64,000 nucleotides of DNA, taken from NCBI GenBank assembly GCA_038919385.1, contig JBCKZH010000002.1, positions 6,868-70,867 on the forward strand, written 5' to 3'. The stretch comes from Vicinamibacterales bacterium. GTDB lineage: Bacteria; Acidobacteriota; Vicinamibacteria; Vicinamibacterales; UBA2999. The notes beneath the pieces are model-generated. The model did not search any database, had not been told where the DNA came from, and saw only the letters and a list, made by a program, of their open reading frames with translations. This document shows, piece after piece, positions 1-64,000 of the stretch. A program made the translations under genes and the position numbers. Position 1 is the first letter of the stretch. Each line of letters opens with the position of its first letter.

Positions 1-14
1 CGCGCGCGCTGGCC

Positions 15-1160
15 ATGGAGGCCGGCACCGACGTAGTCGTACTCCTCGGTAGCCGCGTGCTCAGCGGGACGTCGTCGACGCCGCTCGGCAACGCCATCGC
101 CGCGGCCGCACGACCCGAGGCCGCCACTCTCAGAACGGGCGACGACGAGTTCGTGGTGCGACGGCTCGCCACAGTGGACGATGCCACCGTGTATGCGGTC
201 GGCTCGGTCGGCATCGCCGCACGTGCGGCCGTCGCCGGCATGGCCTGGATGCTCGGCCTGATCAGCGTCGGTAGCCTGCTGCTGGCGGCAGCGGGTAGTG
301 CATGGCTCGCGCGCACGTTGAGTCGCCCGATCGCCGATCTCACCGCCAATCTGGCACGGATGGCGCACGAGCACCGGTTCGACGACGTGCTCACGCCGGC
401 CGGCGCCAGTCGGGAGTTGGACCAGCTGACCGAGGCCTTTGACGCGCTGCGCCAAAGCGTCAGGGCTGCCGAAACGGAAGCAGAGACCTCGTACCTGGGC
501 GTGATTGGCTCGCTGGCCACAGCCCTTGACGCCCGCGATCGCTACACCGCCGGCCACTCCGAGAGGGTCGCGACGCTGGCGGTTGCGATCGGGCAAGGGC
601 TGGGCCTGGCCGATCGCGAGCTCGACATGCTGCGCCTGGGGGCCCTGCTCCACGACATTGGCAAGATCGGCGTGCCTGACGCGGTCCTCAGAAAGGCCGG
701 TCGCCTCACCGACGAAGAGTTCGCGCAGATCCAACTCCATCCGACAATTGGCGCCAGGATTCTGGCACCGCTGCGCCTGCCGGCTGAAGTAATCGCCGTG
801 GTGGAATTGCACCACGAGCGGCCGGATGGACAGGGCTATCCCCACGGGCTGTCCGACGAACGGATCCCACGACTCGCCGCCATCGTCCACGGTGCTGACG
901 CGTTCGACGCCATCACGAGCGCCCGCTCCTATCGGCCCGGCCGTCCTGTTGCGGAGGCGCTTGACGAATTGAGGCGCCACGCCGGTACCGGCTTCAATCT
1001 CGCGGTGGTGCAGGTGATTACCGCGTTGCCGCTGTCGGCGCTCGAGGCCGCCACCGGCTCCGGGTCCGCGCTTGATGCCGGCCCTGGCGGCCGGCCTGCC
1101 GAAATCGTGCCCTTTCGGGCGCTGGCCGCCAGCGCCACGCGTCGGTCCCGGGGACGATGA
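15..1160 (+). CDS. HD-GYP domain (c-di-GMP phosphodiesterase-type) signalling protein with TM/HAMP-like N-terminal region; the 5' end may lie upstream of the window
   Basis: HDIGK and HHERPDGQGYP motifs; hydrophobic segment GMAWMLGLISVGSLLLAAAG; the frame is open back to position 3. Confidence 0.85.
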   Translation: MEAGTDVVVLLGSRVLSGTSSTPLGNAIAAAARPEAATLRTGDDEFVVRRLATVDDATVYAVGSVGIAARAAVAGMAWMLGLISVGSLLLAAAGSAWLARTLSRPIADLTANLARMAHEHRFDDVLTPAGASRELDQLTEAFDALRQSVRAAETEAETSYLGVIGSLATALDARDRYTAGHSERVATLAVAIGQGLGLADRELDMLRLGALLHDIGKIGVPDAVLRKAGRLTDEEFAQIQLHPTIGARILAPLRLPAEVIAVVELHHERPDGQGYPHGLSDERIPRLAAIVHGADAFDAITSARSYRPGRPVAEALDELRRHAGTGFNLAVVQVITALPLSALEAATGSGSALDAGPGGRPAEIVPFRALAASATRRSRGR

Positions 1161-2230
1161 ACAGGGCCGGCACGGTCACGGCGTCGGCTCTGGTGTTGCT
1201 ATTGCTCGCAACCGCGGCGGGAGCACAGGACGACCCGTCAACCAGTGGCCCGACCCGGCGACTCGCCGTTGACACGGTCACCGGCTACCAGGATTTTCTC
1301 GCTGAGGACTCCACCTGGCCGATCCAGTTCGTGGTCGATGCCTTCGTTGCCGTGGAACTGGCTCCTGGTTGGCAGGTGTCTGTGCGACCGGTCCTGTGGC
1401 GAGTCCAAGGCGAGTGGGAAACATTGCTCGACCAGGCGTCGATCCGTTATGAGACGCGCCGCCGTGCCAACTGGCGCGTTGAGGTCGGCAAGTTCCCCGC
1501 GCCGATCGGATTGGGCCTGACTGAGAACCGTGCGGGCAACAACGCCTCGGTGCTCTGGTGTCATCGGCCGTACTACTCGTCGGTGCCTTCGATCGGCGCC
1601 GGCTTGCCGCCGGTATCCCTCATTTCCGCCGTCTACCCGTTCGGAGCGCAGGTGGCGGCGTCAGGCACCAGGTGGGATGCGCGCGCAGCGCTTGTCGATC
1701 GCGGGCCCGTGGAGTACTGGAAGACGGGCGCCGGTGCGGCCCGAGGGCCGAACGGCATCGTCGGCGCCGGCATCACGCCACGCCAAGGGTTCCGGATCGG
1801 CGCGGCCGGCGCCTGGGGTCGGTACGCGAACGCCACGCCTGACCGAACGGCGTTGGGCTATACGACCATCAACGCCGAGACCGAATTCGCGTTCGGCTAT
1901 TCGCGGCTGAGCGGGGAGTGGGTGCGCAGTCGCTTCGACGCCCCGGAGGGCTCACGGACGTTCGAGGGGTGGACCGCTCAGGCGCAGCAGACCGTGACAC
2001 CGAGGGTCTTCCTGCACAGCCGTGTGACGACGGTCCGCTCGCCGGCCGGTGCCGAGTTGCCGGCCGTCGCCACCGTTCGCCGCTCTTTGTCCGTCGACTC
2101 GACGTTTGGCTACCGTGTCGATCCAGAACTGACCGTGCGCGTGGGACATGCCGCGATCCGCGCGTTCGGAAGGCCGCGCCTCGACCACCAGCTGGGGGTG
2201 TCAGTCATCTGGACGCGACGGTGGTGGTGA
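1157..2230 (+). CDS. secreted, possibly outer-membrane beta-barrel, hypothetical protein
   Basis: ATGA overlap with the upstream gene; signal peptide ALVLLLLATAAGAQD; aromatic-rich alternating pattern; C-terminal aromatic residues. Confidence 0.6.
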   Translation: MNRAGTVTASALVLLLLATAAGAQDDPSTSGPTRRLAVDTVTGYQDFLAEDSTWPIQFVVDAFVAVELAPGWQVSVRPVLWRVQGEWETLLDQASIRYETRRRANWRVEVGKFPAPIGLGLTENRAGNNASVLWCHRPYYSSVPSIGAGLPPVSLISAVYPFGAQVAASGTRWDARAALVDRGPVEYWKTGAGAARGPNGIVGAGITPRQGFRIGAAGAWGRYANATPDRTALGYTTINAETEFAFGYSRLSGEWVRSRFDAPEGSRTFEGWTAQAQQTVTPRVFLHSRVTTVRSPAGAELPAVATVRRSLSVDSTFGYRVDPELTVRVGHAAIRAFGRPRLDHQLGVSVIWTRRWW

Positions 2231-2246
2231 CCGCGCCGGGTCGTTC

Positions 2247-2390
2247 TCATCGCGAATGCTCCATCTCGGTGGCGGGTTTGAAGGTCAACGCCACGCCGTT
2301 GATGCAGTAACGAAGACCCGTGGGCCGCGGACCGTCGTCGAAGACATGGCCCTGGCGGCGTGTGACGAATGTCGCGTGGTGAGGGTAGGA
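2247..2390 (-). pseudogene. msrB: 3' fragment of methionine-R-sulfoxide reductase MsrB
   Basis: Only the C-terminal [26 protein letters not shown] block is present; no N-terminal part and no start codon. Confidence 0.5.
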
Positions 2391-2397
2391 TACGCCT

Positions 2398-2874
2398 GTG
2401 AAGGGCACGGACTTCGACGAACTCGCGTTCTTTCGCGCGATCGTGATCAGCGGCGCTCGAGCCTTGCTCATCGGCCGGCGAGCCCTCGTCGTGCTCGGGC
2501 TGCCGGTGCTCACCGCCGACTACGATTTCTGGCTGCACAGCGACGATATCGAGGCGTTCAACGAGGCCGCCAGCGCCTTCGACCTTCAGCCGTCGTTCGA
2601 TGCCGGCACCGCCCGGCGCCGTGGCCGCTACGTGCTGGAGAACGACGAACGCGTCGATGTCCTGGTCGCGCGGTCGGTGCCGACCGTCGAGGGGCAGTCG
2701 GTAACCTTCGACGAGCTGTGGGCCGCGCGTGAGCTGGTGCCGCTGACCGATGATGTGTCTGTCGCGTTGCCGAGCGTTGCTGGCCTGATCCTGACGAAGC
2801 GTTTCGCGACCAGGCCCAAGGACGCCGAAGACATCCGACTGCTGGAAGTGCTCCGCACGGAGCGTGAACGATGA
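2398..2874 (+). CDS. minimal nucleotidyltransferase-fold (MNT-like) protein
   Basis: GTG start; G-x(n)-DYDF motif ([14 protein letters not shown]), as in small NTase-fold proteins. Confidence 0.5.
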
Positions 2875-3095
2875 GCCAAGGTCTCTCGGACGCGGCGAGG
2901 GCACAAATTGACGCGCTAAGCGAACGCCGCCTCTCTGCCGCGGAAGTGCGCGCCTACCTCGCGACGCCGATGTCAGAGGCTGAACGTGCCGAGATTGTCG
3001 ACCTCGCGCGGTGGTTTCAACAGCGCTACCCAACTGGAGCCGAACGGCTGGCCTACGTGCGGCGGGCGTACGCGCGCTGGGCGCGACGAGGCTGA
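2871..3095 (+). CDS. small helical hypothetical protein, translationally coupled to the MNT-like gene
   Basis: ATGA overlap with the upstream ORF; 74 aa; no recognised motif. Confidence 0.4.
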   Translation: MSQGLSDAARAQIDALSERRLSAAEVRAYLATPMSEAERAEIVDLARWFQQRYPTGAERLAYVRRAYARWARRG

Positions 3096-3176
3096 TCCTG
3101 GCGTGACTCCGGGCGCAGGCGCTAAACGGCCCACACGATCGGTGGAACGTTCTGGCAACGACTGCATCAACATGGT

Positions 3177-4021
<845 letters not shown>

Positions 4022-4553
4022 GTGCCGACTCCCTGCTTGAGCGTGCGTCGCGCGATCTGGTCGGCCCGTGCCGCCTTCTCCAGCAGTGTCCCAAGCGACG
4101 GGATCTCGTTGTCCCACTCGATCAGGGTCGGTGTCGCACCGAAGCGGGCCACAGCGTGCGTGTACAAGTCCCACGCCGCCTCGGCGACCCTCGTGCTGTG
4201 GGTGTCGATGAGCACATCGTGTCCCGGCTGCGATTCATCTTCTTCCGCCGTAAACCCGCCCAGATGGAGCTCCCGCACGGCGTGTGCGGGCAGTCCCTCG
4301 AGATAAGCCACCGCGTCGTAGCCCATGTTGTGAGCACTCAGGCAGACGTTACTGACGTCACACAGCAGCTGGCACCCGCAGCGATCCACCAGCTCGCTTA
4401 GGAACTGCACCTCGGTCATCGTTGACCCGGTGAAACCCAGGTAGCCCGACGGGTTCTCCAGCAGGAACGGACGACCCAGGCCGTCCTGCACCTCCTGAAG
4501 GTGGCGGATCACGACGGCCAGCGTCTCCGCGGTGTACGGCAGCGGCAACAGGT

Positions 4554-4623
4554 CGTATTAGCGGCCTCCCCGGGTCAACATAAGGGCCGCTTCTCAGACC
4601 CAGTGCCCATGAACCAGCCACAG
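4554..4623 (+). repeat. 70-bp structured mobile-element terminus, copy A (solo)
   Basis: Identical base-for-base to 8035-8104; contains the hairpin AGCGGCC-n18-GGCCGCT; abuts truncated genes on both sides. Confidence 0.9.
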
Positions 4624-5333
4624 CGCAACGGCGTGTCGCGCTGGGTTCCCTGTGCACCGGCGGTTATGCGCTGGCCAAGGCCGGCTTGCTGGACAAGTAC
4701 AAGGCGGTGATCCACTGGGAGAACCTGTCGGCGCTGCGCGAAGAGTTTCCACGCGTCTCCTTCTCCGAGCAGCTGTTCGTGATCGATCGGGACCGTTACA
4801 CGTGCAGCGGCGGCGTGGCGCCGTTGGACCTGATGCTCAACATCATCAAGAACGACCTGGGGCGCGACATCGCGCCGATGATCTCCGAGCAGTTCATCCT
4901 GGACCGCATCCGCAACGAACATGACCGCCAGCATGTGCCGCTGCAGGCGCGGGTCGGCCTGTTCCACGAAAACCTGATCGAGGCCGCCGCGCTGATGCAG
5001 GCCAACATCGAAGAGCCGCTGTCGCTGGACGAGATCGCCCACCTGGTGGGCGTGTCGCGGCGCCAGATCGAACGCCTGTTCAAGCGCTACGTCGGCCAGG
5101 TGCCGACCCGGTATTACCTGGACATGCGGCTGCGCCGCGCCCGCGAGTTGCTGCTGCAAACCTCGATGTCCGTCATGGAAATCGCCGTCGCCTGCGGCTT
5201 CCAATCGCCACCGCATTTCTCCAAGTGCTACCGCAGCCTGTTCGGCCAATCGCCCAGCGCCGAGCGGCAGAGCAGCCGGCAGGGCACGGTGGCGGGCGGG
5301 TCGGCGAAGGTGGCGCAGCTGCAGGCGGCTTAA
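4624..5333 (+). pseudogene. GlxA-family (DJ-1/PfpI + AraC HTH) transcriptional regulator, 5'-truncated
   Basis: Homology starts at LGSLCTGGYALAKAGLL directly after repeat A; the C-terminal AraC HTH is intact (GFQSPPHFSKCYRSLFGQSP). Confidence 0.8.
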
Positions 5334-5538
5334 CGGAACGGCGGGTCGGCGGGCGACGTTCCTGCCAGGGCGCAGACCGCGCAAAGCAAGGCCTTGTTCG
5401 GCCGATCCGAAACCAACCGGCCGGGCTGCCACGCTGTTCCCGACCCACGCGCAAAATGGTCCGGCGTTGGCCTGCTTCCTGTCCCTGAGGGCGACCATCG
5501 ACGAGCATTTCTGTCAGGTCGGGGATGTGGAGAGGCTG

Positions 5539-6519
5539 ATGCAACGACGTTCCATTCTTTCCATCGCAGGCATTGCCGCGCTCGGCGCCGCAATGCCGCT
5601 GTTGGCACAACCGGCCAAGGTTTGGCAGGTCGGCGTTCTGTCGAACAATCCACGTCCTGCCAACGGTGCTGCCCCAGAGGCGCTGCGGCAAGCGCTGGCT
5701 GCACTTGGGTACGTCGAAGGGACCAATATTGCCTATGCGAACCGCTGGACGGACTTTGACAGCAGCCGACTCCCTGCGTTGGCTGCCGAGCTGGTTGGCC
5801 TGAAGGTCGATCTGATTGTGGCCCTGGGCAGCCCTGCCGTTGAGGACACCAAGAAAGCCACCGCAACGATTCCCATCGTCATCGCGGGCGCCGGCGATGC
5901 GGTGGGCGTGGGCCTGATTGCGAGCCTGGCCCGCCCGGGCGGCAATGTCACCGGCATCACCGATCTGGGAACCGAACTCAGTGCAAAGCGTCTTGAATTG
6001 CTCAAGGAGATGGTGCCCAAGGCCTTGCGCGTCGCCATGATCTGGAATTCGGAGGACCGCTCGATGACGTTGCGCTACCGGGAGACCGAGCGTGCGGCGC
6101 GGCTGCCGCGCATTGTCGTCCAGCCGCTCGGTGTACGCGCACCGGATGACTTCGAGGCGGCGTTCTCGGCGATGAAGCGGGACTGCCCGGATGCGCTTTT
6201 CATGGTATCGGACGCGCTCACCACGCTGAACCGGAAACGAGTCCTTGAGTTTGCAACGACCAACCGTATTCCGGCCACGTACGAACGCGGCGACTTGGTG
6301 AAGGACGGCGGGCTGATGTCGTACGGAGCGGACGTGAATGACAATTTTCGGCGCGTGGCGTTCTATGTGGACAAGATTCTCAAGGGTGCAAAGCCGGCAG
6401 ATCTGCCGGTTGAGCAGCCAACCCGGTTCTACCTGCGCATCAACCTCAAGACTGCCAAGGTGCTCGGGCTGACCATCCCGCAGACGCTGTTGCTGCGCGC
6501 CGATCAGGTGATCGAATGA
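5539..6519 (+). CDS. ABC transporter substrate-binding protein (the family with GGNVTG and a C-terminal PxxLLxRADxVIE motif)
   Basis: Signal peptide MQRRSILSIAGIAALGAAMPLLAQ; LARPGGNVTGI; TIPQTLLLRADQVIE. Confidence 0.8.
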   Translation: MQRRSILSIAGIAALGAAMPLLAQPAKVWQVGVLSNNPRPANGAAPEALRQALAALGYVEGTNIAYANRWTDFDSSRLPALAAELVGLKVDLIVALGSPAVEDTKKATATIPIVIAGAGDAVGVGLIASLARPGGNVTGITDLGTELSAKRLELLKEMVPKALRVAMIWNSEDRSMTLRYRETERAARLPRIVVQPLGVRAPDDFEAAFSAMKRDCPDALFMVSDALTTLNRKRVLEFATTNRIPATYERGDLVKDGGLMSYGADVNDNFRRVAFYVDKILKGAKPADLPVEQPTRFYLRINLKTAKVLGLTIPQTLLLRADQVIE

Positions 6520-6560
6520 ATCCGGTCACTCCAAAGCATCACCCATCGGCTGCGGCCGGT

Positions 6561-6974
6561 TCACGGCAACAGTTGAAAAGCCTTGCGCGACTTCAACCGG
6601 TAGGCGGAAAAGCCGCGCCGGTCCAATGTGAACACCGCATCGCATCCGATTTCTTCTCCAAGCGCGACCAGCGTGGCATCGGCATAGTCCATCGGCACGT
6701 CGCGATACTTTTCCATCAGCGCGGCAACGCGCAGGAGACTGGTGTGCGACGCCGGAACCAGGACGAACGCCCCGCGCAACATGAACTCAAGGCACTGCTT
6801 TTGCGCCTGCCAGCGCGGCCCCACCAGATGCAGGGTCTCGGTCATCACCGCCTCGGTGGTGACGATGCCGCCGCTCCAGCCTTCGAGCACCGCCACGCAG
6901 TCGGCGTGCCGGCGCTCGCTGCGATCCACCAGCGCGACGAACGCGCCGGTGTCGAGCAACAAGTTACGCGCCAC
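6561..6974 (-). CDS. vapC: PIN-domain toxin VapC
   Basis: LLLDTGAFVALVD N-terminal acidic motif; overlaps the upstream RHH gene. Confidence 0.85.
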   Translation of the reverse strand: MARNLLLDTGAFVALVDRSERRHADCVAVLEGWSGGIVTTEAVMTETLHLVGPRWQAQKQCLEFMLRGAFVLVPASHTSLLRVAALMEKYRDVPMDYADATLVALGEEIGCDAVFTLDRRGFSAYRLKSRKAFQLLP

Positions 6975-7215
6975 GGCGCAAGCGGGCGGTCAAATGTTCG
7001 CGGTGCCGCTGGCCCAGATCGGGCACGCCGCTTTGCACCGTGCCGAGCAGGTCGCGCACGCGTTCGATCGGACGGGTCACGGCAGGCTCGGCATCGAGAA
7101 ATTGGTCCAGGGCAAGGCGCACCACGTCCGAGCGCTTGCGCTTCAAGCGCTTGGCCGAGCGCTCCAGTTTGCCGGCCAGCGCTGCGGGTAGCCGCAGCGT
7201 CAATTGGGATTCCAT
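6964..7215 (-). CDS. vapB: ribbon-helix-helix antitoxin VapB
   Basis: MESQLTLRLPAALAGKLE RHH N-terminus; 11-nt overlap with vapC; ATTGCAAT / CCTTGCAAT repeats in the promoter region 7240-7270. Confidence 0.75.
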   Translation of the reverse strand: MESQLTLRLPAALAGKLERSAKRLKRKRSDVVRLALDQFLDAEPAVTRPIERVRDLLGTVQSGVPDLGQRHREHLTARLRRGA

Positions 7216-7511
7216 CGGTGCTCTCCGGGTGTTTACAGGTGCGAGTGCCTTGTATTGCAATGCCTTGCAATGGGTTGCGCATGGCGAAGCCGAGGCAACT
7301 CAATGCGCCGACGCCGAATTCTCCTCGCCGCCTGCGCCGGTGTGCCCGCCCTTCGTGGGCCGCGCATCAGCGTACTTGGCAATCAAGGGGCAACGGCATA
7401 AGATGACGGAGGAGGTGCTTGCCCATCGAAGTCGTTTGTTGCAAGAAGCATATCCATCGTTTGTCAATGCGCCTCCGACGAAGAGTGTGTCATGTTCACA
7501 AGGAGATTCAA

Positions 7512-7832
7512 ATGCCAAAGTATCTGCTTCAGGTCAACTATGTCGGTGACGGGGTCAAGGGACTGCTGAAGGAGGGCGGCACGAGCCGCCGCGTTGCTGC
7601 AGAGCGTGCCATCAAATCCCTCGGTGGCAGTCTTGAATCCTTTTACTTTGCCTTTGGCGACACCGATGCCTTTGTCATTGGCGAGGCACCGGATCATGCA
7701 AGCATGGCGGCGCTGGCCTTGACGGTCACTGCCAGTGGCGCCGCCACGGTCAAGACGACCGTGCTGATGACTCCGGAAGAGGTCGACGCGGCGGCGAAGA
7801 AGACGCCCGTTTATCGGCCCCCTGGGCAGTAA
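7512..7832 (+). CDS. GYD-domain protein
   Basis: AGGAG 7 nt upstream of the ATG; MPKYLLQVNY...FGDTDAFVI pattern typical of the GYD family. Confidence 0.75.
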   Translation: MPKYLLQVNYVGDGVKGLLKEGGTSRRVAAERAIKSLGGSLESFYFAFGDTDAFVIGEAPDHASMAALALTVTASGAATVKTTVLMTPEEVDAAAKKTPVYRPPGQ

Positions 7833-8034
7833 CGCCCGGGGACGTTCTGGCTGACTTGCGGCGTGCATGATTTTTAATCTTGTCGCGCATGAGCCAGAGG
7901 CATGTCGCCTGACGACAACCCAGGGTCGCTAATCTGCCTGCGACGCCCCTGAGGGGACCGTACGATTCCCCGGGTACTTTCGCCCTGCTCGGACCACGAC
8001 CGTGGGCCGGCCTGGCCAGACCCCGACGATAGGC

Positions 8035-8104
8035 CGTATTAGCGGCCTCCCCGGGTCAACATAAGGGCCGCTTCTCAGACCCAGTGCCCATGAACCAGCC
8101 ACAG
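8035..8104 (+). repeat. 70-bp structured mobile-element terminus, copy B (adjacent to the 3' end of the transposase)
   Basis: Identical to 4554-4623. Confidence 0.9.
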
Positions 8105-8705
8105 GGCACATCAACGCAGGGCCCATTATGACGTGCGACGCCTTGGCGTCAAGATCGGTGAGGCCTTCTCGCTTCGGTCGCGCGAGCGTTCGGCACAGCT
8201 CCGGCCGACCCCATCGCCAAACAATGGACGCGTGGAGTAGGTATGCAGCGCGACCGGTTCGGTTCAGCAGGCGCTCGGCTGGCGATCGTCGTCGCCGTCG
8301 AGCGGCAACGGCGGGGCGCGCGCGGGGCGCATCACCGGCACCTCGTCCGGCAGGCCCAGATGACGCAGGATGCGCAGGATCACGGCCGTCTCTCGAATCA
8401 GCGCCACCAACGTCAGACGGCCTGGGCAGCGCGGACAGGCCAGGACATCAAACCCGAAACTTCGCTGCATCAGGTCCGCCCACCCACGATTGCGTGACCG
8501 CACACTGTCAGGGCCCCTGTCGTCGGCGCACGCCGCCGCCTCGGTCTCCCCCTTCGCTCCACCGGCGACGGACACCGGGGAGACAATGCCTTTCCGCCAT
8601 GCGGCCCGCGGCGCCAACACCCCGTGGTACAGCACCAGATTGATCCGCGGGCGCGGTGTCAGGGCCGCAAGGCGCTCCAACAACTCCACCGGGTCGAACA
8701 CCAAG

Positions 8706-8746
8706 CCGGGGTCCCCGCCGCGCGTTTCCTGCGCGGTGGGGTGGAG
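8706..8746 (+). repeat. 41-nt hairpin mini-element, copy 1 (inside the transposase ORF)
   Basis: CCGGGGTCCCCGCCGCGCGTTTCCTGCGCGGTGGGGTGGAG; adds HPTAQETRGGDPGL between THL and VFDP. Confidence 0.85.
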
Positions 8747-9293
8747 GTGGGTCGTCCCGTCGGTCCACCGCCGGCGCAGTTCCAGCACGGCCTTGCCATC
8801 GGGCGTCAATTGCAGCCGATCCTGTCCGACCGGCGGACGCAGGGCATACCGGCACAACCGTTCCAGGCGGTCGCGAGCGCCAGCCGGTGCGACAATTCCC
8901 GCGTGGAGATCGAACCCATGCTGGCGGGCGTGCCACCGGCCGAGTGGCGGCGGGTCAGGAACGTCGATGGCATCGCCCCATCGGCGCACCGGCACGCCCG
9001 CGCGCACGCCGAGGGCCGCGACGCCCCGCACGGAGGCGGCCGCAAGGCCCGCCAGGGTCGGCGCCTCTTCGGCGTACCGATCCGGCGCGTCGAACCCTTC
9101 GCTGCCATCTGAAACGCTACGCCGGGCCAGTAACTTCTCGATGCGCCGCTCAATGGTGGTGAGCAGCAAGGTGAGGTCGTCTGCGCCCATCGGCTCCACC
9201 GGACAAAATCGCACGACGCCCGCGCCATCGGGGGCGAACACGCCGTCCATCACGAGCGCGTGAATGTGCACGTTCAGATTCAGCGCCGCACCG

Positions 9294-9334
9294 CCGGGGT
9301 CCCCGCTGCGCGGACTGTGCGCAGTGGGGTGGGA
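9294..9334 (+). repeat. 41-nt hairpin mini-element, copy 2 (inside the transposase ORF, at a frameshift site)
   Basis: CCGGGGTCCCCGCTGCGCGGACTGTGCGCAGTGGGGTGGGA; C-to-T and G-to-A changes at paired stem positions. Confidence 0.85.
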
Positions 9335-9506
9335 AGCGCTGGACGATGGCCACGGCACCACCGCGGCCGTCGGCCCCGTCACGGCCACGGGCATGGCGGC
9401 GGAGCCAGCCGAGCACGGCGCGCACGTAGACGGCCACGAGCGCTCGACAGAGCTCGTGATCCCACGCCAGCACGTACCGAATGCGCGGCGGCAGACTCAG
9501 TACCCA

Positions 9507-9547
9507 CTCCACCCCACCGCGCAGAGTCCGCGCGGCGGGGACCCCGG
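9507..9547 (-). repeat. 41-nt hairpin mini-element, copy 3 (opposite orientation, inside the transposase ORF)
   Basis: Reverse complement reads CCGGGGTCCCCGCCGCGCGGACTCTGCGCGGTGGGGTGGAG; adds AGVPAARTLRGGVE between VPVRQ and WVLS. Confidence 0.85.
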
Positions 9548-10123
9548 CCTGCCGGACCGGCACTGCAGGGAAGATGTGATCGACCAGGTGAGCCGCCCGA
9601 TCGGTCATGCGGCGGCCACCGCAACTGGGGCATATCCGCGGCCCTTGCACGAGAACGGGACCAGCCGATCGAGACGGCAGCTGGAGCACCGGAACCTCGC
9701 GAAGCCCGCCGCCAGACAGCCGCACGCCAGGAAGTCGCGAAACTCCTGCTCCACAAAGCGCGGCAAGCCCTGGCCATCGCGCATGCCGGCGGCCTGGACA
9801 CGAAAGGTTTCGAAGTGATCGCGCACCAGTTGATGCAGGGCACCCTGCTCGGGCTGGCGCGGCCGATAGACGGCGGAGGCGGTGGCCACGCCGCCAAGAG
9901 GCGCAAGGGCCGTGCCTGACGAGTCACCCCTGTAGCGTCAACGACTTGCGTGGTGGCCCCGCCCCGGTGATCGCAGCAACTGCGTTCACAGGCATGAGGA
10001 TGCGGCGCAGTATCTGCTACGCCGGCCGCGTTACGTGGCCGGCGCCGGGGTCGGCGACTATCGCTTCGCGAGCATCGTGCAGGGGGCGTGCGCGCACGCA
10101 GCGCACGTTGAGGCGGCACGCCG

Positions 10124-10423
10124 CTACGCTGCGGTCCCCGCCCACGGCTTGATCCTTCGCAAGGCGCTGGCGAGCCCCTTCGCCGCCACCTCGCTGTCGT
10201 AGGCCGCCTGCGCTCGAAGCCAATAGCCGTTTGACAGACGGAAAAACCGGCAGAGCCTCAGATCGGTGTCGGCCGTAATCGCGCGCCTGCCCGATACAAT
10301 CTCGCCGATGCGCTGGGCGGGCACACCAATCTCCTTGGCCACACGGTACTGCGTGAGTTCCATCGGGATCAGGAACTCCTCGATCAGCAGCTCGCCTGGT
10401 GTCACGGGCTTCAGTGGTGCCAT
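10124..10423 (-). CDS. higA: HigA-type XRE-family antitoxin, with no adjacent HigB
   Basis: PGELLIEEFLIPMELTQYRVAKEIGVPAQRIGEIVSGRRAITADTDLRL; only 22 nt separate it from the upstream gene. Confidence 0.8.
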   Translation of the reverse strand: MAPLKPVTPGELLIEEFLIPMELTQYRVAKEIGVPAQRIGEIVSGRRAITADTDLRLCRFFRLSNGYWLRAQAAYDSEVAAKGLASALRRIKPWAGTAA

Positions 10424-10445
10424 GAGCGTTCTCCCCTAGCCTAGG

Positions 10446-10976
10446 CTAACCCTCGACGGCCACTCCGAGGCCATCGGCGATCCGATTTACGAACGCAAAG
10501 TAGCTGACAATCGCACACGCGTCGTGAATGGCGCGGTCCGTGTAGCCGGCGGCGCGCAGCGACGCAATGTGGCTCGCAGTCACGGCCCTCGGGGTCTTGG
10601 TCAGCACGTCGGCGTAGGTCAGCAGTGCCTGTTCGGCGGCGCTGAGGTGGGGCGAGACGACGTCGGATTGTAGGTGGTTGAGCAGTGCGTCCTGATCACC
10701 AGCGGCGATGCCGTCTTTCGTGAGAATGGCACGGAGTCCCGCCCCGTGATGGTGCAGTCAATAGTGGCACTGGTTCAGGGCGGACACCCGGACGCCGAGC
10801 AGCTCGCGCTCGCGGCGGGACAACGGTCCGGCGCGATGCATCAACTGCTTATACAGCTCGTAATGCTGTCGCATCACGGCGGGATGAACAGCGTGAATCT
10901 GGATGATGTTGTCGGGGTCCGCCACCCGATCCTCTGGCGCCAGCATCTCAGGCCGTAGGTACGGAATGAAGGCCAT
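10446..10976 (-). CDS. AhpD/carboxymuconolactone-decarboxylase-family peroxidase-related protein with an in-frame TGA (10758-10760) at the second position of the CxxC motif; Sec candidate or pseudogene
   Basis: Frame reads ...SALNQCHY-TGA-LHHHGAGLRAIL...YFAFVNRIADGLGVAVEG-TAG; 72 codons before and 103 codons after the TGA; TGATG coupling with the upstream peptidase gene. Confidence 0.7.
10730..10748 (-). promoter_or_regulatory. candidate bacterial SECIS-like stem-loop
   Basis: Minus-strand CACGGGG-CGGGA-CUCCGUG: 7-bp stem (one G-U pair), G-rich 5-nt loop, starting 9 nt after the UGA. Confidence 0.4.
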
Positions 10977-11569
10977 CAGTCTCTCCGCGCCGGCGCGCGC
11001 TGGCCGCGCCGCATCAACGCTTCCAGTCCTTCGGGCGATCGGGCCACGTGGCCGGTCAGGTTCTCTCGCCCTTGTGGCGTAATCAAAATCACATCCTCGG
11101 TGAAAACGGCGACCTGGAGGTCGTGGTTGTAATACCAGGGTTCGACGGTGATGACCATGCCGGGCGCCAGCGGCTCGTCATCGAGTGACGGGTCACCGGA
11201 CGACAGCCCAAGGTGGTGGCCGAAGAATAGTCCGGTTTGCATGTATGCGCGCGCCGCCTCGGGAACGGCGCTCAACCCAGCACGCTGCGCCTCCCGCAGG
11301 GTCACGCCCGGCCTCAGGGCAGCGATCAGGGCGTCGGACACCCCGACCTCCATCGTGAGAATGGCACGTTGCTCCGGCGTGAACCTGCCAGAGACCGGAA
11401 ATGTCCGGCCAGTGTCGCTGACGTAGCCGTCGAGTTCGCATCCCACGTCGAAGATCACCAGCTCGCCGTTCTTCATGTGCCGATTGCGGCGATCGTAGTG
11501 GGTCGCCAGAATGCGCCACGGCCACAGCGAGTTGGGACCCGACTTGATGATCGACGCAAACGCCCACCG
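10976..11569 (-). pseudogene. M24-family Xaa-Pro aminopeptidase, 5'-truncated (catalytic C-terminal domain only)
   Basis: Homology AFASIIKSGPNS...GELVIFDVGCELDGYVSDTGRTFPV...; an in-frame stop at 11570-11572 leaves no N-terminal domain. Confidence 0.75.
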
Positions 11570-11683
11570 TCAGATCCTAACCTGTCAGGCGTGGACATGG
11601 TGCGGCGCAGCCTCGAAGCCGACGACGAACCTTCACAGGCCGCCGTGGCGCTCTTGGTCGAGTCTGAAAAACGAGCAGCGTAA

Positions 11684-12619
11684 CTATCTATCCATGAGGG
11701 GAATCTGCTTCGGTGGCTGGATTTGTTCGATCACTTTACGAACGACACGACGGTTGCTGATTTGGCCGGATTCACTGATGAAGGATTCGACGAATAGCAT
11801 GACTTTCAAGAGATCGCCCTTGGCGAAGGATCGTTCTCGCCGCTGAACTTCACCGAAGAACTCTTCGTCCTCGATGTCAGCGTAGAAGTTTCTATCGCCA
11901 TCAGAAAACGTCCACGTCAGACGCTCGTCGAATGACGGCTTGACAATCTGGATGACAGTCTCAAACTCGCCACCGGTTACGCGAGTTTCCTGAGGCTCTG
12001 TGACACTAAAGGCTGGCAGCTCGGCCTTTGTTACCCGTTCAATCACCGCACCACCAATTGATTCCTTTGTTTCGAATGATTCGATTCCTTGCCGTTCCAC
12101 GGGGGCTACGATTTCCTTGGCCGCATTTCGAACAGCTTGATCGTTGTACAGCTTCGCCACTTCTGGCGAAACTTCGATGTATTCGACCTCGATCTTATGG
12201 GTCACGGTTAGGTCGATCACGACCTCGATCCGAACATTGCCATCTTGGAGAGTCGTTACAGACTTCGGCTTCCGCCCCTTGAGCCACTTGATAAGGCCAA
12301 GGACTGATACGCCAGCCCCGCTAGCGAAGCCAAGAAGCGCGAGCAGGTTGATGGCGGCAGTAACGTTGTCCGACAGCAGAAGGGTCTTGGCCTGCTGGAT
12401 GACCGTGTGGACCAACTCCAGGTCAATACCAAACGAACCAGGCTTGAAGCCAGTTCGAACATTGACTTGAACTGTCGCCTTGTTCCCGTTTAAGACCTTA
12501 TTCGCTCGGTCACAAAGCGTTCCGACTGCCATCAGGGCAGGCGCTAGATAGCGCACGTCCATCGTACCCTGTTCGAGCGCAGGTCCGTCGTATGCGATAG
12601 TCGCGTGGGCTTGGCTCAC
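11684..12619 (-). CDS. orphan 311-aa hypothetical protein on a low-GC islet, with one predicted central TM helix
   Basis: GTG start; visibly AT-richer codon usage than its neighbours; hydrophobic AAINLLALLGFASGAGVSVLGLIKWL; upstream TTGACC-17nt-TTTAAC. Confidence 0.6.
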   Translation of the reverse strand: MSQAHATIAYDGPALEQGTMDVRYLAPALMAVGTLCDRANKVLNGNKATVQVNVRTGFKPGSFGIDLELVHTVIQQAKTLLLSDNVTAAINLLALLGFASGAGVSVLGLIKWLKGRKPKSVTTLQDGNVRIEVVIDLTVTHKIEVEYIEVSPEVAKLYNDQAVRNAAKEIVAPVERQGIESFETKESIGGAVIERVTKAELPAFSVTEPQETRVTGGEFETVIQIVKPSFDERLTWTFSDGDRNFYADIEDEEFFGEVQRRERSFAKGDLLKVMLFVESFISESGQISNRRVVRKVIEQIQPPKQIPLMDR

Positions 12620-12746
12620 TGCGCTAGATTAGTACATTTACCAACGTCGAGCAACAAGGTTAAACGTATTCGTGACAGGTGGGTCAATTTTAACAGAAAT
12701 TCGAAGGAGCCCACTACCCGACCGTCGGCCAGGCCGACCGTCACCG

Positions 12747-13226
12747 CTAGGCGCCAAACTGTCGCAGGTGGTGATCGAGGTGCCGCCATTGCAGGGCCTG
12801 CCATTCCGCGGTCGAGAGAGGGCCGAAGAACGGATGGGGCTGCGTCGTAAGGCCCGTCGGGCCGACGGTACCGAAGCGCTGCACCAGCATTCGCAGCGCG
12901 GCCTTTTCCTGCTCGAAGTTGCGGGCGTCGGTGATTCGGAACTCCGGCGCGGTGGGCATGCTGTGCTTCCACGGGGCGGCCCTCAGCAGCCGCCGCTTCG
13001 CCATCCTGCCGAACAGGAAACCAATCAGACTGCGCTTGAGTGGCAGTTCACCGAGCGCGACTCGCAGCGGCTGCTGGCAGTGCGCGAGCATTTGTGCGAC
13101 CGACATCTTGCCCCACTGGCGCGGGGACTCTGGTTGCAGACGGTCCAGGCGCGCCAGCATGGCGTCGAGGCCCTGCGGATCGAACAGTGAGTCAGCCATG
13201 CCTGAAGGTTGACAGCCGCCAGCCAC
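12747..13226 (-). CDS. DinB-superfamily protein (DUF1569-like); the start may be the second Met at 13199
   Basis: WGKMSVAQMLAHC...HPFFGPLSTAEWQALQWRHLDHHLRQFG. Confidence 0.75.
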   Translation of the reverse strand: MAGGCQPSGMADSLFDPQGLDAMLARLDRLQPESPRQWGKMSVAQMLAHCQQPLRVALGELPLKRSLIGFLFGRMAKRRLLRAAPWKHSMPTAPEFRITDARNFEQEKAALRMLVQRFGTVGPTGLTTQPHPFFGPLSTAEWQALQWRHLDHHLRQFGA

Positions 13227-13252
13227 GCCGTCAACTCAATCGAGCCGCCGCG

Positions 13253-14503
13253 TCACCGGACGGTTCGGAAGAACGCGCGCACGTCGTCCACGAACAATTG
13301 CGGTTGCTCGAACGCGGCGAAATGGCCGCCGCGTGGCATCACCGTCCAGCGCGTGATGTTGTAGCGTGCTTCGAGCCACCGGCGCGGCGACCAGATGATC
13401 TCCTTCGGAAAGTCGGCGCACGCCGTCGGCACCTCGACACGGCGCGGGCCGCCGGTCACGGGTGCGGCGTGGCGGCTTTCGTAGTAGATGCGCGCCGATG
13501 ACGCCGCCGTCTGCGTCGCCCAGTACAGCGTGATGTTGGTCAGCAGCTCGTCCTTCGTGAAGATCGTCTCGGGGTTCCCGCCGCAGTCGCACCACGTCCG
13601 GAACTTCTCGACGATCCAGGCGGCCAGCCCGATCGGCGAATCGTTCAGCGCGATCCCGATCGTCTGCGGTTTCGTCCCCTGAATCTGCTGATAGCCGGTT
13701 TCCTCCGCCTGGAATGCCTGCCGCACCTTGAGGCGTTCCTTCTCGGCGTCGGACAGGCCGGCGTTCGGGTCGCCGCCGGCCGGCGCCGCGCCGGTGCACA
13801 TGTTGAGGTGCAGCCCCGCGACGTGCGACGCGTCGTTGAGTGCGATCTGCGTGCCGATGATCGCGCCCCAGTCGCCGCCTTGCACGCCGTAGCGCTGATA
13901 GCCGAGGCGCGCCATTAGCTTCGCCTTGATGGCGCCGATGCGGGCGGGGTCGTAGCCTGGTCCGCGCGGCTTCTCCGAGAACGCGAAACCGGGGATCGAT
14001 GGAATGACGACGTCGAAGGCGTCGTCGGAGCGGCCGCCGTGGGCCGCCGGATCGGTCAGCGGGCCGATGATCTTGGCGAATTCGACGAACGATCCGGGCC
14101 AGCCGTGCGTGATCAGCAGCGGCAACGCGTTGGGCTGCCGCGACCGCCGGTGGATGAAATGGATGGACAGACCGTCGATGGTGGTCGTGAACTGTTCGAA
14201 GCGGTTCAAGGCGCGCTCCTGCGCGCGCCAGTCGAATCGGTCGCGCCAGTACGTCACCAGCTGCTTGAGATACGCGACGTCGGTGCCGTAGGTCCAGGCG
14301 TCCGTCCCGCCGTCACCCGGCAGCGCGTCCGGAATTCGCGGGTTCTTGAGACGGGCCTTGAGGTCAGCCAGCACCGCGTCTGGCACGCGGATGGTGAACG
14401 GGCGGATCGCAGTGTCGGCGCCCGCCGTCGACTGCGCGCCGCCGACCGCCGGCACCGCGGCGAGGAGGCCGGCGAGGACAATCCTTCGCGCGTAGCTGGA
14501 CAT
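13253..14503 (-). CDS. epoxide hydrolase (EHN N-terminal domain + alpha/beta hydrolase), secreted
   Basis: Signal peptide; FTIRVPDAVLADLKARL...; HGWPGSFVEF. Confidence 0.85.
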   Translation of the reverse strand: MSSYARRIVLAGLLAAVPAVGGAQSTAGADTAIRPFTIRVPDAVLADLKARLKNPRIPDALPGDGGTDAWTYGTDVAYLKQLVTYWRDRFDWRAQERALNRFEQFTTTIDGLSIHFIHRRSRQPNALPLLITHGWPGSFVEFAKIIGPLTDPAAHGGRSDDAFDVVIPSIPGFAFSEKPRGPGYDPARIGAIKAKLMARLGYQRYGVQGGDWGAIIGTQIALNDASHVAGLHLNMCTGAAPAGGDPNAGLSDAEKERLKVRQAFQAEETGYQQIQGTKPQTIGIALNDSPIGLAAWIVEKFRTWCDCGGNPETIFTKDELLTNITLYWATQTAASSARIYYESRHAAPVTGGPRRVEVPTACADFPKEIIWSPRRWLEARYNITRWTVMPRGGHFAAFEQPQLFVDDVRAFFRTVR

Positions 14504-14512
14504 GGAACCGAT

Positions 14513-14941
14513 CTATATCAGCCAGGGCCGCAGTTCTTCCAGCAACATCTCAATCACATCGTCGTCGGTCAGCTGCACCAGCGGGTTGCTGCCCTTGATG
14601 GATCGATCCGACTGGATGATGCGGCTGCCACGCACGCGCGTGATGGTGACGAGGGGCTGGGGCGGGTCCGCCGTCGTGTCAAGCTCCATCTCGATGCTGT
14701 CGTCGCGCTGCCGCTCGGACTGCAGCCGCACGCCGCCGGCGGGCGTCATCACCTCGAAGTGCAGGCCCTCGGACTTGAGGATGTTCGCGAACATCTTGAA
14801 CACCGGGATCGCGGCGCCCTCGAGGAAGGTCTCGTAGGCCGTGGTCGCCTCGGCCACGCGGCCGCGGCGCTCGGCCTGATCCCGTCGCGCCTGCTCGATG
14901 GCGGTCTTCACACGTTTCCGGACAAGAGCCACATCAGCCAT
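14513..14941 (-). CDS. hypothetical protein
   Basis: 142-aa ORF with coding-like composition; no recognised motif. Confidence 0.5.
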   Translation of the reverse strand: MADVALVRKRVKTAIEQARRDQAERRGRVAEATTAYETFLEGAAIPVFKMFANILKSEGLHFEVMTPAGGVRLQSERQRDDSIEMELDTTADPPQPLVTITRVRGSRIIQSDRSIKGSNPLVQLTDDDVIEMLLEELRPWLI

Positions 14942-14961
14942 TAAGTGATCTTACTGCCTTC

Positions 14962-15051
14962 GGGGCTTGCGACCTGCGACCTGCGGCTTGCGGCTTGAAG
15001 GACAGGGCGCAAGCCCCAAGCCGCAGGCCGCAAGCCGCAAGTCGCAAGCCG
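14962..15051. repeat. inverted arrays of the CAAGCCG heptamer family (CGGCTTG-type units, loop, then CAAGCCG-type units)
   Basis: ggggcttgcgacctgcgacctgcggcttgcggcttg ... caagccccaagccgcaggccgcaagccgcaagtcgcaagccg; intergenic between two minus-strand genes. Confidence 0.85.
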
Positions 15052-15052
15052 A

Positions 15053-16240
15053 TCAGATGACCCGGTTGTCGCGAAGGGCGGCAATTTCGGTTGGCGAGTA
15101 GCCCAGCTCTGCCAGGACCGTGTCGGTGTGCTGCCCGAGTACGGGAGGCGCCGATCGCAGGCTGGCGGGTGTCTCCGAGAGCTTGATTGGCGCGCCGATC
15201 ACGCGGGTGGCGCCGATGGTCGGGTGCATCAACGTCTGCACCATCTCGCGCGCGGCCAACTGCGGGTCGTTCAGCATCTGGCCAATGTCGCGGACTTCGC
15301 CATTCGGCACGCCGGCGGCGTTCAGCCGCGCGATCCACTCCGCGTTGGTCGCCGTGCGGAAGACGCGGTCGATCGGCGGCCGCATCTCGTCGTAGTTCGC
15401 GATGCGATCCTTGTTGGTGGCGAAGCGCGGGTTGGCAGACAGCTCGGGCAGTCCTGCCGCCGGGCAGAAGCGCTTCCAGATCTCGTCGTTGCCCACGGCG
15501 ATCACGATCTCGCCATCCGCGGTCGTGAACGTTTCGTAGGGCGCGATGGTGGCGTGGCGGTTGCCCTTGCGCTGCGGCGTGGCTCCAGTGGCGAACCAGT
15601 TGGCCGCCTGGTAGGTGAGCAGTGCTGCCGTGGTGTCGAGCATGCCGATATCCACGCGCTGCCCGTGGCCCGACCGCTCGCGCGCCAGCAGGGCCGCGGT
15701 GATCCCTTGCGCGCAGTAGAGGCCCGACACCATGTCGGTGATCGCCACGCCCAGTCGATAGCCGGGGCGATCGGCATCGCCGGTGACGCTCATCAGCCCG
15801 CCTTCGGCCTGCATCACGGCGTCGTATCCGGCCTCATCGCGGCGCGGACCGGTTTGGCCGTAGCCGGAAATCGAGGCATAGACGAGCCGCGGGAATCGCG
15901 CGTGTACCGCCTCCCAGCCGAAGCCGGCGCGTTCGAGCGTGCCGGGACGGAAGTTCTCGACCAGCACATCGGCCTGCGCGATCAATTTTCCGAGCACCTC
16001 GACTCCCGCCGCCGGCTTGTAGTCGAGCGTGACGCTCTCTTTGTTGCGGTTGATGCTCAGGAAGTACGCGCTCTCGGCGCCCACAAACGGCGGGCCCCAA
16101 TGGCGCGTGTCGTCGCCTTTCCCGGGCTGTTCCACCTTGATGATGCGGGCGCCGAGGTCGCCGAGCACCATCGTGCAGTACGGCCCCGATAACACCCGGG
16201 TGAGATCCAGAACGGTAAAGCCGGCAAGTGGTCCGGGCAT
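15053..16240 (-). CDS. family III CoA-transferase (CaiB/BaiF type)
   Basis: LAGFTVLDLTRVLSGPYCTMVLGDLGARIIKVEQPGKGDDTRHWGPPF. Confidence 0.9.
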   Translation of the reverse strand: MPGPLAGFTVLDLTRVLSGPYCTMVLGDLGARIIKVEQPGKGDDTRHWGPPFVGAESAYFLSINRNKESVTLDYKPAAGVEVLGKLIAQADVLVENFRPGTLERAGFGWEAVHARFPRLVYASISGYGQTGPRRDEAGYDAVMQAEGGLMSVTGDADRPGYRLGVAITDMVSGLYCAQGITAALLARERSGHGQRVDIGMLDTTAALLTYQAANWFATGATPQRKGNRHATIAPYETFTTADGEIVIAVGNDEIWKRFCPAAGLPELSANPRFATNKDRIANYDEMRPPIDRVFRTATNAEWIARLNAAGVPNGEVRDIGQMLNDPQLAAREMVQTLMHPTIGATRVIGAPIKLSETPASLRSAPPVLGQHTDTVLAELGYSPTEIAALRDNRVI

Positions 16241-17305
16241 TCAGATCTCTCGAAGACGCTGTGAGATGCGCGCCAGGTCGCTCAGCAGCGCATAAGCGGT
16301 TTGCGTCAGGCCGCCGGAACGTTGGACGATACCGACCTGGCCGAGCAGGTCGGTGTTGAGATAGAGCGCGTTCTCGAGATCCTCGAGGTTGGCGAGCGGA
16401 TCGCCGCGGTCGAGCACCTCCGGCTCCACGCGCGCGCGAACCTTGCCGCCCTGCCGCGTGGCCGAGGCGACCAGCCTGATGCGCTTGTTGCGCGACATCG
16501 CATCGCGCACGTCGAGCCCGGTGACGTCGCGAATGCCCGTGCGCGCCACGTGGTGGGGCGTCATGGCGCTGCCCATCAGCACGTTCACCAGCGCCGCGGT
16601 CTTGGCGGCGGCATCCCAGCCATCGACATCGAGCGAGGGGTCGGCTTCGGCGATGCCGCGCGCCTGCATCGCGGCGACCGCGAGGTCGAACTCCTTGCCG
16701 CGTTCGAGTTCCGAGAGGATGAAGTTGCAGGTGCTGTTGATCACGCCGCGGAAGCCGTCAATCACGATGGCCGGCATGGTTTCGCGAACCAGGTTGAAGA
16801 CCGGCACCCCGTCCATCACCGCGCCTTCGAAGAAGAAGATGCGGTCCACCGACTCGGCGAGGGCCTCGAGCTCGTGATACGCGAATGCCGCCGGGCCCTT
16901 GTTGGCGGTAACGACGTGGGCCCGTCCCTCGAGCGCGGCGCGCACATGCGACACGGCCGGCTCGCCGCGATCGATGTCCAGCACCGTCGTCTCGATGCAC
17001 ACCAGCCGTCCGTCGCCCGCTTCATCAGCCATGGCATCGGCCACCTGGCGAATCACGTCGATGCCGCTGTGCTCGCGCGGCTCCGCGTCGAGGCGATCCA
17101 GCGACTGGCTCGCCTCGACGGTAGCCATGGCGCGCGCCACGTTGATGCCCGCGAGGTCGATCACCGACCCGTGATGCTTGGTCGAAATACCCACGACCTT
17201 CCAGGTGAAGTCGAGGCGGTCGGCGGTTTCATCGAGCAGGCGCACAAAGCGCCGCGCGACGTTGCCGAACCCAATCAGGACGAGCGCCAGTTCGGGCGGG
17301 TTCAT
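16241..17305 (-). CDS. homoserine dehydrogenase-family oxidoreductase
   Basis: N-terminal GFGNVARRF Rossmann motif; TANKGP; EGAVMDGVPVFN; DPSLDVDGWDAAAK. Confidence 0.8.
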   Translation of the reverse strand: MNPPELALVLIGFGNVARRFVRLLDETADRLDFTWKVVGISTKHHGSVIDLAGINVARAMATVEASQSLDRLDAEPREHSGIDVIRQVADAMADEAGDGRLVCIETTVLDIDRGEPAVSHVRAALEGRAHVVTANKGPAAFAYHELEALAESVDRIFFFEGAVMDGVPVFNLVRETMPAIVIDGFRGVINSTCNFILSELERGKEFDLAVAAMQARGIAEADPSLDVDGWDAAAKTAALVNVLMGSAMTPHHVARTGIRDVTGLDVRDAMSRNKRIRLVASATRQGGKVRARVEPEVLDRGDPLANLEDLENALYLNTDLLGQVGIVQRSGGLTQTAYALLSDLARISQRLREI

Positions 17306-18459
17306 GCGAGCGCCGGCGCGCGTGGCGTGGTGGCGCCGGTGGGCAGCGCGGCGAGCACCGCCCGCAGCCGGTCCAGGCCCGTGCGGGTGTACTCAGGTGG
17401 CTCGCCGAACCCCAGGCGAAGGTAGCCGTCCATGCCGAAGTGATCGCCAGGCACGATCAGCACGCTCTGCTCCTCGCGAACACGGTTCGCCAGCTCGGTG
17501 GAATTGATCGCGTGGCCGTAGCGGACGTAGACGATCGCGCCGGCCTCTGGCGTGATCCACTCGAAGCCGCCGGCGCCGCGCAGCCAGCCTTCAATGAGCG
17601 GCAGGTTGGTCCGCAGGATGGTTCGCGTGCGCTCGAGCAGCCGCGCGCGGCGCGCGGGCGTCAGTGCCACTCGCGCCAGGCGATCGCTGAGCGCGCCCGG
17701 GGCAATCGTGACGTAGTCGTGGTACGACCAGAAGGCCGCCACCAGCGGCGGGGGAGCGACGATCCAGCCGATGCGCAGGCCCGGCAGTCCGTAGGCCTTC
17801 GACAGGCCGCTGGTGACGATCGCCCGATCCGACCGGCCCCACATCGACGCGGTCTCGTGCCCGTCGATCTCGGCGCCGCGATAAACCTCGTCCGACAGGA
17901 TCCACGCGCCGTGCCGATCCGCGATGCGGGCGATGCCATCCAGGTCGCCGGCCGGGATCCGCGCGCCAGTGGGGTTGTTGGGGTTGCAGATGACGATCAT
18001 CCGCGTCTTCGCGCTGACCAGCGCGTCGAGGGCGGCCAGGTCAACCCGCCAGCGTCCCGCCGCGCGATCCTCGATCAAGCGCCAGTCGCGAATGGTCGCG
18101 CCAAACGCCCGCGCCAGGCCCCACGTCTGCATGTAGTTGGGCACCAGCATCACCACTTCGTCGCCGGGCTCGATCAACCGGAAGGTGGTGATGAAGTTGG
18201 CCTCCGATCCGCCGTTGGTGACCTCAACGTGGTCAAGGCCGGCGCCGGGGTAAAGGGCCGCGATGGCTGACCGCAGCTCGATGGTCCCGTTGGACTGGGA
18301 GTAGACGAGCGGCTGATCCAGCAGGCCGTCCAGGCCCCCGGCATCCTCGATCAGCTCCCGGGGAGTGAGCGGACGGACGCCACTTTCCGACAGGTTGAAC
18401 TCCACCTGGTTCTCGAAAGTCGATTGCATGCGTTCCATCGCGAATTGTTCGAGCTGCAT
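17302..18459 (-). CDS. class I/II PLP-dependent aminotransferase
   Basis: LSKAYGLPGLRIGW Lys motif; start chosen at MQLEQFAMERM; 4-nt overlap with the downstream gene. Confidence 0.85.
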   Translation of the reverse strand: MQLEQFAMERMQSTFENQVEFNLSESGVRPLTPRELIEDAGGLDGLLDQPLVYSQSNGTIELRSAIAALYPGAGLDHVEVTNGGSEANFITTFRLIEPGDEVVMLVPNYMQTWGLARAFGATIRDWRLIEDRAAGRWRVDLAALDALVSAKTRMIVICNPNNPTGARIPAGDLDGIARIADRHGAWILSDEVYRGAEIDGHETASMWGRSDRAIVTSGLSKAYGLPGLRIGWIVAPPPLVAAFWSYHDYVTIAPGALSDRLARVALTPARRARLLERTRTILRTNLPLIEGWLRGAGGFEWITPEAGAIVYVRYGHAINSTELANRVREEQSVLIVPGDHFGMDGYLRLGFGEPPEYTRTGLDRLRAVLAALPTGATTPRAPALA

Positions 18460-18493
18460 GCCCGGCAGTTTATACTTTCTCTCGACGTTACGG

Positions 18494-19294
18494 ATGCGCG
18501 ACGACCCAATCCCGCGCTTTGTTCGCGTCCCGGCAGGTGAATTTGCCATGGGTTCGGACGAGGGTGCCGCCGACGAACGCCCCTCACATCCGGTCCATGT
18601 GGACGCGTTCTACGCCTCGATCCATCCCGTCACGGTCGAACAGTACGCGGAGTTCGCGCGGGAATCGGGCTACGGCGTGCCGGCGATCCGCGACCTGCCG
18701 CTGGTGGTCACGCCCGCGCACGAGGCGGGGTTCCGTGACCTCGCCGCGCCGTACGTGTGGCGTGGCGGTGATCCGCCGCGCGAGCGCGCGCGGCACCCCG
18801 TCACGCTGATCACCCATTCCGACGCGACGGCATACTGCCGCTGGCTGAGCGGGCGCATTGGCCGCCTGGTGCGGCTGCCGACCGAAGCGGAGTGGGAACG
18901 CGCGGCGCGTGGCGGTCGCGACGGCGCCCGTTACCCGTGGGGCGACGATGTGGATGCGTCGCGCGCGAACTTCCTGCCCGATCCGGCGCTGAAGCGGCAT
19001 CGTGGCACGCGGCCGGTCGGCTGCTATTCGCCCAACGCCTTGCAGCTCTACGACATGGCGGGCAACGTGTGGCACTGGGTGGCGGACTGGTATCGCGCCG
19101 ACGCCTACCGCAACGGCGAGAACCGCAATCCTCGCGGCCCCAGCAGCGGCACGCTGCGCGTGGTGCGGGGTGGCTCGTGGGTCACGCACGATGTCGATCA
19201 ACTCCGCTGCGCTTATCGCCACAAGGTGCCGCCAGACACCTACGCCTACAGCATCGGCTTTCGTGTCGTCTATTCGGACGATGGGTCAAGCTAG
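18494..19294 (+). CDS. formylglycine-generating-enzyme (SUMF1/FGE) family protein
   Basis: FVRVPAGEFAMGS...ERPSHPV...GNVWHWVADWY...RVVRGGSW. Confidence 0.85.
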   Translation: MRDDPIPRFVRVPAGEFAMGSDEGAADERPSHPVHVDAFYASIHPVTVEQYAEFARESGYGVPAIRDLPLVVTPAHEAGFRDLAAPYVWRGGDPPRERARHPVTLITHSDATAYCRWLSGRIGRLVRLPTEAEWERAARGGRDGARYPWGDDVDASRANFLPDPALKRHRGTRPVGCYSPNALQLYDMAGNVWHWVADWYRADAYRNGENRNPRGPSSGTLRVVRGGSWVTHDVDQLRCAYRHKVPPDTYAYSIGFRVVYSDDGSS

Positions 19295-19298
19295 GGCT

Positions 19299-19338
19299 CG
19301 GGTGCTTGGGTGCTGGAGTGCTGAGGTGCTCGGGTGCT
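19299..19338. repeat. five tandem 8-bp units NNRGTGCT
   Basis: cgggtgct tgggtgct ggagtgct gaggtgct cgggtgct, directly after the FGE stop codon. Confidence 0.75.
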
Positions 19339-19373
19339 GATGAGTTCGACCGCGACTGCCTGGTTCGCGTCTA

Positions 19374-20075
19374 ATGGACTTGATGAAGCCACTCACGATC
19401 GCCCTTATGGCTCTGGTTGTTCTGACTACCACCGCCAATGCTCAGGTGACCGCACCAGAACCGCCCACGGTGGTGGTGTCAGGCGAAGGCGTTGTTACGG
19501 CCGTGCCCGATCAGGCGTGGATTCGGATTGGCGCCGAGAACCGTTCCAAGGTCTCGAAGGATGCCCAGGCGCGCAACGCCGAGGCGATGACCGCGGTGCA
19601 GCAGAAGATGACGGCGCTCGGCATTCCCAAGGACGCCGTGCGCACGCTCGCCATCGATCTGCAGATGGAATACGACTACGCCAACGGGCGGCAGACGCCG
19701 CGTGGCTACGTGGCGCGCAACACGATTGAGGTGCGGGTCGACGATTTCGCGAAGCTCGGCGACGTGCTGGATGCGGCCGTCGGATCCGGCGCGACCAATC
19801 TCCATGGCCTGCGCTTCGACGTGAAGCGCCGCGAGGCGCTCGAGCGCGAGGCCCTGCAACTGGCGGTGGTGAATGCGATGGGCCGCGCCGAGGCGCTGGC
19901 CTCAGGCGCGAAGCGCACCATCGATCGCGTGATTCGCATCGAGGAGTCGTCGGTCGGCCGCGGCGAGATGCCGGTGATGGCCATGCGCATGAAGGCCGAG
20001 GACGCGAGCACGCCGGTGGCGGCCGGAGAGTTGGAGATTCGCGCGCAGGTCAGACTGACGGCGTCGATCAAATAA
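19374..20075 (+). CDS. SIMPL/DUF541 periplasmic protein
   Basis: Signal peptide; VVVSGEGVVTAVPDQAWIRIG...; overall pattern of the BP26-like family. Confidence 0.85.
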   Translation: MDLMKPLTIALMALVVLTTTANAQVTAPEPPTVVVSGEGVVTAVPDQAWIRIGAENRSKVSKDAQARNAEAMTAVQQKMTALGIPKDAVRTLAIDLQMEYDYANGRQTPRGYVARNTIEVRVDDFAKLGDVLDAAVGSGATNLHGLRFDVKRREALEREALQLAVVNAMGRAEALASGAKRTIDRVIRIEESSVGRGEMPVMAMRMKAEDASTPVAAGELEIRAQVRLTASIK

Positions 20076-20130
20076 GTGAACCTGCTCCTCTTTTACGGTT
20101 TGCGTAAATGTGAAGCAGGTTCACTTTTCC
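20076..20130 (+). terminator. hairpin (11-bp perfect stem, 27-nt loop) followed by TTTT; possible terminator or deletion scar
   Basis: GTGAACCTGCT-n27-AGCAGGTTCAC-TTTTCC, immediately after the SIMPL stop; the right arm overlaps the stop of the truncated alkA-like gene. Confidence 0.45.
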
Positions 20131-20597
20131 AGGCTCGCCCACAAGTACCAGGCCCTGAACATCAGGTAGATCTCCGCCGTCCACCGCCCGATGCCTTTCA
20201 CGGCGACCAGTTGACGCATCACTTCCTCATCCGGATGCTTCTTCAGCCCCTTGAGGTCGAGACGCCCGTCGAGCACGTGCGCGGCGAGGTCCCGGATGAA
20301 CGCGACCTTGGGCCGCGAAAAGCCGACGCCGCGTATCTGGTCGTCGGTCAGCGTCATCACACGCTCAGGGGTGGGCCGGCCGTGGGGTGGGAACAGGGCG
20401 CAGAAACGGCCGAAGATCGTCGCGGCCGCTTTTGTGGACAACTGCTGCGAGGCAATCGACATGGTGAGGGCCTCGAACGGCTCGCGGGGTGCAGCACTGT
20501 GCAGTCCGCATGGGCCGACGCGCTTGATGATGGCGCCCAGCTTCGGATCGGCCTTCATCAGGTGACGACGGGCGGCAGAGTAGTCAGGCTTCGACAC
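20121..20597 (-). pseudogene. HhH-GPD DNA glycosylase (AlkA-like), 3'-truncated
   Basis: VKGIGRWTAEIYLMF HhH motif is present, but homology ends there (then RAWYLWASLEK-stop); the segment that carries the catalytic Asp is missing. Confidence 0.65.
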
Positions 20598-20615
20598 GGA
20601 TCAGGCAGATTATGT

Positions 20616-20644
20616 CCGCAAGCCGCAAGTCGCGGGCCTCAAGC
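20616..20644 (+). repeat. CAAGCCG heptamer-family array
   Basis: ccgcaagccgcaagtcgcgggcctcaagc between divergent genes. Confidence 0.7.
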
Positions 20645-20686
20645 AATAGGCATTTGTAGTTAGAATTGAGACCGGTTAAGTCGGAT

Positions 20687-21640
20687 ATGGCGAGTCCCAC
20701 CATCACGTCGAGCGTGAGTTTGTCGATCCTTGAGCTGGTCGGCGAGACGCCGCTCGTCCGCTTGCGCCGCATCGAGCGCGACCTGCCAGGGGTGGAGCTC
20801 TACGCCAAGGCGGAATGGAAGAACCCCGGCGGGTCGGTCAAGGATCGACCGGCGCTGCGCATGGTGCTGGAGGGGATCTCGGCGGGCCAGCTCGGAGTGG
20901 GCAAGACCATTCTCGACGCGACCTCTGGCAACACCGGCATTGCCTACGCGATGATTGGCGCCGCGCTCGGGTTCAAGGTCACGTTGTGCGTGCCCGAGAA
21001 CGTGACGCCGGAGCGCAAGCGCATCCTGCGCGCATATGGGGCGGAGATGGTGTTCACGAATCCGCTCGAAGGTTCTGACGGCGCCATCCGCATGGCGCAG
21101 CAGATGAACGACGCGACGCCGGAGCGGTTCTTCTACGCCGATCAATACAACAACGACTTCAACTGGAAGGCGCACTACGACACGACCGGCCCGGAGATCA
21201 TCCAGCAGGTCGGCGCGCGTCTCACCCACTTCGTGGCCGGGCTCGGCACCAGCGGCACGTTTGTCGGCACCGGCCGGCGGCTGCGTGAGTTCAATCCGGA
21301 CATCGTGCTGGCCTCCGTGCAACCCGACTCGCCGCTGCACGGGATCGAGGGCCTGAAGCATATGGAGTCGGCGCTCGTACCCGGCATCTACGATCCGTTG
21401 CTGGCGGATGAGGATGTGCGGGTCGGCACCGAAGAGGCCTACGACATGACGCGGCGTCTGGCGCAAGAGGAAGGCCTGCTGGTGGGCATCTCGAGCGGCG
21501 CCAATCTGGTGGGCGCCCTCAAAGTGGCCCGTCCCGACTCGGTGGTGGTCGTCGTGTTTTGCGACGGCGGCGAGCGGTACTTGTCAGAGCGCTTTTGGGA
21601 GAATCCACCCGAAGGCGCCTCGATTTGCGGAACCAACTGA
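20687..21640 (+). CDS. cysM: cysteine synthase, CysM type (sulfur-carrier-dependent)
   Basis: GETPLVRL...KAEWKNPGGSVKDRPA...TSGNTGIAYA; its genomic context includes mec and cysO. Confidence 0.85.
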   Translation: MASPTITSSVSLSILELVGETPLVRLRRIERDLPGVELYAKAEWKNPGGSVKDRPALRMVLEGISAGQLGVGKTILDATSGNTGIAYAMIGAALGFKVTLCVPENVTPERKRILRAYGAEMVFTNPLEGSDGAIRMAQQMNDATPERFFYADQYNNDFNWKAHYDTTGPEIIQQVGARLTHFVAGLGTSGTFVGTGRRLREFNPDIVLASVQPDSPLHGIEGLKHMESALVPGIYDPLLADEDVRVGTEEAYDMTRRLAQEEGLLVGISSGANLVGALKVARPDSVVVVVFCDGGERYLSERFWENPPEGASICGTN

Positions 21641-22056
21641 TGGCCGGCCTGGTGTTCCAGCCGGCCGTCGACGCGGCCATTCGCGCGCATGGCCGGGAGA
21701 CCTTTCCGCACGAATGCTGTGGCGCCCTCTTGGGCCGCGACGGCGTCGTGCACGAAGCGCACGGGTTGGCAAACACCACCGATCAAGGCCCGCGCCGGCG
21801 CTTTCTGGTGAGGCCCGACGATTACCGCGGCGCCGAGACACGGGCCCGCGAGACCGGGCTCGACCTGCTCGGCTTTTACCACTCACACCCCGACCACCCG
21901 GCGCGGCCCTCGCAGTACGACCTCGACCACGCGTGGCCGTCGTTCTCGTACGTGATCGTATCGGTCATGGCGGGCGAAGACAAACTGCTCACGTCGTGGC
22001 GGCTCAAGGAAGACCGCTCGGCTTTTGACGAAGAACCTGTAGGGATAACCGAATGA
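21640..22056 (+). CDS. mec: JAMM/MPN+ metalloprotease (Mec type)
   Basis: HECCGALLG and HSHPDHPARPSQYD JAMM motifs; TGATG coupling with cysM. Confidence 0.85.
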   Translation: MAGLVFQPAVDAAIRAHGRETFPHECCGALLGRDGVVHEAHGLANTTDQGPRRRFLVRPDDYRGAETRARETGLDLLGFYHSHPDHPARPSQYDLDHAWPSFSYVIVSVMAGEDKLLTSWRLKEDRSAFDEEPVGITE

Positions 22057-23501
22057 TCAAGATTCTGATTCCGACGCCGCTGCGCCCGTTCACGGACAAG
22101 CTCGAGACCGTGGAAGTGGCAGGCGCAACGGTCGGCGAGTTGCTGCAGAACCTCACCACCAAGTACGCAGGCCTGAAGCAGCACCTCTACGCGGCCGACG
22201 GCAAGCTGCGCAGCTTCGTCAACGTGTATGTCAACGATGACGACATCCGCTACTTACAGAAGGGCCAGACGCCGGTGAAGGCCGGGGACACCGTGAGCAT
22301 CATCCCGTCGGTCGCGGGCGGCAGTCCCGCGACAGTCGAGGCCCTGCCGGAATTGTCGGGCGATGAAATCAAGCGCTACAGCCGTCACCTGATCATGCCC
22401 GAGGTGGGCGTCGAGGGTCAGCGCAAGCTGAAAGCGGCCAAGGTGTTGTGCATCGGCGCCGGCGGCCTCGGCTCGCCCGCGGCCATGTACCTTGCCGCCG
22501 CCGGTGTCGGCACGATCGGCATCGTCGATTTCGACGTGGTGGACTTCAGCAACCTGCAGCGCCAGTTGCTTCACGGCACGCCTGATGTCGGCCGTCCGAA
22601 GCTCGATTCAGCGAGGGATCGGCTGAATGCGCTCAACCCCAATGTGCAGATCGAGACCTACGACACCGCGCTCAGTTCCGAGAATGCGATGAGGCTGTTG
22701 GCGCCATACGACGTGATTCTCGACGGCACCGATAATTTCCCGACGCGATACCTGGTGAACGACGCCTGTGTGCTGAGCGGCAAGCCCAATGCCTACGGCA
22801 GCATCTTCCGGTTCGAGGGGCAGGCGTCGGTGTTCGCGACCAAGGATGGTCCGTGCTACCGCTGCCTCTATCCCGAGCCACCGCCGCCAGGCCTGGTGCC
22901 CAGCTGCGCCGAAGGCGGGGTGTTCGGCGTGCTCCCTGGCATCATCGGCGTGATTCAGGCGACCGAGACGATCAAGTTGATTCTCGGCATCGGCGAGCCG
23001 CTGATTGGCCGCTTCATGATCTACGACGCGCTACGCATGCGCTTCCGCGAGTTGAAGCTGCGCAAGGATGCCGACTGCCCGGTGTGCGGCACGCACCCGA
23101 CGGTCACCAAGCTGATCGACTATGAGCAGTTCTGCGGCGTGGCGCCGCACCAGGTCGAGGCCGCCAAGGCGCCGGTGACGGTCGCCGACGCGCTCACGTC
23201 CCGCGAACTGAAGACGGAACTCGACCGCGGCGACCAGCTCGTGATCCTCGACGTGCGGGAGCCCCAGGAGTACCAGATCAACAAGATTCCCGGCTCGGTT
23301 CTGATTCCACTCGGGGACCTGCCCAAGCGCTACGTCGAGCTGGACCCGAACGCCGCGATTGTGTCGCAATGCAAGTCGGGGATGCGCAGCGCGAAGGCAC
23401 AGGAGTTCCTGCGCTCGAAAGGGTTTACGAACGTTCGGAACCTCACCGGCGGCATTCTCGGCTGGATTGATCAGGTCGATTCAAGCCAGCCCAAGTACTA
23501 A
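22053..23501 (+). CDS. fusion protein: CysO-like ubiquitin-fold sulfur carrier ending in GG, joined to a MoeZ-type E1-like adenylyltransferase and a rhodanese domain
   Basis: Residues 1-90 resemble CysO (IPTPLRPFT...FVNVYVNDDDIRY...SIIPSVAGG); then SP-ATVEALPELSGDEIKRYSRHL...GAGGLGSP...CxxC pairs; C-terminal rhodanese (CKSGMRS). Confidence 0.85.
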   Translation: MIKILIPTPLRPFTDKLETVEVAGATVGELLQNLTTKYAGLKQHLYAADGKLRSFVNVYVNDDDIRYLQKGQTPVKAGDTVSIIPSVAGGSPATVEALPELSGDEIKRYSRHLIMPEVGVEGQRKLKAAKVLCIGAGGLGSPAAMYLAAAGVGTIGIVDFDVVDFSNLQRQLLHGTPDVGRPKLDSARDRLNALNPNVQIETYDTALSSENAMRLLAPYDVILDGTDNFPTRYLVNDACVLSGKPNAYGSIFRFEGQASVFATKDGPCYRCLYPEPPPPGLVPSCAEGGVFGVLPGIIGVIQATETIKLILGIGEPLIGRFMIYDALRMRFRELKLRKDADCPVCGTHPTVTKLIDYEQFCGVAPHQVEAAKAPVTVADALTSRELKTELDRGDQLVILDVREPQEYQINKIPGSVLIPLGDLPKRYVELDPNAAIVSQCKSGMRSAKAQEFLRSKGFTNVRNLTGGILGWIDQVDSSQPKY

Positions 23502-23576
23502 CCAGGCCGCGCGTCAGGTGATCGAGGACGCGGGCGATGGTCGGGGATGGCCCTGAGCCGGCACTATAGTGTAGCC

Positions 23577-24794
23577 ATGTCTCCCACACGCCGTGACGTG
23601 CTGACCGCCGCCATCGCCCTGTCGATTGCACCCCTCCAAGCCGGCGCCGGTTCTCAGGGCGCGGCCACACCGCCGCCCTCGCCGGCGCCGCCGCCGGTCG
23701 GCTTCGACCCGTGGCTCGAAGTCAACGCCGCGAATCTGGCGCACAACGTGAGCGAAGTGGCGCGCGTCGCGAAGGGCCAGCCGATTCTGGCCGTCGTCAA
23801 GAACAACGGCTACGGCTTAGGCGTCACGACCGTGGCCCGGCTGCTCGAGCCGATGCCGGTCGTCGACGGCTTCGCGGTGGTGAAGCTGCACGAGGCGCAC
23901 GCGCTGCGTGACGCCGGCATTCGCAAGCCCATCCTGCTGATGGGGCCGCTACAGGAGAGCGAGCTCGCCGACGTCCACAAGCGCGGGATCACGCCGATGG
24001 TCTACACGCCGGTCGGTGCGTCGCTCGAGCGAGCCGCGGCCGCGAACGGCAGACCCTGTCCCATCCACATCAAGATCGACACGGGCATGGGACGCGTGGG
24101 CGTCCCCTACACGCAGGCGGAACCGCTGATCCGCGACCTGGCGAGTCGTAAGGGCGTGCGCATCGACGGCGTAATGATGGGTTTTACCGAGGACTTCGAG
24201 TTCGACCGCGAGCAACTGCGCCGCTTCGAGGCGCTCACCGGAAAACTCAGGGCCGACGGCGTCCCGATCGGCCGCCGCCACGCCGCATCGAGCTACACCT
24301 TCTTCCAGCATCCCGACGTCCGGCTCGACATGGTGCGACCGGGGCTGGCGCTCTGGGGTGTCTATCCCGAGCAGGCCTTCCGCTCGCAGGGAACACTCGA
24401 CCTGAGGCCAGCGATGGCGCTTCGTGCCCGGGTGGCGTACGTCAAGAAGCTCGAGGCGGGGTCGAGCGCCGGCTATAACCGGGCCTTCATGGCTACCACG
24501 CCCACCTGAGTGGCGACTGTGCCGGTGGGCCACGCCGACGGCTGGCCCCGCGAGGCCGCCAAGGGCGCGACGGTGAAGATCCGAGGACGCGCCTTCCCGG
24601 TGGTCGCCTCGATCTCGGCCAGCCACACGATCGTGAACCTCGGCCCGGAGACGTCGGTCCAGGCCGGCGACATCGCGACGTGCTTCGACTGGGAGACCGG
24701 GTCACGTCCCGAGGACGTGGCGGCCGCCTGCGGCGCGTCGGTCTACGACCTCACGATGCACCTCGGTGGACACCTGACAAAACGAGTGGTCTAG
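23577..24794 (+). pseudogene. Tat-signal alanine-racemase-family protein interrupted by an in-frame TGA at 24507-24509
   Basis: MSPTRRDVLTAAIALS twin-Arg signal; AVVKNNGYGLG PLP-Lys motif; ...ATTPT-TGA-VATVPVGHADGWP; the paralog has Arg at the stop position. Confidence 0.8.
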
Positions 24795-24900
24795 CTGCCC
24801 TTGAACCGCACCTTGCCCCGTGTTCGACAGCTCGCGTGGGAGACCGTCGAAGAACCCGACGTGCAGCATCCCGATGGTCATGGGCTTGGGCGTATACGTA

Positions 24901-24954
24901 TTTCGGACCAAAACGACTTGCGTGCAGTCCGAAAAATGTGTACAAATATCGGAC
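24901..24954 (+). promoter_or_regulatory. inverted/direct TTTCGGAC half-sites upstream of abiEi (possible autoregulatory operator)
   Basis: TTTCGGAC-n18-GTCCGAAA, then ATCGGAC just before the GTG start. Confidence 0.35.
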
Positions 24955-25668
24955 GTGGGTGACCTGAAGCAACTCGTCGCCGATCGCATTACCAGCGGGG
25001 ATCCAGCCCAGGTGTGGACACCCTTCGATTTCCTCGATCTGGGTAACCGCCACGCGGTGGACAAGGCCCTCCAGCGCCTAGTCCACACGGGTCGGCTCCG
25101 CCGGACCGACCGCGGGCTGTACGACACTCCCAGGGTTAACAGTCTGACGAAGCGCCCGGCCGTGGCCGACTATCGACAGATCGTCGACGCACTCGCGCGA
25201 CGCGGCCAATTCCGCATGCTGGTCGATGGCTTGACCGCCGCGAACGACCTTGGTCTGACGACCGCCGTACCGGCGAAAGTGGTGATCCATACCGACGCGC
25301 GCCGACGAGCGATCCAACTCGATAAACTGACTATCGACTTCAAGCGGACGGCGCCAAGCAAGCTGTACTGGGCCGGTCGTCCTGCCATGCGCATTGTGCA
25401 AGCGCTCCATTGGCTCAAGGACACCCTGCCAAGCGACCGCGACCGCATCCTCAGCCGACTCGCCGTCATTCTCGCCGACCGCCGTCACGGGAAGAAACTG
25501 CGTGACGATCTTCGCGCGGGCCTGGCCACCCTGCCTGCATGGATGCAGAGTCTCGTGCGCGAGCTGCTCGATGTCGAACCTGACCGTTCAATCGCGTCGC
25601 GTGCGAATCAAAGCGCCCGTCAGCGTCGCCAGCGGCCCACCCGGCCTGTCGTGGCTGCGCGGCCATGA
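24955..25668 (+). CDS. abiEi: AbiEi-family antitoxin/transcriptional regulator
   Basis: GTG start; FDFLDLGNRHAVDKALQRLVHTGRLRRTDRGLYDTP winged-helix block; 4-nt overlap with the downstream gene. Confidence 0.75.
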   Translation: MGDLKQLVADRITSGDPAQVWTPFDFLDLGNRHAVDKALQRLVHTGRLRRTDRGLYDTPRVNSLTKRPAVADYRQIVDALARRGQFRMLVDGLTAANDLGLTTAVPAKVVIHTDARRRAIQLDKLTIDFKRTAPSKLYWAGRPAMRIVQALHWLKDTLPSDRDRILSRLAVILADRRHGKKLRDDLRAGLATLPAWMQSLVRELLDVEPDRSIASRANQSARQRRQRPTRPVVAARP

Positions 25669-26147
25669 TGAACCCGGCCTACAACCAGGTCATCGCCGCA
25701 AGCGATGCTGAACGGCTGGAAGTCTTCCTGGCCGCAGCCGGCCGCCTGGGTACGGCGGTCGAAAATATTTTGCACGGCCTGCGCACCTGGCACGACCGAC
25801 GCGGGCAACTACGTCATGGTGGTCAACGCGTGTCGCGTCACTACTACGACATCGCCCGGCTGCTGCAATCACCACTGGGCGCAACGGCCGTGACAGACCG
25901 CGATCTTGCCATCGACTGCGCGCGGCACGCGCGAATGTTCTTCAATAGCCCCGACTTCGATCTGGACCACGCCGTCCCCGGAACGTTGACGCTGACACCG
26001 TCAGCCGCGATGTTGGAACCCCTTCAACGCGACTACGACGCGATGGCCGGCATGATTATGGGCGTCGCTCCACCTTTCGGCGATGTCATGGATGCGGTCG
26101 CGGCACTCGAGCGACAACTCAACGGAAGTGATGGCCCTCAAGCATGA
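25665..26147 (+). pseudogene. abiEii: AbiEii nucleotidyltransferase toxin with an in-frame internal deletion of the catalytic core
   Basis: The N-terminal ERLEVFLAAAGRLGTAVENI and the late RHYYDIARLL blocks are present; only 160 aa; the expected NTase segment between them is absent. Confidence 0.7.
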
Positions 26148-26545
26148 GCCATGTCATCTCCTCGACAGCCGACAAATCCCGCATTCCCGTAATCGACCTG
26201 TTCGCTGGACCGGGTGGCCTTGGAGAGGGATTCAGTGCGCTTTGTGATGACCGCGATCGCCGCGTGTTCCGAGTGGCGTTGTCAATCGAGAAGGAGGCGC
26301 ACGCGCACAAAACTCTTTTGTTGCGCGCCTTCTTCCGCCGGTTCACATCCTCGCAGGTTCCCGAGGACTATTACAGCCTGCTACGCGGCGAACTGACCCG
26401 TGAAGCCCTTTTCGGCAACCACAAGAAGTCGGCCGAGGCCGCCGGGTTGGAAGCGTGGCATGCGGAACTCGGAGTGACGCCAGATCACGACATCAAGAAG
26501 CAGGCCGTCTCGCCCGCAAACCGCGGGAACGACGTGAACACGTAG
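26144..26545 (+). pseudogene. dcm: DNA (cytosine-5)-methyltransferase, 5' fragment only
   Basis: Motif I VIDLFAGPGGLGEGF; homology stops after ~120 codons; no PCQ or ENV motifs. Confidence 0.75.
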
Positions 26546-26810
26546 CGGTCGGCGTCCTGGGTGAGCAGTGCGGTGTGCGGAAACATGTACGGCACGCGTC
26601 GGTTCATCGCCAGCGGCGCGATGCGCACGGCGGCCGGTCCGCCCATGTTGAACAGGAGGAACACGCCGTCGTCGATTAGGGGCGCCTCGCGTTGGCCAGC
26701 GATTCGTCGGCTGCCGCGCCGCCGCTGCGCGGGCAGCCCCTGGCTTCGAGGCGACGACCGTGAATACCGCCGCGCGCGTTGACGTCGGGCAACAGTCGCG
26801 GCGCGCATGG

Positions 26811-27719
26811 CTACGGCGTCAGCCCCGGCTCGTACTCCCCGATGAACTCCATGATTGCCGAGGCTTCGACCATGTCTTTCGCGCGAAAGCGGATGGAGTG
26901 GGCGCTCGTCCGCTCGAACATCGGCAGGTAGGCGAGCACCTCGACGGGCCGATAGTGCTTGAAGCTCACGTCCACCGTCACGGGTCCGGCGGCGAGGCGA
27001 TACGGCTTGAACGCCGCCCGCCGGGCCAGCGCCGCCTTGACCTGACGCCCGATCAGATCGGCGGACGCTTGCGGCGTGAGGGTGATCGCCGAATGAAAGC
27101 CCAGGCTCTTCTTGGTCTCGGCCGCCTCGATGTTGCCGATGACGGCCCGGACCTCCGCAATCGCCGCGTCGTCGCCCGACATCATCACCACCGGTACGTT
27201 GAAGTGCCCCGCGATGGCCGCGTTCCACGAGCCCTCGGTCATCTCGACGCCGTTAAGCGCCACACGCGTGAGGGTTGCGCTCGAAAACGTGTGGGCGCGC
27301 ACGCCGGTGGTGCTGGTGGTAGAGGCGTGGTAGCCGATGAAGATCGCGGCGTCGAAGGTGGCGTCCACACCGGCCATCATCGTCAACGGCCGCGGCCACG
27401 AGCGCACGATGCGGATGTCCGGAGGGAACTGCTCGATCAGCAGGTTCTCGCCGTTGCCGTGGGAATCGGCCACCACGATCTCGGTAGCGCCCGCCTCCTT
27501 CGCGGCCGTGACCGCCGCCATCGCCTCGCGCGTCATGAACTCGCGAAAGCGGCCGTACTCGAACCCGGTGGGTCCGAGCTGATCGCCGGTCACGACGCCG
27601 GCCACGCCTTCCATGTCCACCGAGATGTGGACCTTGAGTTTCGGAGCCTGGGCCCCCGGGGACGCCGGCACGGTCGCCACGGCGGCGACGACGGCGAGCG
27701 TGAGGATCGAGCGATGCAT
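26811..27719 (-). CDS. dppA: D-aminopeptidase DppA (peptidase M55), with a signal peptide
   Basis: KVHISVDMEGVAGV...VVADSHGNG...GYHASTTS. Confidence 0.85.
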   Translation of the reverse strand: MHRSILTLAVVAAVATVPASPGAQAPKLKVHISVDMEGVAGVVTGDQLGPTGFEYGRFREFMTREAMAAVTAAKEAGATEIVVADSHGNGENLLIEQFPPDIRIVRSWPRPLTMMAGVDATFDAAIFIGYHASTTSTTGVRAHTFSSATLTRVALNGVEMTEGSWNAAIAGHFNVPVVMMSGDDAAIAEVRAVIGNIEAAETKKSLGFHSAITLTPQASADLIGRQVKAALARRAAFKPYRLAAGPVTVDVSFKHYRPVEVLAYLPMFERTSAHSIRFRAKDMVEASAIMEFIGEYEPGLTP

Positions 27720-27745
27720 GGAGACTCCTTTGTGAGGGCGAGGCG

Positions 27746-29236
27746 CTACGACGAGGCGCGTGGCGCCCGAATTCCGCGGCCGGGTCTGGCGGCGGTCACG
27801 GCCCCACCGTCCACCACGACCTGGCCGCCGACGATGACGAAGGGAATGCCCGCGGACGGGATGGTCGCGTCCTCGTAGGTGGCACGGTCGATCACGGAGG
27901 CGGGGTCAAAGATGGTCAGGTCCGCGTCGGCGCCGACCTTCACGCGGCCTTTGGCGGCCATCGCCGGGGCGCGGCGCTCGAGGCGCCGGGCGGGTTCGAG
28001 CGTCATCTTCCGCAGGGCCTCCATCAGCCCGATCGCCCGCTCCTCGCGCACGAAGCGGCCGAGCACCTTGGCGTAGGTGCCGGACGTGCGCGGGTGGCCG
28101 CGACCGTTCTCGATGAAGCCGTCGCTGGCAATCATCGACAGGGGGCTGGCGATGGCCACGCGGGTCTGGGCCTCGGACCGCCCGTGGATGATCACGGTGC
28201 CGCCGGCGGCGCGGGCTTTCTCAAACGTCTCGCGCGTGAGTCGTTCGCCGGTCGACACGAGCTGGTGCTGGGCGTAGCGCTCGGCGGGCCACGTCTTCCA
28301 GTCGTCGAAGAGCGCCGACTGGATCTCGGTCATGCCGGCGCCGTACGGGTACGCCTCGGTGGTCACGTCCTGCCCGGCCTCGCGGGCCGCCCGGATCATC
28401 GAGAGGAAGGCATCGATGTCGTCTCCACCCGACGAGTTCACGTGCACGAGGTGCAGCGCGGCGCCGGCCGAACGGGCGGCGGCGATGGTCTCCTGGAGGC
28501 CGTCCACCCCGCCCCGCATGTGGATGTGCGCCGAGGCGCCGCCGGCCGCGGCCACGAGGAACATGCGCTCGATCTCGCTCATCGGCGCGCCCGGCGTATA
28601 GGCGCTGCCGAAGCCGACGGCCACGGCGCCTTGCGCGAGCCCCTCGCGGAGAACGGCCTCCATCGCTGCCATCTGCCGATCGTCAGCGGCGCCGCTGCCG
28701 CCGATGCCGGCCGGCAGCAGGCCTCGGCCGGGGTCGCCGAGGACCTTCATGCGGGCGGGAATGTGCCCGACGGCGACGCCGTGATTCACGATCTGCCCAC
28801 CCTCGCGCGCCGCGTACCACGCGGCCACGTCGCCGGTGCCCACCTCGAGTTCGAAGGCGGACGTGACGCCATCGCGCACCATCATCCGGTACGACTCTTC
28901 CTGCTGACCGTGCTCATGGAGGTCTACGAACCCGGGGGCCACGACGTGCCCCGTCGCATCGATCGCACGGGCGCCCGTCAGCGGCGCCTCCGAGACGGCC
29001 GCGATGCGACCGCCGCGAATGCCCACGTGGCGCACGCCGTCGAGGCCCGATTCGGGATCCATGACGCGCCCATTGGCGATCACCAGGTCGTAGTCGGGTG
29101 GCGGTGGGGGCGCGGGCGCACACGCGCCGGTTGCCGCGACGATCGTCAGCAGCAGCATCACTCCGGCCGATCGCCCATCACGCATCGTGGTTCCTCCCGG
29201 GTGCGCGCCGGCCGGAACGGCCGGGGCGCGCGTCAT
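27746..29236 (-). CDS. D-aminoacylase / N-acyl-D-amino-acid deacylase-family amidohydrolase, exported
   Basis: YDLVIANGRVMDP...ATGHVVAPGFVDLHEHG; N-terminal hydrophobic signal. Confidence 0.8.
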   Translation of the reverse strand: MTRAPAVPAGAHPGGTTMRDGRSAGVMLLLTIVAATGACAPAPPPPPDYDLVIANGRVMDPESGLDGVRHVGIRGGRIAAVSEAPLTGARAIDATGHVVAPGFVDLHEHGQQEESYRMMVRDGVTSAFELEVGTGDVAAWYAAREGGQIVNHGVAVGHIPARMKVLGDPGRGLLPAGIGGSGAADDRQMAAMEAVLREGLAQGAVAVGFGSAYTPGAPMSEIERMFLVAAAGGASAHIHMRGGVDGLQETIAAARSAGAALHLVHVNSSGGDDIDAFLSMIRAAREAGQDVTTEAYPYGAGMTEIQSALFDDWKTWPAERYAQHQLVSTGERLTRETFEKARAAGGTVIIHGRSEAQTRVAIASPLSMIASDGFIENGRGHPRTSGTYAKVLGRFVREERAIGLMEALRKMTLEPARRLERRAPAMAAKGRVKVGADADLTIFDPASVIDRATYEDATIPSAGIPFVIVGGQVVVDGGAVTAARPGRGIRAPRASS

Positions 29237-29276
29237 TCTACCCCGCCGTGACGACGATGACGCGGCGTGCCCGGCC

Positions 29277-29555
29277 CTACCGTTCGTACGGCCTCGACCA
29301 GTCTTCCCACATCAGATCGTCCACCCGTTCAAACTCGCGGACATTGGACGTGACCAGCGTGATCCCCCTCCGCACGGCCTGCCCGGCCAGCAACGCGTCG
29401 TAGGCGCCGACGGGTCGTCCCTCGCGCTCCAGCAACGCGCGCACTTCTCCCGCGGCCCTCCCGTCGGCCTCGTCAAACGGCAGGATGGAGATGGGGCCAG
29501 ACAGAAAGGCCTGGACGCGCTCGGTGTTGTAGTCGCGCCGGGCGCTCTTGGCCAC
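29277..29555 (-). pseudogene. vapC: PIN-domain VapC toxin, 5'-truncated
   Basis: ILPFDEADGRAAGEVRALLEREGRPVGAYDALLAGQAVRRGITLVTSNVREFERV; the N-terminal Asp-containing strand is missing; no antitoxin gene. Confidence 0.65.
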
Positions 29556-29562
29556 GTATAGA

Positions 29563-31875
29563 TCACCGCAAGAGGGCAGTCGGCACCTTCGGCGCCGCCG
29601 GCTCTTCCTCCAGCGACTTCAACACGTCGCGCCACGAGAACTTCTTTCCCATGCCGCGCACGTAGTGGTCCATCCAAGCCATCTCGGCGACCGACTTGAC
29701 GAGCTGGTTGCGCGGGTCCGGAATTCCGTGGGTGTTGCCGGGATACATGAAGAGCTCGGTCGGCACACCCAGCTGCTTCAGTGCCATGTGCAGCTCGACC
29801 GACTGCGGGCTCGGCACGCGCGGATCGCCCTCCACCACATGAATCATCGTCGGGGTCTTCGCGTTCTTGATGTACTTGAGCGGCGACTGGTTCCAATAGG
29901 CGTCGAAGTCGTCGTAGGGGAGTTTGCCGCCCAGGTAGAACTGGCGGTTGCGCTGCACGTCGCTTTGCGCGTACATCGAGATCCAGTTCATGGTGCCCGC
30001 GCCGGTGCTGATGGCCTTGAACCGGTCGGTGTGTGTCAGGATCCAGTTGGACCAGTGGCCGCCCGCGCTCCAGCCGAGCGCGCCCATGCGAGCCGGATCG
30101 GCGATGCCCTGCGCGATCAGATGGTCCACGCCCGCCATGATGTCGTCGTAGCCGGGCGCCATGTAGTTGCCGACGATGCCGGTCTTGAGCTTGTTGCCGT
30201 AGTTGGTGGAGCCGCGGTAGTTCGGCCGGAGCACCACATACCCGGCCCCGGCGTACACCTGCGAGCCGTAGCCGCCGTTGAACGACAGCACGTCGGCCGA
30301 CGCCGGCCCGCCGTGAATGGCGACCATGAGCGGATACCGCTGACCGGCCTGGTAGCCGACGGGCCTGACGAGCACGCCGCCGACCATCGTGCCGTCCTTC
30401 GACTTCCATGCGATCTCTTCCTGCTGGCCGAGCGCGAATCCACGCACCTGCGGGTTTGGGTCGGTCAGCTGTCGCCACGTGGACCGCGTGCTGGCGTTGG
30501 CCACCTCGTCGACCGTGAAGATCGTCGGCGGCGTCGTGCCGTCGGAATAGTTGATGAGCAGCACACCCGTATCCGGGTCTTCGCTCATCGAGACGCTGGC
30601 CTTCTCTTCGGTGAGCGGCCGCGTCGTGTTGAACTTCACGTCGAGCGCCACCACCCGATCGGTGGCCCTGACGCCCTCGTTGAAGTAGATCGTGGCGCCG
30701 TCCTTCGACCAGAATCCCACGCTCACGTCGCCGTCGAACGACTCGCCGAGCTTGCGGAACGGCTTGCCTCGGTCGGCGACGGCGCGCACGTAGACGCGGG
30801 TATTGCTCATGCTGTAGGTCTGCATGTCGTCGGGGCCCGAGAAGGCCAGCCACTGGCTGTCGGGCGAGAAGCGGATGCCGCTCTCGCCGATCTCGGCGTT
30901 GCTCGTCAGCCGCTCGATGGCGCCGCTGCCGGTGTCGAGCAGATACAGGTCGCCGTAGATGTTCTCGGACGTGATCCCGCGCTGGTACCGATTCGGCGAC
31001 AGCCCCCGGAACCCCACCCACTTGCCGTCTTTCGAAATCGTGAAGTCGTCCGCCGAGTACGCGCCGCCCTCGGTGAGGCGCCTGGTCGTCCCGGTTCCCG
31101 CCGCGGCCAGATCGACCGCCCACAGGCTGGCGACCGGCGTTTCCGGATTGCGGATGTCAACGGTGAACTTCTTGTCGCGCCGAGCCTTCTCGTCTTCATC
31201 GATCGAATCGGGCGTCACGAAGTAGATGCGCGCGCCGTCGGGCGCCCACTGCCACGTGCCCACCCCGGTGGGATGCTTGGTGATCTGTTCAACTGTCGCC
31301 GTCGTGAGGCCCGCGACCGGCCGCCGGTAGAGCTGTTCCTCGCCGGCCTTGCCGCTCCGATAGGCGAGCCATCCGCCGCTGCGACTGAGAGCGAAATCCG
31401 ACACGCCGTCCTTCGCGTCGGTGAGGCGCTGAGCCTCGCCGCCGTCGGGCCGCATCACGTAGAGCTGGTTGCGCGACGAGGCGCTCTCGGGCGCCTCGCG
31501 GTTCGACAGGAACACGAAGGCCGTGCCGTCCGGCACCCACCGGGGCGAGGTCTCGTTCTTCTCCTTCGTGAACGTCAATTGGCGCGTGGACGCCACACCC
31601 TGCCGGGTTGACACCAGGTAGAGATCGGTCTGCCGCTTCGCCTCCTTCCAGTCCGGCGTCGACAGCGTGTAGAGCAGCCACGTGCCGTCCGGGCTCGGTG
31701 TGGGCGAACCCACCTGCCGCATCTGCTGCATGTCCAGGAAGGTCATCGGCCTGGGCTGATTGCCGGCCTGCCGGGCATCGACCGCGGGTGCCGTGAACAG
31801 TGCCCACGCGGGCGCGACGAGAAGCGCAACGATGGTGAGGGCGCGCCGGACGGCGGTGGGATGCGGAACGGGCAT
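29563..31875 (-). CDS. S9-family serine peptidase with an N-terminal beta-propeller, exported
   Basis: GWSAGGHWSNW nucleophile elbow; signal peptide; propeller repeats. Confidence 0.9.
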   Translation of the reverse strand: MPVPHPTAVRRALTIVALLVAPAWALFTAPAVDARQAGNQPRPMTFLDMQQMRQVGSPTPSPDGTWLLYTLSTPDWKEAKRQTDLYLVSTRQGVASTRQLTFTKEKNETSPRWVPDGTAFVFLSNREAPESASSRNQLYVMRPDGGEAQRLTDAKDGVSDFALSRSGGWLAYRSGKAGEEQLYRRPVAGLTTATVEQITKHPTGVGTWQWAPDGARIYFVTPDSIDEDEKARRDKKFTVDIRNPETPVASLWAVDLAAAGTGTTRRLTEGGAYSADDFTISKDGKWVGFRGLSPNRYQRGITSENIYGDLYLLDTGSGAIERLTSNAEIGESGIRFSPDSQWLAFSGPDDMQTYSMSNTRVYVRAVADRGKPFRKLGESFDGDVSVGFWSKDGATIYFNEGVRATDRVVALDVKFNTTRPLTEEKASVSMSEDPDTGVLLINYSDGTTPPTIFTVDEVANASTRSTWRQLTDPNPQVRGFALGQQEEIAWKSKDGTMVGGVLVRPVGYQAGQRYPLMVAIHGGPASADVLSFNGGYGSQVYAGAGYVVLRPNYRGSTNYGNKLKTGIVGNYMAPGYDDIMAGVDHLIAQGIADPARMGALGWSAGGHWSNWILTHTDRFKAISTGAGTMNWISMYAQSDVQRNRQFYLGGKLPYDDFDAYWNQSPLKYIKNAKTPTMIHVVEGDPRVPSPQSVELHMALKQLGVPTELFMYPGNTHGIPDPRNQLVKSVAEMAWMDHYVRGMGKKFSWRDVLKSLEEEPAAPKVPTALLR

Positions 31876-31983
31876 GGTGGTCTCCAGGAGAACGTGAGCC
31901 TCTAGTTAACGCGTCTTGCAAGCCCAGGTCAATCCTTGATTCCCAGTTGCGGCCGGCGATCCGCGAGCTTGGGCGCTGACGCG

Positions 31984-33207
31984 CTACACCAGCCGCCGCG
32001 GCAGCAGCGCGCTCATCTTCGTGATGAGCGGCAGGAAGCCCACGCCGGTGCGCGACGCAACCTCGACAGGCAGGATCGCCGGGTTTTCGGGGCCGACGAG
32101 CGTGGCCGTGTCGCCCAACTTGACCGGCGCGTCGAGGCCGACATCCACCAGCGTGTGCGCCGAGGCCACGCCGCCTGACACCACCGGGAACAGCCGGTCG
32201 CCAATCAGCACCTCGCACTTGCCGCCGGCTGTAGAGGGGTATCCATCCGTGTGCCCGACCGGCAGCAGTGCCACCCGCGTGGGCTGCGTGACCATGAAGC
32301 CGCGCCGGAATCCAGCGCTCTCGCCGGGTTCCACCCGTTCAAGCCGCGCCACGCGCGCGCGCAGGCGGAACACGGGCTTCAGGTCCACCGATTGCGTCAC
32401 GTCCGTGCCGGGAAACGCGCCGAACAGCGCGTTGCCGACCCGCACCATGTCGAAGTGCGACTCGGGCAGGCGATAGAGTTCGTAGGTCGGCGCCGCGTGG
32501 ACGATGCCGGGCTTGAACCCCTGTGCGGCGGCGTCGGCTAGGACCCCCTTGAAGCGATCCAACTGCACGCGGTCGTAGTCCATGGTGTGGACGAACAGCT
32601 GATAAGTGCCCTCGATCCGCACGTTCGGCCGCTTGGCGACCTCCAGCATCCAGGGCACCGCTCGGCGCACCGGCATGCCCTCGCGGTTCATCCCGGTGTC
32701 GAGGAACAGGTGCACCGGCGCGGGTCGGCGCGCCTTCGCGGCGATGCGCTCCAGTCGCTCCGGCGCGTCGTCCAACCAGCACGACAGCGTAACGCCGTTA
32801 CGGACGAGCTCCACCGATTCGCTCTCGCCTAGTTCGGCCATCGTGAGCAGCGTCTTCTTGACCCCGGCGGCGCGCATGGCCAGCGCCTCGGCCGGCCGCA
32901 CGCACGCGATGCCCGCGACCTCCGCGCACCGATCGAGCAAGGGCCCGATGATGGCGTCGCCCAGACCGTAGGCGTTGTTCTTGACGACGGCGATGATCGG
33001 TCGCCCGCCGGCGAGGCGCGACACCTCTCTCGCGTTGTGACGGAAATGGTCGCCGATGATCTCGATCCACGGGTCGAAGCCGTGGTCGTCGCCGCCGGCG
33101 CGCAGGCGGGTGGTGGCGCTCTGTGAGACCGCCGCCCCAGGCTCCACAACGGTCGCCGCGATCGCCGCCGCCGCCGTGCCGAGAAACGATCGTCTGTCGA
33201 TGCTCAT
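31984..33207 (-). CDS. Tat-signal alanine-racemase-family protein (intact paralog)
   Basis: [19 protein letters not shown]; [12 protein letters not shown]; [16 protein letters not shown]. Confidence 0.85.
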
Positions 33208-33261
33208 GCTGGTCCTCGCGAAGTCTGGTATGGGCAGCCTAGGTTCGCGGGCGCCGTCGGC

Positions 33262-33708
33262 GTGCTCACCCGCCGGGAAATCGAAGCCCGTATGCTGGCC
33301 CCCATTATCGACGCCCTCGGCCACGAATTCGGCCGCGCGCGGGTGGTCGAGATTGTATCCGACGTCATCGTCGCCATCGCTCGCGATCGGGGCCGCGCCA
33401 TGGCGGAGGCGCAGGGCGGCCGCTCGCTCGCCGTATTCGCCGGCACCCTCGAACCCTGGACCCGAGACGACGCCATGCGCATCGAGGTGCTCGATCAGAC
33501 CGATGACCGCCTGTCGTTTGACGTGACCCGGTGCCGCTACGCCGAGATGTACCGGGCCCTCGGCATTCCCGAGCTTGGCGCCGTCTTGTCCTGCAACCGC
33601 GATGCCGCGCTGATCGAGGGCTTTAATCCCGACATCACACTGACGCGAACGGACACGATCATGCAGGGCGCCGACCACTGCAACTTCCGGTATCGCGCCA
33701 AGCCCTGA
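33262..33708 (+). CDS. L-2-amino-thiazoline-4-carboxylic-acid (ATC) hydrolase-family protein
   Basis: GTG start; [38 protein letters not shown]...HCNFRY. Confidence 0.7.
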
Positions 33709-33810
33709 TTCCTGATTCCTGCATTCAGTGAAGCCCCGAGCAGATCGGCCGATATTCGTATTGCCTGGTCGTTCGCGGCCACATTATCCTGAATCGCTGG
33801 AGCCATTGAG

Positions 33811-35693
33811 ATGACACGCCGCGGGTGGATGACTGTGGGTGTGGCCGGGGGCGCCGTCGCTCTGTTTGGCGCGGCGGCCGCGGCGGCGGGCGGTTTCACG
33901 TTCACCACGCTGGCCGGGGCGCCCGGCACCGTGGTCAACAGCAAGGACGGCACCGGCACCGAGGCGCAGTTCGATGCGCCGCGGGGCGTGGCCATCGACA
34001 CCGCGGGCAACGTCTACGTCGGCGACGCCACCAACAACACGCTTCGAAAGGTCACGCCAGCCGGCGTGGTCACCACGCTCGCGGGCACGGCGGGCTCCGG
34101 CGCGCCCACCAACGGCACCGGCGCGGCCGCGCGGTTCAACGAACCCTTCGGCGTGGCCGTCGACAGCGCAGGGAACGTGTATGTGGCGGACGCGTCGAAC
34201 AACGCGATCCGCAAGGTCACCGCCGCGGGCGTGGTGACGACGTTCGCCGGGAGCGGCTCGGCCGGCACGACCGACGGCACCGGCACGGCCGCGCGGTTCG
34301 ATGAGCCGCGAGGCATCGCGATCGACTCGAGCGGCACGCTGTACGTGGCCGACTACGACAACCACTTGATCCGGAAGATCACCAGCGCCGGCGTCGTCAC
34401 GACCCTCGCGGGTGCGGCCGACGCCGCGGGCGGCGCCGATGGCACCGGCACCGCCGCGTCGTTTCGCGGGCCGATGGGGATCGCCGTGTCGACCTCGGGC
34501 GTCATCTACGTCGCCGACTCGGGCAATCGCGCCATCCGGAGGATTACGGCCGCCGGTGTTGTCACGACGCTCTCGCTGACGGGCTCGCCGTTGTCGGAAC
34601 CGCGCGGTTCAACTATCCGTCCGGCCTGGCCGTCACCGCGACGGGCACGATCATCGTGGCCGACACCGACAGCGACACGATCCGATCGATCGCCGCCAAC
34701 GGCGTGGTGACGACGCTCGCGGGGCTCGCGGGGCGCACGAGCACGACCGATGGCGCCGGCAGCGCCGCGCGATTCGAGGACCCGTTCGCGACGGCGGTGG
34801 ACGCCAACGGCGTTGTCTATGTCGCCGACAGCGCCGCGCACGTCATCCGCCGGATCACCGCAGACGGCGTGGTCACGACGTACGCGGGCACTCCCGGCAG
34901 CTTCGGCATCGATGATGGCACGGGGTGGAACGCGCGGTTCTACTCTCCCTTCGGCGTGGCCGTGGATTCCGCGGGTCATGTCTACGTCGCGGACTCGCTG
35001 AACGGCACGATTCGCAAGATCGGCCTCGGCGGCGTGGTCACAACGCTCGCGGGCGCGGCGGGGGTCCGCGGGAGCACGGACGGCACGGGCACGGCGGCGC
35101 GATTCGGCCAGCCGTTCGGCATTGCCGTTGACGGCACCGGCACCATCTTCGTGTCGGACGCATCCAACAGCAACGTCCGTAAGATCACGGCCGCGGGCGT
35201 CGTCACCACGCTGGCGGGAACGGCCGGTGCGAACGGCAGCGCCGACGGCACGGGGACGGCGGCCCGCTTCACGGTGCCGTACGCCGTGGCCATCGACACC
35301 GCCGGGACGCTGTTCGTCGTGGACCACGGCAACCACACCATCCGCAACGTCACCTCGGCCGGCGTCGTCACCACTCTGGCCGGTACGGCGGGCAGCGAGG
35401 GCAACACGGACGGCTCCGGCGCGGCGGCGCGCTTCCGGTACCCTTCCGGCGTGGCCGTCGATCGCAGCGGCAATGTCTTCGTGGCCGACACCGACAACCA
35501 CGCCATCCGCCAGATCACGTCCTCCGGCGTGGTCACGACCGTGGGCGGCGGCAGCACGACCGGCTCGACCGACGGCGCCGGCACGGCGGCAAAGTTCTTC
35601 AACCCGAAAGGCATTGCCGCCGATTCCGCCGGCAACCTCTACATCGCCGACCGCGGAAACCGCACGATCCGCAAGGGCGCCGCCGACCGCTGA
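33811..35693 (+). pseudogene. NHL-repeat beta-propeller protein (~11 repeats) split by a frameshift near 34570-34600
   Basis: Repeating GTG.AARF..P.G.A.D..G..YVAD..N..IRK.T..GVVTT.AG units; the repeat at the junction is shortened and the frame changes. Confidence 0.75.
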
Positions 35694-35738
35694 GCCTCCG
35701 TCCAGCTCGTTGATGTATGGTGGCAGGAGCAGGCCACC

Positions 35739-36397
35739 ATGGCCGGATCCCGTCGCGGCTCCCGCCAGACGCTCCGTCGCTTCGCCCTCGTGGGTGCGTG
35801 CCTCTGTCTGCTCGCGCGGTCGAGGACGACGCCGGCCTCATCGTGTTGCGCCTGGACACGCCGGGCGGCCTCGACACGGCGATGCGCGACATCATCAAGG
35901 ACATCATCGCGTCGCCCATTCCCGTGGCGACGTTCGTCCATCCCGGCGGCGCCCGCGCGGCCAGCGCCGGCACCTACATCCTGTATGCCTCGCATATCGC
36001 CGCGATGGCGCCGGCCACGAACCTCGGGGCCGCCACGCCGATCGCGTTTATGGGCGGGCCGGCCACCGAGCCCGCGTCCGAACCGGCTCAGCCGCCCAGC
36101 GGCGACGCGGTCGCGGCCGGGAACGCCGCGCCGGCGCCAGCCGATGCGTCGTCGCGAAAGCAGATCTCCGACGCCACCGCGTACATCCGCAGCCTGGCGC
36201 AACTGCGGGGGCGCAATGAAGAGTGGGCCGAGAAGGCGGTGCGCGAGGCCGTGAGCCTGCCGGCGGACGAGGCGGTCGCGCTCAAGGTCGTCGACCTGAT
36301 CGCTCGCGACGTGCCCGACCTGCTGGCCCAGATCGACGGTCGCGCGATCGCGCTGCCGTCGGGCACGGTGACCCAACTGTCGCGGACCACGTCGTAG
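35739..36397 (+). pseudogene. NfeD-type membrane-bound serine protease: signal-peptide part and ClpP-like core in different frames, C-terminus missing
   Basis: LIVLRLDTPGGLDTAMRDII...GGARAASAGTYILYASHIAAMAPATNLGAATP; the upstream signal peptide is in another frame; the ORF stops before the TM/NfeD C-terminal domain. Confidence 0.65.
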
Positions 36398-36775
36398 ATC
36401 CACGATCCGTGTTCGGGCCCGGGGTTCCCGCAGCAGATGATGGCGTCGCCGACGATGCCGGCGGATTGGCCGAAGACAGGGTACCTGGAATCGGCGTCGC
36501 GGTTTCCCAGGTGTTGCGGGCGGGGGTGAGAACGACACGGATCTGACCGAGGGCCGGGACGCCGAGGTTTTGCAATTGCCGCGACTACCTTCGCCGCGCC
36601 ACCGGCGTGCACTCCGACATGCACCAGCCGGGGTCCGCGGCGATACGGACTGGATCACCTAACTGGACGGACTCCGGCACGATCGAGGGCAAGCGCTTCG
36701 CGTCACGCGGCAAGTCCACGCGTATCTGCGTCCGCGAGGGTGGACGCTGCCCTGCATTCACGGGCGCGGCCGTGC

Positions 36776-36815
36776 CCTAAAAAGGAAACGGCCGGAGCCA
36801 CGAGGCCCCGGCCGT
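36776..36815 (-). terminator. rho-independent terminator of the TonB-dependent receptor gene
   Basis: Minus-strand CGGCCGGGGCC-TCGT-GGCTCCGGCCG followed by TTTCCTTTTT. Confidence 0.65.
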
Positions 36816-36841
36816 CATCGGTCTTCGGGAAGTGTCCCCGC

Positions 36842-39800
36842 CTAGAACCGGGTGACCACCGTCATCTGGAACGCCCGCGCCGGCTGCTGATTCGCCATCA
36901 GCAGGAAGTTCGAGCTCCAGCTCTGGTAGGCGCTGTTGTAGTTGTACTGCGTGTAGTTCCCGCCGTTGAACAGGTTGTAGATGTTCGCTGCCACCTCAAC
37001 CTGATACCGGCGGTACTTCACGACCTTGCCAAGCTTGAGTCCGGCCGTGGTGATCGTGGGCGCCAGGACCTGGCCCTCGCCGCGGGTACTGAACACGTAG
37101 CGGTTGCGCGTCCGCAGCGGGTTGGCCGCCGTTGATCCGTTCGCCAGCGTGAAGGTGGACGGGCCGTACTTGACCACGTCCGGATCGGTTGCCGACAGCT
37201 GATACAGCGGCGAACCCGACCAGGGGCCGGCCTGCACCGTGAGGTTGCCGGCGACGTTGATGCCGAAGGGCGCCTGCCACACGGCGCCGAAGTTGACGCG
37301 GTACTTCATCCAGGTCGGGCCGTAGCTGAGCGCGTTGCCCGTGTCCGGCAGTGAGTTGCCGTCGTTGTTGCCGCGCGGCATGTAGAGGTTCGCGTTGTTG
37401 GCGAAGTGGTCCGGCTGGACGAACCGGGCCGGGTCCGTGGGGTTCCACGTTCCGTCGATCTTGTGCCACTGCCGGTTGGCCCCGGCGATCAACTGGAACC
37501 CGTGCGACATGTTCTTCGTGACGGTCAGCTCCACCGCCTGGTACTTGAGCTGGCTCCACGTGTTGTTGGTCTGCTGCAGCACCTGCCCCTGATTGGGATC
37601 CACCAGTCCGAAGCCGCCGAAAGGCTGGCCGGGGCCGCTGGGGTAGATGCCGTTGATGTCGATGGTCGCCCACATGTGCTTGTAGGCGCGGTTGATGTAG
37701 CCGATGTCCATGCCGATCGAGCCGGGAAACTGCCGCCGGAACCCGGCGATGAACTCGTCGATGTAGGGCTGATGCAGGCCGGGGGCGATCTGCCGCGCGG
37801 CCAGCGCCGTCGACGACGCCGGCGCCAGCACCACCGTCTCGAACACGCCGTCGAGGTTGTTGTCGTACTCGCGGCGGAACGACACCGTGTCGTCCGCGCC
37901 GAAAATAGTCACGCCGTCGCGGCCCATGACCTGCTCGCCCAGGCGCGAGTAGCTGGCGCGCAGCACGTTCTTGGCGTCCTGCGTCAGCAGGTAGGTGGCG
38001 CCGATGCGCGGCTGCACCGTCCAGGAGTTCTGCCGGACGATGTTCTTGACCTCGTCCACGCGCCGGACGTAGTCGAACCGCATGCCGATGTTGGCCGTCA
38101 GCCGCGCGGTCGGCTTCCAGCTGTCCTGCGCGTAGAAGGCGTAGTTGCGGTCGCGCGCCTGCCGCGTCTGCAAGCTGACGGGCGTCGCATAGTCACGGCG
38201 GTACGCCCGCGTGCCGAGCGACGGGTTCGTGCCGTCCACGACCGTCCGGTACTCGCGGAAGAACCCGTCGTTCGTGTAGTCCGTCCGCTGGTCGTAGATG
38301 TTCTCCGGCTCGAGGAAGAAGCCGGTGCTGAACTCATGGGAGCCGGCCCAGCCTTCCTTGAAGTACGTCAGGTCGCCGCGGAGCAGCCAGAGCGACGCCG
38401 GCACGAACGTCCGCGTGGCGTTGTTGCCGCCCTCAAGAATCAGCGCGTTGCCGGTGATGAGGCCGCTCGAAATACGCGTGCCGTCGTAGACGACGAGGTT
38501 CGGACCCTGCGCATCGAAGCCGAACGCGCTGTAGGTGTCGTTGTCGTTGCCGCTCTTGTTGTTGTAGCCCACCGACAGCGTCGTCGTCATCCGCTGGCCC
38601 CACACCGAGGTGACCTTGCCGTTGTAGACGTTGCCGCCGTTCGAGTAGACGTTGATCGGGTCGAAGTAGTACGCCCAGTTGCTCTGCCCGTGCGTGCGGT
38701 CGCGCTGGAAGAAGCCCGAGAATTCATGGCCGCCGCCGAGCCGCGACGTGACCTTCACGTAGGGCTGGTAGCCCTTGATCTGCTGCGGGAAGAGCGTGGC
38801 GCCGGGGTAGTAGGCCTTGAGGTCATCCACGTTCTTCGAGTTGCGGCTGATCTGCGTTTCGACCGCGGACTTGCGGAACGAGCCGAAGAACCAGGCGCGG
38901 TTCTTGAGGATCGGCCCGCCGAAGGACCCATCGAACTGGCCGATGTCGGCCTGCACCGGCGTGCCGCCCGTGGACGTGCACTCGAGGTTCGGGCAGGTCG
39001 AGAACTGCGCCAGCGGACCGGTCAGTGCGTAGGTGGTCTTGTGGCCCGTGTTGTCGTTGCTCCAGCGGAGCGGCTGGTATGCGTAGCCCGCCGTGCCGCG
39101 GAAGGTGTTGCCGCCGCTCTTGGTGATCACGTTGATGGCGAGGCCCGTGCCCATCGGCGTGCCCGCGTCGGAACCGCCGGTCTTCACCTGCGTGTCCTGG
39201 ATCATGTCCGACCCCATCTGTACGTAGGTGAGCTGGAAGTCGTTGTAGTTGCCCACCTGCATGCCTTCGAGCTGTACGACGTGCGCGAAGTGCTCGGTGG
39301 CGTGGCCGAAATACACGGAGCGGCCGCTGCCGTCATCGAAGGGCCGCGAGTGGACGCCGGGCGTCTGCTCGAGGAAGTCCGTCCAGTTGCGGCGGGCGGC
39401 GAGCGGCATCGCCTTCTGGAACTCGCCGTCGATGTTGAGCACGTTGCCGGGCTTGCTGACCTCGAGCATCGGCGATGCGCCCGAGACGGTGATCGTCTCG
39501 GACAGTGCGCCCAGCTTGAGGACGATGTCCACCTGGAAGTTCACCGCCGCGCGGAGCAGGATGGCCTCGCGCTTGTAGACGGAAAACCCCGCGAGCTCCG
39601 CCGTGACGGCGTACTCGCCGGGCGGCAGGTTGATCAACCGGTAGTACCCCGTGCCGTCGGTCACGCCGGCGGCCGGCTGGATCATGTCCGGGCTGGTCGC
39701 CACTACGGTGACGCCCGGCAGGACGCCGCCCTGATCGTCCTTCACGTACCCACGGAGGCTGCTGCCCGTGGTTTGCGCTTCAAGCAAGAGCGCACTCGCC

Positions 39801-39847
39801 ATTAGCATGGCGATTCCCAACACGCCGATACGTCCAAGCTTCGTCAT
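36842..39847 (-). CDS. TonB-dependent outer-membrane receptor with an N-terminal carboxypeptidase-regulatory-like domain
   Basis: Signal peptide; GYVKDDQGGVLPGVTVVATS...GYYRLINLPPGEY; C-terminal ...QMTVVTRF. Confidence 0.85.
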   Translation of the reverse strand: MTKLGRIGVLGIAMLMASALLLEAQTTGSSLRGYVKDDQGGVLPGVTVVATSPDMIQPAAGVTDGTGYYRLINLPPGEYAVTAELAGFSVYKREAILLRAAVNFQVDIVLKLGALSETITVSGASPMLEVSKPGNVLNIDGEFQKAMPLAARRNWTDFLEQTPGVHSRPFDDGSGRSVYFGHATEHFAHVVQLEGMQVGNYNDFQLTYVQMGSDMIQDTQVKTGGSDAGTPMGTGLAINVITKSGGNTFRGTAGYAYQPLRWSNDNTGHKTTYALTGPLAQFSTCPNLECTSTGGTPVQADIGQFDGSFGGPILKNRAWFFGSFRKSAVETQISRNSKNVDDLKAYYPGATLFPQQIKGYQPYVKVTSRLGGGHEFSGFFQRDRTHGQSNWAYYFDPINVYSNGGNVYNGKVTSVWGQRMTTTLSVGYNNKSGNDNDTYSAFGFDAQGPNLVVYDGTRISSGLITGNALILEGGNNATRTFVPASLWLLRGDLTYFKEGWAGSHEFSTGFFLEPENIYDQRTDYTNDGFFREYRTVVDGTNPSLGTRAYRRDYATPVSLQTRQARDRNYAFYAQDSWKPTARLTANIGMRFDYVRRVDEVKNIVRQNSWTVQPRIGATYLLTQDAKNVLRASYSRLGEQVMGRDGVTIFGADDTVSFRREYDNNLDGVFETVVLAPASSTALAARQIAPGLHQPYIDEFIAGFRRQFPGSIGMDIGYINRAYKHMWATIDINGIYPSGPGQPFGGFGLVDPNQGQVLQQTNNTWSQLKYQAVELTVTKNMSHGFQLIAGANRQWHKIDGTWNPTDPARFVQPDHFANNANLYMPRGNNDGNSLPDTGNALSYGPTWMKYRVNFGAVWQAPFGINVAGNLTVQAGPWSGSPLYQLSATDPDVVKYGPSTFTLANGSTAANPLRTRNRYVFSTRGEGQVLAPTITTAGLKLGKVVKYRRYQVEVAANIYNLFNGGNYTQYNYNSAYQSWSSNFLLMANQQPARAFQMTVVTRF

Positions 39848-40046
39848 CGCCGGGCCCTCCAATTGGTCGTCACGGATTTCAATCGAGAACGTTGGCATCG
39901 AACAGACAAGGTGATTATGGTCCCGGCCCTGCCGTTTTCAATCACCACCCGTCACAAACGCGTCACGACGTCGTGCAAGGACGCACTGGCTACGGCGAAC
40001 TGTACACGAAAGAGATGCATTAAATAAACAAAACTTCTGCTAATGG

Positions 40047-42200
40047 CTACCGCTGGATGGCTTTGAGCAACTCGGCCGCCCGGCGTTCGGCGGGGTCGAG
40101 GCGCAACGCCTCACGGGCGCTCGTCCGGGCGTCGGCCGTTCGTCCGAGCGCGGCGTACACCGCAGCGAGATTCAGGTGTGCGCTCGCCCGCCCGGGACCG
40201 AGCTGGCGCGCGCGCTCGAGCAGCGGCAGGGCCGACGCCGGGTCGTCCTGGAGAAACAGCGCGAGGCCGAGCGCCTCTTGGGCTTCGGCGCGGTCAGGTG
40301 CGCGGGCCACGGCGATCCGCAGCCACCGGGCGGCGTCTCGGGGCGCGCCGCGATCGAGGGCCAGCGTTCCGAAGTCGAGCGCCTCGTCCGGACCGGCGTC
40401 CGCAGCCGAGTCCGGCACATGCGCGAGGCGCGCCACGGCCTCGTCCGCCCGTCCGGCGGCGACGAGCGATCGGACGAGCAACGGACCCGACACGTCCGGC
40501 TGGAACCCCGCCGTCAACGCGGCCTCGAGGTGCTCCACGGCATCGCGCGCGCGGCCGGCGCCGGCCAGGGCCTCGCCGAGCGCCAGTTGAATGGCGGGAC
40601 GGGGACCGTCGATGGTCATCGCGCGGGCGAGGGCATCCGCCGCGTCGGCGTGGCGCCTCGCATCGAGCAGCGCATGGCCGACGCGGAACCACATGACGCC
40701 GGGCCGGCGCTGGCCCGGCAAGACCTCTTCCGCATACCGGCGCGCATCGTCGTACTCGCCGCGCTCGACCAGCGCCACGGCCCATCGCGTCTGTTCACCC
40801 CCGATGCCATCGTCCAGTCCGAGGTCAGCGAAGCCGATCAGCGAGATCGCCGCGACCGCCATCGCCGGTATCCCGAGCGACGCGAGGCGGCGTGCGCGGA
40901 CGATGTCGAAGGCGCGGACGAGCGCGGCGCCGGCGCTCGCGCACAGGGGCAGGAGCAACGGCATGCGGTAGCGGTCGGCCACGAAGAACGCGATCACCGA
41001 CGCGCCGTACACGGGCACGAAGGACGCCCAGATCCAGTAGCCTCGCCGGTGCGCGCGCACCGAGGGCCAGAGGAGCCCGACGATCCCCAGCGGCAGAATC
41101 AGCCAGGGGCCCACGACCAGCCAGTGGAGGACCGACCGCGCGTCGGCCGCGTAGTACGCGTAGCTGTAGTTGAGCGGGACGTCCACGCTGTTGAGCAGGA
41201 TCAGCGCCTTGCGGATGATGAGGCGGGCGGCGTCAGCCGGACGGGCGACGATCCAGTCGACGGCGCGTCGGGCGAAGAAGTCGGACACCTCTCCGGCCGC
41301 GAGCGGCCGGCCCTCGGCGGCCTCGGCCACACGGGCCGCATCGCGCGCCTGGCCGGCGATCGACGGACGGATGCCCGGCACGGGCGTATACGTGCCGTCC
41401 GCGCGGTCGTGGTTGCCGATGTAGAGATTGAGCCCGCCGTGCGATGCGATGAGAAGCGCCTGTCCCGACACGGCGTACGTGCGCGCCGCGTTGGCCGCGA
41501 GCACGGCGAGCAGCGATACGGCGAGTAGCGCGGCGCCGCGGGTCGCCGCCCATCCGCGTGGGCCACCGCCGCGGGTGACTGAGGCCTGTCGCCACTGATG
41601 GATGAGCACGCCCGCCACCGCCGCAACGCCGAACGCCAGGGCGTTCGGACGATTGAGTGCCAGCACTCCCAGGGTCGCGCCGGCGCCGGCCCATGCCACG
41701 GTGGCGCCGCCGGCGAGCGCGCGCGTCAGAAGGCACAAGGCGCCGGCGACGAGGAACGGGTCGAGCGCCGATTGCAGGATGAGCACCTCGTTGAAGGAGA
41801 AGGGCCCTGCCAGCATGGCGAGGCCCGCCGCCACGGCCGCCGCGCGCACGCCGAACCAGTAGCGGGCCGTCGCGAACGACAGATAGACCGCCGCCGTGCC
41901 GAGTCCTATCTGGAGGAGCTGCGCCGCCAGCACCGAGCCCCCGGCCGCGAACACCGTGGCGAGCGCGTAGGCATAGAGCGGCGACACGAACGACGTGTCG
42001 ACGGGGGCGAAGAGCCCCGCCGCGGCCATCTGCCGCGCAAGGCCCACGTAGTAGGCGGTGTCGAGTTCGCCGTGCGGTTGGAGCAGCGGGTGGTCGCGGA
42101 GCTGCATGAGGACGGCCAGCTTGATCGCGAACGCGCACCCCAGAATCAGCGCCACCCATCGTCGCGGCGCACGCGTCGTTTCGTCAGCGGTCTCGCTCAT
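40047..42200 (-). CDS. GT39/ArnT-like polytopic glycosyltransferase with C-terminal TPR repeats
   Basis: Start at MSETADE; multiple TM helices; the C-terminal third is TPR-like (ALGRTADARTSAREALRLDP). Confidence 0.8.
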   Translation of the reverse strand: MSETADETTRAPRRWVALILGCAFAIKLAVLMQLRDHPLLQPHGELDTAYYVGLARQMAAAGLFAPVDTSFVSPLYAYALATVFAAGGSVLAAQLLQIGLGTAAVYLSFATARYWFGVRAAAVAAGLAMLAGPFSFNEVLILQSALDPFLVAGALCLLTRALAGGATVAWAGAGATLGVLALNRPNALAFGVAAVAGVLIHQWRQASVTRGGGPRGWAATRGAALLAVSLLAVLAANAARTYAVSGQALLIASHGGLNLYIGNHDRADGTYTPVPGIRPSIAGQARDAARVAEAAEGRPLAAGEVSDFFARRAVDWIVARPADAARLIIRKALILLNSVDVPLNYSYAYYAADARSVLHWLVVGPWLILPLGIVGLLWPSVRAHRRGYWIWASFVPVYGASVIAFFVADRYRMPLLLPLCASAGAALVRAFDIVRARRLASLGIPAMAVAAISLIGFADLGLDDGIGGEQTRWAVALVERGEYDDARRYAEEVLPGQRRPGVMWFRVGHALLDARRHADAADALARAMTIDGPRPAIQLALGEALAGAGRARDAVEHLEAALTAGFQPDVSGPLLVRSLVAAGRADEAVARLAHVPDSAADAGPDEALDFGTLALDRGAPRDAARWLRIAVARAPDRAEAQEALGLALFLQDDPASALPLLERARQLGPGRASAHLNLAAVYAALGRTADARTSAREALRLDPAERRAAELLKAIQR

Positions 42201-42256
42201 CGCGCCACGTAGGACCGTCCGACGGTCAGGGCGCGATCGCGAGCACGCGGCGGGCT

Positions 42257-42430
42257 GCCGGCGCCCTCCTCTTCCTTGACCAACCGCGCAAGCGTTATCT
42301 CGGGGTCGTCCTCGGCCATCCGGATTCGGTGCACCAGCCACGTCTCCGGCAGCGCCAACACGAGCCGGATGCCGCATGCCTTGAGGGAGTCGTACACCAG
42401 GCGGGAATGGACCGTCGACACGGGCGACAT
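42257..42430 (-). pseudogene. possible N-terminal fragment of a thiamine-diphosphate enzyme (sulfopyruvate/phosphonopyruvate decarboxylase-like)
   Basis: VYDSLKACGIRLVLALPETWL...LARLVKEEEGAG, then homology is lost. Confidence 0.3.
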
Positions 42431-42481
42431 CGACCGCATCATACATGCGCTCTTCCCCTGAGGACTCCGGGGGGCCATACC

Positions 42482-42860
42482 ATGGAGGCTGCCGCGGCGG
42501 CGGCCGTGGCCATCGGCGGGTCACGGGTGAGCGCGCCGGCGCCGGCCTCCGCGTGTCAACCGACATGCCACGCGCAGGAGGCCTGGCTGGACAAGATGCC
42601 GGGCAAGCACCGAATGATCCTCGACGCCACCACCGCCTCCGGCGCCGATCTGGCGATCGTGCTCTGCCTGAGCCACTCTGTCACCGTCTTCGCGTTCACC
42701 GATGCGATCTGGTCGAAGCACGGCAAGGCCTTTCGCCGACGCCGTCACGTCCACGTCGCGCACCGGCGAAACGCCGGCCGCCAACCCGTACAACGCCGGG
42801 GTCATGATCCCGAGCAACGCCGCCTCGTCTTCCGGCGCCAGTAACGCGAGACAATTCGCG
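42482..42860 (+). pseudogene. degraded Tat-signal DsrE-like periplasmic protein (internal deletion plus frameshift)
   Basis: AWLDKMPGKHRMILDATT..., then DLAIV...FAFTDAIWSKHGKAF, then a frame change to ...TGETPAANPYNAG. Confidence 0.35.
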
Positions 42861-43179
42861 CGCGCGTCTTGCTCCTGCTCACGTGACGACTATCACACGG
42901 CTCAACCCGCTCCGACCGCGCCAACATCCTGGCCAACACCGTCACCGCCGGCGTCAGCGTCACGCCAAATGTTCGCGCGAGCTCGACGACCTGCACGCCA
43001 CCCTCACGCGGCTGCCTGGGGAGCAGCACACGGTGCTCGAAGAATCGTGGCAGCGGCTGACGGCGGCGCAGCGCGCAGTCGGCCCTCGCTGCCCTCCTTC
43101 GCCAGGACATCGTGATGAAGGAAGACGGATGCTATCTCGCGGCTGATTCGCTCTATCGCGAATGGGTCGCCCGCAAGAC

Positions 43180-44046
43180 CTACTGACGCGGCTGCCAGTT
43201 CACCACCATCGTGATCGGCTGCGTGCTGCCCCGCTGGTACGGCACGATGGCGAGGAATCTGCCGCCTCGGGAGGGTTCGAAGTCGAGCCACCCGTCGCGC
43301 GGCAACTCGAACAACGCCATCGGCGCGCCGACCCGCGGCGCCGGCGAGGTTTGCACCGGCACCGCCATGAGTTTCCCGTCGCCGCCGACATAAAACAACT
43401 CGCGGCCATCGCGCGACCAGCGCACCGCGCTGCCACCCCCGGGCGAGACCGTCAGCGCCGATGCCGGCTCGGCGAGGGTGGCCGTCAACACATCGAAGCG
43501 CCCTGATGGATTCGACGCATAGGCAAAGGCCTTCCCGTCCGGCGACCACCGCACGCTGCTAAAGAGAAAGCGGTTCGCGGGAATCAACGGCTGGACATCC
43601 GCCGGCCGCGCCAGCGGCAGTGTAAAGGGCTGGAAGTTACCTGACGCCGATCGCTCGACGAACGCGAGCGTTGTTCCAGCCGGCGAGACGTCCATCGGCT
43701 GCTGCTGCCGGCCGGCCGGCCGAAGCTCCTCCTCGACGCCTGAGGCCAGGTCCTTCTTGTACAGGTGCGGCGATCCACCGCGATCGGCGACGAACACGAT
43801 GCCTCGGCCGTTTTTCAACCACACCGGGGTGACTTCGGTACGTGGATCGGATGTGATGCGCGTGTCGACATTCCTCTGCGGATCGGCGATCCAGAGATCC
43901 CACGAGCCGAGGCTCGGGTCAAGGCGGTCGAACCGCAGCCGCCCGTCGTCGGGAGACAACCTCGCGTCCAGGTAGGTGGCGGCGTCGCTCACCGTCGCGC
44001 CGATCCGGCCGGCTGCGAGGTCGATCCTTTGCGCGAGACGATAGTC
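43180..44046 (-). pseudogene. TolB-like WD40 beta-propeller C-terminal region, 5'-truncated at an element terminus
   Basis: Repeating SPDG/WSPDGK/SRDGREL propeller blades; the frame is open up to the repeat at 44047. Confidence 0.7.
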
Positions 44047-44120
44047 CGTATTAGCGGCCTCACCCGTGTGCCGCGGTGAGTCGACATAAGGTGCGTTGGA
44101 CTAAACCGCTTCGCGGTAAA
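44047..44120 (+). repeat. divergent third copy of the element terminus (opposite end type)
   Basis: Shares CGTATTAGCGGCCTC and TC(A/G)ACATAAGG with copies A/B; has its own nested hairpins (CTCACC...GGTGAG inside AGCGG...CCGCT). Confidence 0.7.
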
Positions 44121-44249
44121 TGGTCGGTCGACGATTCGAGCGTGACGCGCGCACCGAGGTTCTCCGATCGTCGGCTCTGATCCCCATCCTCGTATACGCT
44201 CCGATCCGCACGCCTGGAATGAGCCGGGCGTTTCACACAGGAGCGCGCC

Positions 44250-44812
44250 ATGACCTCTCTTCGCCAACGCATGCTCGAAGACATGCGGTTCGCAATCTGT
44301 CGCCGCTGACGCAGACCTCATACGTCGGGCACGTCTCGCTGTTCGCGCGCCATTTCAGGACGTCCCCGGCGCTGCTCGGGCCCGAGGACATCCGCGCGTA
44401 TCAGGTCTATCTCGCCACGGAGCGGAGGCTCGCCACGAGCTCCGTTTCCGTCGCGGTCGCGGGCCTCCGCATCTCTGAAGCCATGCACCTCACCCTGCCG
44501 GCGATCGACAGTCAGCGCATGGTCCTGCGTGTCGAGCAAGGGAAGGGGCAGAAAGATTGCGTGATGCTGTCGCCGCGGCTGCTCACTCTCTTGCGGGACT
44601 GGTGGCGCGTGAGCCGATCCCGGCCCTGGCTCTTTCGGCAATCGGCCGGAGCAACCGATCACCACCCACTCCGTAGACAAGGCCTGCCGGAAGGCCCATC
44701 GGCGCTGCGGTATTCCCAAGCCGATCACGCCCCTTTGCTACGGCACGCCTTCGCCGTCCACCTCCTTGACGAATCCCGACTTGCGAAGTCGGACATCAGC
44801 AGGCTAAAATAG
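44250..44812 (+). pseudogene. tyrosine recombinase/integrase of the type paired with IS91-family transposases; frameshifted and internally deleted
   Basis: MTSLRQRMLEDMR, then a frame change to NLSPLTQTSYV...; AGLR|ISEA junction lacks ~100 codons; RMVLRVEQGKGQKD; LRHAFAVHLL. Confidence 0.75.
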
Positions 44813-44846
44813 GACCCCTGCGGTCGGATATGGGTGCCGGGGAAAT

Positions 44847-45323
44847 ATGCTGAGACTTTCAAAGAAATCCGACTACGCCCTGATTGCCATGAAGCACCTG
44901 GCGACACGCCCGGACGGCAGCGGCTCGTCGAGTGCCCGCGAGATCTCCGAGTCGTACGACATCCCACTCGAACTGCTCGCGAAGGTCTTGCAGCGCCTGG
45001 TGCGCGCACGCCTGCTCGTGTCGGTGCAGGGCACGCGTGGTGGCTACCGCCTGGGACGACCGGCCGGCGCCATTTCCGTGGCGGACGTGATCCAGTCCGT
45101 GGACGGGCCCGTCACCGTCACCGCGTGTTCGATCGACGACCACACCTGCGACCAGTATACGAAGTGCAACATTCGCGACCCGCTGTGGAAGATCAAGAAC
45201 CGCATTCTCGACGCGCTGAACACGGTGAGCGTGGCCGAGATGGCGGTGGAGTCGGAGGCGCCGGCGTCGGTGCCCATGCACACCGTGTCGCGCATGATGT
45301 TCGTGCCGCCCATCGGGGAATGA
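44847..45323 (+). CDS. Rrf2-family transcriptional regulator (IscR/SufR-like) with three Cys
   Basis: [15 protein letters not shown]...; [14 protein letters not shown]. Confidence 0.85.
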
Positions 45324-45345
45324 GCGAGTCGAAGGGCGACTGGGA

Positions 45346-46545
45346 ATGATTTACCTCGACTACCACGCGACGACGCCGGTGGATGCGCGGGTGCTCGAGG
45401 TGATGCTGCCGTACTTCGGCGAGCGATTCGGGAACGCGGCGAGCAAGCATCACGCGTTCGGGTGGGCCGCGAGCGACGCGGTGGAGCGGGCCCGCAAGCA
45501 GATCGCGGCGCTGGTGGGCGCGAGCAGCAAGGACGTGGTGTTCACGAGCGGCGCGACCGAGGCGAACAACCTCGCGATCAAGGGCGCGGCGGAAGCCCGG
45601 CGCGGCGAGCGCGATCACCTCGTCACGGTCGCCACGGAACACAAGTCCGTGCTCGACCCGATGAGGCGCCTCGAGCGCGACGGCTGGGGCCTCACGGTGC
45701 TGCCGGTCTCCGGTTCGGGGTTGATCGATCTGGAGGCGCTGGCACGGGCCATCACCGCGCGAACCGCGCTGGTGAGCGTGATGGCGGCGAACAACGAGAT
45801 CGGCGTGTTGCAGCCGATCAAGCAAGCGGCGGCACTGGCCCACGCGCACGGGGCGTGGTTCCACACCGATGCGGTGCAGGCCATCGGCAAGGTCCCGTTT
45901 CACGTCGAGGATCTCGATGTCGACCTGGTGTCAATGACGGCGCACAAGATCTATGGCCCCAAGGGGGCCGGCGCGCTGTATGTGCGGCGCCCTTCGACGG
46001 CGCTCAGGGCAGGCAAGGGCCCCTCCTCCGCCACCGCTGCGGAGGGCAAGCGGGACGTGAAGCTGGCCGGGCAGATTGACGGCGGTGGCCACGAGCGCGG
46101 TTTGCGATCTGGCACCTTGAACGTGCCCGGTATCGTCGGGTTTGGCCACGCGGCCGAGATCGCCCGCACGGAGATGGCCGCCGAAGCGTTGCGCGTGGCG
46201 GGCTTGCGCGACCGGTTGTTGGAACGGCTGCAGGCGAGGACGGAGGGGATGTCGGTGAATGGCGCCATGGACGCGCGCCTGCCCGGCAACCTGAACGTCA
46301 GCTTCGCGGGAATTGACGGAGAGGCGTTGCTGGTGAGCCTCGACGACATCGCGGTGTCGTCTGGAGCCGCGTGCACCGCCGCCGAACCGTCGCATGTGCT
46401 CGTGGCGCTCGGGCTAGCGAAGGACCGCGCGCTGGCTTCGCTTCGATTCGGCATCGGACGAACCACGACGCTGGACGAAGTCGAGTACGCGGCTGCCAAG
46501 GTGGCCGACGTGGTGACACGGCTGCGGAACATGTCGCCGGTCTAG
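45346..46545 (+). CDS. iscS: class I cysteine desulfurase (IscS/NifS type) carrying a short repeat-derived insertion
   Basis: YLDYHATTP; [12 protein letters not shown]; SSGAACT active-site Cys loop; extra segment [19 protein letters not shown]. Confidence 0.9.
45990..46020 (+). repeat. 31-nt REP-like element, copy inside iscS
   Basis: cccttcgacggcgctcagggcaggcaagggc; 27/31 identical to 47520-47550. Confidence 0.7.
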
Positions 46546-46575
46546 GGCGGGTCAGGCAGGTTGGGCGGGTAGGAC

Positions 46576-46950
46576 ATGCGGTACTCGGACCAAGTCCTGA
46601 AGCGTGTTCGCGAGCCGCAACGAGTGGGGACGCTTCCCGCCGGCGCGGGTGTCGGCACGGGGGCGTCGGGAACGTTGGACGAAGGCACCGTCACTCGCAT
46701 TGACGTGCGGCTGAGCGGCCAGACGATCGTGGAAGCGCGGTTCAAGGTGTTTGGCTGCAGCGCGGCGATTGCGAGCGCCAGCCTGGTGGCGGAGTGGTTG
46801 GAAGGCGCCTCGCTGGACGAGGCGAAGGGGCTGACGGCCGAGCGGGTCACGCAGGCACTGCAACTGGCGCACGAACGAGCACCTATGGCGCGGCGTGCGG
46901 TTGAAGCGGCCCAACGGGCGATCAGCGCCGCCGAGACGAAGAACGAATAG
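46576..46950 (+). CDS. IscU/NifU-N-like protein retaining only one of the three canonical cluster-ligand cysteines
   Basis: ARFKVFGCSAAIASASL block conserved; positions equivalent to GAPACGD and IHC lack Cys; one Cys in total. Confidence 0.7.
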   Translation: MRYSDQVLKRVREPQRVGTLPAGAGVGTGASGTLDEGTVTRIDVRLSGQTIVEARFKVFGCSAAIASASLVAEWLEGASLDEAKGLTAERVTQALQLAHERAPMARRAVEAAQRAISAAETKNE

Positions 46951-46958
46951 CGGACGAG

Positions 46959-47288
46959 ATGATTGAGATCACAGAAAGTGCGGCACGGGTCATCAACCGG
47001 CAGGTGGCGAAAAACCAGCACCCTGGCGGCGGGCTGCGGATTGCCATCAAGGCTGGTGGCTGTTCGGGCTTCAGCTACCAATTCGAGTGGGACGCGGCGG
47101 CCCGCGAGACCGACCAGGTGTTTGAAGGCACCGACGGCGCGAAGGCGTTCGTCGACCCGCGCAGTCTGAAACTGCTCGACGGCACGGTGCTCGATTTTGA
47201 CGAGCACAACATGATGGCGACGACCTTTACCTTGAAGAATCCGCATGCGACGAGCACGTGCGGTTGCGGCACATCGTTCTCTGCTTAG
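46959..47288 (+). CDS. A-type Fe-S carrier (IscA/SufA/ErpA)
   Basis: GGCSGFSY...NPHATSTCGCGTSF. Confidence 0.9.
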   Translation: MIEITESAARVINRQVAKNQHPGGGLRIAIKAGGCSGFSYQFEWDAAARETDQVFEGTDGAKAFVDPRSLKLLDGTVLDFDEHNMMATTFTLKNPHATSTCGCGTSFSA

Positions 47289-47316
47289 GCGGGTGAGGCC
47301 GGTAGGGCGGGTGTTT

Positions 47317-47337
47317 CAAGCCGCAAGCCGCAAGCCG
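47317..47337 (+). repeat. CAAGCCG x3
   Basis: caagccgcaagccgcaagccg upstream of the suf remnant. Confidence 0.8.
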
Positions 47338-47353
47338 GTAAGCGAAGGAAATA

Positions 47354-47560
47354 ATGAGCACAGCAACGAAGCAAATCGAAGAACTGGCGAATACCGAATA
47401 TAAGTACGGGTTCGTGCCCGACTACGTGCACGTGCTCGCCGACGGCCGCATCGTTCGATCGGGTGGCCGGGAACTGGCGCTGGAACTGGAAGACAAGGGC
47501 TACGCCTGGACCGAGCCGGCCCTTCGACAGGGCTCAGGGCAGGCGGGGGCGAGGAAGTAA
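47354..47560 (+). pseudogene. in-frame fusion of the first ~21 codons of sufB to the last ~32 codons of sufC
   Basis: [21 protein letters not shown] (SufB N-terminus) joined to [31 protein letters not shown] (SufC C-terminus). Confidence 0.8.
47520..47550 (+). repeat. 31-nt REP-like element, copy at the 3' end of the sufB'-'sufC remnant
   Basis: cccttcgacagggctcagggcaggcgggggc. Confidence 0.7.
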
Positions 47561-47562
47561 CG

Positions 47563-48885
47563 ATGAGTCCCGTCGCCGAACGACACGACACCTACGTGAC
47601 GGAGTACGGCCGCTTTGCCCAGGGCCGCGGCGCCGCCGCGCCCGCGTGGGTGAAGGCGCGCCGCGAGCAGGCGCGGAGCCAGTTCGCCAAGGCGGGCTTC
47701 CCGACCACGCGGCAGGAAGACTGGCGCTTCACCAACATCACGCCGATCGCCGAAACGGAGTTCACGCTGGCGGCCGGCGCGTTCGCGCAGGCGGCCGCCC
47801 TGGTGGTTGGTGTGACGGTTCCCGGTGCGGTTCGGCTGGTGATCGTGAATGGGGAGTTCGCGGCCGGCCTTTCCGACCTCAGCTCGCTGCCGAAAGGCCT
47901 TCGCATTGCCAGCCTGCGCGACGGCGCGCGCGATGCCACCGACGGGCTCGAAGCGCACCTCGCCAAGGTGTTCAACATCGCAACGCATCCGTTCGCGGCG
48001 CTCAATACTGCGTTTCTGGACGACGGCGTGGCCATCATGATTACGGCCGGCGCGGTCGTCGAGACGCCCATCCACATTGTGGTGGTGACCGGCGGCGACC
48101 AGCCGGTGGTGGCGCATCCGCGCGTCTTGATCGTGGCTGGCGCCAACAGCCAGGTTCGCGTCGCGCAGACCTTCATCGGCGTCGCCGACAGCGTCTATTT
48201 CAACAATGCCGTGGCCGAGGTGATGGTGGGCGAGGGCGCGAATGTCGAGTTCTACACGGATCAGCGCGAGTCGGAGCGGGCGTTTCACCTCGCCAACATC
48301 CAGGCGCACGTGTCGGCGAAGGGCGTGTTCGCCTCGCACGCGTTCTCGACCGGCAGCCGGATCATGCGTCACGACATCGGTATCGGCCTGAAGGGCGAAG
48401 GCGCCGACTGCACCATGAATGGCGTCTACCTGGCCGACGGCGAGCGCCTGATGGACACGCACACCTCGCTCGATCACGCAATGCCGCATTGCACCAGCCA
48501 CGAGATCTACAAGGGCATTCTCGCCGGCAAGGCCAAGGCGGTGTTCAACGGCCGCATCATCGTCCAGATCGACGCCCAGAAGACCGACGCCAAGCAGACC
48601 AACCGCGCCCTGCTGCTGTCGGACGAAGCGACCATCAACTCGAATCCGCAGCTCGAGATCTTTGCCGATGATGTGAAGTGCACGCATGGCGCGGCGGTCG
48701 GCCAGTTGGACGAAGAGGCGCTGTTTTACCTCCAGGCGCGCGGGCTGAACCGGGCCGAGGCCCGAGACATGCTGCTGCACGCCTTTGCCGGTGAAGTGAT
48801 TGCCGGCCTGAAGATCCCGGCGCTGCGTGAGCAGATCGAACGCAACTTCTTCAGCGCGCTCGCGCGCGATGTCCAGGGCCGCTGA
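47563..48885 (+). CDS. sufD: Fe-S assembly protein SufD
   Basis: FPTTRQEDWRFTNI...; C-terminal HGAAVGQLDEEALFYLQARGL. Confidence 0.9.
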   Translation: MSPVAERHDTYVTEYGRFAQGRGAAAPAWVKARREQARSQFAKAGFPTTRQEDWRFTNITPIAETEFTLAAGAFAQAAALVVGVTVPGAVRLVIVNGEFAAGLSDLSSLPKGLRIASLRDGARDATDGLEAHLAKVFNIATHPFAALNTAFLDDGVAIMITAGAVVETPIHIVVVTGGDQPVVAHPRVLIVAGANSQVRVAQTFIGVADSVYFNNAVAEVMVGEGANVEFYTDQRESERAFHLANIQAHVSAKGVFASHAFSTGSRIMRHDIGIGLKGEGADCTMNGVYLADGERLMDTHTSLDHAMPHCTSHEIYKGILAGKAKAVFNGRIIVQIDAQKTDAKQTNRALLLSDEATINSNPQLEIFADDVKCTHGAAVGQLDEEALFYLQARGLNRAEARDMLLHAFAGEVIAGLKIPALREQIERNFFSALARDVQGR

Positions 48886-50150
48886 TGAACGCGACCACCA
48901 TCGCTGCCGCAAGCCGCAAGCCGCAGGCCGCAGGCTTCGACGTTGCGAAGGTTCGAGCCGACTTTCCGATCCTGAGCGAGCGGGTGCACGGCAAGCCGCT
49001 GGTGTATCTCGATAGCGCCAACACCAGCCAGAAGCCCGAATCGGTGTTGCGGGCAATGGACGATTACTATCGCCACGCGAATGCCAACATTCATCGCGCC
49101 ACGCACGTCTTGAGCGAGCGTGCGACCGCACTTTACGAGGGTGGCCGCGCGAAGGCGGCGGCGTTCCTCAACGCGCCCGACCCGCGCAGCATCGTGCTGA
49201 CCAAGGGCACCACTGACGGCATCAACCTGGTGGCGCAGAGCTACGGCCGGTCGATGCTCAAGGCGGGCGACGAGATTCTGCTGTCGTGGCTGGAGCACCA
49301 CTCGAACATCGTGCCCTGGCAGTTGGTGGCCGAGCAGACGGGCGCGGTCATCAAGGTCGTGCCCATCAACGACGCCGGAGAACTCGAGCTGGACCAGTTC
49401 GCGGCGCTGTTGTCATCGCGCACGAAGATCCTGGCCGTTGGCCACGTCTCGAATGCGCTCGGCACCATCAATCCGGTCAAGGCGATGATTGCCCAGGCCC
49501 ATGCCGCTGGCGCCGTGGTGCTGGTGGATGGCGCGCAGGCCGCGCCGCACCTGGCCATTGACGTGCAGGACCTCGGCTGCGACTTCTACGTGTTGTCGAG
49601 TCACAAGATGTTCGGCCCCACCGGCACGGGCGTGCTCTACGGCCGGGCGTCACTGCTCGAGGCGATGCCGCCCTATCAAGGTGGCGGCGACATGATCGCG
49701 TCGGTGACGTTCGAGAAGACGCTCTACAACCAGGTGCCGTACAAGTTCGAAGCCGGGACGCCCAACATGGCCGGAGTGGTCGGGCTGGGCGCGGCCATCG
49801 ACTACCTGGCGGGAATCGATCGCGACGCCGCGCTCGCACACGAAGACGCGGTGCTGGAGTACGCGACCGCGCAGGTGCGTCAGATCCCGGGCACGCGCAT
49901 CATCGGCGAAGCCCGCCACAAGACCGGCGTGCTGTCGTTCATGCTCGAAGGCGTGCATCCGCACGATGCCGGCACCATTCTGGACAAGCAGGGCGTCGCG
50001 GTGCGCACCGGACAGCACTGCGCGCAGCCGGTGATGGACCGCTTCTGCATTCCGGCGACGATTCGTGCCTCGCTGGGCATTTACAACACACGCGAGGACA
50101 TTGACGCCCTCGTAACCGGCCTGCACAAGGTCCGGGAGTTGTTCGTATGA
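48885..50150 (+). CDS. sufS: class II cysteine desulfurase SufS
   Basis: DFPIL...GKPLVYLDSANTSQKP; SSHKMFGPTG; RTGQHCAQP; TGATG coupling with sufD. Confidence 0.9.
   Translation: MNATTIAAASRKPQAAGFDVAKVRADFPILSERVHGKPLVYLDSANTSQKPESVLRAMDDYYRHANANIHRATHVLSERATALYEGGRAKAAAFLNAPDPRSIVLTKGTTDGINLVAQSYGRSMLKAGDEILLSWLEHHSNIVPWQLVAEQTGAVIKVVPINDAGELELDQFAALLSSRTKILAVGHVSNALGTINPVKAMIAQAHAAGAVVLVDGAQAAPHLAIDVQDLGCDFYVLSSHKMFGPTGTGVLYGRASLLEAMPPYQGGGDMIASVTFEKTLYNQVPYKFEAGTPNMAGVVGLGAAIDYLAGIDRDAALAHEDAVLEYATAQVRQIPGTRIIGEARHKTGVLSFMLEGVHPHDAGTILDKQGVAVRTGQHCAQPVMDRFCIPATIRASLGIYNTREDIDALVTGLHKVRELFV
48906..48934 (+). repeat. heptamer-family array inside the 5' coding end of sufS
   Basis: gccgcaagccgcaagccgcaggccgcagg, translated as AASRKPQAAG. 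Confidence 0.8.
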
Positions 50151-50593
50151 GCGAGCTCACCGACCTCTATCAAGAAGTCATCCTGGACCACAACCGCCGC
50201 CCGCATAACTTCCGGGCGATCGAGGGTGCCACGAAGCAGGAAGGCTACAACCCTCTGTGCGGCGATCGCCTCACCTTGTACGTCGCGATCGAAGGCGGCG
50301 TGATCAAAGACGTCGCGTTCCAGGGATCGGGCTGCGCCATTTCGAAAGCCTCTGCCTCGCTGATGACTGACGCCATCAAGGGCAAGACCGCGGCTGAAGC
50401 GCGGGCGCTATTCGACCAGTTTCACGCCATGATCACGTCGGACCACACCGGTCCGGCCGCTGACCTGGGCAAACTGTCGGTGCTCGCGGGCGTCCGTGAG
50501 TTCCCGGCCCGCATCAAGTGTGCCAGCCTGGCCTGGCACACGATGAAGGCCGCGGTCGCGCACGAGACCGACGCGCCGGTATCCACCGAATGA
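50147..50593 (+). CDS. sufU: SufU (NifU-family sulfur-transfer/scaffold protein)
   Basis: LYQEVILDHNRRPHNF...NPLCGD...GSGCAIS...IKCASL. Confidence 0.9.
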   Translation: MSELTDLYQEVILDHNRRPHNFRAIEGATKQEGYNPLCGDRLTLYVAIEGGVIKDVAFQGSGCAISKASASLMTDAIKGKTAAEARALFDQFHAMITSDHTGPAADLGKLSVLAGVREFPARIKCASLAWHTMKAAVAHETDAPVSTE

Positions 50594-50997
50594 ATCACCT
50601 GCCTGTCATGACCACCGGCGGCCTGCCCGAAGACAGCGCCGCCAACGCCGTCAGCCAGTCCACCGGTGACATCACGCCGGACCCGGCGAACACCGAGGCG
50701 ATCGCCCCGAAAGTGATCGAGGCGCTCAAGACTGTGTTCGACCCAGAGATCCCCGTCAACATCTTCGAGCTGGGGCTGATCTACGACGTGATCGTCGACG
50801 CCGCCGGGCAGGTGGGCGTGAAGATGACGTTGACCGCTCCCAACTGTCCCGCCGCGCAGTCGCTGCCGGTCGAGGTGCGCGACAAGGCACGCTCGGTCGA
50901 AGGCGTCACTGACGCGAAGGTCGAAGTCGTGTGGGATCCCCCCTGGACCAAGGACCGCATGTCGGACGTGGCGAAGCTCGAACTCGGGATGCTGTAG
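50590..50997 (+). CDS. sufT: DUF59/SufT-type Fe-S assembly protein
   Basis: VFDPEIPVNIFELGLIY...MTLTAPNCP; ATGA overlap with sufU. Confidence 0.85.
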   Translation: MNHLPVMTTGGLPEDSAANAVSQSTGDITPDPANTEAIAPKVIEALKTVFDPEIPVNIFELGLIYDVIVDAAGQVGVKMTLTAPNCPAAQSLPVEVRDKARSVEGVTDAKVEVVWDPPWTKDRMSDVAKLELGML

Positions 50998-51003
50998 CGA
51001 CTG

Positions 51004-51060
51004 GCGACTTGCGGCCTGCGACTTGAGGTCGCCACAAGCCGCAAGCCTCAAGCCGCGAGC
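51004..51060. repeat. inverted heptamer-family arrays after the suf operon (hairpin, possible terminator)
   Basis: gcgacttgcggcctgcgacttgagg tcgc cacaagccgcaagcctcaagccgcgagc. Confidence 0.75.
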
Positions 51061-51085
51061 CTCCCTCCGGCGTCATAATGACGGG

Positions 51086-51583
51086 ATGCGGGTTCTTGCG
51101 CTGTTCGCGCTCCTTTTGAGCCTGTCTTCGCCCGTCGGGGCGCAGGGCGCCGAACCCGCTTCGCCAACCCCGGCCGACTCCCAGATCGACGCGACCAAGC
51201 TCGGTGTGTCGCTGGAGCGCATCCGGCGCGGCTTGCGGGTGACCGAGTCGCGTGAAAAGCAGCAGCAGCAGGCCGGCGCCGCCCTGCGACTCGAGTTCCA
51301 GGTACAGGTCTACGGTATGGCGCCGAAGATCGAAGTCCTCAAGGGCGTGGACCTGTTCAATGGTCCGGTGCCCGGCTCCGCTCCGACCCACCGCCAGTTC
51401 ATCGACTTTGTGACCCCGCAGATCTATCGCACGCCGGCCATGCCCCTGTCGGCGCTGGCCGGCTGGGCCGCCGTACAGTTGTTCCAGAAGAGCAAGAAAG
51501 CGCGCTGCGAGGAAGAGATCGAAGGCTACCGCGCGCTGCTGATGCAGGGCGTCAGCGTGTCGGCGCCGCGCTGCACGCAATAG
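51086..51583 (+). CDS. secreted hypothetical protein
   Basis: Signal peptide MRVLALFALLLSLSSPVGAQG; no recognised motif. Confidence 0.55.
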   Translation: MRVLALFALLLSLSSPVGAQGAEPASPTPADSQIDATKLGVSLERIRRGLRVTESREKQQQQAGAALRLEFQVQVYGMAPKIEVLKGVDLFNGPVPGSAPTHRQFIDFVTPQIYRTPAMPLSALAGWAAVQLFQKSKKARCEEEIEGYRALLMQGVSVSAPRCTQ

Positions 51584-51590
51584 GTTCTCC

Positions 51591-51612
51591 CAAGCCGCAA
51601 GCCGCAAGCCGC
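51591..51612 (+). repeat. CAAGCCG x3
   Basis: caagccgcaagccgcaagccgc. Confidence 0.8.
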
Positions 51613-51650
51613 ATAGCCGTTGACGCCGAGGGCAGCCTCAACGTCTACTC

Positions 51651-52192
51651 TTGGCACCCATGACGATGAAGCCCTTCGCCATCACCGCGGCGCTGCTCGC
51701 GGTCCTCGCCGTCGCTCCGGCCATGCGCGCGCAATCGGTTCCGCCAGAAGGCCCGGTCGGTCCGAGTCCGTATGACATCGTGCGGGGATGGCAGAAGCCG
51801 TTCGCGGGTCCCGGCTATGCGTTCGGAGGCAACTCCGGCGTGTTCGCGGAATCGCCGGATCGCTCAAGATGAACGTGCTGACGCTGGCCGACCGCCGCGA
51901 GTGGCGCAACTGCCTCTATACCCTCGACATCATCGTCAACGACGACAGCCTGTGGATCACGGACCTGAAGCCGCTACGCTTTGTGAAGCTCGACTTCGCC
52001 GGGAACCACCTCTACACCTGGCTGGTGCCCAGCGATTTGCCGGACGGGTATCTGGAAGTGCATGCGTTCTCGGTGGACTCGGCCGGCAATCTTTACGGCG
52101 GCGACAACCAGTACGGGCGCACCCAGAAGTTCGTGCCGAAGCCTGGCGCGAACCCGGCGCACCTGATTCGCGCGCCGTGGGTCGCCAAGTAA
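51651..52192 (+). pseudogene. secreted six-bladed-propeller (NHL-like) protein with an internal deletion and frameshift
   Basis: The signal peptide plus GGNSGVFAESPDR in one frame joins the C-terminal blades (FSVDSAGNLYGGDNQYGRTQKF) in another; the middle is missing. Confidence 0.5.
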
Positions 52193-52200
52193 GGCTCCCG

Positions 52201-53295
52201 CTACTTCGCCGCGGCCGCCGGTGCCGGCAGCGCCTTGCCCTGCAAGCCGACCAGTTGCTTCGCCAGGTGGTTGACCACCACCGCGCCATTGCGAACGTCG
52301 GTGAGATACGCCGCGCGCAACAGTTGCTCGCGACGTCCACGCAACGCGCCCGTGATGGCTTCTTTCACGGCCGGCATGCTGGGATCTTTCTGACCGGCGG
52401 TGTCCTTCGCGACCAACAGCACGACGGTGTGTGCGCCGCCGTTGCTCACGACGCGCACTGAACCTGGCTCCGACTTCAGCACGGCATCGCGCAAGGCCTG
52501 GGGCGCCTGTTGCAGGGCCGAGATCGGGATGAAGCCGAGGTCGCCGCCGCGCGGCGCCGACTGCGGGTCCTCGGAAAAATCCGCGGCGAGGTCGCCGAAG
52601 GCCACGCCCGCCTTCAGACGTTCCATCAGCATCTGCGTCTTGGCCGCCGCTTCTTGTGGCGTCTTCGCATCGTCGCCCGTGCGATTGGCGATTTCCTGTT
52701 CGCGCACCGGCGTGACGGCGATCTGCGCAATGTGGTACGCGTCTTCGGCGCGGTTGAACTGTGCCTTGTTGGCGTTGAAGAAATCGGTCACTTCCTGATC
52801 GGTCACGATGACCTTGGCGACGACCTCGCGATCCACCACCTTCTGCGCGAGCATGTCGCGGCGCAGCGCCTCGCGCATGTCGGCGACGGTCAGGTTACGG
52901 GCGGCGAGGCTCTTCTCGAATGCCTCGGGGGTGATGTTCTTCTTGCCCTCTTCGAACGCCTTATCGACATCGGTATCGGGCAGCTCGATCTTCAGCTCAC
53001 GCGCCTTGGCGATCAACAGCTCCTGCACGATCATCTCGTTCAGCAGGGTCAGCTTGGCGGTCGTGATCTCTTCCTCGGACGGGGTCGCGTTGTCCTGCGC
53101 AGTGCGGCGATAGGCCTTTTCCACGTCGTCGCGCTTGATCTCGTGGCCATCGACGACGGCCCACGCGTCCGGCGACGCCGCGGGCGTGGCAGGAGTAGAT
53201 CGGCACGCGCCGGCCAGGACCGACACCGCGAGAATGAACAACACGGCGCCGTGAGGACGAACAAGGGGGGTCGCGATTCGCTTCATTTGATCCAT
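52201..53295 (-). CDS. SurA/PpiD-like periplasmic chaperone with a PpiC-type peptidyl-prolyl isomerase domain
   Basis: Lipoprotein-like signal (LAGAC); ...FGDLAADFSEDPQSAPRGGDLGFI. Confidence 0.8.
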   Translation of the reverse strand: MDQMKRIATPLVRPHGAVLFILAVSVLAGACRSTPATPAASPDAWAVVDGHEIKRDDVEKAYRRTAQDNATPSEEEITTAKLTLLNEMIVQELLIAKARELKIELPDTDVDKAFEEGKKNITPEAFEKSLAARNLTVADMREALRRDMLAQKVVDREVVAKVIVTDQEVTDFFNANKAQFNRAEDAYHIAQIAVTPVREQEIANRTGDDAKTPQEAAAKTQMLMERLKAGVAFGDLAADFSEDPQSAPRGGDLGFIPISALQQAPQALRDAVLKSEPGSVRVVSNGGAHTVVLLVAKDTAGQKDPSMPAVKEAITGALRGRREQLLRAAYLTDVRNGAVVVNHLAKQLVGLQGKALPAPAAAAK

Positions 53296-53300
53296 TGTAT

Positions 53301-54092
53301 TCAGGACCCGGCAACGGCGAGCCGGATTATGTTGTGGAGCTGCGCCACGCCCTCGGTGAGTGCCGCCGGTCCGGGCTGCAGAATGTAGGTGGACTTCACT
53401 TCGTAGATGTGCCCGTTCTTCACCGCGGGCACGTCCGCCCACCCGGGTCGTGCCGCGATTCGGGCCGGACGCACCGGCTTGCCGCACCACGACCCGATGA
53501 TCACGTCGGGCGCACGGGCGATGACCTGTTCGCTGGTGACGATGCGGTCCTTGGCGAGGCTGGCCTTGTCCAACTCGGGGAAGATGGGATCGCCGCCGGC
53601 AATCTGCACCAGTTCCTCGGTCCAGCGAATGCCGCTGATCAGCGGGTCGTACCATTCCTCGAAGAACACCTTCGGTCGTCGCGGCAACGCCACCGCCTTC
53701 TCGCGGATCTCGTCAAGGCCTCGGCCGAGTCGATTCGCGAGCGCCGCTGCCTTCTCCGGCACACCGACCATGCCGCCGAGTACGCGGATCATCTGCAGGA
53801 TCTCGGCAATGCTGCGCTGGTTGAACGTGAAGACCGGGTAGCCACGCTTGACCAAGTCGTTGGTGATGTCAGCCTGGAGATCCGAGAAGGCGAGTATGAG
53901 GTCGGGCTTCAGCGCCTCGATCTTCTCGTAACGGGCGTGCAGGAATGACGAGACCTTTGGCTTCTGGCGCGCTTCCGGTGGGCGGACCGTGTAGCCGGAG
54001 ATGCCGACGACGCGGTCGCCCTCGCCGAGCAGATACAGCGTCTCGGTGGTCTCTTCGGTGAGGCAGACGATGCGGCTGGGGAAGTCGCTCAC
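53301..54092 (-). CDS. BtuF-like cobalamin/siderophore-type binding protein without an obvious signal peptide
   Basis: GTG start; RIVCLTEETTETLYLLG...KPDLILAFS...; PF01497-like pattern. Confidence 0.7.
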   Translation of the reverse strand: MSDFPSRIVCLTEETTETLYLLGEGDRVVGISGYTVRPPEARQKPKVSSFLHARYEKIEALKPDLILAFSDLQADITNDLVKRGYPVFTFNQRSIAEILQMIRVLGGMVGVPEKAAALANRLGRGLDEIREKAVALPRRPKVFFEEWYDPLISGIRWTEELVQIAGGDPIFPELDKASLAKDRIVTSEQVIARAPDVIIGSWCGKPVRPARIAARPGWADVPAVKNGHIYEVKSTYILQPGPAALTEGVAQLHNIIRLAVAGS

Positions 54093-54096
54093 GATG

Positions 54097-54630
54097 TTAG
54101 CGCGAGAAATGCCGGACGCGGGCGAGCACACCGGTTGGCGGCGCGCCGCTCGCCACGGCCTTCCAGCCGACGATCCCGTCTGACTCGCCGAAGATGACCA
54201 GCACGCGCCCGTCGCGTGGCGTGGCTGCGCACTCGACCGCAGCGACGACTGCGATGCCCGTGGCTCCGCCTGGACCGAGTGCGGCCGATGGCGCGACGAG
54301 GCGCCGGGCGCCACGCGTCCTGAGTCGGCGCGCCAGTGTCTGACAAGCCGCGTAGGTATCGCGACCGCCGGTCAGCACCTTCGACGGCAGCGACACGGCA
54401 GTAGCGGGCGCATCGTCCAGTTCAACGGCCCACAGTGCACGCCGCACGGTCGCGACGTCGGCCGGGTCATGGATCTCTTCGTGCCGCAGCAGTTCCGCCC
54501 AGGCGCCATCCGGCGTATCGGCGAAGTAGTGGGCCGGGCCCTCGCCCTCGGCGTGCCAACGTGCCGCGGGCTGCGACGCGTCACTCCACAGAAACGGATA
54601 GCGCGGGTCGGCCTGCCGGAAGACGATCAT
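54097..54630 (-). CDS. RES-domain toxin
   Basis: FRQADPRYPF...RWH...; size and ATGA-type overlap with the upstream DUF2384 gene. Confidence 0.8.
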   Translation of the reverse strand: MIVFRQADPRYPFLWSDASQPAARWHAEGEGPAHYFADTPDGAWAELLRHEEIHDPADVATVRRALWAVELDDAPATAVSLPSKVLTGGRDTYAACQTLARRLRTRGARRLVAPSAALGPGGATGIAVVAAVECAATPRDGRVLVIFGESDGIVGWKAVASGAPPTGVLARVRHFSR

Positions 54631-55247
54631 GTCGCCGCCAGCGTGATCAGCGAACGCGCCAGTTCACGGACTCGAAGTGGCGAGGCATCGTCCGGGTTCC
54701 AGTCGCCCGACAGCAGCGCCGCCGGCGCGCGGTCATCGAGCGCAGTGCGCCGGCGCTCGAACCAGCGACGCACCCCGACTTCGTTGTACGCGCCCGCCAG
54801 GTCGCCGACGATCAGCGCCAGGTGATGCAGGCGTCCGGCGACGGCGTCCGGCGTCTCGCGCTCGCCCGAGAGATAGCGACGGAGGCTCGAGACCGAAATG
54901 TGCAGGAGGCCCGCCAACTGTTCCGCGTCGATCACTCGAGACACCGCGGGCCATTCGAACTGCGGGGCCGGCGACGCGTCGAGTGCGGCGATCACCAGAT
55001 GCAGCAGCGATTCCACCTCGCCAGTGGCGGGCGGTTCGACGTTGTCGAAATGGAAGGCCGTGCCGCGCGCGATCCCGGCGTCTCGGACCCGTTGCAACAA
55101 GGGGCCAATGTTTGTGGGGTCCACCACTCCGGTCCCGGGGCCGAGCAGTCCCATGGCGTCGGCCCGCCGCCACGCTTCGAGCGCGAGATGACGCACCGAT
55201 CGGTCGCCCGGTGGGACCGGAACGGATGCCAATCGGGACGTAGCCAT
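54627..55247 (-). CDS. Xre-like/DUF2384 antitoxin partner of the RES toxin
   Basis: LAGLLHISVSSLRRYLSGERETPDAVAGRLHHLALIV...RWFERRRTALDDRAPAALL. Confidence 0.8.
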   Translation of the reverse strand: MATSRLASVPVPPGDRSVRHLALEAWRRADAMGLLGPGTGVVDPTNIGPLLQRVRDAGIARGTAFHFDNVEPPATGEVESLLHLVIAALDASPAPQFEWPAVSRVIDAEQLAGLLHISVSSLRRYLSGERETPDAVAGRLHHLALIVGDLAGAYNEVGVRRWFERRRTALDDRAPAALLSGDWNPDDASPLRVRELARSLITLAAT

Positions 55248-55278
55248 ATTCCGATCGTATTCCGATTGCCGACCCCGG

Positions 55279-55962
55279 TCAAGTGGCCGTCACGGCCGCG
55301 GGTTCGTGATGCAGGTCGGCGAAGACGAATCCATCACGGTCGACGATCTCGCCCAGGCGGACAGCGATCGCGTGGTTGAACATGGGGCCGGTGTGCGCGA
55401 ACGAGTGGAACTCTCCGTTCTCCCCGCACGGATCCACGCCGGCTGGCAGATCGGCGATGAAGGACCGATCGAAGGTGCGGCCGGCGAATGCGCGATCGAG
55501 TTTCTGAGGATTCACGCAGGTCAGGGTGGCGCGCAGTCCGCCAGCCATCATGTCCTGCGCGAGAGCGGCCGTGGACTTGGTCTTCCAGATCGGAAACAGC
55601 GGCTCGAGGCCGGAACCGGCGAGCCGTTCCTCGCGATAGCGGCGGACGTCTTCGAGAAACAGGTCGCCGAACGCGACGTGGGTAAAGCCGCCGGTCACGA
55701 AGCCTGCCACCGCCGTCTGCATGATCGCTTCGTAGTGCGCGTTCGAACACGGCCACGGCAGGGGCACCACGTGCAGAGGCAGGGCGGCGGCGTCGGCTTG
55801 GGCCTGGAGGAGTTCGCGTCGTACGGCATGCGTCGCCACCCGGTCGAAGGCTTCGTTGGTGGTGGTGAGCAACCCCGCAACCGCGCCAGGGTGTTGCTGC
55901 CTGAGCGTGTGGAGCATCCAGGCCGAGTCCTTGCCGGTCGACCAACTGACCAGGATCTTCAT
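55279..55962 (-). CDS. DUF71/COG2102 (Dph6-related, MJ0570-like) PP-loop ATP pyrophosphatase
   Basis: SWSTGKDS PP-loop; GDLFLEDVRRYRE; CGENGEFHSF; ATGA overlap with btuF. Confidence 0.8.
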   Translation of the reverse strand: MKILVSWSTGKDSAWMLHTLRQQHPGAVAGLLTTTNEAFDRVATHAVRRELLQAQADAAALPLHVVPLPWPCSNAHYEAIMQTAVAGFVTGGFTHVAFGDLFLEDVRRYREERLAGSGLEPLFPIWKTKSTAALAQDMMAGGLRATLTCVNPQKLDRAFAGRTFDRSFIADLPAGVDPCGENGEFHSFAHTGPMFNHAIAVRLGEIVDRDGFVFADLHHEPAAVTAT

Positions 55963-56855
55963 GGGTGCAGCGCCTTCGCCATTCGCTCCACGCTCTCGGC
56001 GATGCGCGGGCCGGGCACCGTGACCGCGTGACCAGAAATAAACAGAACCTGTTGGTTGCGCACGGCCGGCACCGACGCCAAGCGCGCCCACGAGGCCAGC
56101 TCTTGCTGCATGGGCAGGCCGGCGGGGATCTCCTCCGGTCGCAACTCCAGAATCACTTCAGGCGCCCGCGACAGGATGGTTTCGATCGAGACCTGCACCG
56201 ACTCCTTGTCGATGTCGTTGAACACATCATCGCCACCCGCGATCTCAAGCATGTCGTGCAGGAAGCCGCGTCCGCCGCTGACGTACAGGTTCCGCAGGGT
56301 CTTGGGCTCGCGCGAGAACACGAGCAGCGTCTTCGGCCGTCGCTTACCGGCGACCCGAGCGCGCACGGCGGCGAGCCTGGCCTCGATCGCCGCGACGGCC
56401 CGATCGGCCTCTGTCGCATGACCCGTGCGCACGCCCAGCTCGGTCATGGTCGCCAGGATGTGGCTCAAGCCGGCGTGACGGTAGTCAAAGGTCGGAATGC
56501 CGGCGCGCTTCATTTGGGCCTGCAGGTCGACCTGGCTGCCATAGGTCATCACCAGGTCTGGCTTGAGCGAGATGATCCGCTCGGTGTCGGGATCGAGCAG
56601 CGCCCCCACGCGCGGTAGCGCCTTCACCTCGGGCGGATACTCGTCGTAGCTCGACACCGCGACGACTTGCGGACCCGCACCAATCGCGTAGAGCATCTCG
56701 GTCAACGCAGGCACCAATGACACGATTCGTTGCGGGCGCGACTGCGCCGCTGGCGCGAAAGAGGCCAGCAACACGAGGCAAGCCCCAAGCCGCAAGCCGC
56801 AAGTCGCGAACCGCCCACCGCAAGCCGCAAGCCGCAAGCCGCAAGCCGATTTCAT
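55959..56855 (-). CDS. btuF: periplasmic cobalamin/iron-siderophore binding protein (BtuF-like)
   Basis: RIVSLVPALTEMLYAIG...KPDLVMTY; the n-region of its signal peptide is encoded by heptamer repeats. Confidence 0.8.
   Translation of the reverse strand: MKSACGLRLAACGGRFATCGLRLGACLVLLASFAPAAQSRPQRIVSLVPALTEMLYAIGAGPQVVAVSSYDEYPPEVKALPRVGALLDPDTERIISLKPDLVMTYGSQVDLQAQMKRAGIPTFDYRHAGLSHILATMTELGVRTGHATEADRAVAAIEARLAAVRARVAGKRRPKTLLVFSREPKTLRNLYVSGGRGFLHDMLEIAGGDDVFNDIDKESVQVSIETILSRAPEVILELRPEEIPAGLPMQQELASWARLASVPAVRNQQVLFISGHAVTVPGPRIAESVERMAKALHP
56779..56848 (+). repeat. longest CAAGCCG heptamer-family array, lying inside the 5' coding end of btuF (minus strand)
   Basis: caagccccaagccgcaagccgcaagtcgcgaaccgcccaccgcaagccgcaagccgcaagccgcaagccg. 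Confidence 0.85.
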
Positions 56856-57853
56856 GATTTCTTCACCAGCAACCAGAGAAAGAACGGCCCGCCGATCAAG
56901 GCCGTGATGATGCCAACCGGCAACTCGAGTGGCGCCACGATCGTGCGTGCCGTCAGGTCACAGAGCACGGTGAACGCCGCGCCGAAGAGGGCCGCGGCCG
57001 GCAACACGATCCGATGATCCGACCCCACCATCAACCGTACGAGGTGGGGCACGACAATGCCGATGAAGCCGATGGGACCGCCCAGCGAGACCGCGGCGCC
57101 AGTGGCCAATGAGGTGCTGAGAAAAGCGAGTCGTTGCGTGCGGACCACCTCCACGCCACGGGCGGCCGCGACGTCCTCGCCGAGCGTCAGCAGGTTCAGC
57201 GTGCGCGGCAGACAGGCAAACACGCCGAAGGCCGCGACGACGAACGGCAGCGCGGCGATGATCGGGGTGTAGCTGCCGACATCCAGGTCGCCCATGAGCC
57301 AGCGAAGCGCCCGCAACGACTGGGTGAAGTCCGCCATGTATTGCACGAACAGGATCAGCGCCGAGAAGAACGAGTTAAGCGTGACTCCGGCCAGCAGCAA
57401 GACGTTGGTCGACAGGCCGCGTTTCCGCGACGAGGCCAGCCAGTAGACGATGGCGGTGGCGACGAGCGAGCCGGTGAAGCTGGCGATGGGAACTGACGAG
57501 ACGCCCATCATCCCGACCTCGAGTCCGAACGCGATCGCCAGCATCGCGCCCAGCGCGCCGCCCGCCGAGACGCCCAACGTGAACGGCGTTGCCAATGGAT
57601 TGCGCAGCATGGCCTGCAACACCACGCCCGCGGCCGCGAGCGAGGCGCCGACGATGGCGCCTGACAGCACGCGTGGCAGACGGGCGACGAAGAAGATCTG
57701 CGCGTCGACGTTCTCGTGCCAGGGGATGGTCGTGTCGAACACCCTCGGCAGCGAGATGCTCGTGCTGCCGACCGTGGGCGCCCACAGCACGACGGCGATC
57801 GTTGCGAGCGCAAACAGCGAGACGACCGTGAAGATGCGACGGCGGATGTTCAC
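56852..57853 (-). CDS. btuC: FecCD-family ABC permease (BtuC-like)
   Basis: Polytopic; ...TALIGGPFFLWLL C-terminal motif. Confidence 0.9.
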   Translation of the reverse strand: MNIRRRIFTVVSLFALATIAVVLWAPTVGSTSISLPRVFDTTIPWHENVDAQIFFVARLPRVLSGAIVGASLAAAGVVLQAMLRNPLATPFTLGVSAGGALGAMLAIAFGLEVGMMGVSSVPIASFTGSLVATAIVYWLASSRKRGLSTNVLLLAGVTLNSFFSALILFVQYMADFTQSLRALRWLMGDLDVGSYTPIIAALPFVVAAFGVFACLPRTLNLLTLGEDVAAARGVEVVRTQRLAFLSTSLATGAAVSLGGPIGFIGIVVPHLVRLMVGSDHRIVLPAAALFGAAFTVLCDLTARTIVAPLELPVGIITALIGGPFFLWLLVKKS

Positions 57854-58689
57854 CGTGCCACTCGTCGAACGGGAACCACCGTCATGTGGCCGGTGCCGCT
57901 ATGCACATGCACATCGGCCTCGACGTCGTACAGCCGCTGCACGTTCTCCGGCGTCAGCACCTCATGGGTCGGCCCCGTCGCCAGCACCCGGCCATCGCGC
58001 ATCAGGATCAGTTCGCGGCAGATCGAGGCGGCGAGGTTCAGGTCGTGCGTCGAGATGGCCATGGTGACGCCGTGGTCCTGGTTGAGCCGTTGCAAGAGCG
58101 ACGACACCTCGAGTTGGTAGCCCAGGTCGAGCGACGCCGTCGGCTCGTCGAGCAAGAGCAGGCCCGCCGATTGCGCGAGCGCGGCGGCAATCACCACGCG
58201 CTGCTTCTCGCCGCCGCTCAGTTCGTGAAACGGGCGATCGGCGAGTGGCGCCGTGCCAGTGGCCGTCAGCGCCTCGCGCGCGATCCGGATGTCATCCGGC
58301 CCTTCCACGGTGAACACACCGAGGTGCGGATGGCGGCCCATCAGCACGATCTCGATCGCCGAGTACTCGAACACCAGCTCGGTCTCTTGTGGTACCACGG
58401 CGATGCGTCGCGCGACCTCGCGTCGCGACCAGCGGTCCAGTGGTTGGCCGTCGAGCAACACCCGTCCGGACGAAGGCTTGCGCGTGCCGCTCAGCAAGCG
58501 CAGCAGTGTGGTCTTACCTGAGCCGTTCGGGCCGAGAATGCCGACGAGTGCGCCGTCAGTGAGGCGCACGGACACACCGTCAACGACGAGGGGGCCGTCG
58601 GGGGCGTAGCGGAACGAGAGTTGGTCGGCGGAAAGCACTGCGCGTCGCCTCCCAGGCGTCTCACGCGCCTGAATGAGTGACTTGCCCAT
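57850..58689 (-). CDS. btuD: ABC transporter ATPase (BtuD/FhuC-like)
   Basis: GPNGSGKTTLL Walker A; LSGGEKQR; LLLDEPT. Confidence 0.9.
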   Translation of the reverse strand: MGKSLIQARETPGRRRAVLSADQLSFRYAPDGPLVVDGVSVRLTDGALVGILGPNGSGKTTLLRLLSGTRKPSSGRVLLDGQPLDRWSRREVARRIAVVPQETELVFEYSAIEIVLMGRHPHLGVFTVEGPDDIRIAREALTATGTAPLADRPFHELSGGEKQRVVIAAALAQSAGLLLLDEPTASLDLGYQLEVSSLLQRLNQDHGVTMAISTHDLNLAASICRELILMRDGRVLATGPTHEVLTPENVQRLYDVEADVHVHSGTGHMTVVPVRRVAR

Positions 58690-58692
58690 GAA

Positions 58693-58796
58693 CTGCCAGT
58701 CTCCTGACTCGCGGCGCGGGGCCGCTTACAGTGGCGGGACCGTGTGGGCTTCGCACCCAACTTCCCTGGCTGTCCTGGTACGCGTCTGTTGAGCCC
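58693..58796 (-). promoter_or_regulatory. cobalamin riboswitch
   Basis: Minus-strand AGGGAAGUUGGGUGCGAAGCCCACACGGUCCCGCCACUGUAAGCGG...GAGUCAGGAGACUGGC; the GCCACUG B12 box and the GGGAA/GGUG/CCCGC core; the 3' part overlaps the AGGAG RBS of btuD. Confidence 0.8.
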
Positions 58797-58820
58797 GAAT
58801 TGTAGCATCAGTTACAATGG

Positions 58821-58848
58821 AACCACGAAGGACGCGAAGGTCACGAAG
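58821..58848 (+). repeat. AACCACGAAG-SACGCGAAGG leader motif, copy 1
   Basis: aaccacgaaggacgcgaaggtcacgaag, ending 2 nt before the ATG at 58851. Confidence 0.6.
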
Positions 58849-58850
58849 TC

Positions 58851-59957
58851 ATGCTCCAGCGCTTGAAAACGGCGGGACTCGCCGAGATTGCCGACAAAGT
58901 CGAATCGCGCGAGCGGTTGTCGTTTGAGGACGCGGTCGCGCTGTTCGAATCGACGGATCTGCTGGCGCTCGGCTGGATCGCCAATCGCGAGCGCGAACGC
59001 CGCCACGGCGATCGCACCTACTTCAATCACAACCTGCGGCTCGAGGCGACCAACGTCTGCGAGGCGTCGTGCCTGTTCTGCTCGTTCGCGCGGCTGAAGG
59101 AAGGCGATGCCGGCGCGCAGACGATGACGCTCGAGCAGGTCTTCGCCAAGCTGCGCCAGCACGGCGATCAGCCGCTCACTGAAATTCACATCGTCAACGG
59201 CCTGCACCCCGGCCTGCCGTTCAGTTACTACACCGACCTGTTGACCGGCCTGAAGCAGATTCGTCCCGGCATCCACATGAAATGCTTCACCGCGGTGGAG
59301 ATCGCGTTCTTCGCGGACCACTACGGCAAGACCGATCGGCAAGTGCTGGTCGAGCTGAAGGCGGCCGGCCTCGATTCACTGCCCGGCGGTGGCGCCGAGA
59401 TCTTTGCCCCACGCGTGCGCCTGAAGATCTGCCACGACAAGTGTGATGCCGCGCGCTACCTGGCCATTCACCGCACGGCTCACGAACTGGGCATGCGCAC
59501 CAATGTGACCATGCTCTACGGTCACATCGAGACGACCGAAGAGCGCGTCGATCATCTGCTGCAGACGCGGGCGCTGCAGGACGACACCGGCGGGTTGCAG
59601 GCGTTCATTCCGCTGGCATTTCATCCCGACCACAACCAGATGCGAAAGCTGCCGCCGCCGGCAGCGAGCGAAACACTGAAGGTCCACGCAGTGGCGCGCC
59701 TGGTGCTCGATAACGTCGATCACATCAAGGCGTATTGGATTTCATGCGGAGTCGAAGTGGCGCAGACCGCGTTGTGGTTTGGCGCCGACGACCTCGACGG
59801 CACGGTGCAGGAAGAGACGATCTTCCACATGGCCGGTTCATCGACGCCGACGACGCTATCGACCGATGACATCGAACAGCTCATTCGCGACGCCGGCCGA
59901 GAGCCGATCGAGCGCGACACGCTGTATAACGTGGTGCGCATTCCGGCCCTGCGGTAG
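58851..59957 (+). CDS. futalosine-pathway radical SAM enzyme (MqnE/MqnC family)
   Basis: NVCEASCLFCSF CxxxCxxC; ...IHIVNGLHP...; GLDSLPGGGAEIF. Confidence 0.85.
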   Translation: MLQRLKTAGLAEIADKVESRERLSFEDAVALFESTDLLALGWIANRERERRHGDRTYFNHNLRLEATNVCEASCLFCSFARLKEGDAGAQTMTLEQVFAKLRQHGDQPLTEIHIVNGLHPGLPFSYYTDLLTGLKQIRPGIHMKCFTAVEIAFFADHYGKTDRQVLVELKAAGLDSLPGGGAEIFAPRVRLKICHDKCDAARYLAIHRTAHELGMRTNVTMLYGHIETTEERVDHLLQTRALQDDTGGLQAFIPLAFHPDHNQMRKLPPPAASETLKVHAVARLVLDNVDHIKAYWISCGVEVAQTALWFGADDLDGTVQEETIFHMAGSSTPTTLSTDDIEQLIRDAGREPIERDTLYNVVRIPALR

Positions 59958-59967
59958 GTCGCCTGAA

Positions 59968-60503
59968 TTCAGTGTGTTTGCCTCGGCAAACCCGAGGAGA
60001 GAACGGGGCCGCACGAACCGTTCGGCGGACTGACGCGTGAGCAGCTCGCAAGCGCGAAGCTGATCCTCTGGAAGGGCCACTGCTCGGTGCACGTGCGCTT
60101 CAGCGCGCAGCAAATCGAGAAAGTCCGGCTCGAGCACCCCGGCATCACGGTGATGGTGCATCCCGAAGTGCCGTTCGACGTGCTGCGGGCCGCCGACGAC
60201 AGCGGCTCGACCGAGTACATCCTGAAGCAAGTACGCGAGGGCCCGGTCGGATCGAAATGGGCGGTGGGCACCGAGGTCCACCTCGTCCACAGGCTGGCGG
60301 AAGAGGTGGCGCCGGACAAGACCGTCGTGTCGCTCGACCAGTTCGGCTGCCTCTGCTCCACGATGTTCCGCGTGTCACCGAACCACCTCTTGTGGGTGCT
60401 CGATTCGCTCCTTGATGACGAGGTGGTGAACGAAATCGTCGTGCCGGAAGAGGAGAAGAAATGGGCTAAGATCGCGCTAGATCGAATGCTCACGATTCAT
60501 TAG
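59968..60503 (+). pseudogene. nadA: quinolinate synthase NadA, 5'-truncated
   Basis: Homology starts at ...LILWKGHCSVH; HPEVP...GSTEYI; CLCSTMFRV; no start codon and about half of the protein missing. Confidence 0.75.
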
Positions 60504-60552
60504 ATGGCCGGGTCTGAGGATCAGACCCTACGACAGTTGACAGGAGACTTGC

Positions 60553-61155
60553 ATGGCTCATTCACTTCCCGCGCTGCCCTACGACGTGGCCGCGCTCGAA
60601 CCGCACATCGACAGCCAGACGATGCAGATTCATCACGGCAAGCATCATCAGGCGTACGTCACCAATCTGAACGCGGCGCTCGACAAGCATCCCGAGCTGC
60701 ACACCAAGAGCCTGGATGAGCTGATCAAAGGCATCAACAGCGTGCCGGATGACATCAAGGCCGCGGTCCGCAACAACGGCGGCGGCCATTGGAACCACTC
60801 GCTGTTCTGGACGCTGATGGCGCCCGGCGGCGGCGGTAATCCAACCGGTTTGGTCGCCGAGGCGATCAACAGTTCATTTGGTGATTTCGAGAAGTTCAAG
60901 GCCGGGGTGAACCAGGCCGGCACGACGCGCTTCGGCAGCGGCTGGGCGTGGGTGATCGACAACGGCGGCAAGCTCGAAGTGATGAGCACGCCCAACCAGG
61001 ACAACCCGTTGATGGAAGGCAAGAAGGCCATTCTCGGCATCGACGTGTGGGAACACGCCTATTACCTGAAGTACCAGAACCGCCGCCCCGACTACCTCGG
61101 CGCGTGGTGGAACGTGGTGAATTGGGCGGAAGTGAACAAGCTGCTCAAGGGCTAA
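60553..61155 (+). CDS. Fe/Mn superoxide dismutase
   Basis: [28 protein letters not shown]...DVWEHAYYL. Confidence 0.9.
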
Positions 61156-61170
61156 CCCCCGAACCGACGC

Positions 61171-61220
61171 AACCACGAAGCACGCGAAGGATGAAGTATT
61201 TCTTCGTGCTCTTCGTGGTT
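61171..61220 (+). repeat. AACCACGAAG-SACGCGAAGG leader motif, copy 2, forming a hairpin that encloses the start codon
   Basis: AACCACGAAGCACG...ATG...CGTGCTCTTCGTGGTT. Confidence 0.6.
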
Positions 61221-62648
61221 GCCTTTTCGACCACCGCGCACGCGCAAGGTCCTCCCAGGGTTACCGGCACGCTTTCGAACCTCACCCGCGTCGAGTCGTG
61301 GTCGTTCTTTCAACCCCGCATCGACCCGCTGGCCCTGACCACCGAGCCGATTGGCGATCCGGACTACACTTTCATTGGCGATCGCGCAGAACTTGGCGTG
61401 CGCGTCGCGGGATCGCGCTTCGATTTCGGTGGCGCATTCAACTACGTCCGCCTCGAGAATCTGCCGACCAGGGCCATTGGTCCTGGCGGGTTGGGCACCG
61501 GCGCGTTCTACTTTGCCGCCACGGGCGTTCGTTACAGCTACCAGCTGTATCTCGGCGAGTTGACGCTGAAGGTCAAGGCTCGCGATGGCCGCGCGTCGTT
61601 GACGGTGGGCCGCATGCCGTTCGCGTCCGGTGCCGAATCTGCGTCCGCGAACGCGGCCCTCGAGACACTGAAGCGCGAACGGTTGCACTCGCGGTTGATC
61701 GGCAACTTCGAATGGTCCTACTACCAGCGCCGGTTCGACGGCGCGCGGTTGGATCTGAACCGAGCGCGCTGGCACGCGACCGCCGCCGTGTTCGTCCCGA
61801 CGCAGGGCGGGTTCGAGGAATCCACCAATCTCTCGATGCCGAAGGTGCAGGTGGGCATCGTCTCGTTGACACGCAGAAGGCAACCCCAAGAAGGGGTTGC
61901 CTCCACCAGCCATGCAGAGTGGCAACTGTTTGCCACGACTTATCGCGATCGTCGTGGCAAGGCAGCGGTCGTTGACAACACCGGTGCGGCCGACCAGCCG
62001 ATCGACGTCACGGTGTCGGCCGTCGGCGCCTCACACGCCCGCATCACGCCGACGCGCGTCGGCGAACTCGACACCGTGCTCTGGGGCGCGGGGCAGTTCG
62101 GGACGTGGTACGGCCAGCCACATCGTGCCGCCAGCGTGGCTGCCGAGATCGGGCATCGCTGGACCCGGGCCGCGGGCCGGCCGTGGCTGCGTGCCGGCTA
62201 CTTGTGGGCATCGGGGGATCGCGATCCAGGGAATGGCCGGCACGGCACGTTCTTCCAGATGCTGCCCTCGTCTCGGAAATATGCGTTGTCATCAACCTAC
62301 GCGCAGATGAACCTGAGCGACGCCTTCGTGCAGGCGTGGTTTGAACCCCGCGGGCTGAAGACGCGTATCGAAGTACATGCACTCGGGCTCGCCAGCGCGA
62401 GCGATCTCTGGTATCAAGGCAGCGGCGCCACCGCCAGCAACGGGCGCTACTTCGGGTTCTCGGGCCGCTCGTCCGGCGGGCAGCGGCGTCTGGGCACGGT
62501 GCTGGAGGGCGCGGTGGACGTGCCCATTCGGAAGTACTGGTCGGTGAATGGGTATGCTGGAACGATGTCGGGCAGTGACGTCGTGAAGCGAAGTTTCAGC
62601 GGTACCCGCCTTACGTTCTGGTTCGTCGAGAACGTCATTCGTTTCTGA
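61191..62648 (+). CDS. outer-membrane beta-barrel protein (alginate-export/porin-like)
   Basis: Signal peptide MKYFFVLFVVAFSTTAHA; alternating beta-strand pattern; C-terminal ...ENVIRF. Confidence 0.65.
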   Translation: MKYFFVLFVVAFSTTAHAQGPPRVTGTLSNLTRVESWSFFQPRIDPLALTTEPIGDPDYTFIGDRAELGVRVAGSRFDFGGAFNYVRLENLPTRAIGPGGLGTGAFYFAATGVRYSYQLYLGELTLKVKARDGRASLTVGRMPFASGAESASANAALETLKRERLHSRLIGNFEWSYYQRRFDGARLDLNRARWHATAAVFVPTQGGFEESTNLSMPKVQVGIVSLTRRRQPQEGVASTSHAEWQLFATTYRDRRGKAAVVDNTGAADQPIDVTVSAVGASHARITPTRVGELDTVLWGAGQFGTWYGQPHRAASVAAEIGHRWTRAAGRPWLRAGYLWASGDRDPGNGRHGTFFQMLPSSRKYALSSTYAQMNLSDAFVQAWFEPRGLKTRIEVHALGLASASDLWYQGSGATASNGRYFGFSGRSSGGQRRLGTVLEGAVDVPIRKYWSVNGYAGTMSGSDVVKRSFSGTRLTFWFVENVIRF

Positions 62649-62832
62649 CCTGGAGGCTGAATTGACAGCAGACCGCTTACCGCGAACCCGATCCGTCGTT
62701 GGTGACGATCACGCACCTCACCTACGGCCTGCACGCCCTCGGCTTGGCCATCGGCGCCTTCGGCGCCTCGACCATCGTCGGGGCCTTCCTGTTCGGCTGG
62801 CTCGGCGTCCTTTTGTGTTCTCTGTGGCTAGA

Positions 62833-64000
62833 TCAGAACAACTTCACGTCGACAATCTCGCCCTTCTCCGCGATGTCAGTCTGCGCCGGGATCTCGATGT
62901 AGCCGTCGGCCTGTGACATCGACGTGATGTCACCAGAGGCTTTGAACGCCGGCATCGCCTGCCCGTCGACGATTCTCACCGTGTAGAACTGGTGGCGGCC
63001 GGTCGTCGACACAATCCGCTGGCCGAGCGGCAGGCGCACCGTGTGCGTGTGACGGGGCCGCAGCCGCGCGATGGCGCGCAGCGCCGGCACCAGCAGCAGG
63101 TAGGCGTTCGACAGGCACGAGGTCGGGTAGCCCGGCATGCCGAACATGGGCTTACCCTGGATGGTGCCAAACGCTGTTGGCTTGCCGGGCTTGACGGCAA
63201 TACCGTGAAACGCGATCTCGCCGCGCCGGCGGATGGCATCGAGGACGAGGTCGCGTTCGCCGACCGAGCTGCCGCCGGAAAACACCAGCACGTCGCACGA
63301 CAGGCAGGCATCGATCGCGCGATCGAGCGCCTCGATGGTGTCGTGCGCGGTGGCGAAGGGTACGGGCACGCTGCCGTGCTCCTGGATGATCGTGCTGAGC
63401 GTGAACTTGTTGATGTCGTAGATCTGGCCCGGCTGCAACTCCTGGCCGGGGTCGACGATCTCGTTGCCGGTCGAGAGAATCGCGACGGTGGGCTTCGCGT
63501 AGACCTCGACGTCGCCGCCGCCGAGTGCGGCCAGCGCGCCGATGCGGCTGGGATTGAGCACGTCGCCATCGCGGATCACGGTCTGGCCCACCGCGATGTC
63601 AGCGCCCTGCCGGCCCACGTTCTGGCGCGGATAGACCGGCGTCAACACGCGGACGTCGTCTGCGGCGCGCTCCGTTTGCTCGACCATCACCACGGCGTCG
63701 GCGCCAGCGGGCATCGGCGCGCCGGTGGCGATCTCGACGGCGGTGCCGGGTGTCAGTTGCCGCGTCGGCACCTGGCCGGTGTAGACCTTCTCGATCACGC
63801 GCAGCGTCTTGGGCTCGTAGCGGCTGGCGCCGAAGGTGTCGTCGGCGATCACGGCAAAGCCGTCCATGCCGGCGCGCGCGAAGGGCGGCACATCGCGCAT
63901 CGACTGCACGTCGGCGGCGCTGACGCGGCCGTTGGCGTCGATCAGAGCGACACGCTCGCGGCGTTCGATCGGCTTGCACGCGGCGGCGATCAGCTCACGT
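62833..64000 (-). CDS. moeA: molybdopterin molybdenumtransferase MoeA (N-terminus beyond the window)
   Basis: PPFARAGMDGFAV; GADAVVMVE; LSTGNEIV; FSGGSSVGERD; the frame is open to the window end. Confidence 0.85.
   Translation of the reverse strand, partial: RELIAAACKPIERRERVALIDANGRVSAADVQSMRDVPPFARAGMDGFAVIADDTFGASRYEPKTLRVIEKVYTGQVPTRQLTPGTAVEIATGAPMPAGADAVVMVEQTERAADDVRVLTPVYPRQNVGRQGADIAVGQTVIRDGDVLNPSRIGALAALGGGDVEVYAKPTVAILSTGNEIVDPGQELQPGQIYDINKFTLSTIIQEHGSVPVPFATAHDTIEALDRAIDACLSCDVLVFSGGSSVGERDLVLDAIRRRGEIAFHGIAVKPGKPTAFGTIQGKPMFGMPGYPTSCLSNAYLLLVPALRAIARLRPRHTHTVRLPLGQRIVSTTGRHQFYTVRIVDGQAMPAFKASGDITSMSQADGYIEIPAQTDIAEKGEIVDVKLF

Follow-up and report, generated by a model that had tools for sequence, protein, structure and literature searches.

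The 64,000-nucleotide stretch of Vicinamibacterales DNA analyzed here (the window) carries two identical 70-bp direct repeats beside an IS91-family transposase gene. The question it raises is whether the 3.4 kb between the repeats was captured and mobilized by that element, as an earlier note on this DNA had suggested. The 70-mer occurs exactly twice in the window, at 4554-4623 (copy A) and 8035-8104 (copy B), both times on the plus strand with 0 mismatches and at a spacing of 3,481 bp; 0 such pairs were expected from 100 shuffles of the sequence. The layout with both repeats is not an assembly artefact and recurs in two other, near-identical assemblies, whose contigs span the two junctions (L008, window 2060-7190, 99.7%; L007, window 6261-11285, 99.9%). 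The finding proves mostly ordinary: we hold it reasonably probable that the locus contains a fossil IS91-family (HUH, rolling-circle) insertion sequence (IS) together with a stray fragment of its origin end, and not a capture device. That the element picked up the interval genes is not supported.

Table 1. Coordinates of the features of the locus (window numbering).
Feature	Position	Strand	Remarks
DUF692/MbnB-type (bufferin bufB-like) gene, 3' part from about codon 109	3835-4556	-	Pfam PF05114, profile positions 104-262 only, on 3835-4548
Copy A outer joint, 3-nt microhomology (ACG, tnpA-sense strand)	4554-4556		IS end to DUF692
Copy A, solo origin-end fragment	4554-4623	-	Positions -80 to -11 from true terminus; identical to 8035-8104
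Interval between repeats, 3.4 kb	4624-8024
glxA-type fragment, DJ-1 tail and AraC HTH	4626-5333	+	Pfam
Orphan ABC substrate-binding protein (SBP; ABC_sub_bind)	5467-6519 (also placed at 5539-6519)	+	Pfam
vapC, PIN	6561-6974	-	Pfam
vapB, RHH	6964-7260	-	Pfam
GYD	7419-7832 (also placed at 7512-7832)	+	Pfam
Copy B and true terminus, ~80-nt origin (oriIS-type) module	8025-8104	-	Terminus at 8025: GACGATAGGC|CGTATTAG...
Outward-facing sigma-70-like promoter (predicted), TTGACG-16-CATAAT	8125-8152	-	Origin-side tail, outside 70-mer
IS91-family transposase pseudogene (tnpA), Zn_Tnp_IS91 and Y2_Tnp	8264-9889	-	Three-frame translation and Pfam
tnpA palindromic ~40-nt insert number 3	8702-8746
Other two palindromic inserts	9293-9332; 9507-9551		9507-9551 inverted
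Terminus-side region upstream of tnpA	10020-10064	-	8-bp-stem hairpin 10020-10044; possible left terminus GCGATAGTC at 10056-10064
higA, orphan, HTH_3	10124-10423	-	Pfam
Right edge of non-syntenic block	10445		Joins conserved CMD-family gene
Third copy, solo origin-end fragment ~55 nt, long-hairpin subtype	44037-44091	-	Tip intact (GACGATAGTC...)
Integrase pseudogene (degraded), adjoining third copy	44250-44812	+	Pfam

The repeat is indeed an origin-type end, downstream of tnpA, of an IS91-family element. The 70-mer, previously taken for the terminus, is not: in at least 13 independent Acidobacteriota copies with differing flanks, the element ends 10 bp past the 70-mer tip (...CGCTAATACGGNCTATCGTC). 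The motif ..GAGGCCGCTAATACGGNCTATCGTC is present in every full-length or solo copy elsewhere, and the flanks diverge beyond it. The capture model was already weakened because the true end mapped there; full-length copies elsewhere whose ends do not match the 70-mer were the very observation that the earlier note had named as counting against it. Since the element ends 10 bp further out, the GGTC, GGCC and GTCC that had been read as GTTC-type target tetranucleotides are internal bases where copy B and the third copy are concerned, and at copy A they belong to the coding sequence of DUF692; the bases directly before the three copies are AGGT, AGGC and AGTC, the tetranucleotides including the repeat's first C.

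The terminal 10-mer covaries with the subtype of the module (both L033 copies have GACAATAAGC), which follows the IS subtype, and in one IS type (L002-L006) an identical module and 10-mer stand at four different flanks, which argues that the terminal GACGATAGNC is probably element sequence and not a pre-existing target. The bases that follow the conserved ..TATCGTC vary among 13 ends (G, A, T, T, C, A, T, C, T, T, C, G, T), and the last of the conserved bases, GTC or CGTC, may be target sequence that was kept. Conserved blocks of the origin end cover about 75 nt in 11 related ends. The hairpin AGCGGCC-n18-GGCCGCT pointed out earlier exists, but it folds no better than shuffles (z -1.3 and -1.6) and displays no conservation and 0 covarying pairs among these 11 ends.

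Copy B belongs to a roughly full-length but dead IS91-family element that extends from 8025 to about 10064. Pfam searches with the two tnpA ORF pieces returned PF14319 (1.8e-08) and PF04986 (8.9e-15), the N-terminal zinc-binding and the Y2/HUH rolling-circle domain of an IS91-family transposase. After repair, the protein has 78% identity to P0001 and finds 4,826 homologues that carry both domains. An HUH-like HIH lies in ..NLNVHIHALV.., and ..LERLCRYALRPPV.., read by eye, shows an apparently single Tyr where the family would have Y-x3-Y. The gene is a pseudogene, disrupted near 9630 by a 1-nt frameshift and elsewhere by three palindromic inserts of ~40 nt, which none of the related transposase genes compared contains; there is no second tnpA in the 64-kb window.

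The ends of the element are unlike: the conserved origin block lies downstream of tnpA and an unrelated hairpin region upstream, where alignment places a hairpin at the equivalent position in relatives as well. The palindromes of the element are short and without covariation, and long terminal inverted repeats are absent, as is usual in the IS91 family. Given the terminus-side hairpin, the opposite end does not look missing, as had been supposed together with an integrase gene. Integrases were found on 0 of 7 tnpA-bearing relative contigs examined (transposases 59-78% identical) and are absent from L001-L006, L027, L028 and L032 and beside the window element; hence none is expected here, and the element does not belong to the IS91-family subgroup that has a tyrosine integrase gene next to tnpA.

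Pfam agrees with the gene content first read from this DNA, namely a regulator fragment, SBP, vapBC, GYD, transposase and higA. In comparison with L019, a close relative whose bufferin locus is intact, synteny breaks at 4556/4557 and 10445/10446, the latter straight after the TAG stop of the CMD-family gene and 22 nt before the higA ATG. The block in between (higA, IS, GYD, vapBC, SBP, glxA fragment and 67 IS-derived nt) stands in place of 1.55 kb of a bufferin operon: the anti-sigma, ECF sigma and bufA1 genes and the first ~108 codons of DUF692 are gone here, and what remains of DUF692 matches the intact gene of L019 (10326-11187) at 95% identity. As the IS and higA both belong to the non-syntenic block, its limits are not those set by the repeats. 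Thus, the proposal of a foreign cassette between them holds in that the interval genes are absent from L019, and fails for the repeats as boundaries.

The GC content of the interval is 0.636 versus 0.665 for the window, and the GC3 of its genes ranges from 0.69 to 0.89 (window genes, 0.84 +/- 0.04); the GC and codon check that had been recommended thus sets apart some genes (SBP 0.74, GYD 0.69) and not others. An exact vapC and a 99% SBP were found only in sister assemblies, in the same context. Apart from a near-identical sister assembly, no SBP donor above 72% identity was found. As to the proteobacterial look suggested earlier for the interval proteins, the best SBP homologues reach just 65-72%, the named ones including proteins of a Betaproteobacteria bacterium as well as of a Thermoanaerobaculia (Acidobacteriota) bacterium, and the one context examined (P0126, 68%) was unrelated. 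The native-looking DUF692 gene likewise has proteobacterial top matches. We note that gene fragments abound in the surroundings, including an msrB tail, a DUF2063::DoxX fusion and an M24 fragment.

Copy A is solo, as described earlier, and truncates two genes, DUF692 at its outer side and a glxA-type gene at its inner side. Its homology to copy B ends at -80/-84 (inner) and -10/-6 (outer), leaving it without the terminal 10 nt, which include the invariant block GACGAT; the claimed duplicated origin-type end is therefore not a duplicated functional origin. The outer joint fuses copy A to codon ~109 of the bufferin-operon DUF692 gene. Judging from the aligned joints (IS, ..CTAATACG|GCCTATCGTC; relative's DUF692, ..CTGAACG|ACCTGCTGCC; window, ..CTAATACG|ACCTGTTGCC), with additional matches to the microhomology within ACGRCCT, this fusion is illegitimate and microhomology-mediated. 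On the inner side, copy A runs into the middle of glxA 80 nt from the true end. Copy A is not a MITE, as it lacks an inverted partner and the genes that flank it are non-contiguous.

Similar fragments occur in other genomes. Across 13 loci (6 GTDB and 7 metagenome) and the window, we found at least 11 solo origin ends, 32-129 nt long, with tnpA at one of the six GTDB loci (a partial copy) and one of the seven metagenome loci; solo ends are commoner than full copies. Their inner boundaries bunch at -79 to -84 (window copy A, L035, L031, L012 and L033b), a clustering with an estimated chance of 0.009 to 2e-5. At least four independent solo ends break at about -80; this, together with the excess of solo ends over full copies, was unexpected and recalls the right-end miniatures of IS801. 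Three of those with this edge (L012, L031, L033b) are not beside a full copy. L035 has 79 nt and its origin flank in common with the full-length L032 and so occupies the site of a full copy, which argues that at least some solo ends come about in place, through recombination or a deletion at -80, and not as new short insertions. In L033, two direct, diverged ~80-nt modules, both tipped, flank an M48 peptidase and a GNAT gene at a distance of about 2 kb from each other, and the only inverted origin-end pair seen is at L033 397-670. Origin-end-only derivatives, a trait of the IS91 family, are thus present here, the transposition origin being putative.

We propose the following order of events for the fossil element and its stray fragment. 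The IS would have come to lie beside glxA-SBP-vapBC-GYD within a mosaic, TA-rich island. While the transposase still worked, an ~80-nt miniature of the origin end may have inserted 3.4 kb away in glxA, in direct orientation, through a premature end of rolling-circle transfer, as seen experimentally for IS801, or through a recombination event at the same hot spot. Later, the miniature's tip, the 5' part of glxA and all DNA as far as DUF692 would have been lost in a deletion with ACG(R)CCT microhomologies at its two ends, and the transposase would have decayed afterwards. Against this scheme stands that copy A needs two events and that L035 shares its site with a full-length copy. No intact glxA beside the block and no tipped solo copy A was found as a precursor state, and no ter-like tetranucleotide is recognizable at the -80 edge, though IS801 miniatures start with one (GAAC-like; PMC3189936). 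At present, the repeats would offer only 70 bp of homology for a RecA-type deletion of the 3.4-kb interval.

A tandem duplication of the 3,481-bp segment from mid-glxA to IS -80, or excision of a circle and its homologous re-integration, followed by one deletion, fits the window equally well. The novel joint (IS -80 to mid-glxA) would be the inner edge of copy A, and a deletion from DUF692 to IS -11 would have erased most of the left copy. Two events would yield both joints, perfect identity and direct orientation, and -80, where the hairpin-rich, transposase-bound origin region ends, could simply be a hot spot of recombination; alone, this scheme leaves unexplained the same edge in the three solo ends away from full copies, the left duplicate has left no trace, and we regard the scheme as unlikely. 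Quite unlikely is a second full-length IS copy at 4554, trimmed by two random deletions, of its interior to mid-glxA and of its tip to DUF692. Most IS801 fragments in Pseudomonas genomes have been ascribed to reorganizations and not to one-ended events (PMC3189936), and the gene fragments nearby would agree, but three events are needed, and random deletion is not expected to stop at the recurrent -80.

That IS91/ISCR-type rolling-circle mobilization with imprecise termination made 4554-8104 a capture unit, as first suggested, we consider improbable. The repeats are direct origin ends around a non-syntenic interval, L033 offers a tipped pair around two genes, and the variable region of ISCR1 in complex class 1 integrons is on the oriIS side (PMC6218425). 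One-ended transposition of IS91, IS801 and IS1294, however, takes DNA beyond the ter end, on the element's other side (PMC13181058, PMC3189936). A capture unit would have complete origin ends, coinciding boundaries, a working transposase, in cis or elsewhere, and a counterpart at a second site; here copy A has lost its invariant tip and is joined by a microhomology fusion inside a gene, the foreign block reaches 2.3 kb past copy B, the one tnpA of the window is dead, and searches for the interval unit at other loci and in other genomes found none outside the sister assemblies. Finally, an ~80-nt module that is a host REP-like repeat targeted by the transposase-bearing part, with solo modules such as copy A as empty sites, would suit the excess of solo modules and the discrete ~80-nt length of several, but is very improbable and largely refuted by the L002-L006 modules at four flanks, the match of module to IS subtype, a terminal ..TTCCTATCGTC still present in relatives at 63-65% identity and a copy A that is 100% identical to copy B yet tipless.

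The fossil element and its fragment resemble several known systems. In IS801, 26% of trapped events move right-end miniature fragments of 229-679 nt in discrete lengths (Bardaji et al. 2011, PMC3189936). Shared features are a rolling-circle IS with distinct origin and terminus ends, origin-end-only fragments as separate copies, coexisting full-length copies with a broken transposase, and fragments that mark genome reorganizations. In contrast, the solo unit here is ~80 nt, copy A lacks its terminal 10 nt and its inner edge has no recognizable tetranucleotide; movement, seen there in trapped events, is putative here. In IS91, the final 82 bp are the minimal, sufficient oriIS (PMC13181058), a size that agrees with the block of ~75-80 nt conserved here and with where the solo ends stop; both elements combine a Zn-finger and Y2_Tnp transposase with an upstream hairpin and an origin end with subterminal palindromes downstream of tnpA. 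The window transposase (~500 aa) is probably only a distant relative of IS91 TnpA; its element lacks orf121, has variable bases and not CTTG/GTTC after the conserved end, and resides in Vicinamibacterales (Acidobacteriota) and not Enterobacteria.

Non-autonomous Helitrons include short derivatives that keep both ends, have nothing but terminal sequence in common with the autonomous element, are demonstrably amplified and lie at junctions where unrelated gene fragments adjoin. The solo ends are likewise short, terminal-only and placed at such junctions, but they are origin ends only, in low copy numbers and of putative mobility. ISCR1 also has variable DNA on the origin side and an outward promoter in the origin-side tail; it duplicates the integron 3'-CS and not the origin end, and its contexts have an intact rcr gene. 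The promoter predicted here (8152-8125) matches the consensus at 10/12 positions (chance expectation 0.1), and solo ends L010 and L014 retain both hexamers. GYD, the gene that follows, is oriented towards the promoter, in convergence with it, so that no expression role is evident.

A third terminus had been placed at 44047. A partial copy does exist there, although the preceding GTCC is not a target, and the adjoining integrase pseudogene has no counterpart beside any other copy of the end. The match to the 70-mer covers 44037-44064 (93% over 28 nt), and the fragment is 92.7% identical to solo end L010.

The two 70-mers (CGTATTAGCGG...CAGCCACAG) at 4554-4623 (copy A) and 8035-8104 (copy B), both on the + strand, are identical with 0 mismatches, as the earlier note had observed; they are the only two occurrences in the window, where no such pair is expected by chance. 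The gene set named in that note was confirmed by Pfam, and these genes are listed in the table together with the other features and the synteny matches. Two contigs from other assemblies, L008 (window 2060-7190 at 99.7%) and L007 (window 6261-11285 at 99.9%), span both junctions, and the arrangement is thus not an assembly artefact.

Features of the window and blastn matches to L019, a close relative with an intact bufferin locus
Feature	Window positions	Strand	Basis or identity
DUF692/MbnB fragment	3835-4548	-	Pfam, profile positions 104-262 only
GlxA-type fragment	from 4626	+	Pfam
Orphan ABC substrate-binding protein (SBP)	5467-6519	+	Pfam
vapC and vapB	6561-7260	-	Pfam
GYD protein	7419-7832	+	Pfam
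Zn_Tnp_IS91 and Y2_Tnp transposase	8264-9889	-	Pfam
higA	10124-10423	-	Pfam
Third, partial copy of the 70-mer	44037-44064		
7-nt unit arrays	14960-15074, 20616-20644, 47303-47360, 48906-48940, 50997-51078, 51588-51616, 56765-56857		
L019 1-7946	22977-14487		blastn, 83%
L019 8221-8773	10995-10446		blastn, 83%
L019 10326-11187	4556-3694		blastn, 95%
L019, two further pieces	down to 3317		blastn, 96-99%

The end of the element was located by comparison with its relatives. The related transposases P0001 and P0002 are encoded on six contigs, L001-L006, whose element consists of the transposase alone; all six read ...GAGGCCGCTAATACGGNCTATCGTC downstream of tnpA, and their flanks diverge only beyond this point (alignment A1). 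An end search pattern that lacked the last 10 bases gave 6 GTDB loci and 7 JGI metagenome loci, and these 10 bases were present in all 13, with small variations; the loci with related ends come from Vicinamibacterales/Acidobacteriota, and one is an isolate whose accession belongs to the series of the sister assemblies, which makes a Vicinamibacterales host very probable for the window too; its sister MAGs are GCA_038919595.1 and GCA_038919655.1. On sequence comparison, the 10-mer beyond the 70-mer (GACGATAGNC) is part of the element, since it varies together with the module subtype (the two diverged copies on the metagenome contig L033 both have GACAATAAGC), travels with one IS type to four flanks (L002, L003, L004, L006), and is kept as ..CTAATGCTTCCTATCGTC in a 65% relative (L027). 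Copy B thus has its true terminus at 8025 (GACGATAGGC|CGTATTAG), and GGTC, GGCC and GTCC, previously read as flanking target tetranucleotides, are no such targets. The bases past the conserved end vary across copies, and the GTC or CGTC with which it closes may be target sequence that was retained. A GTTC-like target, in the form in which it had been proposed, was not found and this reading was rejected, as was that of the module as a host REP-like target, since one IS type carries an identical module beside four different flanks. The L002-L006 contigs stop just past the IS, where assembly effects may play a part, and their left flanks were left out as evidence of co-mobilisation.

The description of the 70-mers as structured termini is unsupported beyond a tiny tip hairpin: single-strand folds of the 80-nt ends, on both strands, were no better than shuffles, and RNAalifold over 11 ends gave -2.7 kcal/mol with zero compensatory pairs. 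An Rfam scan of 4400-10500 (E <= 1) returned a single chance viral match and no known RNA. Conservation over the 11 ends falls into three blocks (GACGATAGNCCGTATTAGCGGCCTC, GTCAACATAAGG and TTCTCAGACCCAG) and fades at ~-75, negative positions being counted inward from the true terminus on the tnpA-downstream, or origin, side.

Copy B forms the natural end of an IS that looks full-length but is dead (IS B). As judged from three-frame translation of the minus strand (8000-10130), its transposase is dead: tnpA carries a 1-nt frameshift near 9630, in the CKGRG-CPSCGG motif, and is interrupted by three ~40-nt palindromic inserts (8702-8746, 9293-9332 and 9507-9551). With the frameshift and inserts removed, the gene encodes a protein of 500 aa that shares 78% identity with P0001 and 77% with P0002. 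The element has the domains, the different ends and the origin-end derivatives of the IS91 family, which are its testable characters. It measures ~2.04 kb including 0.12 kb of inserts, versus 1.83 kb for L001. In relatives a hairpin lies upstream of tnpA, followed by a conserved box; in the window an 8-bp-stem hairpin at 10020-10044 directly precedes the same box, so that IS B looks full-length, with a left terminus placed only approximately. The opposite end, which had been reported missing, is therefore probably there. The integrase that had been expected is absent beside tnpA in L001-L006, L027, L028 and L032, and was rejected as a part of the element. The one at 44250-44812 is a pseudogene; it adjoins a solo origin end of ~55 nt, which belongs to another subtype and matches L010 at 92.7%, and none was found near any further copy.

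The tnpA insert is a palindrome, CCACCCCACYGCGCA-N5-CGCGCRGCGGGGACCCCGGC, with two copies in one orientation and the third inverted. Two of the inserts measure 39 and 42 nt, multiples of three, and alone would not shift the frame. Beyond these three, the 64-kb window holds no copy, and of 29 loci searched just one has any, the sister-assembly contig L007. The catalytic-Tyr region (LERLCRYALRPPV, 8800-8850, minus strand) has by eye an apparently single Tyr, versus the Y-x3-Y of IS91; the transposase of L009 likewise appears by eye to have a single Tyr.

Relative to the true terminus, copy A corresponds to -80 to -11. At the outer joint the IS reads ..CTAATACG|GCCTATCGTC, the intact DUF692 gene of the close relative ..CTGAACG|ACCTGCTGCC and the window ..CTAATACG|ACCTGTTGCC, with a 3-nt microhomology (ACG; further matches in ACGRCCT) at DUF692 codon ~109. 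Read from these alignments, the outer joint is a microhomology fusion and not a transposase-type end. On the inner side, the match to copy B ends at 4623/4624, and translation from 4626 onward already gives native GlxA sequence (..QRRVALGSLCTGGYALAKAGLL..). Copy A represents 70 nt from within the IS B end, with a natural-looking edge at -80 and an illegitimate one on the other side.

A full-length DUF692 protein, P0248, is 94% identical to the window fragment and is found on 15 contigs with the same intact locus, in the order CoA-transferase, orf142, CMD-family gene, orf79, anti-sigma, ECF sigma, BufA1, MbnB/DUF692, HvfC_N/DUF2063, DoxX, DUF6789 and MerR; this locus is a bufferin-type (copper-binding) RiPP operon. 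The blastn matches to L019 indicate that 1,552 bp of the relative, holding anti-sigma, sigma, bufA1 and 5' DUF692, are replaced in the window by a non-syntenic block of 5,889 bp (4557-10445), which contains higA, the IS, GYD, vapBC, the SBP, the glxA fragment and 67 IS-derived bases. On the right, the block is joined immediately behind the TAG of the conserved gene upstream, with 22 nt left to the start of higA; higB is absent there. A foreign cassette between the repeats had been proposed: the interval is indeed non-syntenic, but since synteny breaks at the edges of 4557-10445, the two repeats do not delimit the non-native block. Composition gives only mild support for a foreign origin (GC of 0.636 for 4624-8024 versus 0.665 for the window; GC3 of 0.89, 0.74, 0.82, 0.75 and 0.69 for the five interval genes versus 0.84 +/- 0.04). 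A search for a donor of the interval found none, exact vapC and near-exact SBP occurring in sister assemblies only. With the near-identical sister assembly set aside, the best SBP homologues are 65-72% identical and of mixed or unknown taxonomy, and in the one case examined (P0126, 68% identical) their context is unrelated.

The surroundings consist of fragments and foreign DNA, including an msrB tail, a C-terminal fragment of an M24 peptidase and low-GC orf311, as well as a DUF2063::DoxX fusion created by deletion. With 311 aa, orf311 (11684-12619) has a GC of 0.53 and a GC3 of 0.61, versus 0.665 and 0.84 for the window, and no Pfam match; it lies within 10996-14486, 3.5 kb that L019 lacks, and is clearly foreign DNA adjoining the block. 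The bufferin remnant at 3317-4556 (DUF692', DUF2063'::DoxX', DUF6789') has two internal deletions and is 95-99% identical to L019 10326-12514; the backbone on the other side (10446-10995 and 14487-22977) is just 83% identical. This pattern suggests a recent recombination patch, or a transfer from a lineage like that of L019, which then decayed.

What this IS lineage most commonly leaves behind is a solo origin end: among the 13 end-pattern loci, full tnpA is found at one (L032) and partial tnpA at L009, the rest being solo ends. The inner edge of each solo end was taken as the point where homology to the nearest full-length reference stops. These stops fall at -80/-84 (copy A), -79 (L035, L012 and L033b), -83 (L031) and -74 (L033c), and for the other nine ends at -32 to -63, -93, -127 and -129; the ends break non-randomly at ~-80. 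If breakpoints were spread uniformly over the 240-nt tail, at least four of 13 would fall within one 6-nt span with an estimated probability of 0.009; with a uniform spread over the whole element, this becomes 2e-5. L035 shares with full-length L032 79 nt of the end and 696 nt of origin-side flank (99.5%), and interior to -79 has a truncated Ser/Thr kinase gene instead of the IS; L001 and L032 share 4.3 kb of ter-side flank and the IS (98-99%) and differ immediately past the origin terminus. These sharing patterns indicate that both edges of the ~80-nt module act as exchange points in natural populations. L033, a single metagenome contig, carries two direct, diverged ~80-nt modules (591-670 and 2685-2760) that bracket 2 kb encoding an M48 peptidase and a GNAT protein, and no further module-cargo-module layout was seen apart from that in the window; its positions 397-670 form a MITE-like inverted pair of origin ends ~274 bp apart. 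In L009 (5905-6607), an origin tip of 39-41 nt is fused, inverted, to the middle of an IS91-family tnpA (residues ~290-495), an internal rearrangement of the element.

The most likely history, as we infer it, starts from IS B: a ~80-nt copy of its origin end, still 100% identical to it, would have entered glxA 3.4 kb away in direct orientation, either through short-stop rolling-circle transfer or through recombination at the -80 hot spot. A later microhomology deletion would have taken out the tip together with 5' glxA and all the DNA as far as codon 109 of DUF692, and would thereby have destroyed the bufferin operon. For the window alone, a 3,481-bp tandem duplication followed by one deletion would do about equally well, its novel joint being exactly IS -80/mid-glxA, and so would a second full IS copy that was later cut back by two deletions; both fit the recurrence of the -80 edge more poorly, unless -80 is a mere recombination hot spot. 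The weakest explanation, rolling-circle capture of the interval, with a duplicated origin end around captured genes, failed wherever a capture unit could be tested, since the outer repeat is an incomplete origin, the foreign DNA is not bounded by the repeats, the DNA that IS91, IS801 and IS1294 carry along in one-ended transposition lies beyond the ter end and not the ori end, and the unit was found nowhere else. As the analysis illustrates, direct repeats on either side of "foreign" genes need a synteny check before capture is invoked.

IS B belongs to the IS91 family, whose members are poorly described in this phylum, and is here an inert scar. For the window itself this matters little, the structure being an inactive scar in a rearranged, toxin-antitoxin-rich island that arose at the expense of a bufferin operon. 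Its comparison with relatives gives the first base-level definition of the origin end for an undescribed IS91-family lineage of Vicinamibacterales/Acidobacteriota, which will aid annotation and keep such ends from being taken for att sites or regulatory RNAs.

Of all this, a specialist might pursue only the recurrent ~80-nt solo module. In IS91 the final 82 bp are experimentally sufficient as oriIS (PMC13181058), and the module length matches this minimal origin. For IS801, miniature fragments of the right end made up 26% of trapped events; they had discrete lengths and came from premature termination, yet most genomic fragments were judged by the same authors to come from reorganisations (PMC3189936). 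The solo ends resemble these miniatures; unlike the IS801 fragments, they gave nothing convincing when a ter-like tetranucleotide was looked for at the -80 edge. If the -80 break were enzymatic, it would mark a second transposase-recognised site. It is conceivable, though we consider it improbable, that the module is a discrete unit which would part from its element when transfer terminates prematurely, or when cleavage or recombination takes place at a fixed point ~80 nt from the nick, persist solo where unrelated DNA is joined and be reusable in trans as a one-ended start; the same doubtful reading would make the direct module pairs (the window and L033) a bacterial counterpart of non-autonomous Helitron-like capture units, and the ~128-nt ends (L010 and L014) mobile outward promoters.

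An outward sigma-70-like promoter, TTGACG-16-CATAAT (8152-8125, minus strand), lies in the origin-side tail of IS B, outside the 70-mer, and recalls the POUT promoters of ISCR1 (PMC6218425). Both hexamers are kept in the ~128-nt solo ends of L010 (~5750-5790) and L014 (~600-640), where the next gene past the tip lies on the same strand and encodes a 1,065-aa SNF2-type helicase and a 108-aa HTH protein, respectively; these ends might serve as mobile promoters.

The ter-hairpin motif of the relatives, GGTGGAGGCAACCC, is absent at IS B, and its single match in the window (61894) belongs to a separate small insert. This insert (61880-61965), within a 566-aa ORF (60948-62648), contains the hairpin GGCAACCCC-AAGAA-GGGGTTGCC followed by CTCCACC and a second hairpin; the first hairpin with CTCCACC is the ter-side hairpin of L001/L002-type IS91 elements, and the insert may be a tiny repeat element or what is left of a ter end. 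A 7-nt unit (GCCGCAA/CCGCAAG and complement) recurs in short arrays at seven or more sites, in both orientations. Ten tandem copies of a ~165-nt unit (62-73% identity) at 33949-35548 are probably a repeat-domain coding region.

Follow-up and report, generated by a model that had tools for sequence, protein, structure and literature searches.

A probable AhpD-like selenoprotein gene, split at an in-frame UGA by ORF calling, in a Vicinamibacterales bacterium

Introduction

Does a TGA in the middle of an AhpD-like reading frame mark a broken gene or a selenocysteine (Sec) codon? The question is raised by a locus on the minus strand of a 64-kb stretch of DNA from a Vicinamibacterales bacterium (hereafter the window, meaning the whole stretch that was analysed). 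A preliminary description, made from the sequence alone, had proposed that the gene is a candidate selenoprotein gene split by ORF calling, in which TGA replaces the second Cys of a CxxC motif and is followed by a stem-loop. It named a simple TGC/TGT-to-TGA nonsense mutation as the alternative. It had also held that AhpD-like proteins are an established bacterial selenoprotein family, which the literature bears out for the CxxU type (PMC1088965; PMC13188914). AhpD-like CxxU selenoproteins were first reported in 2005 from the Sargasso Sea metagenome as a new, abundant family with 27 sequences in COG2128 (PMC1088965). In the GOS study, 'AhpD-like 1' was among the most abundant families, with 299 Sec vs. 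902 Cys forms (PMC2398784), and a 2026 review lists 'AhpD-like protein, TIGR01926, CxxU' as a selenoprotein family (PMC13188914). In the current study, we analyzed the reading frame, family, orthologues, downstream hairpin and neighbourhood of the window gene, and weighed Sec recoding against the other explanations for its internal stop.

Results

Reading frame and family of the AhpD-like gene

Translation of the minus strand from 10976 to 10446 gave a single frame of 176 codons with one internal stop, the TGA at 10758-10760 (codon 73). The frame runs from MAFIPY...SALNQCHY (72 sense codons) through the TGA to LHHHGAGLR...GVAVEG (103 sense codons) and closes with the TAG at 10446-10448. The continuation claimed in the preliminary description, 103 sense codons past the TGA to a TAG at 10446, proved exact to the coordinate. 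The elements of the gene are as follows.

10446..10976, minus strand: complete AhpD-like (TIGR01926, peroxidase-related) gene of 176 codons including Sec73, very probably encoding a selenoprotein (from translation, HMMs and orthologues)
10974..10976, minus strand: ATG start, overlapping by 1 base the TGA stop of an upstream M24 peptidase remnant (TGATG)
10803..10805, minus strand: Glu58 codon, 12 residues before Cys70, the position of the AhpD proton-relay Glu (invariant in 80/80, the best 80 of 294 relatives)
10758..10760, minus strand: in-frame TGA, the inferred Sec73 codon, at the second position of the C70-H-Y-U73 redox motif (from orthologues and Cys homologues)

Six nt ahead of the ATG there is a GGAG (10983-10986), and an M-A-F/Y-I start 72 codons ahead of the TGA is common to most orthologues (among the best 80 of 294). 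The ORF list of the window shows just the 72-aa N-terminal piece (10758-10976) and a 53-aa internal piece. Similarly, in the public assembly with this gene only the 72-aa fragment is called, and it bears no selenoprotein annotation.

Profile scans were made with Cys typed at the TGA. The resulting protein matched Pfam CMD (PF02627; E = 3.9e-17), the NCBIfam model TIGR01926 'peroxidase-related enzyme' (109.7 bits vs. a curated cut-off of 81.8; residues 23-173 against positions 31-174 of 178) and the AhpD core domain TIGR00778 (45.6 bits vs. a cut-off of 27.8). Two further assignments were rejected. Canonical AhpD (TIGR00777) scored 18.3 bits vs. a cut-off of 191.95, so the protein is AhpD-like and not an AhpD orthologue. 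The model NF041238 (AhpD_rel_CFYUT) scored 63.1 bits vs. a cut-off of 175, with a match to the C-terminal half of the model only. NF041238, the 'hypothetical protein 1' of the Sargasso Sea study, does share the CMD fold and the C-x-Y-U motif with the window protein over a partial match (residues 34-175), but is distinguished by a length of ~357 residues and an additional N-terminal region.

The solved homologues 6K40, 3C1L, 2OYO, 2PRR and 2PFX align over residues ~20-172 with E = 6e-21 to 2e-14; unlike the window protein, they carry Cys-Cys instead of Cys-Sec and no recoding element. The C-H-Y-TGA column reads CVYC in 6K40 and CYYC in 3C1L, and Cys of both structures aligns with the TGA, confirming that it occupies the place of the second Cys of CxxC. 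The closest of them is DR1765 (6K40, E = 6e-21), which resembles the window protein in the position of the redox motif and in the His that follows after three residues. Within the AhpD-like CxxU family (COG2128/TIGR01926), the window gene shows no difference in kind: it exceeds the HMM cut-off, places Sec at the second motif position and has a SECIS-type hairpin within the ORF just downstream of the TGA. It differs in coming from a soil-type Acidobacteriota lineage, as opposed to marine plankton. We conclude that the window gene is an unannotated member of an already known selenoprotein family.

The TGA among orthologues

When one genome per species was scanned, 294 relatives were obtained, and the best 80 loci were retained. 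These come from Acidobacteriota/Vicinamibacterales, Gemmatimonadota, Chloroflexota, Planctomycetota, Desulfobacterales, SAR324, the Olavius Delta-1 symbiont and others. AhpD-like selenoproteins are reportedly present in the genome of that symbiont, the source of our locus L076. TGA stands at the Sec73 column in 80/80 orthologues (best 80 of 294), with TAA, TAG or a sense codon in 0/80; in every one of these 80 it is the sole internal stop and is followed by 102-122 sense codons. A metagenome scan seeded with P0012, the sole genuine Cys form, likewise returned TGA in 75/75 readable relatives. Thus, where the preliminary description had left it to the orthologues whether the column is Cys or Sec, both scans gave TGA throughout, and the downstream frameshifts or stops that might have betrayed decay in close relatives were not found. 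Among the 157 sequences read, 155 have TGA, one has TGC (L163) and one has TCA (L164). The last two were fetched separately by protein look-up, outside the two motif scans. In the rare Cys form, L163, the TGC aligns to the window TGA.

TGA is otherwise an ordinary stop in these organisms, which makes any recoding site-specific, with no change of the genetic code: 42 of the 80 gene copies counted (79 from orthologues and one from the window) end in TGA, and so do 30 of 61 rough gene calls made on the window. The database record of the family points the same way. Most homologues are ~104-aa fragments starting (M/V)HHHGAGLR, and others are ~100-130-aa fragments ending ...C[H/N/Q]Y. A family held as fragments that break at one site is the usual signature of an unrecognised selenoprotein. 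A few 'full-length' entries have W at the site (P0001-P0003). In P0001, the one W entry checked, the DNA has TGA and the stored protein is not reproduced under table 11, so its W is a translation artefact.

Selection on the window copy

Of the columns conserved to 95% or more in the other sequences, the window copy matches 51/51. dN/dS was 0.04-0.14 upstream of the TGA (eight orthologues; a ninth comparison was saturated) and 0.21-0.32 downstream of it (nine orthologues), at ~50-60% difference in synonymous sites. These ratios indicate that purifying selection acts on both sides of the TGA. Two other assemblies, GCA_038919655.1 and GCA_038919595.1, contain the gene with 100% identity on contigs that match the window at 99.7-99.9%, and the gene arrangement is identical across the three assemblies.

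A candidate SECIS hairpin within the coding sequence

The hairpin CACGGGG-CGGGA-CUCCGUG, which the preliminary description had placed 9 nt beyond the UGA with its loop about 16 nt away, is present as described.

10730..10748, minus strand: candidate bacterial SECIS hairpin, encoding H77-G-A-G-L-R82 (from synonymous-site conservation, pairing and energy)

Its parts are a 5′ arm CACGGGG (10748-10742), a loop CGGGA (10741-10737) and a 3′ arm CUCCGUG (10736-10730), with a 9-nt spacer after the UGA and a UGA-to-loop distance of 16 nt (10757-10742). The energy of the named hairpin is -9.5 kcal/mol, and it is not the MFE structure. ViennaRNA favours a slightly different, neighbouring register for the window copy; this alternative was set aside, its outer pairs being less conserved (25/80 and 14/80). 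The 45-nt segment of the window was no stabler than chance (MFE -10.3 kcal/mol, z = -0.13, with 90 of 200 shuffles folding at least as well). Since the stability of a single GC-rich sequence is unremarkable, the significance of the hairpin is carried by the comparative data.

The bacterial SECIS consensus, taken as the model of bSECISearch summarised in PMC13188914, has a loop of 3-9 nt, an upper stem of 4-16 bp, a UGA-loop distance of 16-37 nt, an energy of -7.5 kcal/mol or lower, and a G in the first or second loop position that is usually followed by G or U (PMC13188914, Fig. 2). The window hairpin agrees with this model on each point, with a 5-nt loop, CGGGA, on a 7-bp stem (6 bp conserved in the family). 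In the family the loop reads C-G-G-G-N, with C at position 1 in 79/81 and G at positions 2-4 in 80, 80, and 81 of 81 sequences. The spacing falls at the lower bound, exactly 16 nt. The -9.5 kcal/mol of the window copy lies within the energy limit, and the 6-bp form of the family consensus, at -7.3 kcal/mol, is borderline. Rfam searches of the whole window at the gathering threshold, and of 10600-10850 at E <= 10, returned no SECIS-type family, only chance-level sRNA matches.

Across 80 distinct sequences, the six core pairs (A-U, C-G, G-C, G-C, R-U, G-C) form in ~97% of cells (~465/480). The full 7-pair helix pairs in 86.8% of cells, vs. 24-50% after a shift of the 3′ partner by 1-3 columns, and its seventh pair, the C-G present in the window copy, occurs in just 18/80. 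Because the stem sits inside an invariant peptide, synonymous sites were chosen as the test of the hairpin. The control was synonymous sites at conserved amino-acid columns elsewhere in the gene, not hairpin-free Cys homologues. A search for the latter by the P0012-seeded metagenome scan found none; all 75 readable relatives had TGA, and the Cys form keeps the hairpin. Relative synonymous-codon entropy at the control columns was 0.53-0.99, to be set against the following values for the codons of the hairpin (best 80 of 294).

H77: CAC in 80/80, relative entropy 0.00
G78: GGA or GGG only, relative entropy 0.42
A79: GCG in 77/78, relative entropy 0.05
G80: holds the last (3′) loop base, which is free; relative entropy 0.86
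L81: CTC in 77/80, relative entropy 0.09
R82: CGT in 72/80, relative entropy 0.24

By comparison, CGT occurs at other conserved Arg columns in only 4-9 of ~80 sequences. The synonymous sites of the hairpin are thus, by these alignments, nearly frozen across species.

The suggestion that the hairpin might covary held in part. Synonymous conservation and a few compensatory or register-shifted variants speak for it, whereas two-sided covariation in the canonical register is sparse, consisting of one pair (G-C to A-U) in two sequences (L068 and L071). Where the peptide differs, the stem is rebuilt: as CGGCGC/GCGCCG in L112 and L126, as UGCGGAG/CUCCGCA in L097 (a motif shared by L098 and L103), and as CGCGCGG/CCGCGCG in L018. 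When folded, the rebuilt or register-shifted stems present the loop at the same distance from the UGA. More generally, the MFE structure of the 34 nt after the UGA contains, in 127/138 unique sequences, a hairpin with a stem of 4 bp or more whose loop lies 19-22 nt from the U of UGA. Both the Cys form (TGC, L163) and the Ser form (TCA, L164) keep the hairpin. Since they still carry it, they look like recent conversions with a fossil SECIS.

Sec-decoding genes

A search of the 64-kb window and of 82 loci with ARAGORN revealed no tRNA-Sec. tblastn searches of the window and all loci with approximate E. coli queries for SelA, SelB, and SelD gave only two weak matches, to the N-terminal (GTPase) region of SelB, and no sel gene turned up when 25 ORFs of the window were scanned with Pfam. 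Little can be read into the absence of sel genes from 64 kb, given that Sec genes and selenoprotein genes are usually not linked. Acidobacteria have been reported to include selenoprotein-containing organisms (PMC1794560).

Neighbourhood of the gene

The genes that flank the AhpD-like gene in the window are the following.

11684-12619, minus strand: unrelated 311-aa ORF ahead of the M24 remnant, with no Pfam match
10997..11569, minus strand: 5′-truncated M24 (Xaa-Pro-type) peptidase remnant, with a tblastn match only to residues 321-511 of the 511-aa orthologue in L010
10124..10423, minus strand: HigA-like HTH gene (Pfam HTH_3), 22 nt downstream of the AhpD-like gene

Six or seven close relatives within the Acidobacteriota have a full-length M24 gene (~440-511 aa) upstream of the AhpD-like gene. 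This M24 gene is immediately adjacent and intact in L010, L013, L016, and L017, immediately adjacent with a match in two segments in L009, and further upstream in L004. Neighbour clustering over the 80 loci (best 80 of 294) found no cross-phylum conserved partner gene; the largest cluster consisted of antisense ORFs of the AhpD-like gene itself, and M24 adjacency was confined to a few close relatives. The HigA-like gene is shared only with L001 and L002, two near-identical contigs, and is absent from orthologous loci; judged from these loci, it is lineage-specific and outside the selenoprotein unit. Pieces of an IS91/Y2-type transposase lie downstream of the AhpD-like gene. The preliminary description had called the surroundings decay-rich, and the 5′-truncated M24 remnant and nearby IS91-type transposase agree with this; the decay stops short of the AhpD-like gene. 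A promoter and terminator scan of 9900-12900 was uninformative. The upstream operon partner is truncated, and presumably the promoter with it, and expression of the window copy is not assured.

Other coding segments joined across a TGA were sought throughout the window. No second selenoprotein candidate was found, and an alanine-racemase-like gene was flagged, in which the in-frame TGA lies inside the C-terminal domain and lacks a redox-type motif.

Discussion

In the current study, we found that the stop codon that splits this locus in ORF calls lies in what is very probably a single intact gene for an AhpD-like (TIGR01926, CMD fold) thiol/selenol oxidoreductase, with UGA codon 73 recoded as selenocysteine. 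The proposal of a selenoprotein split by ORF calling is thereby supported by the orthologue TGA, the conservation of the hairpin and the known CxxU family. We infer Sec insertion in this organism, as well as the substrate and the reductant of the enzyme, from comparison with relatives and homologues.

Recoding would proceed by way of the hairpin, which starts at a distance of 10 nt from the UGA in the family, and of 9 nt in the window copy with its seventh C-G pair, and would present a G-rich CGGGN loop as the SECIS. The hairpin would recruit SelB with Sec-tRNA(Sec) to the ribosome, and translation would then proceed through 103 more codons. In the resulting protein, Sec73 would replace the second Cys of the AhpD relay, E58 ... 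C70-x-Y72-U73-x-x-x-H77, whose five positions (E58, C70, Y72, U73, H77) are invariant in 80/80 sequences (best 80 of 294). Sec73 is predicted to attack either peroxide or an oxidised partner, for example a peroxiredoxin, after which Cys70 would resolve the intermediate to a selenenylsulfide, which a cellular reductant would re-reduce. The second CxxC position is said to have been identified as the nucleophile in M. tuberculosis AhpD by Koshkin et al. in 2003.

Chain topology differs between AhpD sub-families. In sequence, the relay spacing of the window protein is identical to that of M. tuberculosis AhpD and P. aeruginosa PA0269, namely Glu(-12), Cys, x, His/Tyr, Cys/Sec, xxx, His; unlike these proteins, it has no adjacent AhpC partner gene. 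The relay consists of E118, C130, H132, C133, and H137 in the former and of E36, C48, Y50, C51, and H55 in the latter (PMC3141380). PA0269 has weak H2O2-reducing activity (PMC3141380). A DR1765 knockout of Deinococcus radiodurans is reported to be H2O2-sensitive, with both CxxC cysteines needed for full complementation (PMC8945050). The relay spacing, together with the reports on DR1765 and PA0269, suggests that the window protein most likely functions as a selenol/thiol peroxidase or as a reductase of an oxidised peroxiredoxin-type partner, with Sec73 as the attacking and Cys70 as the resolving residue.

Other explanations of the internal TGA have to be weighed against Sec recoding. A pseudogene, with the TGA arisen from a Cys codon by plain nonsense mutation, would suit a window that holds decayed genes such as the M24 remnant and the alanine-racemase-like gene with its in-frame TGA. 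We consider this extremely improbable, since TGA recurs in all 155 relatives of the two motif scans, with only one TGC and one TCA form found, since secondary stops and frameshifts are absent and selection is seen downstream of the TGA, and since the hairpin is conserved at synonymous sites. The shared TGA and the downstream selection effectively exclude the simple TGC/TGT-to-TGA mutation named at the outset. Insertion of a standard amino acid (Trp, Gly, or Cys) instead of Sec, by read-through or by reassignment of the UGA, is also very unlikely. The W at the site in some database entries (P0001-P0003) might be taken to favour Trp, but it was a translation artefact in the one entry checked (P0001), TGA is the commonest true stop in these genomes, and the redox Cys position together with a SECIS-like hairpin fits Sec.

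A further explanation is that the gene is intact while its full-length protein is no longer made, because Sec decoding was recently lost or the promoter went with the M24 gene; the locus would then be a very young relic. Such a history could account for an upstream peptidase cut down to residues 321-511, for a locus that borders a lineage-specific HigA-like gene and an IS91/Y2 transposase, and for Sec machinery not being seen in the available sequence (the 64-kb window and the fetched flanks). The copy itself, however, agrees at 51/51 conserved columns and keeps a perfect 7-bp hairpin, and its downstream dN/dS stays at 0.21-0.32 against relatives with ~50-60% synonymous difference. The identical arrangement is retained in three assemblies, and the same-strand gene at 11684-12619, directly upstream, could supply transcription. 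As Sec genes are normally unlinked, their absence from 64 kb carries little weight here as well. We therefore regard a very young relic as unlikely, and Sec recoding in a functional gene as the preferred reading.

It is conceivable, and in our view about evenly balanced, that this branch of TIGR01926 constitutes an essentially obligate-Sec sub-family, centred on Vicinamibacteria and Gemmatimonadota and also found in Chloroflexota, Planctomycetota, and others. If this is true, soil phyla that are widespread would depend on selenium for a peroxide defence that current annotation has largely missed, through splitting of the gene into two fragments or its mistranslation with Trp. Hundreds of half-genes of the family, or versions with Trp at the Sec site, are stored in large protein databases, and recognition of the recoding restores a complete redox enzyme. 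The gene also makes it probable that its host, a member of an uncultured Acidobacteriota lineage related to Vicinamibacterales, uses selenium.

Descriptions of the family, of its CxxU motif and of this type of SECIS date back twenty years, and the window gene opens no new question. Mildly new, in our estimation, are three points: that Sec is nearly universal in the sub-clade (155 TGA against one TGC and one TCA), that the SECIS is embedded in an invariant active-site peptide, and that the gene is represented in public data mainly by fragments, split or mistranslated. With regard to the second of these, the candidate SECIS is built from the codons of the invariant catalytic H-G-A-G-L-R, so that the RNA element and the active-site helix would constrain each other. 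Finally, a single window offers a contrast between the TGA of the AhpD-like gene, very probably a recoding site, and the decay around it, with a TGA in the alanine-racemase-like gene that lacks a redox-type motif and an M24 gene that is truncated.

Relatives and database entries of the AhpD-like gene

Only two relatives of the AhpD-like gene were seen to lack a TGA at the selenocysteine position. In the Planctomycetota MAG locus L163 (3001-3546) the codon is TGC (Cys), and in L164 (1896-2432), a single Logan contig, it is TCA (Ser). Both retain the ACGGAG...CUCCGU hairpin, which in these two loci looks like a fossil SECIS. The L163 copy is neighboured by genes for a Se_S_carrier protein (PF11823), for a class-V aminotransferase of the kind that includes cysteine desulfurases and selenocysteine lyases, and for a pyridine-nucleotide disulfide oxidoreductase.

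Public protein collections hold 'full-length' entries of the family (P0001-P0003) with Trp at the selenocysteine site; the DNA of P0001 is positions 124-663 of the fetched locus L165. For at least one of these entries the DNA has TGA, and it was therefore translated using a table in which TGA is read as Trp. The remaining entries are mostly half-genes of ~104 aa or ~100-130 aa.

Surroundings of the selenoprotein gene

The following features flank the gene:

8264-9889, minus strand: IS91-family transposase pieces (Y2_Tnp, 376 aa; Zn_Tnp_IS91 fragment, 94 aa)
10124-10423, minus strand: HigA-like HTH gene, with no HigB adjoining
10997-11569, minus strand: 5'-truncated M24 peptidase remnant (residues 321-511 of the 511-aa orthologue)
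11684-12619, minus strand: 311-aa ORF

The transposase pieces and the HigA-like gene sit just downstream, and this stretch is a mobile-element border particular to the lineage of the window. Upstream lies the M24 remnant, and the place of its missing part is occupied by the 311-aa ORF, which has a lower GC3 and no Pfam match. Among the fetched loci the ORF is carried solely by the near-identical contig L001, the other such contig, L002, stopping short of this region. The ORF may be an insertion that disrupted the M24 gene.

Other genes and elements in the window

Further loci include:

22053-23501, plus strand: ThiS-ThiF-rhodanese fusion protein, MoeB/MoeZ-like, 482 aa
23547-24794, plus strand: alanine/serine-racemase-like gene, in-frame TGA at 24507-24509
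56852-57853, minus strand: FecCD-type transporter permease, adjoined by ORFs 57850-58689 and 55959-56855
58699-58765, minus strand: cobalamin riboswitch RF00174, 46.4 bits

The TGA of the racemase-like gene (…MATTPT-TGA-VATVPVGHADGW) falls within the Ala_racemase_C domain, and when it is bridged both the N-terminal (residues 59-274) and C-terminal (residues 289-411) domains are detected. Its column is L or R in two PDB homologues among the matches listed, and neither a Cys nor a redox motif is close by. In contrast to the TGA of the AhpD-like selenoprotein gene, this one appears to have arisen by simple nonsense mutation, or else from an error in sequencing. A second racemase gene, at 31984-33678, looks intact.

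MoeB is a listed selenoprotein family; the ThiS-ThiF-rhodanese gene contains no in-frame TGA. The cobalamin riboswitch, unrelated to the selenoprotein finding, is located upstream of a run of minus-strand genes, one of which encodes the FecCD-type permease.
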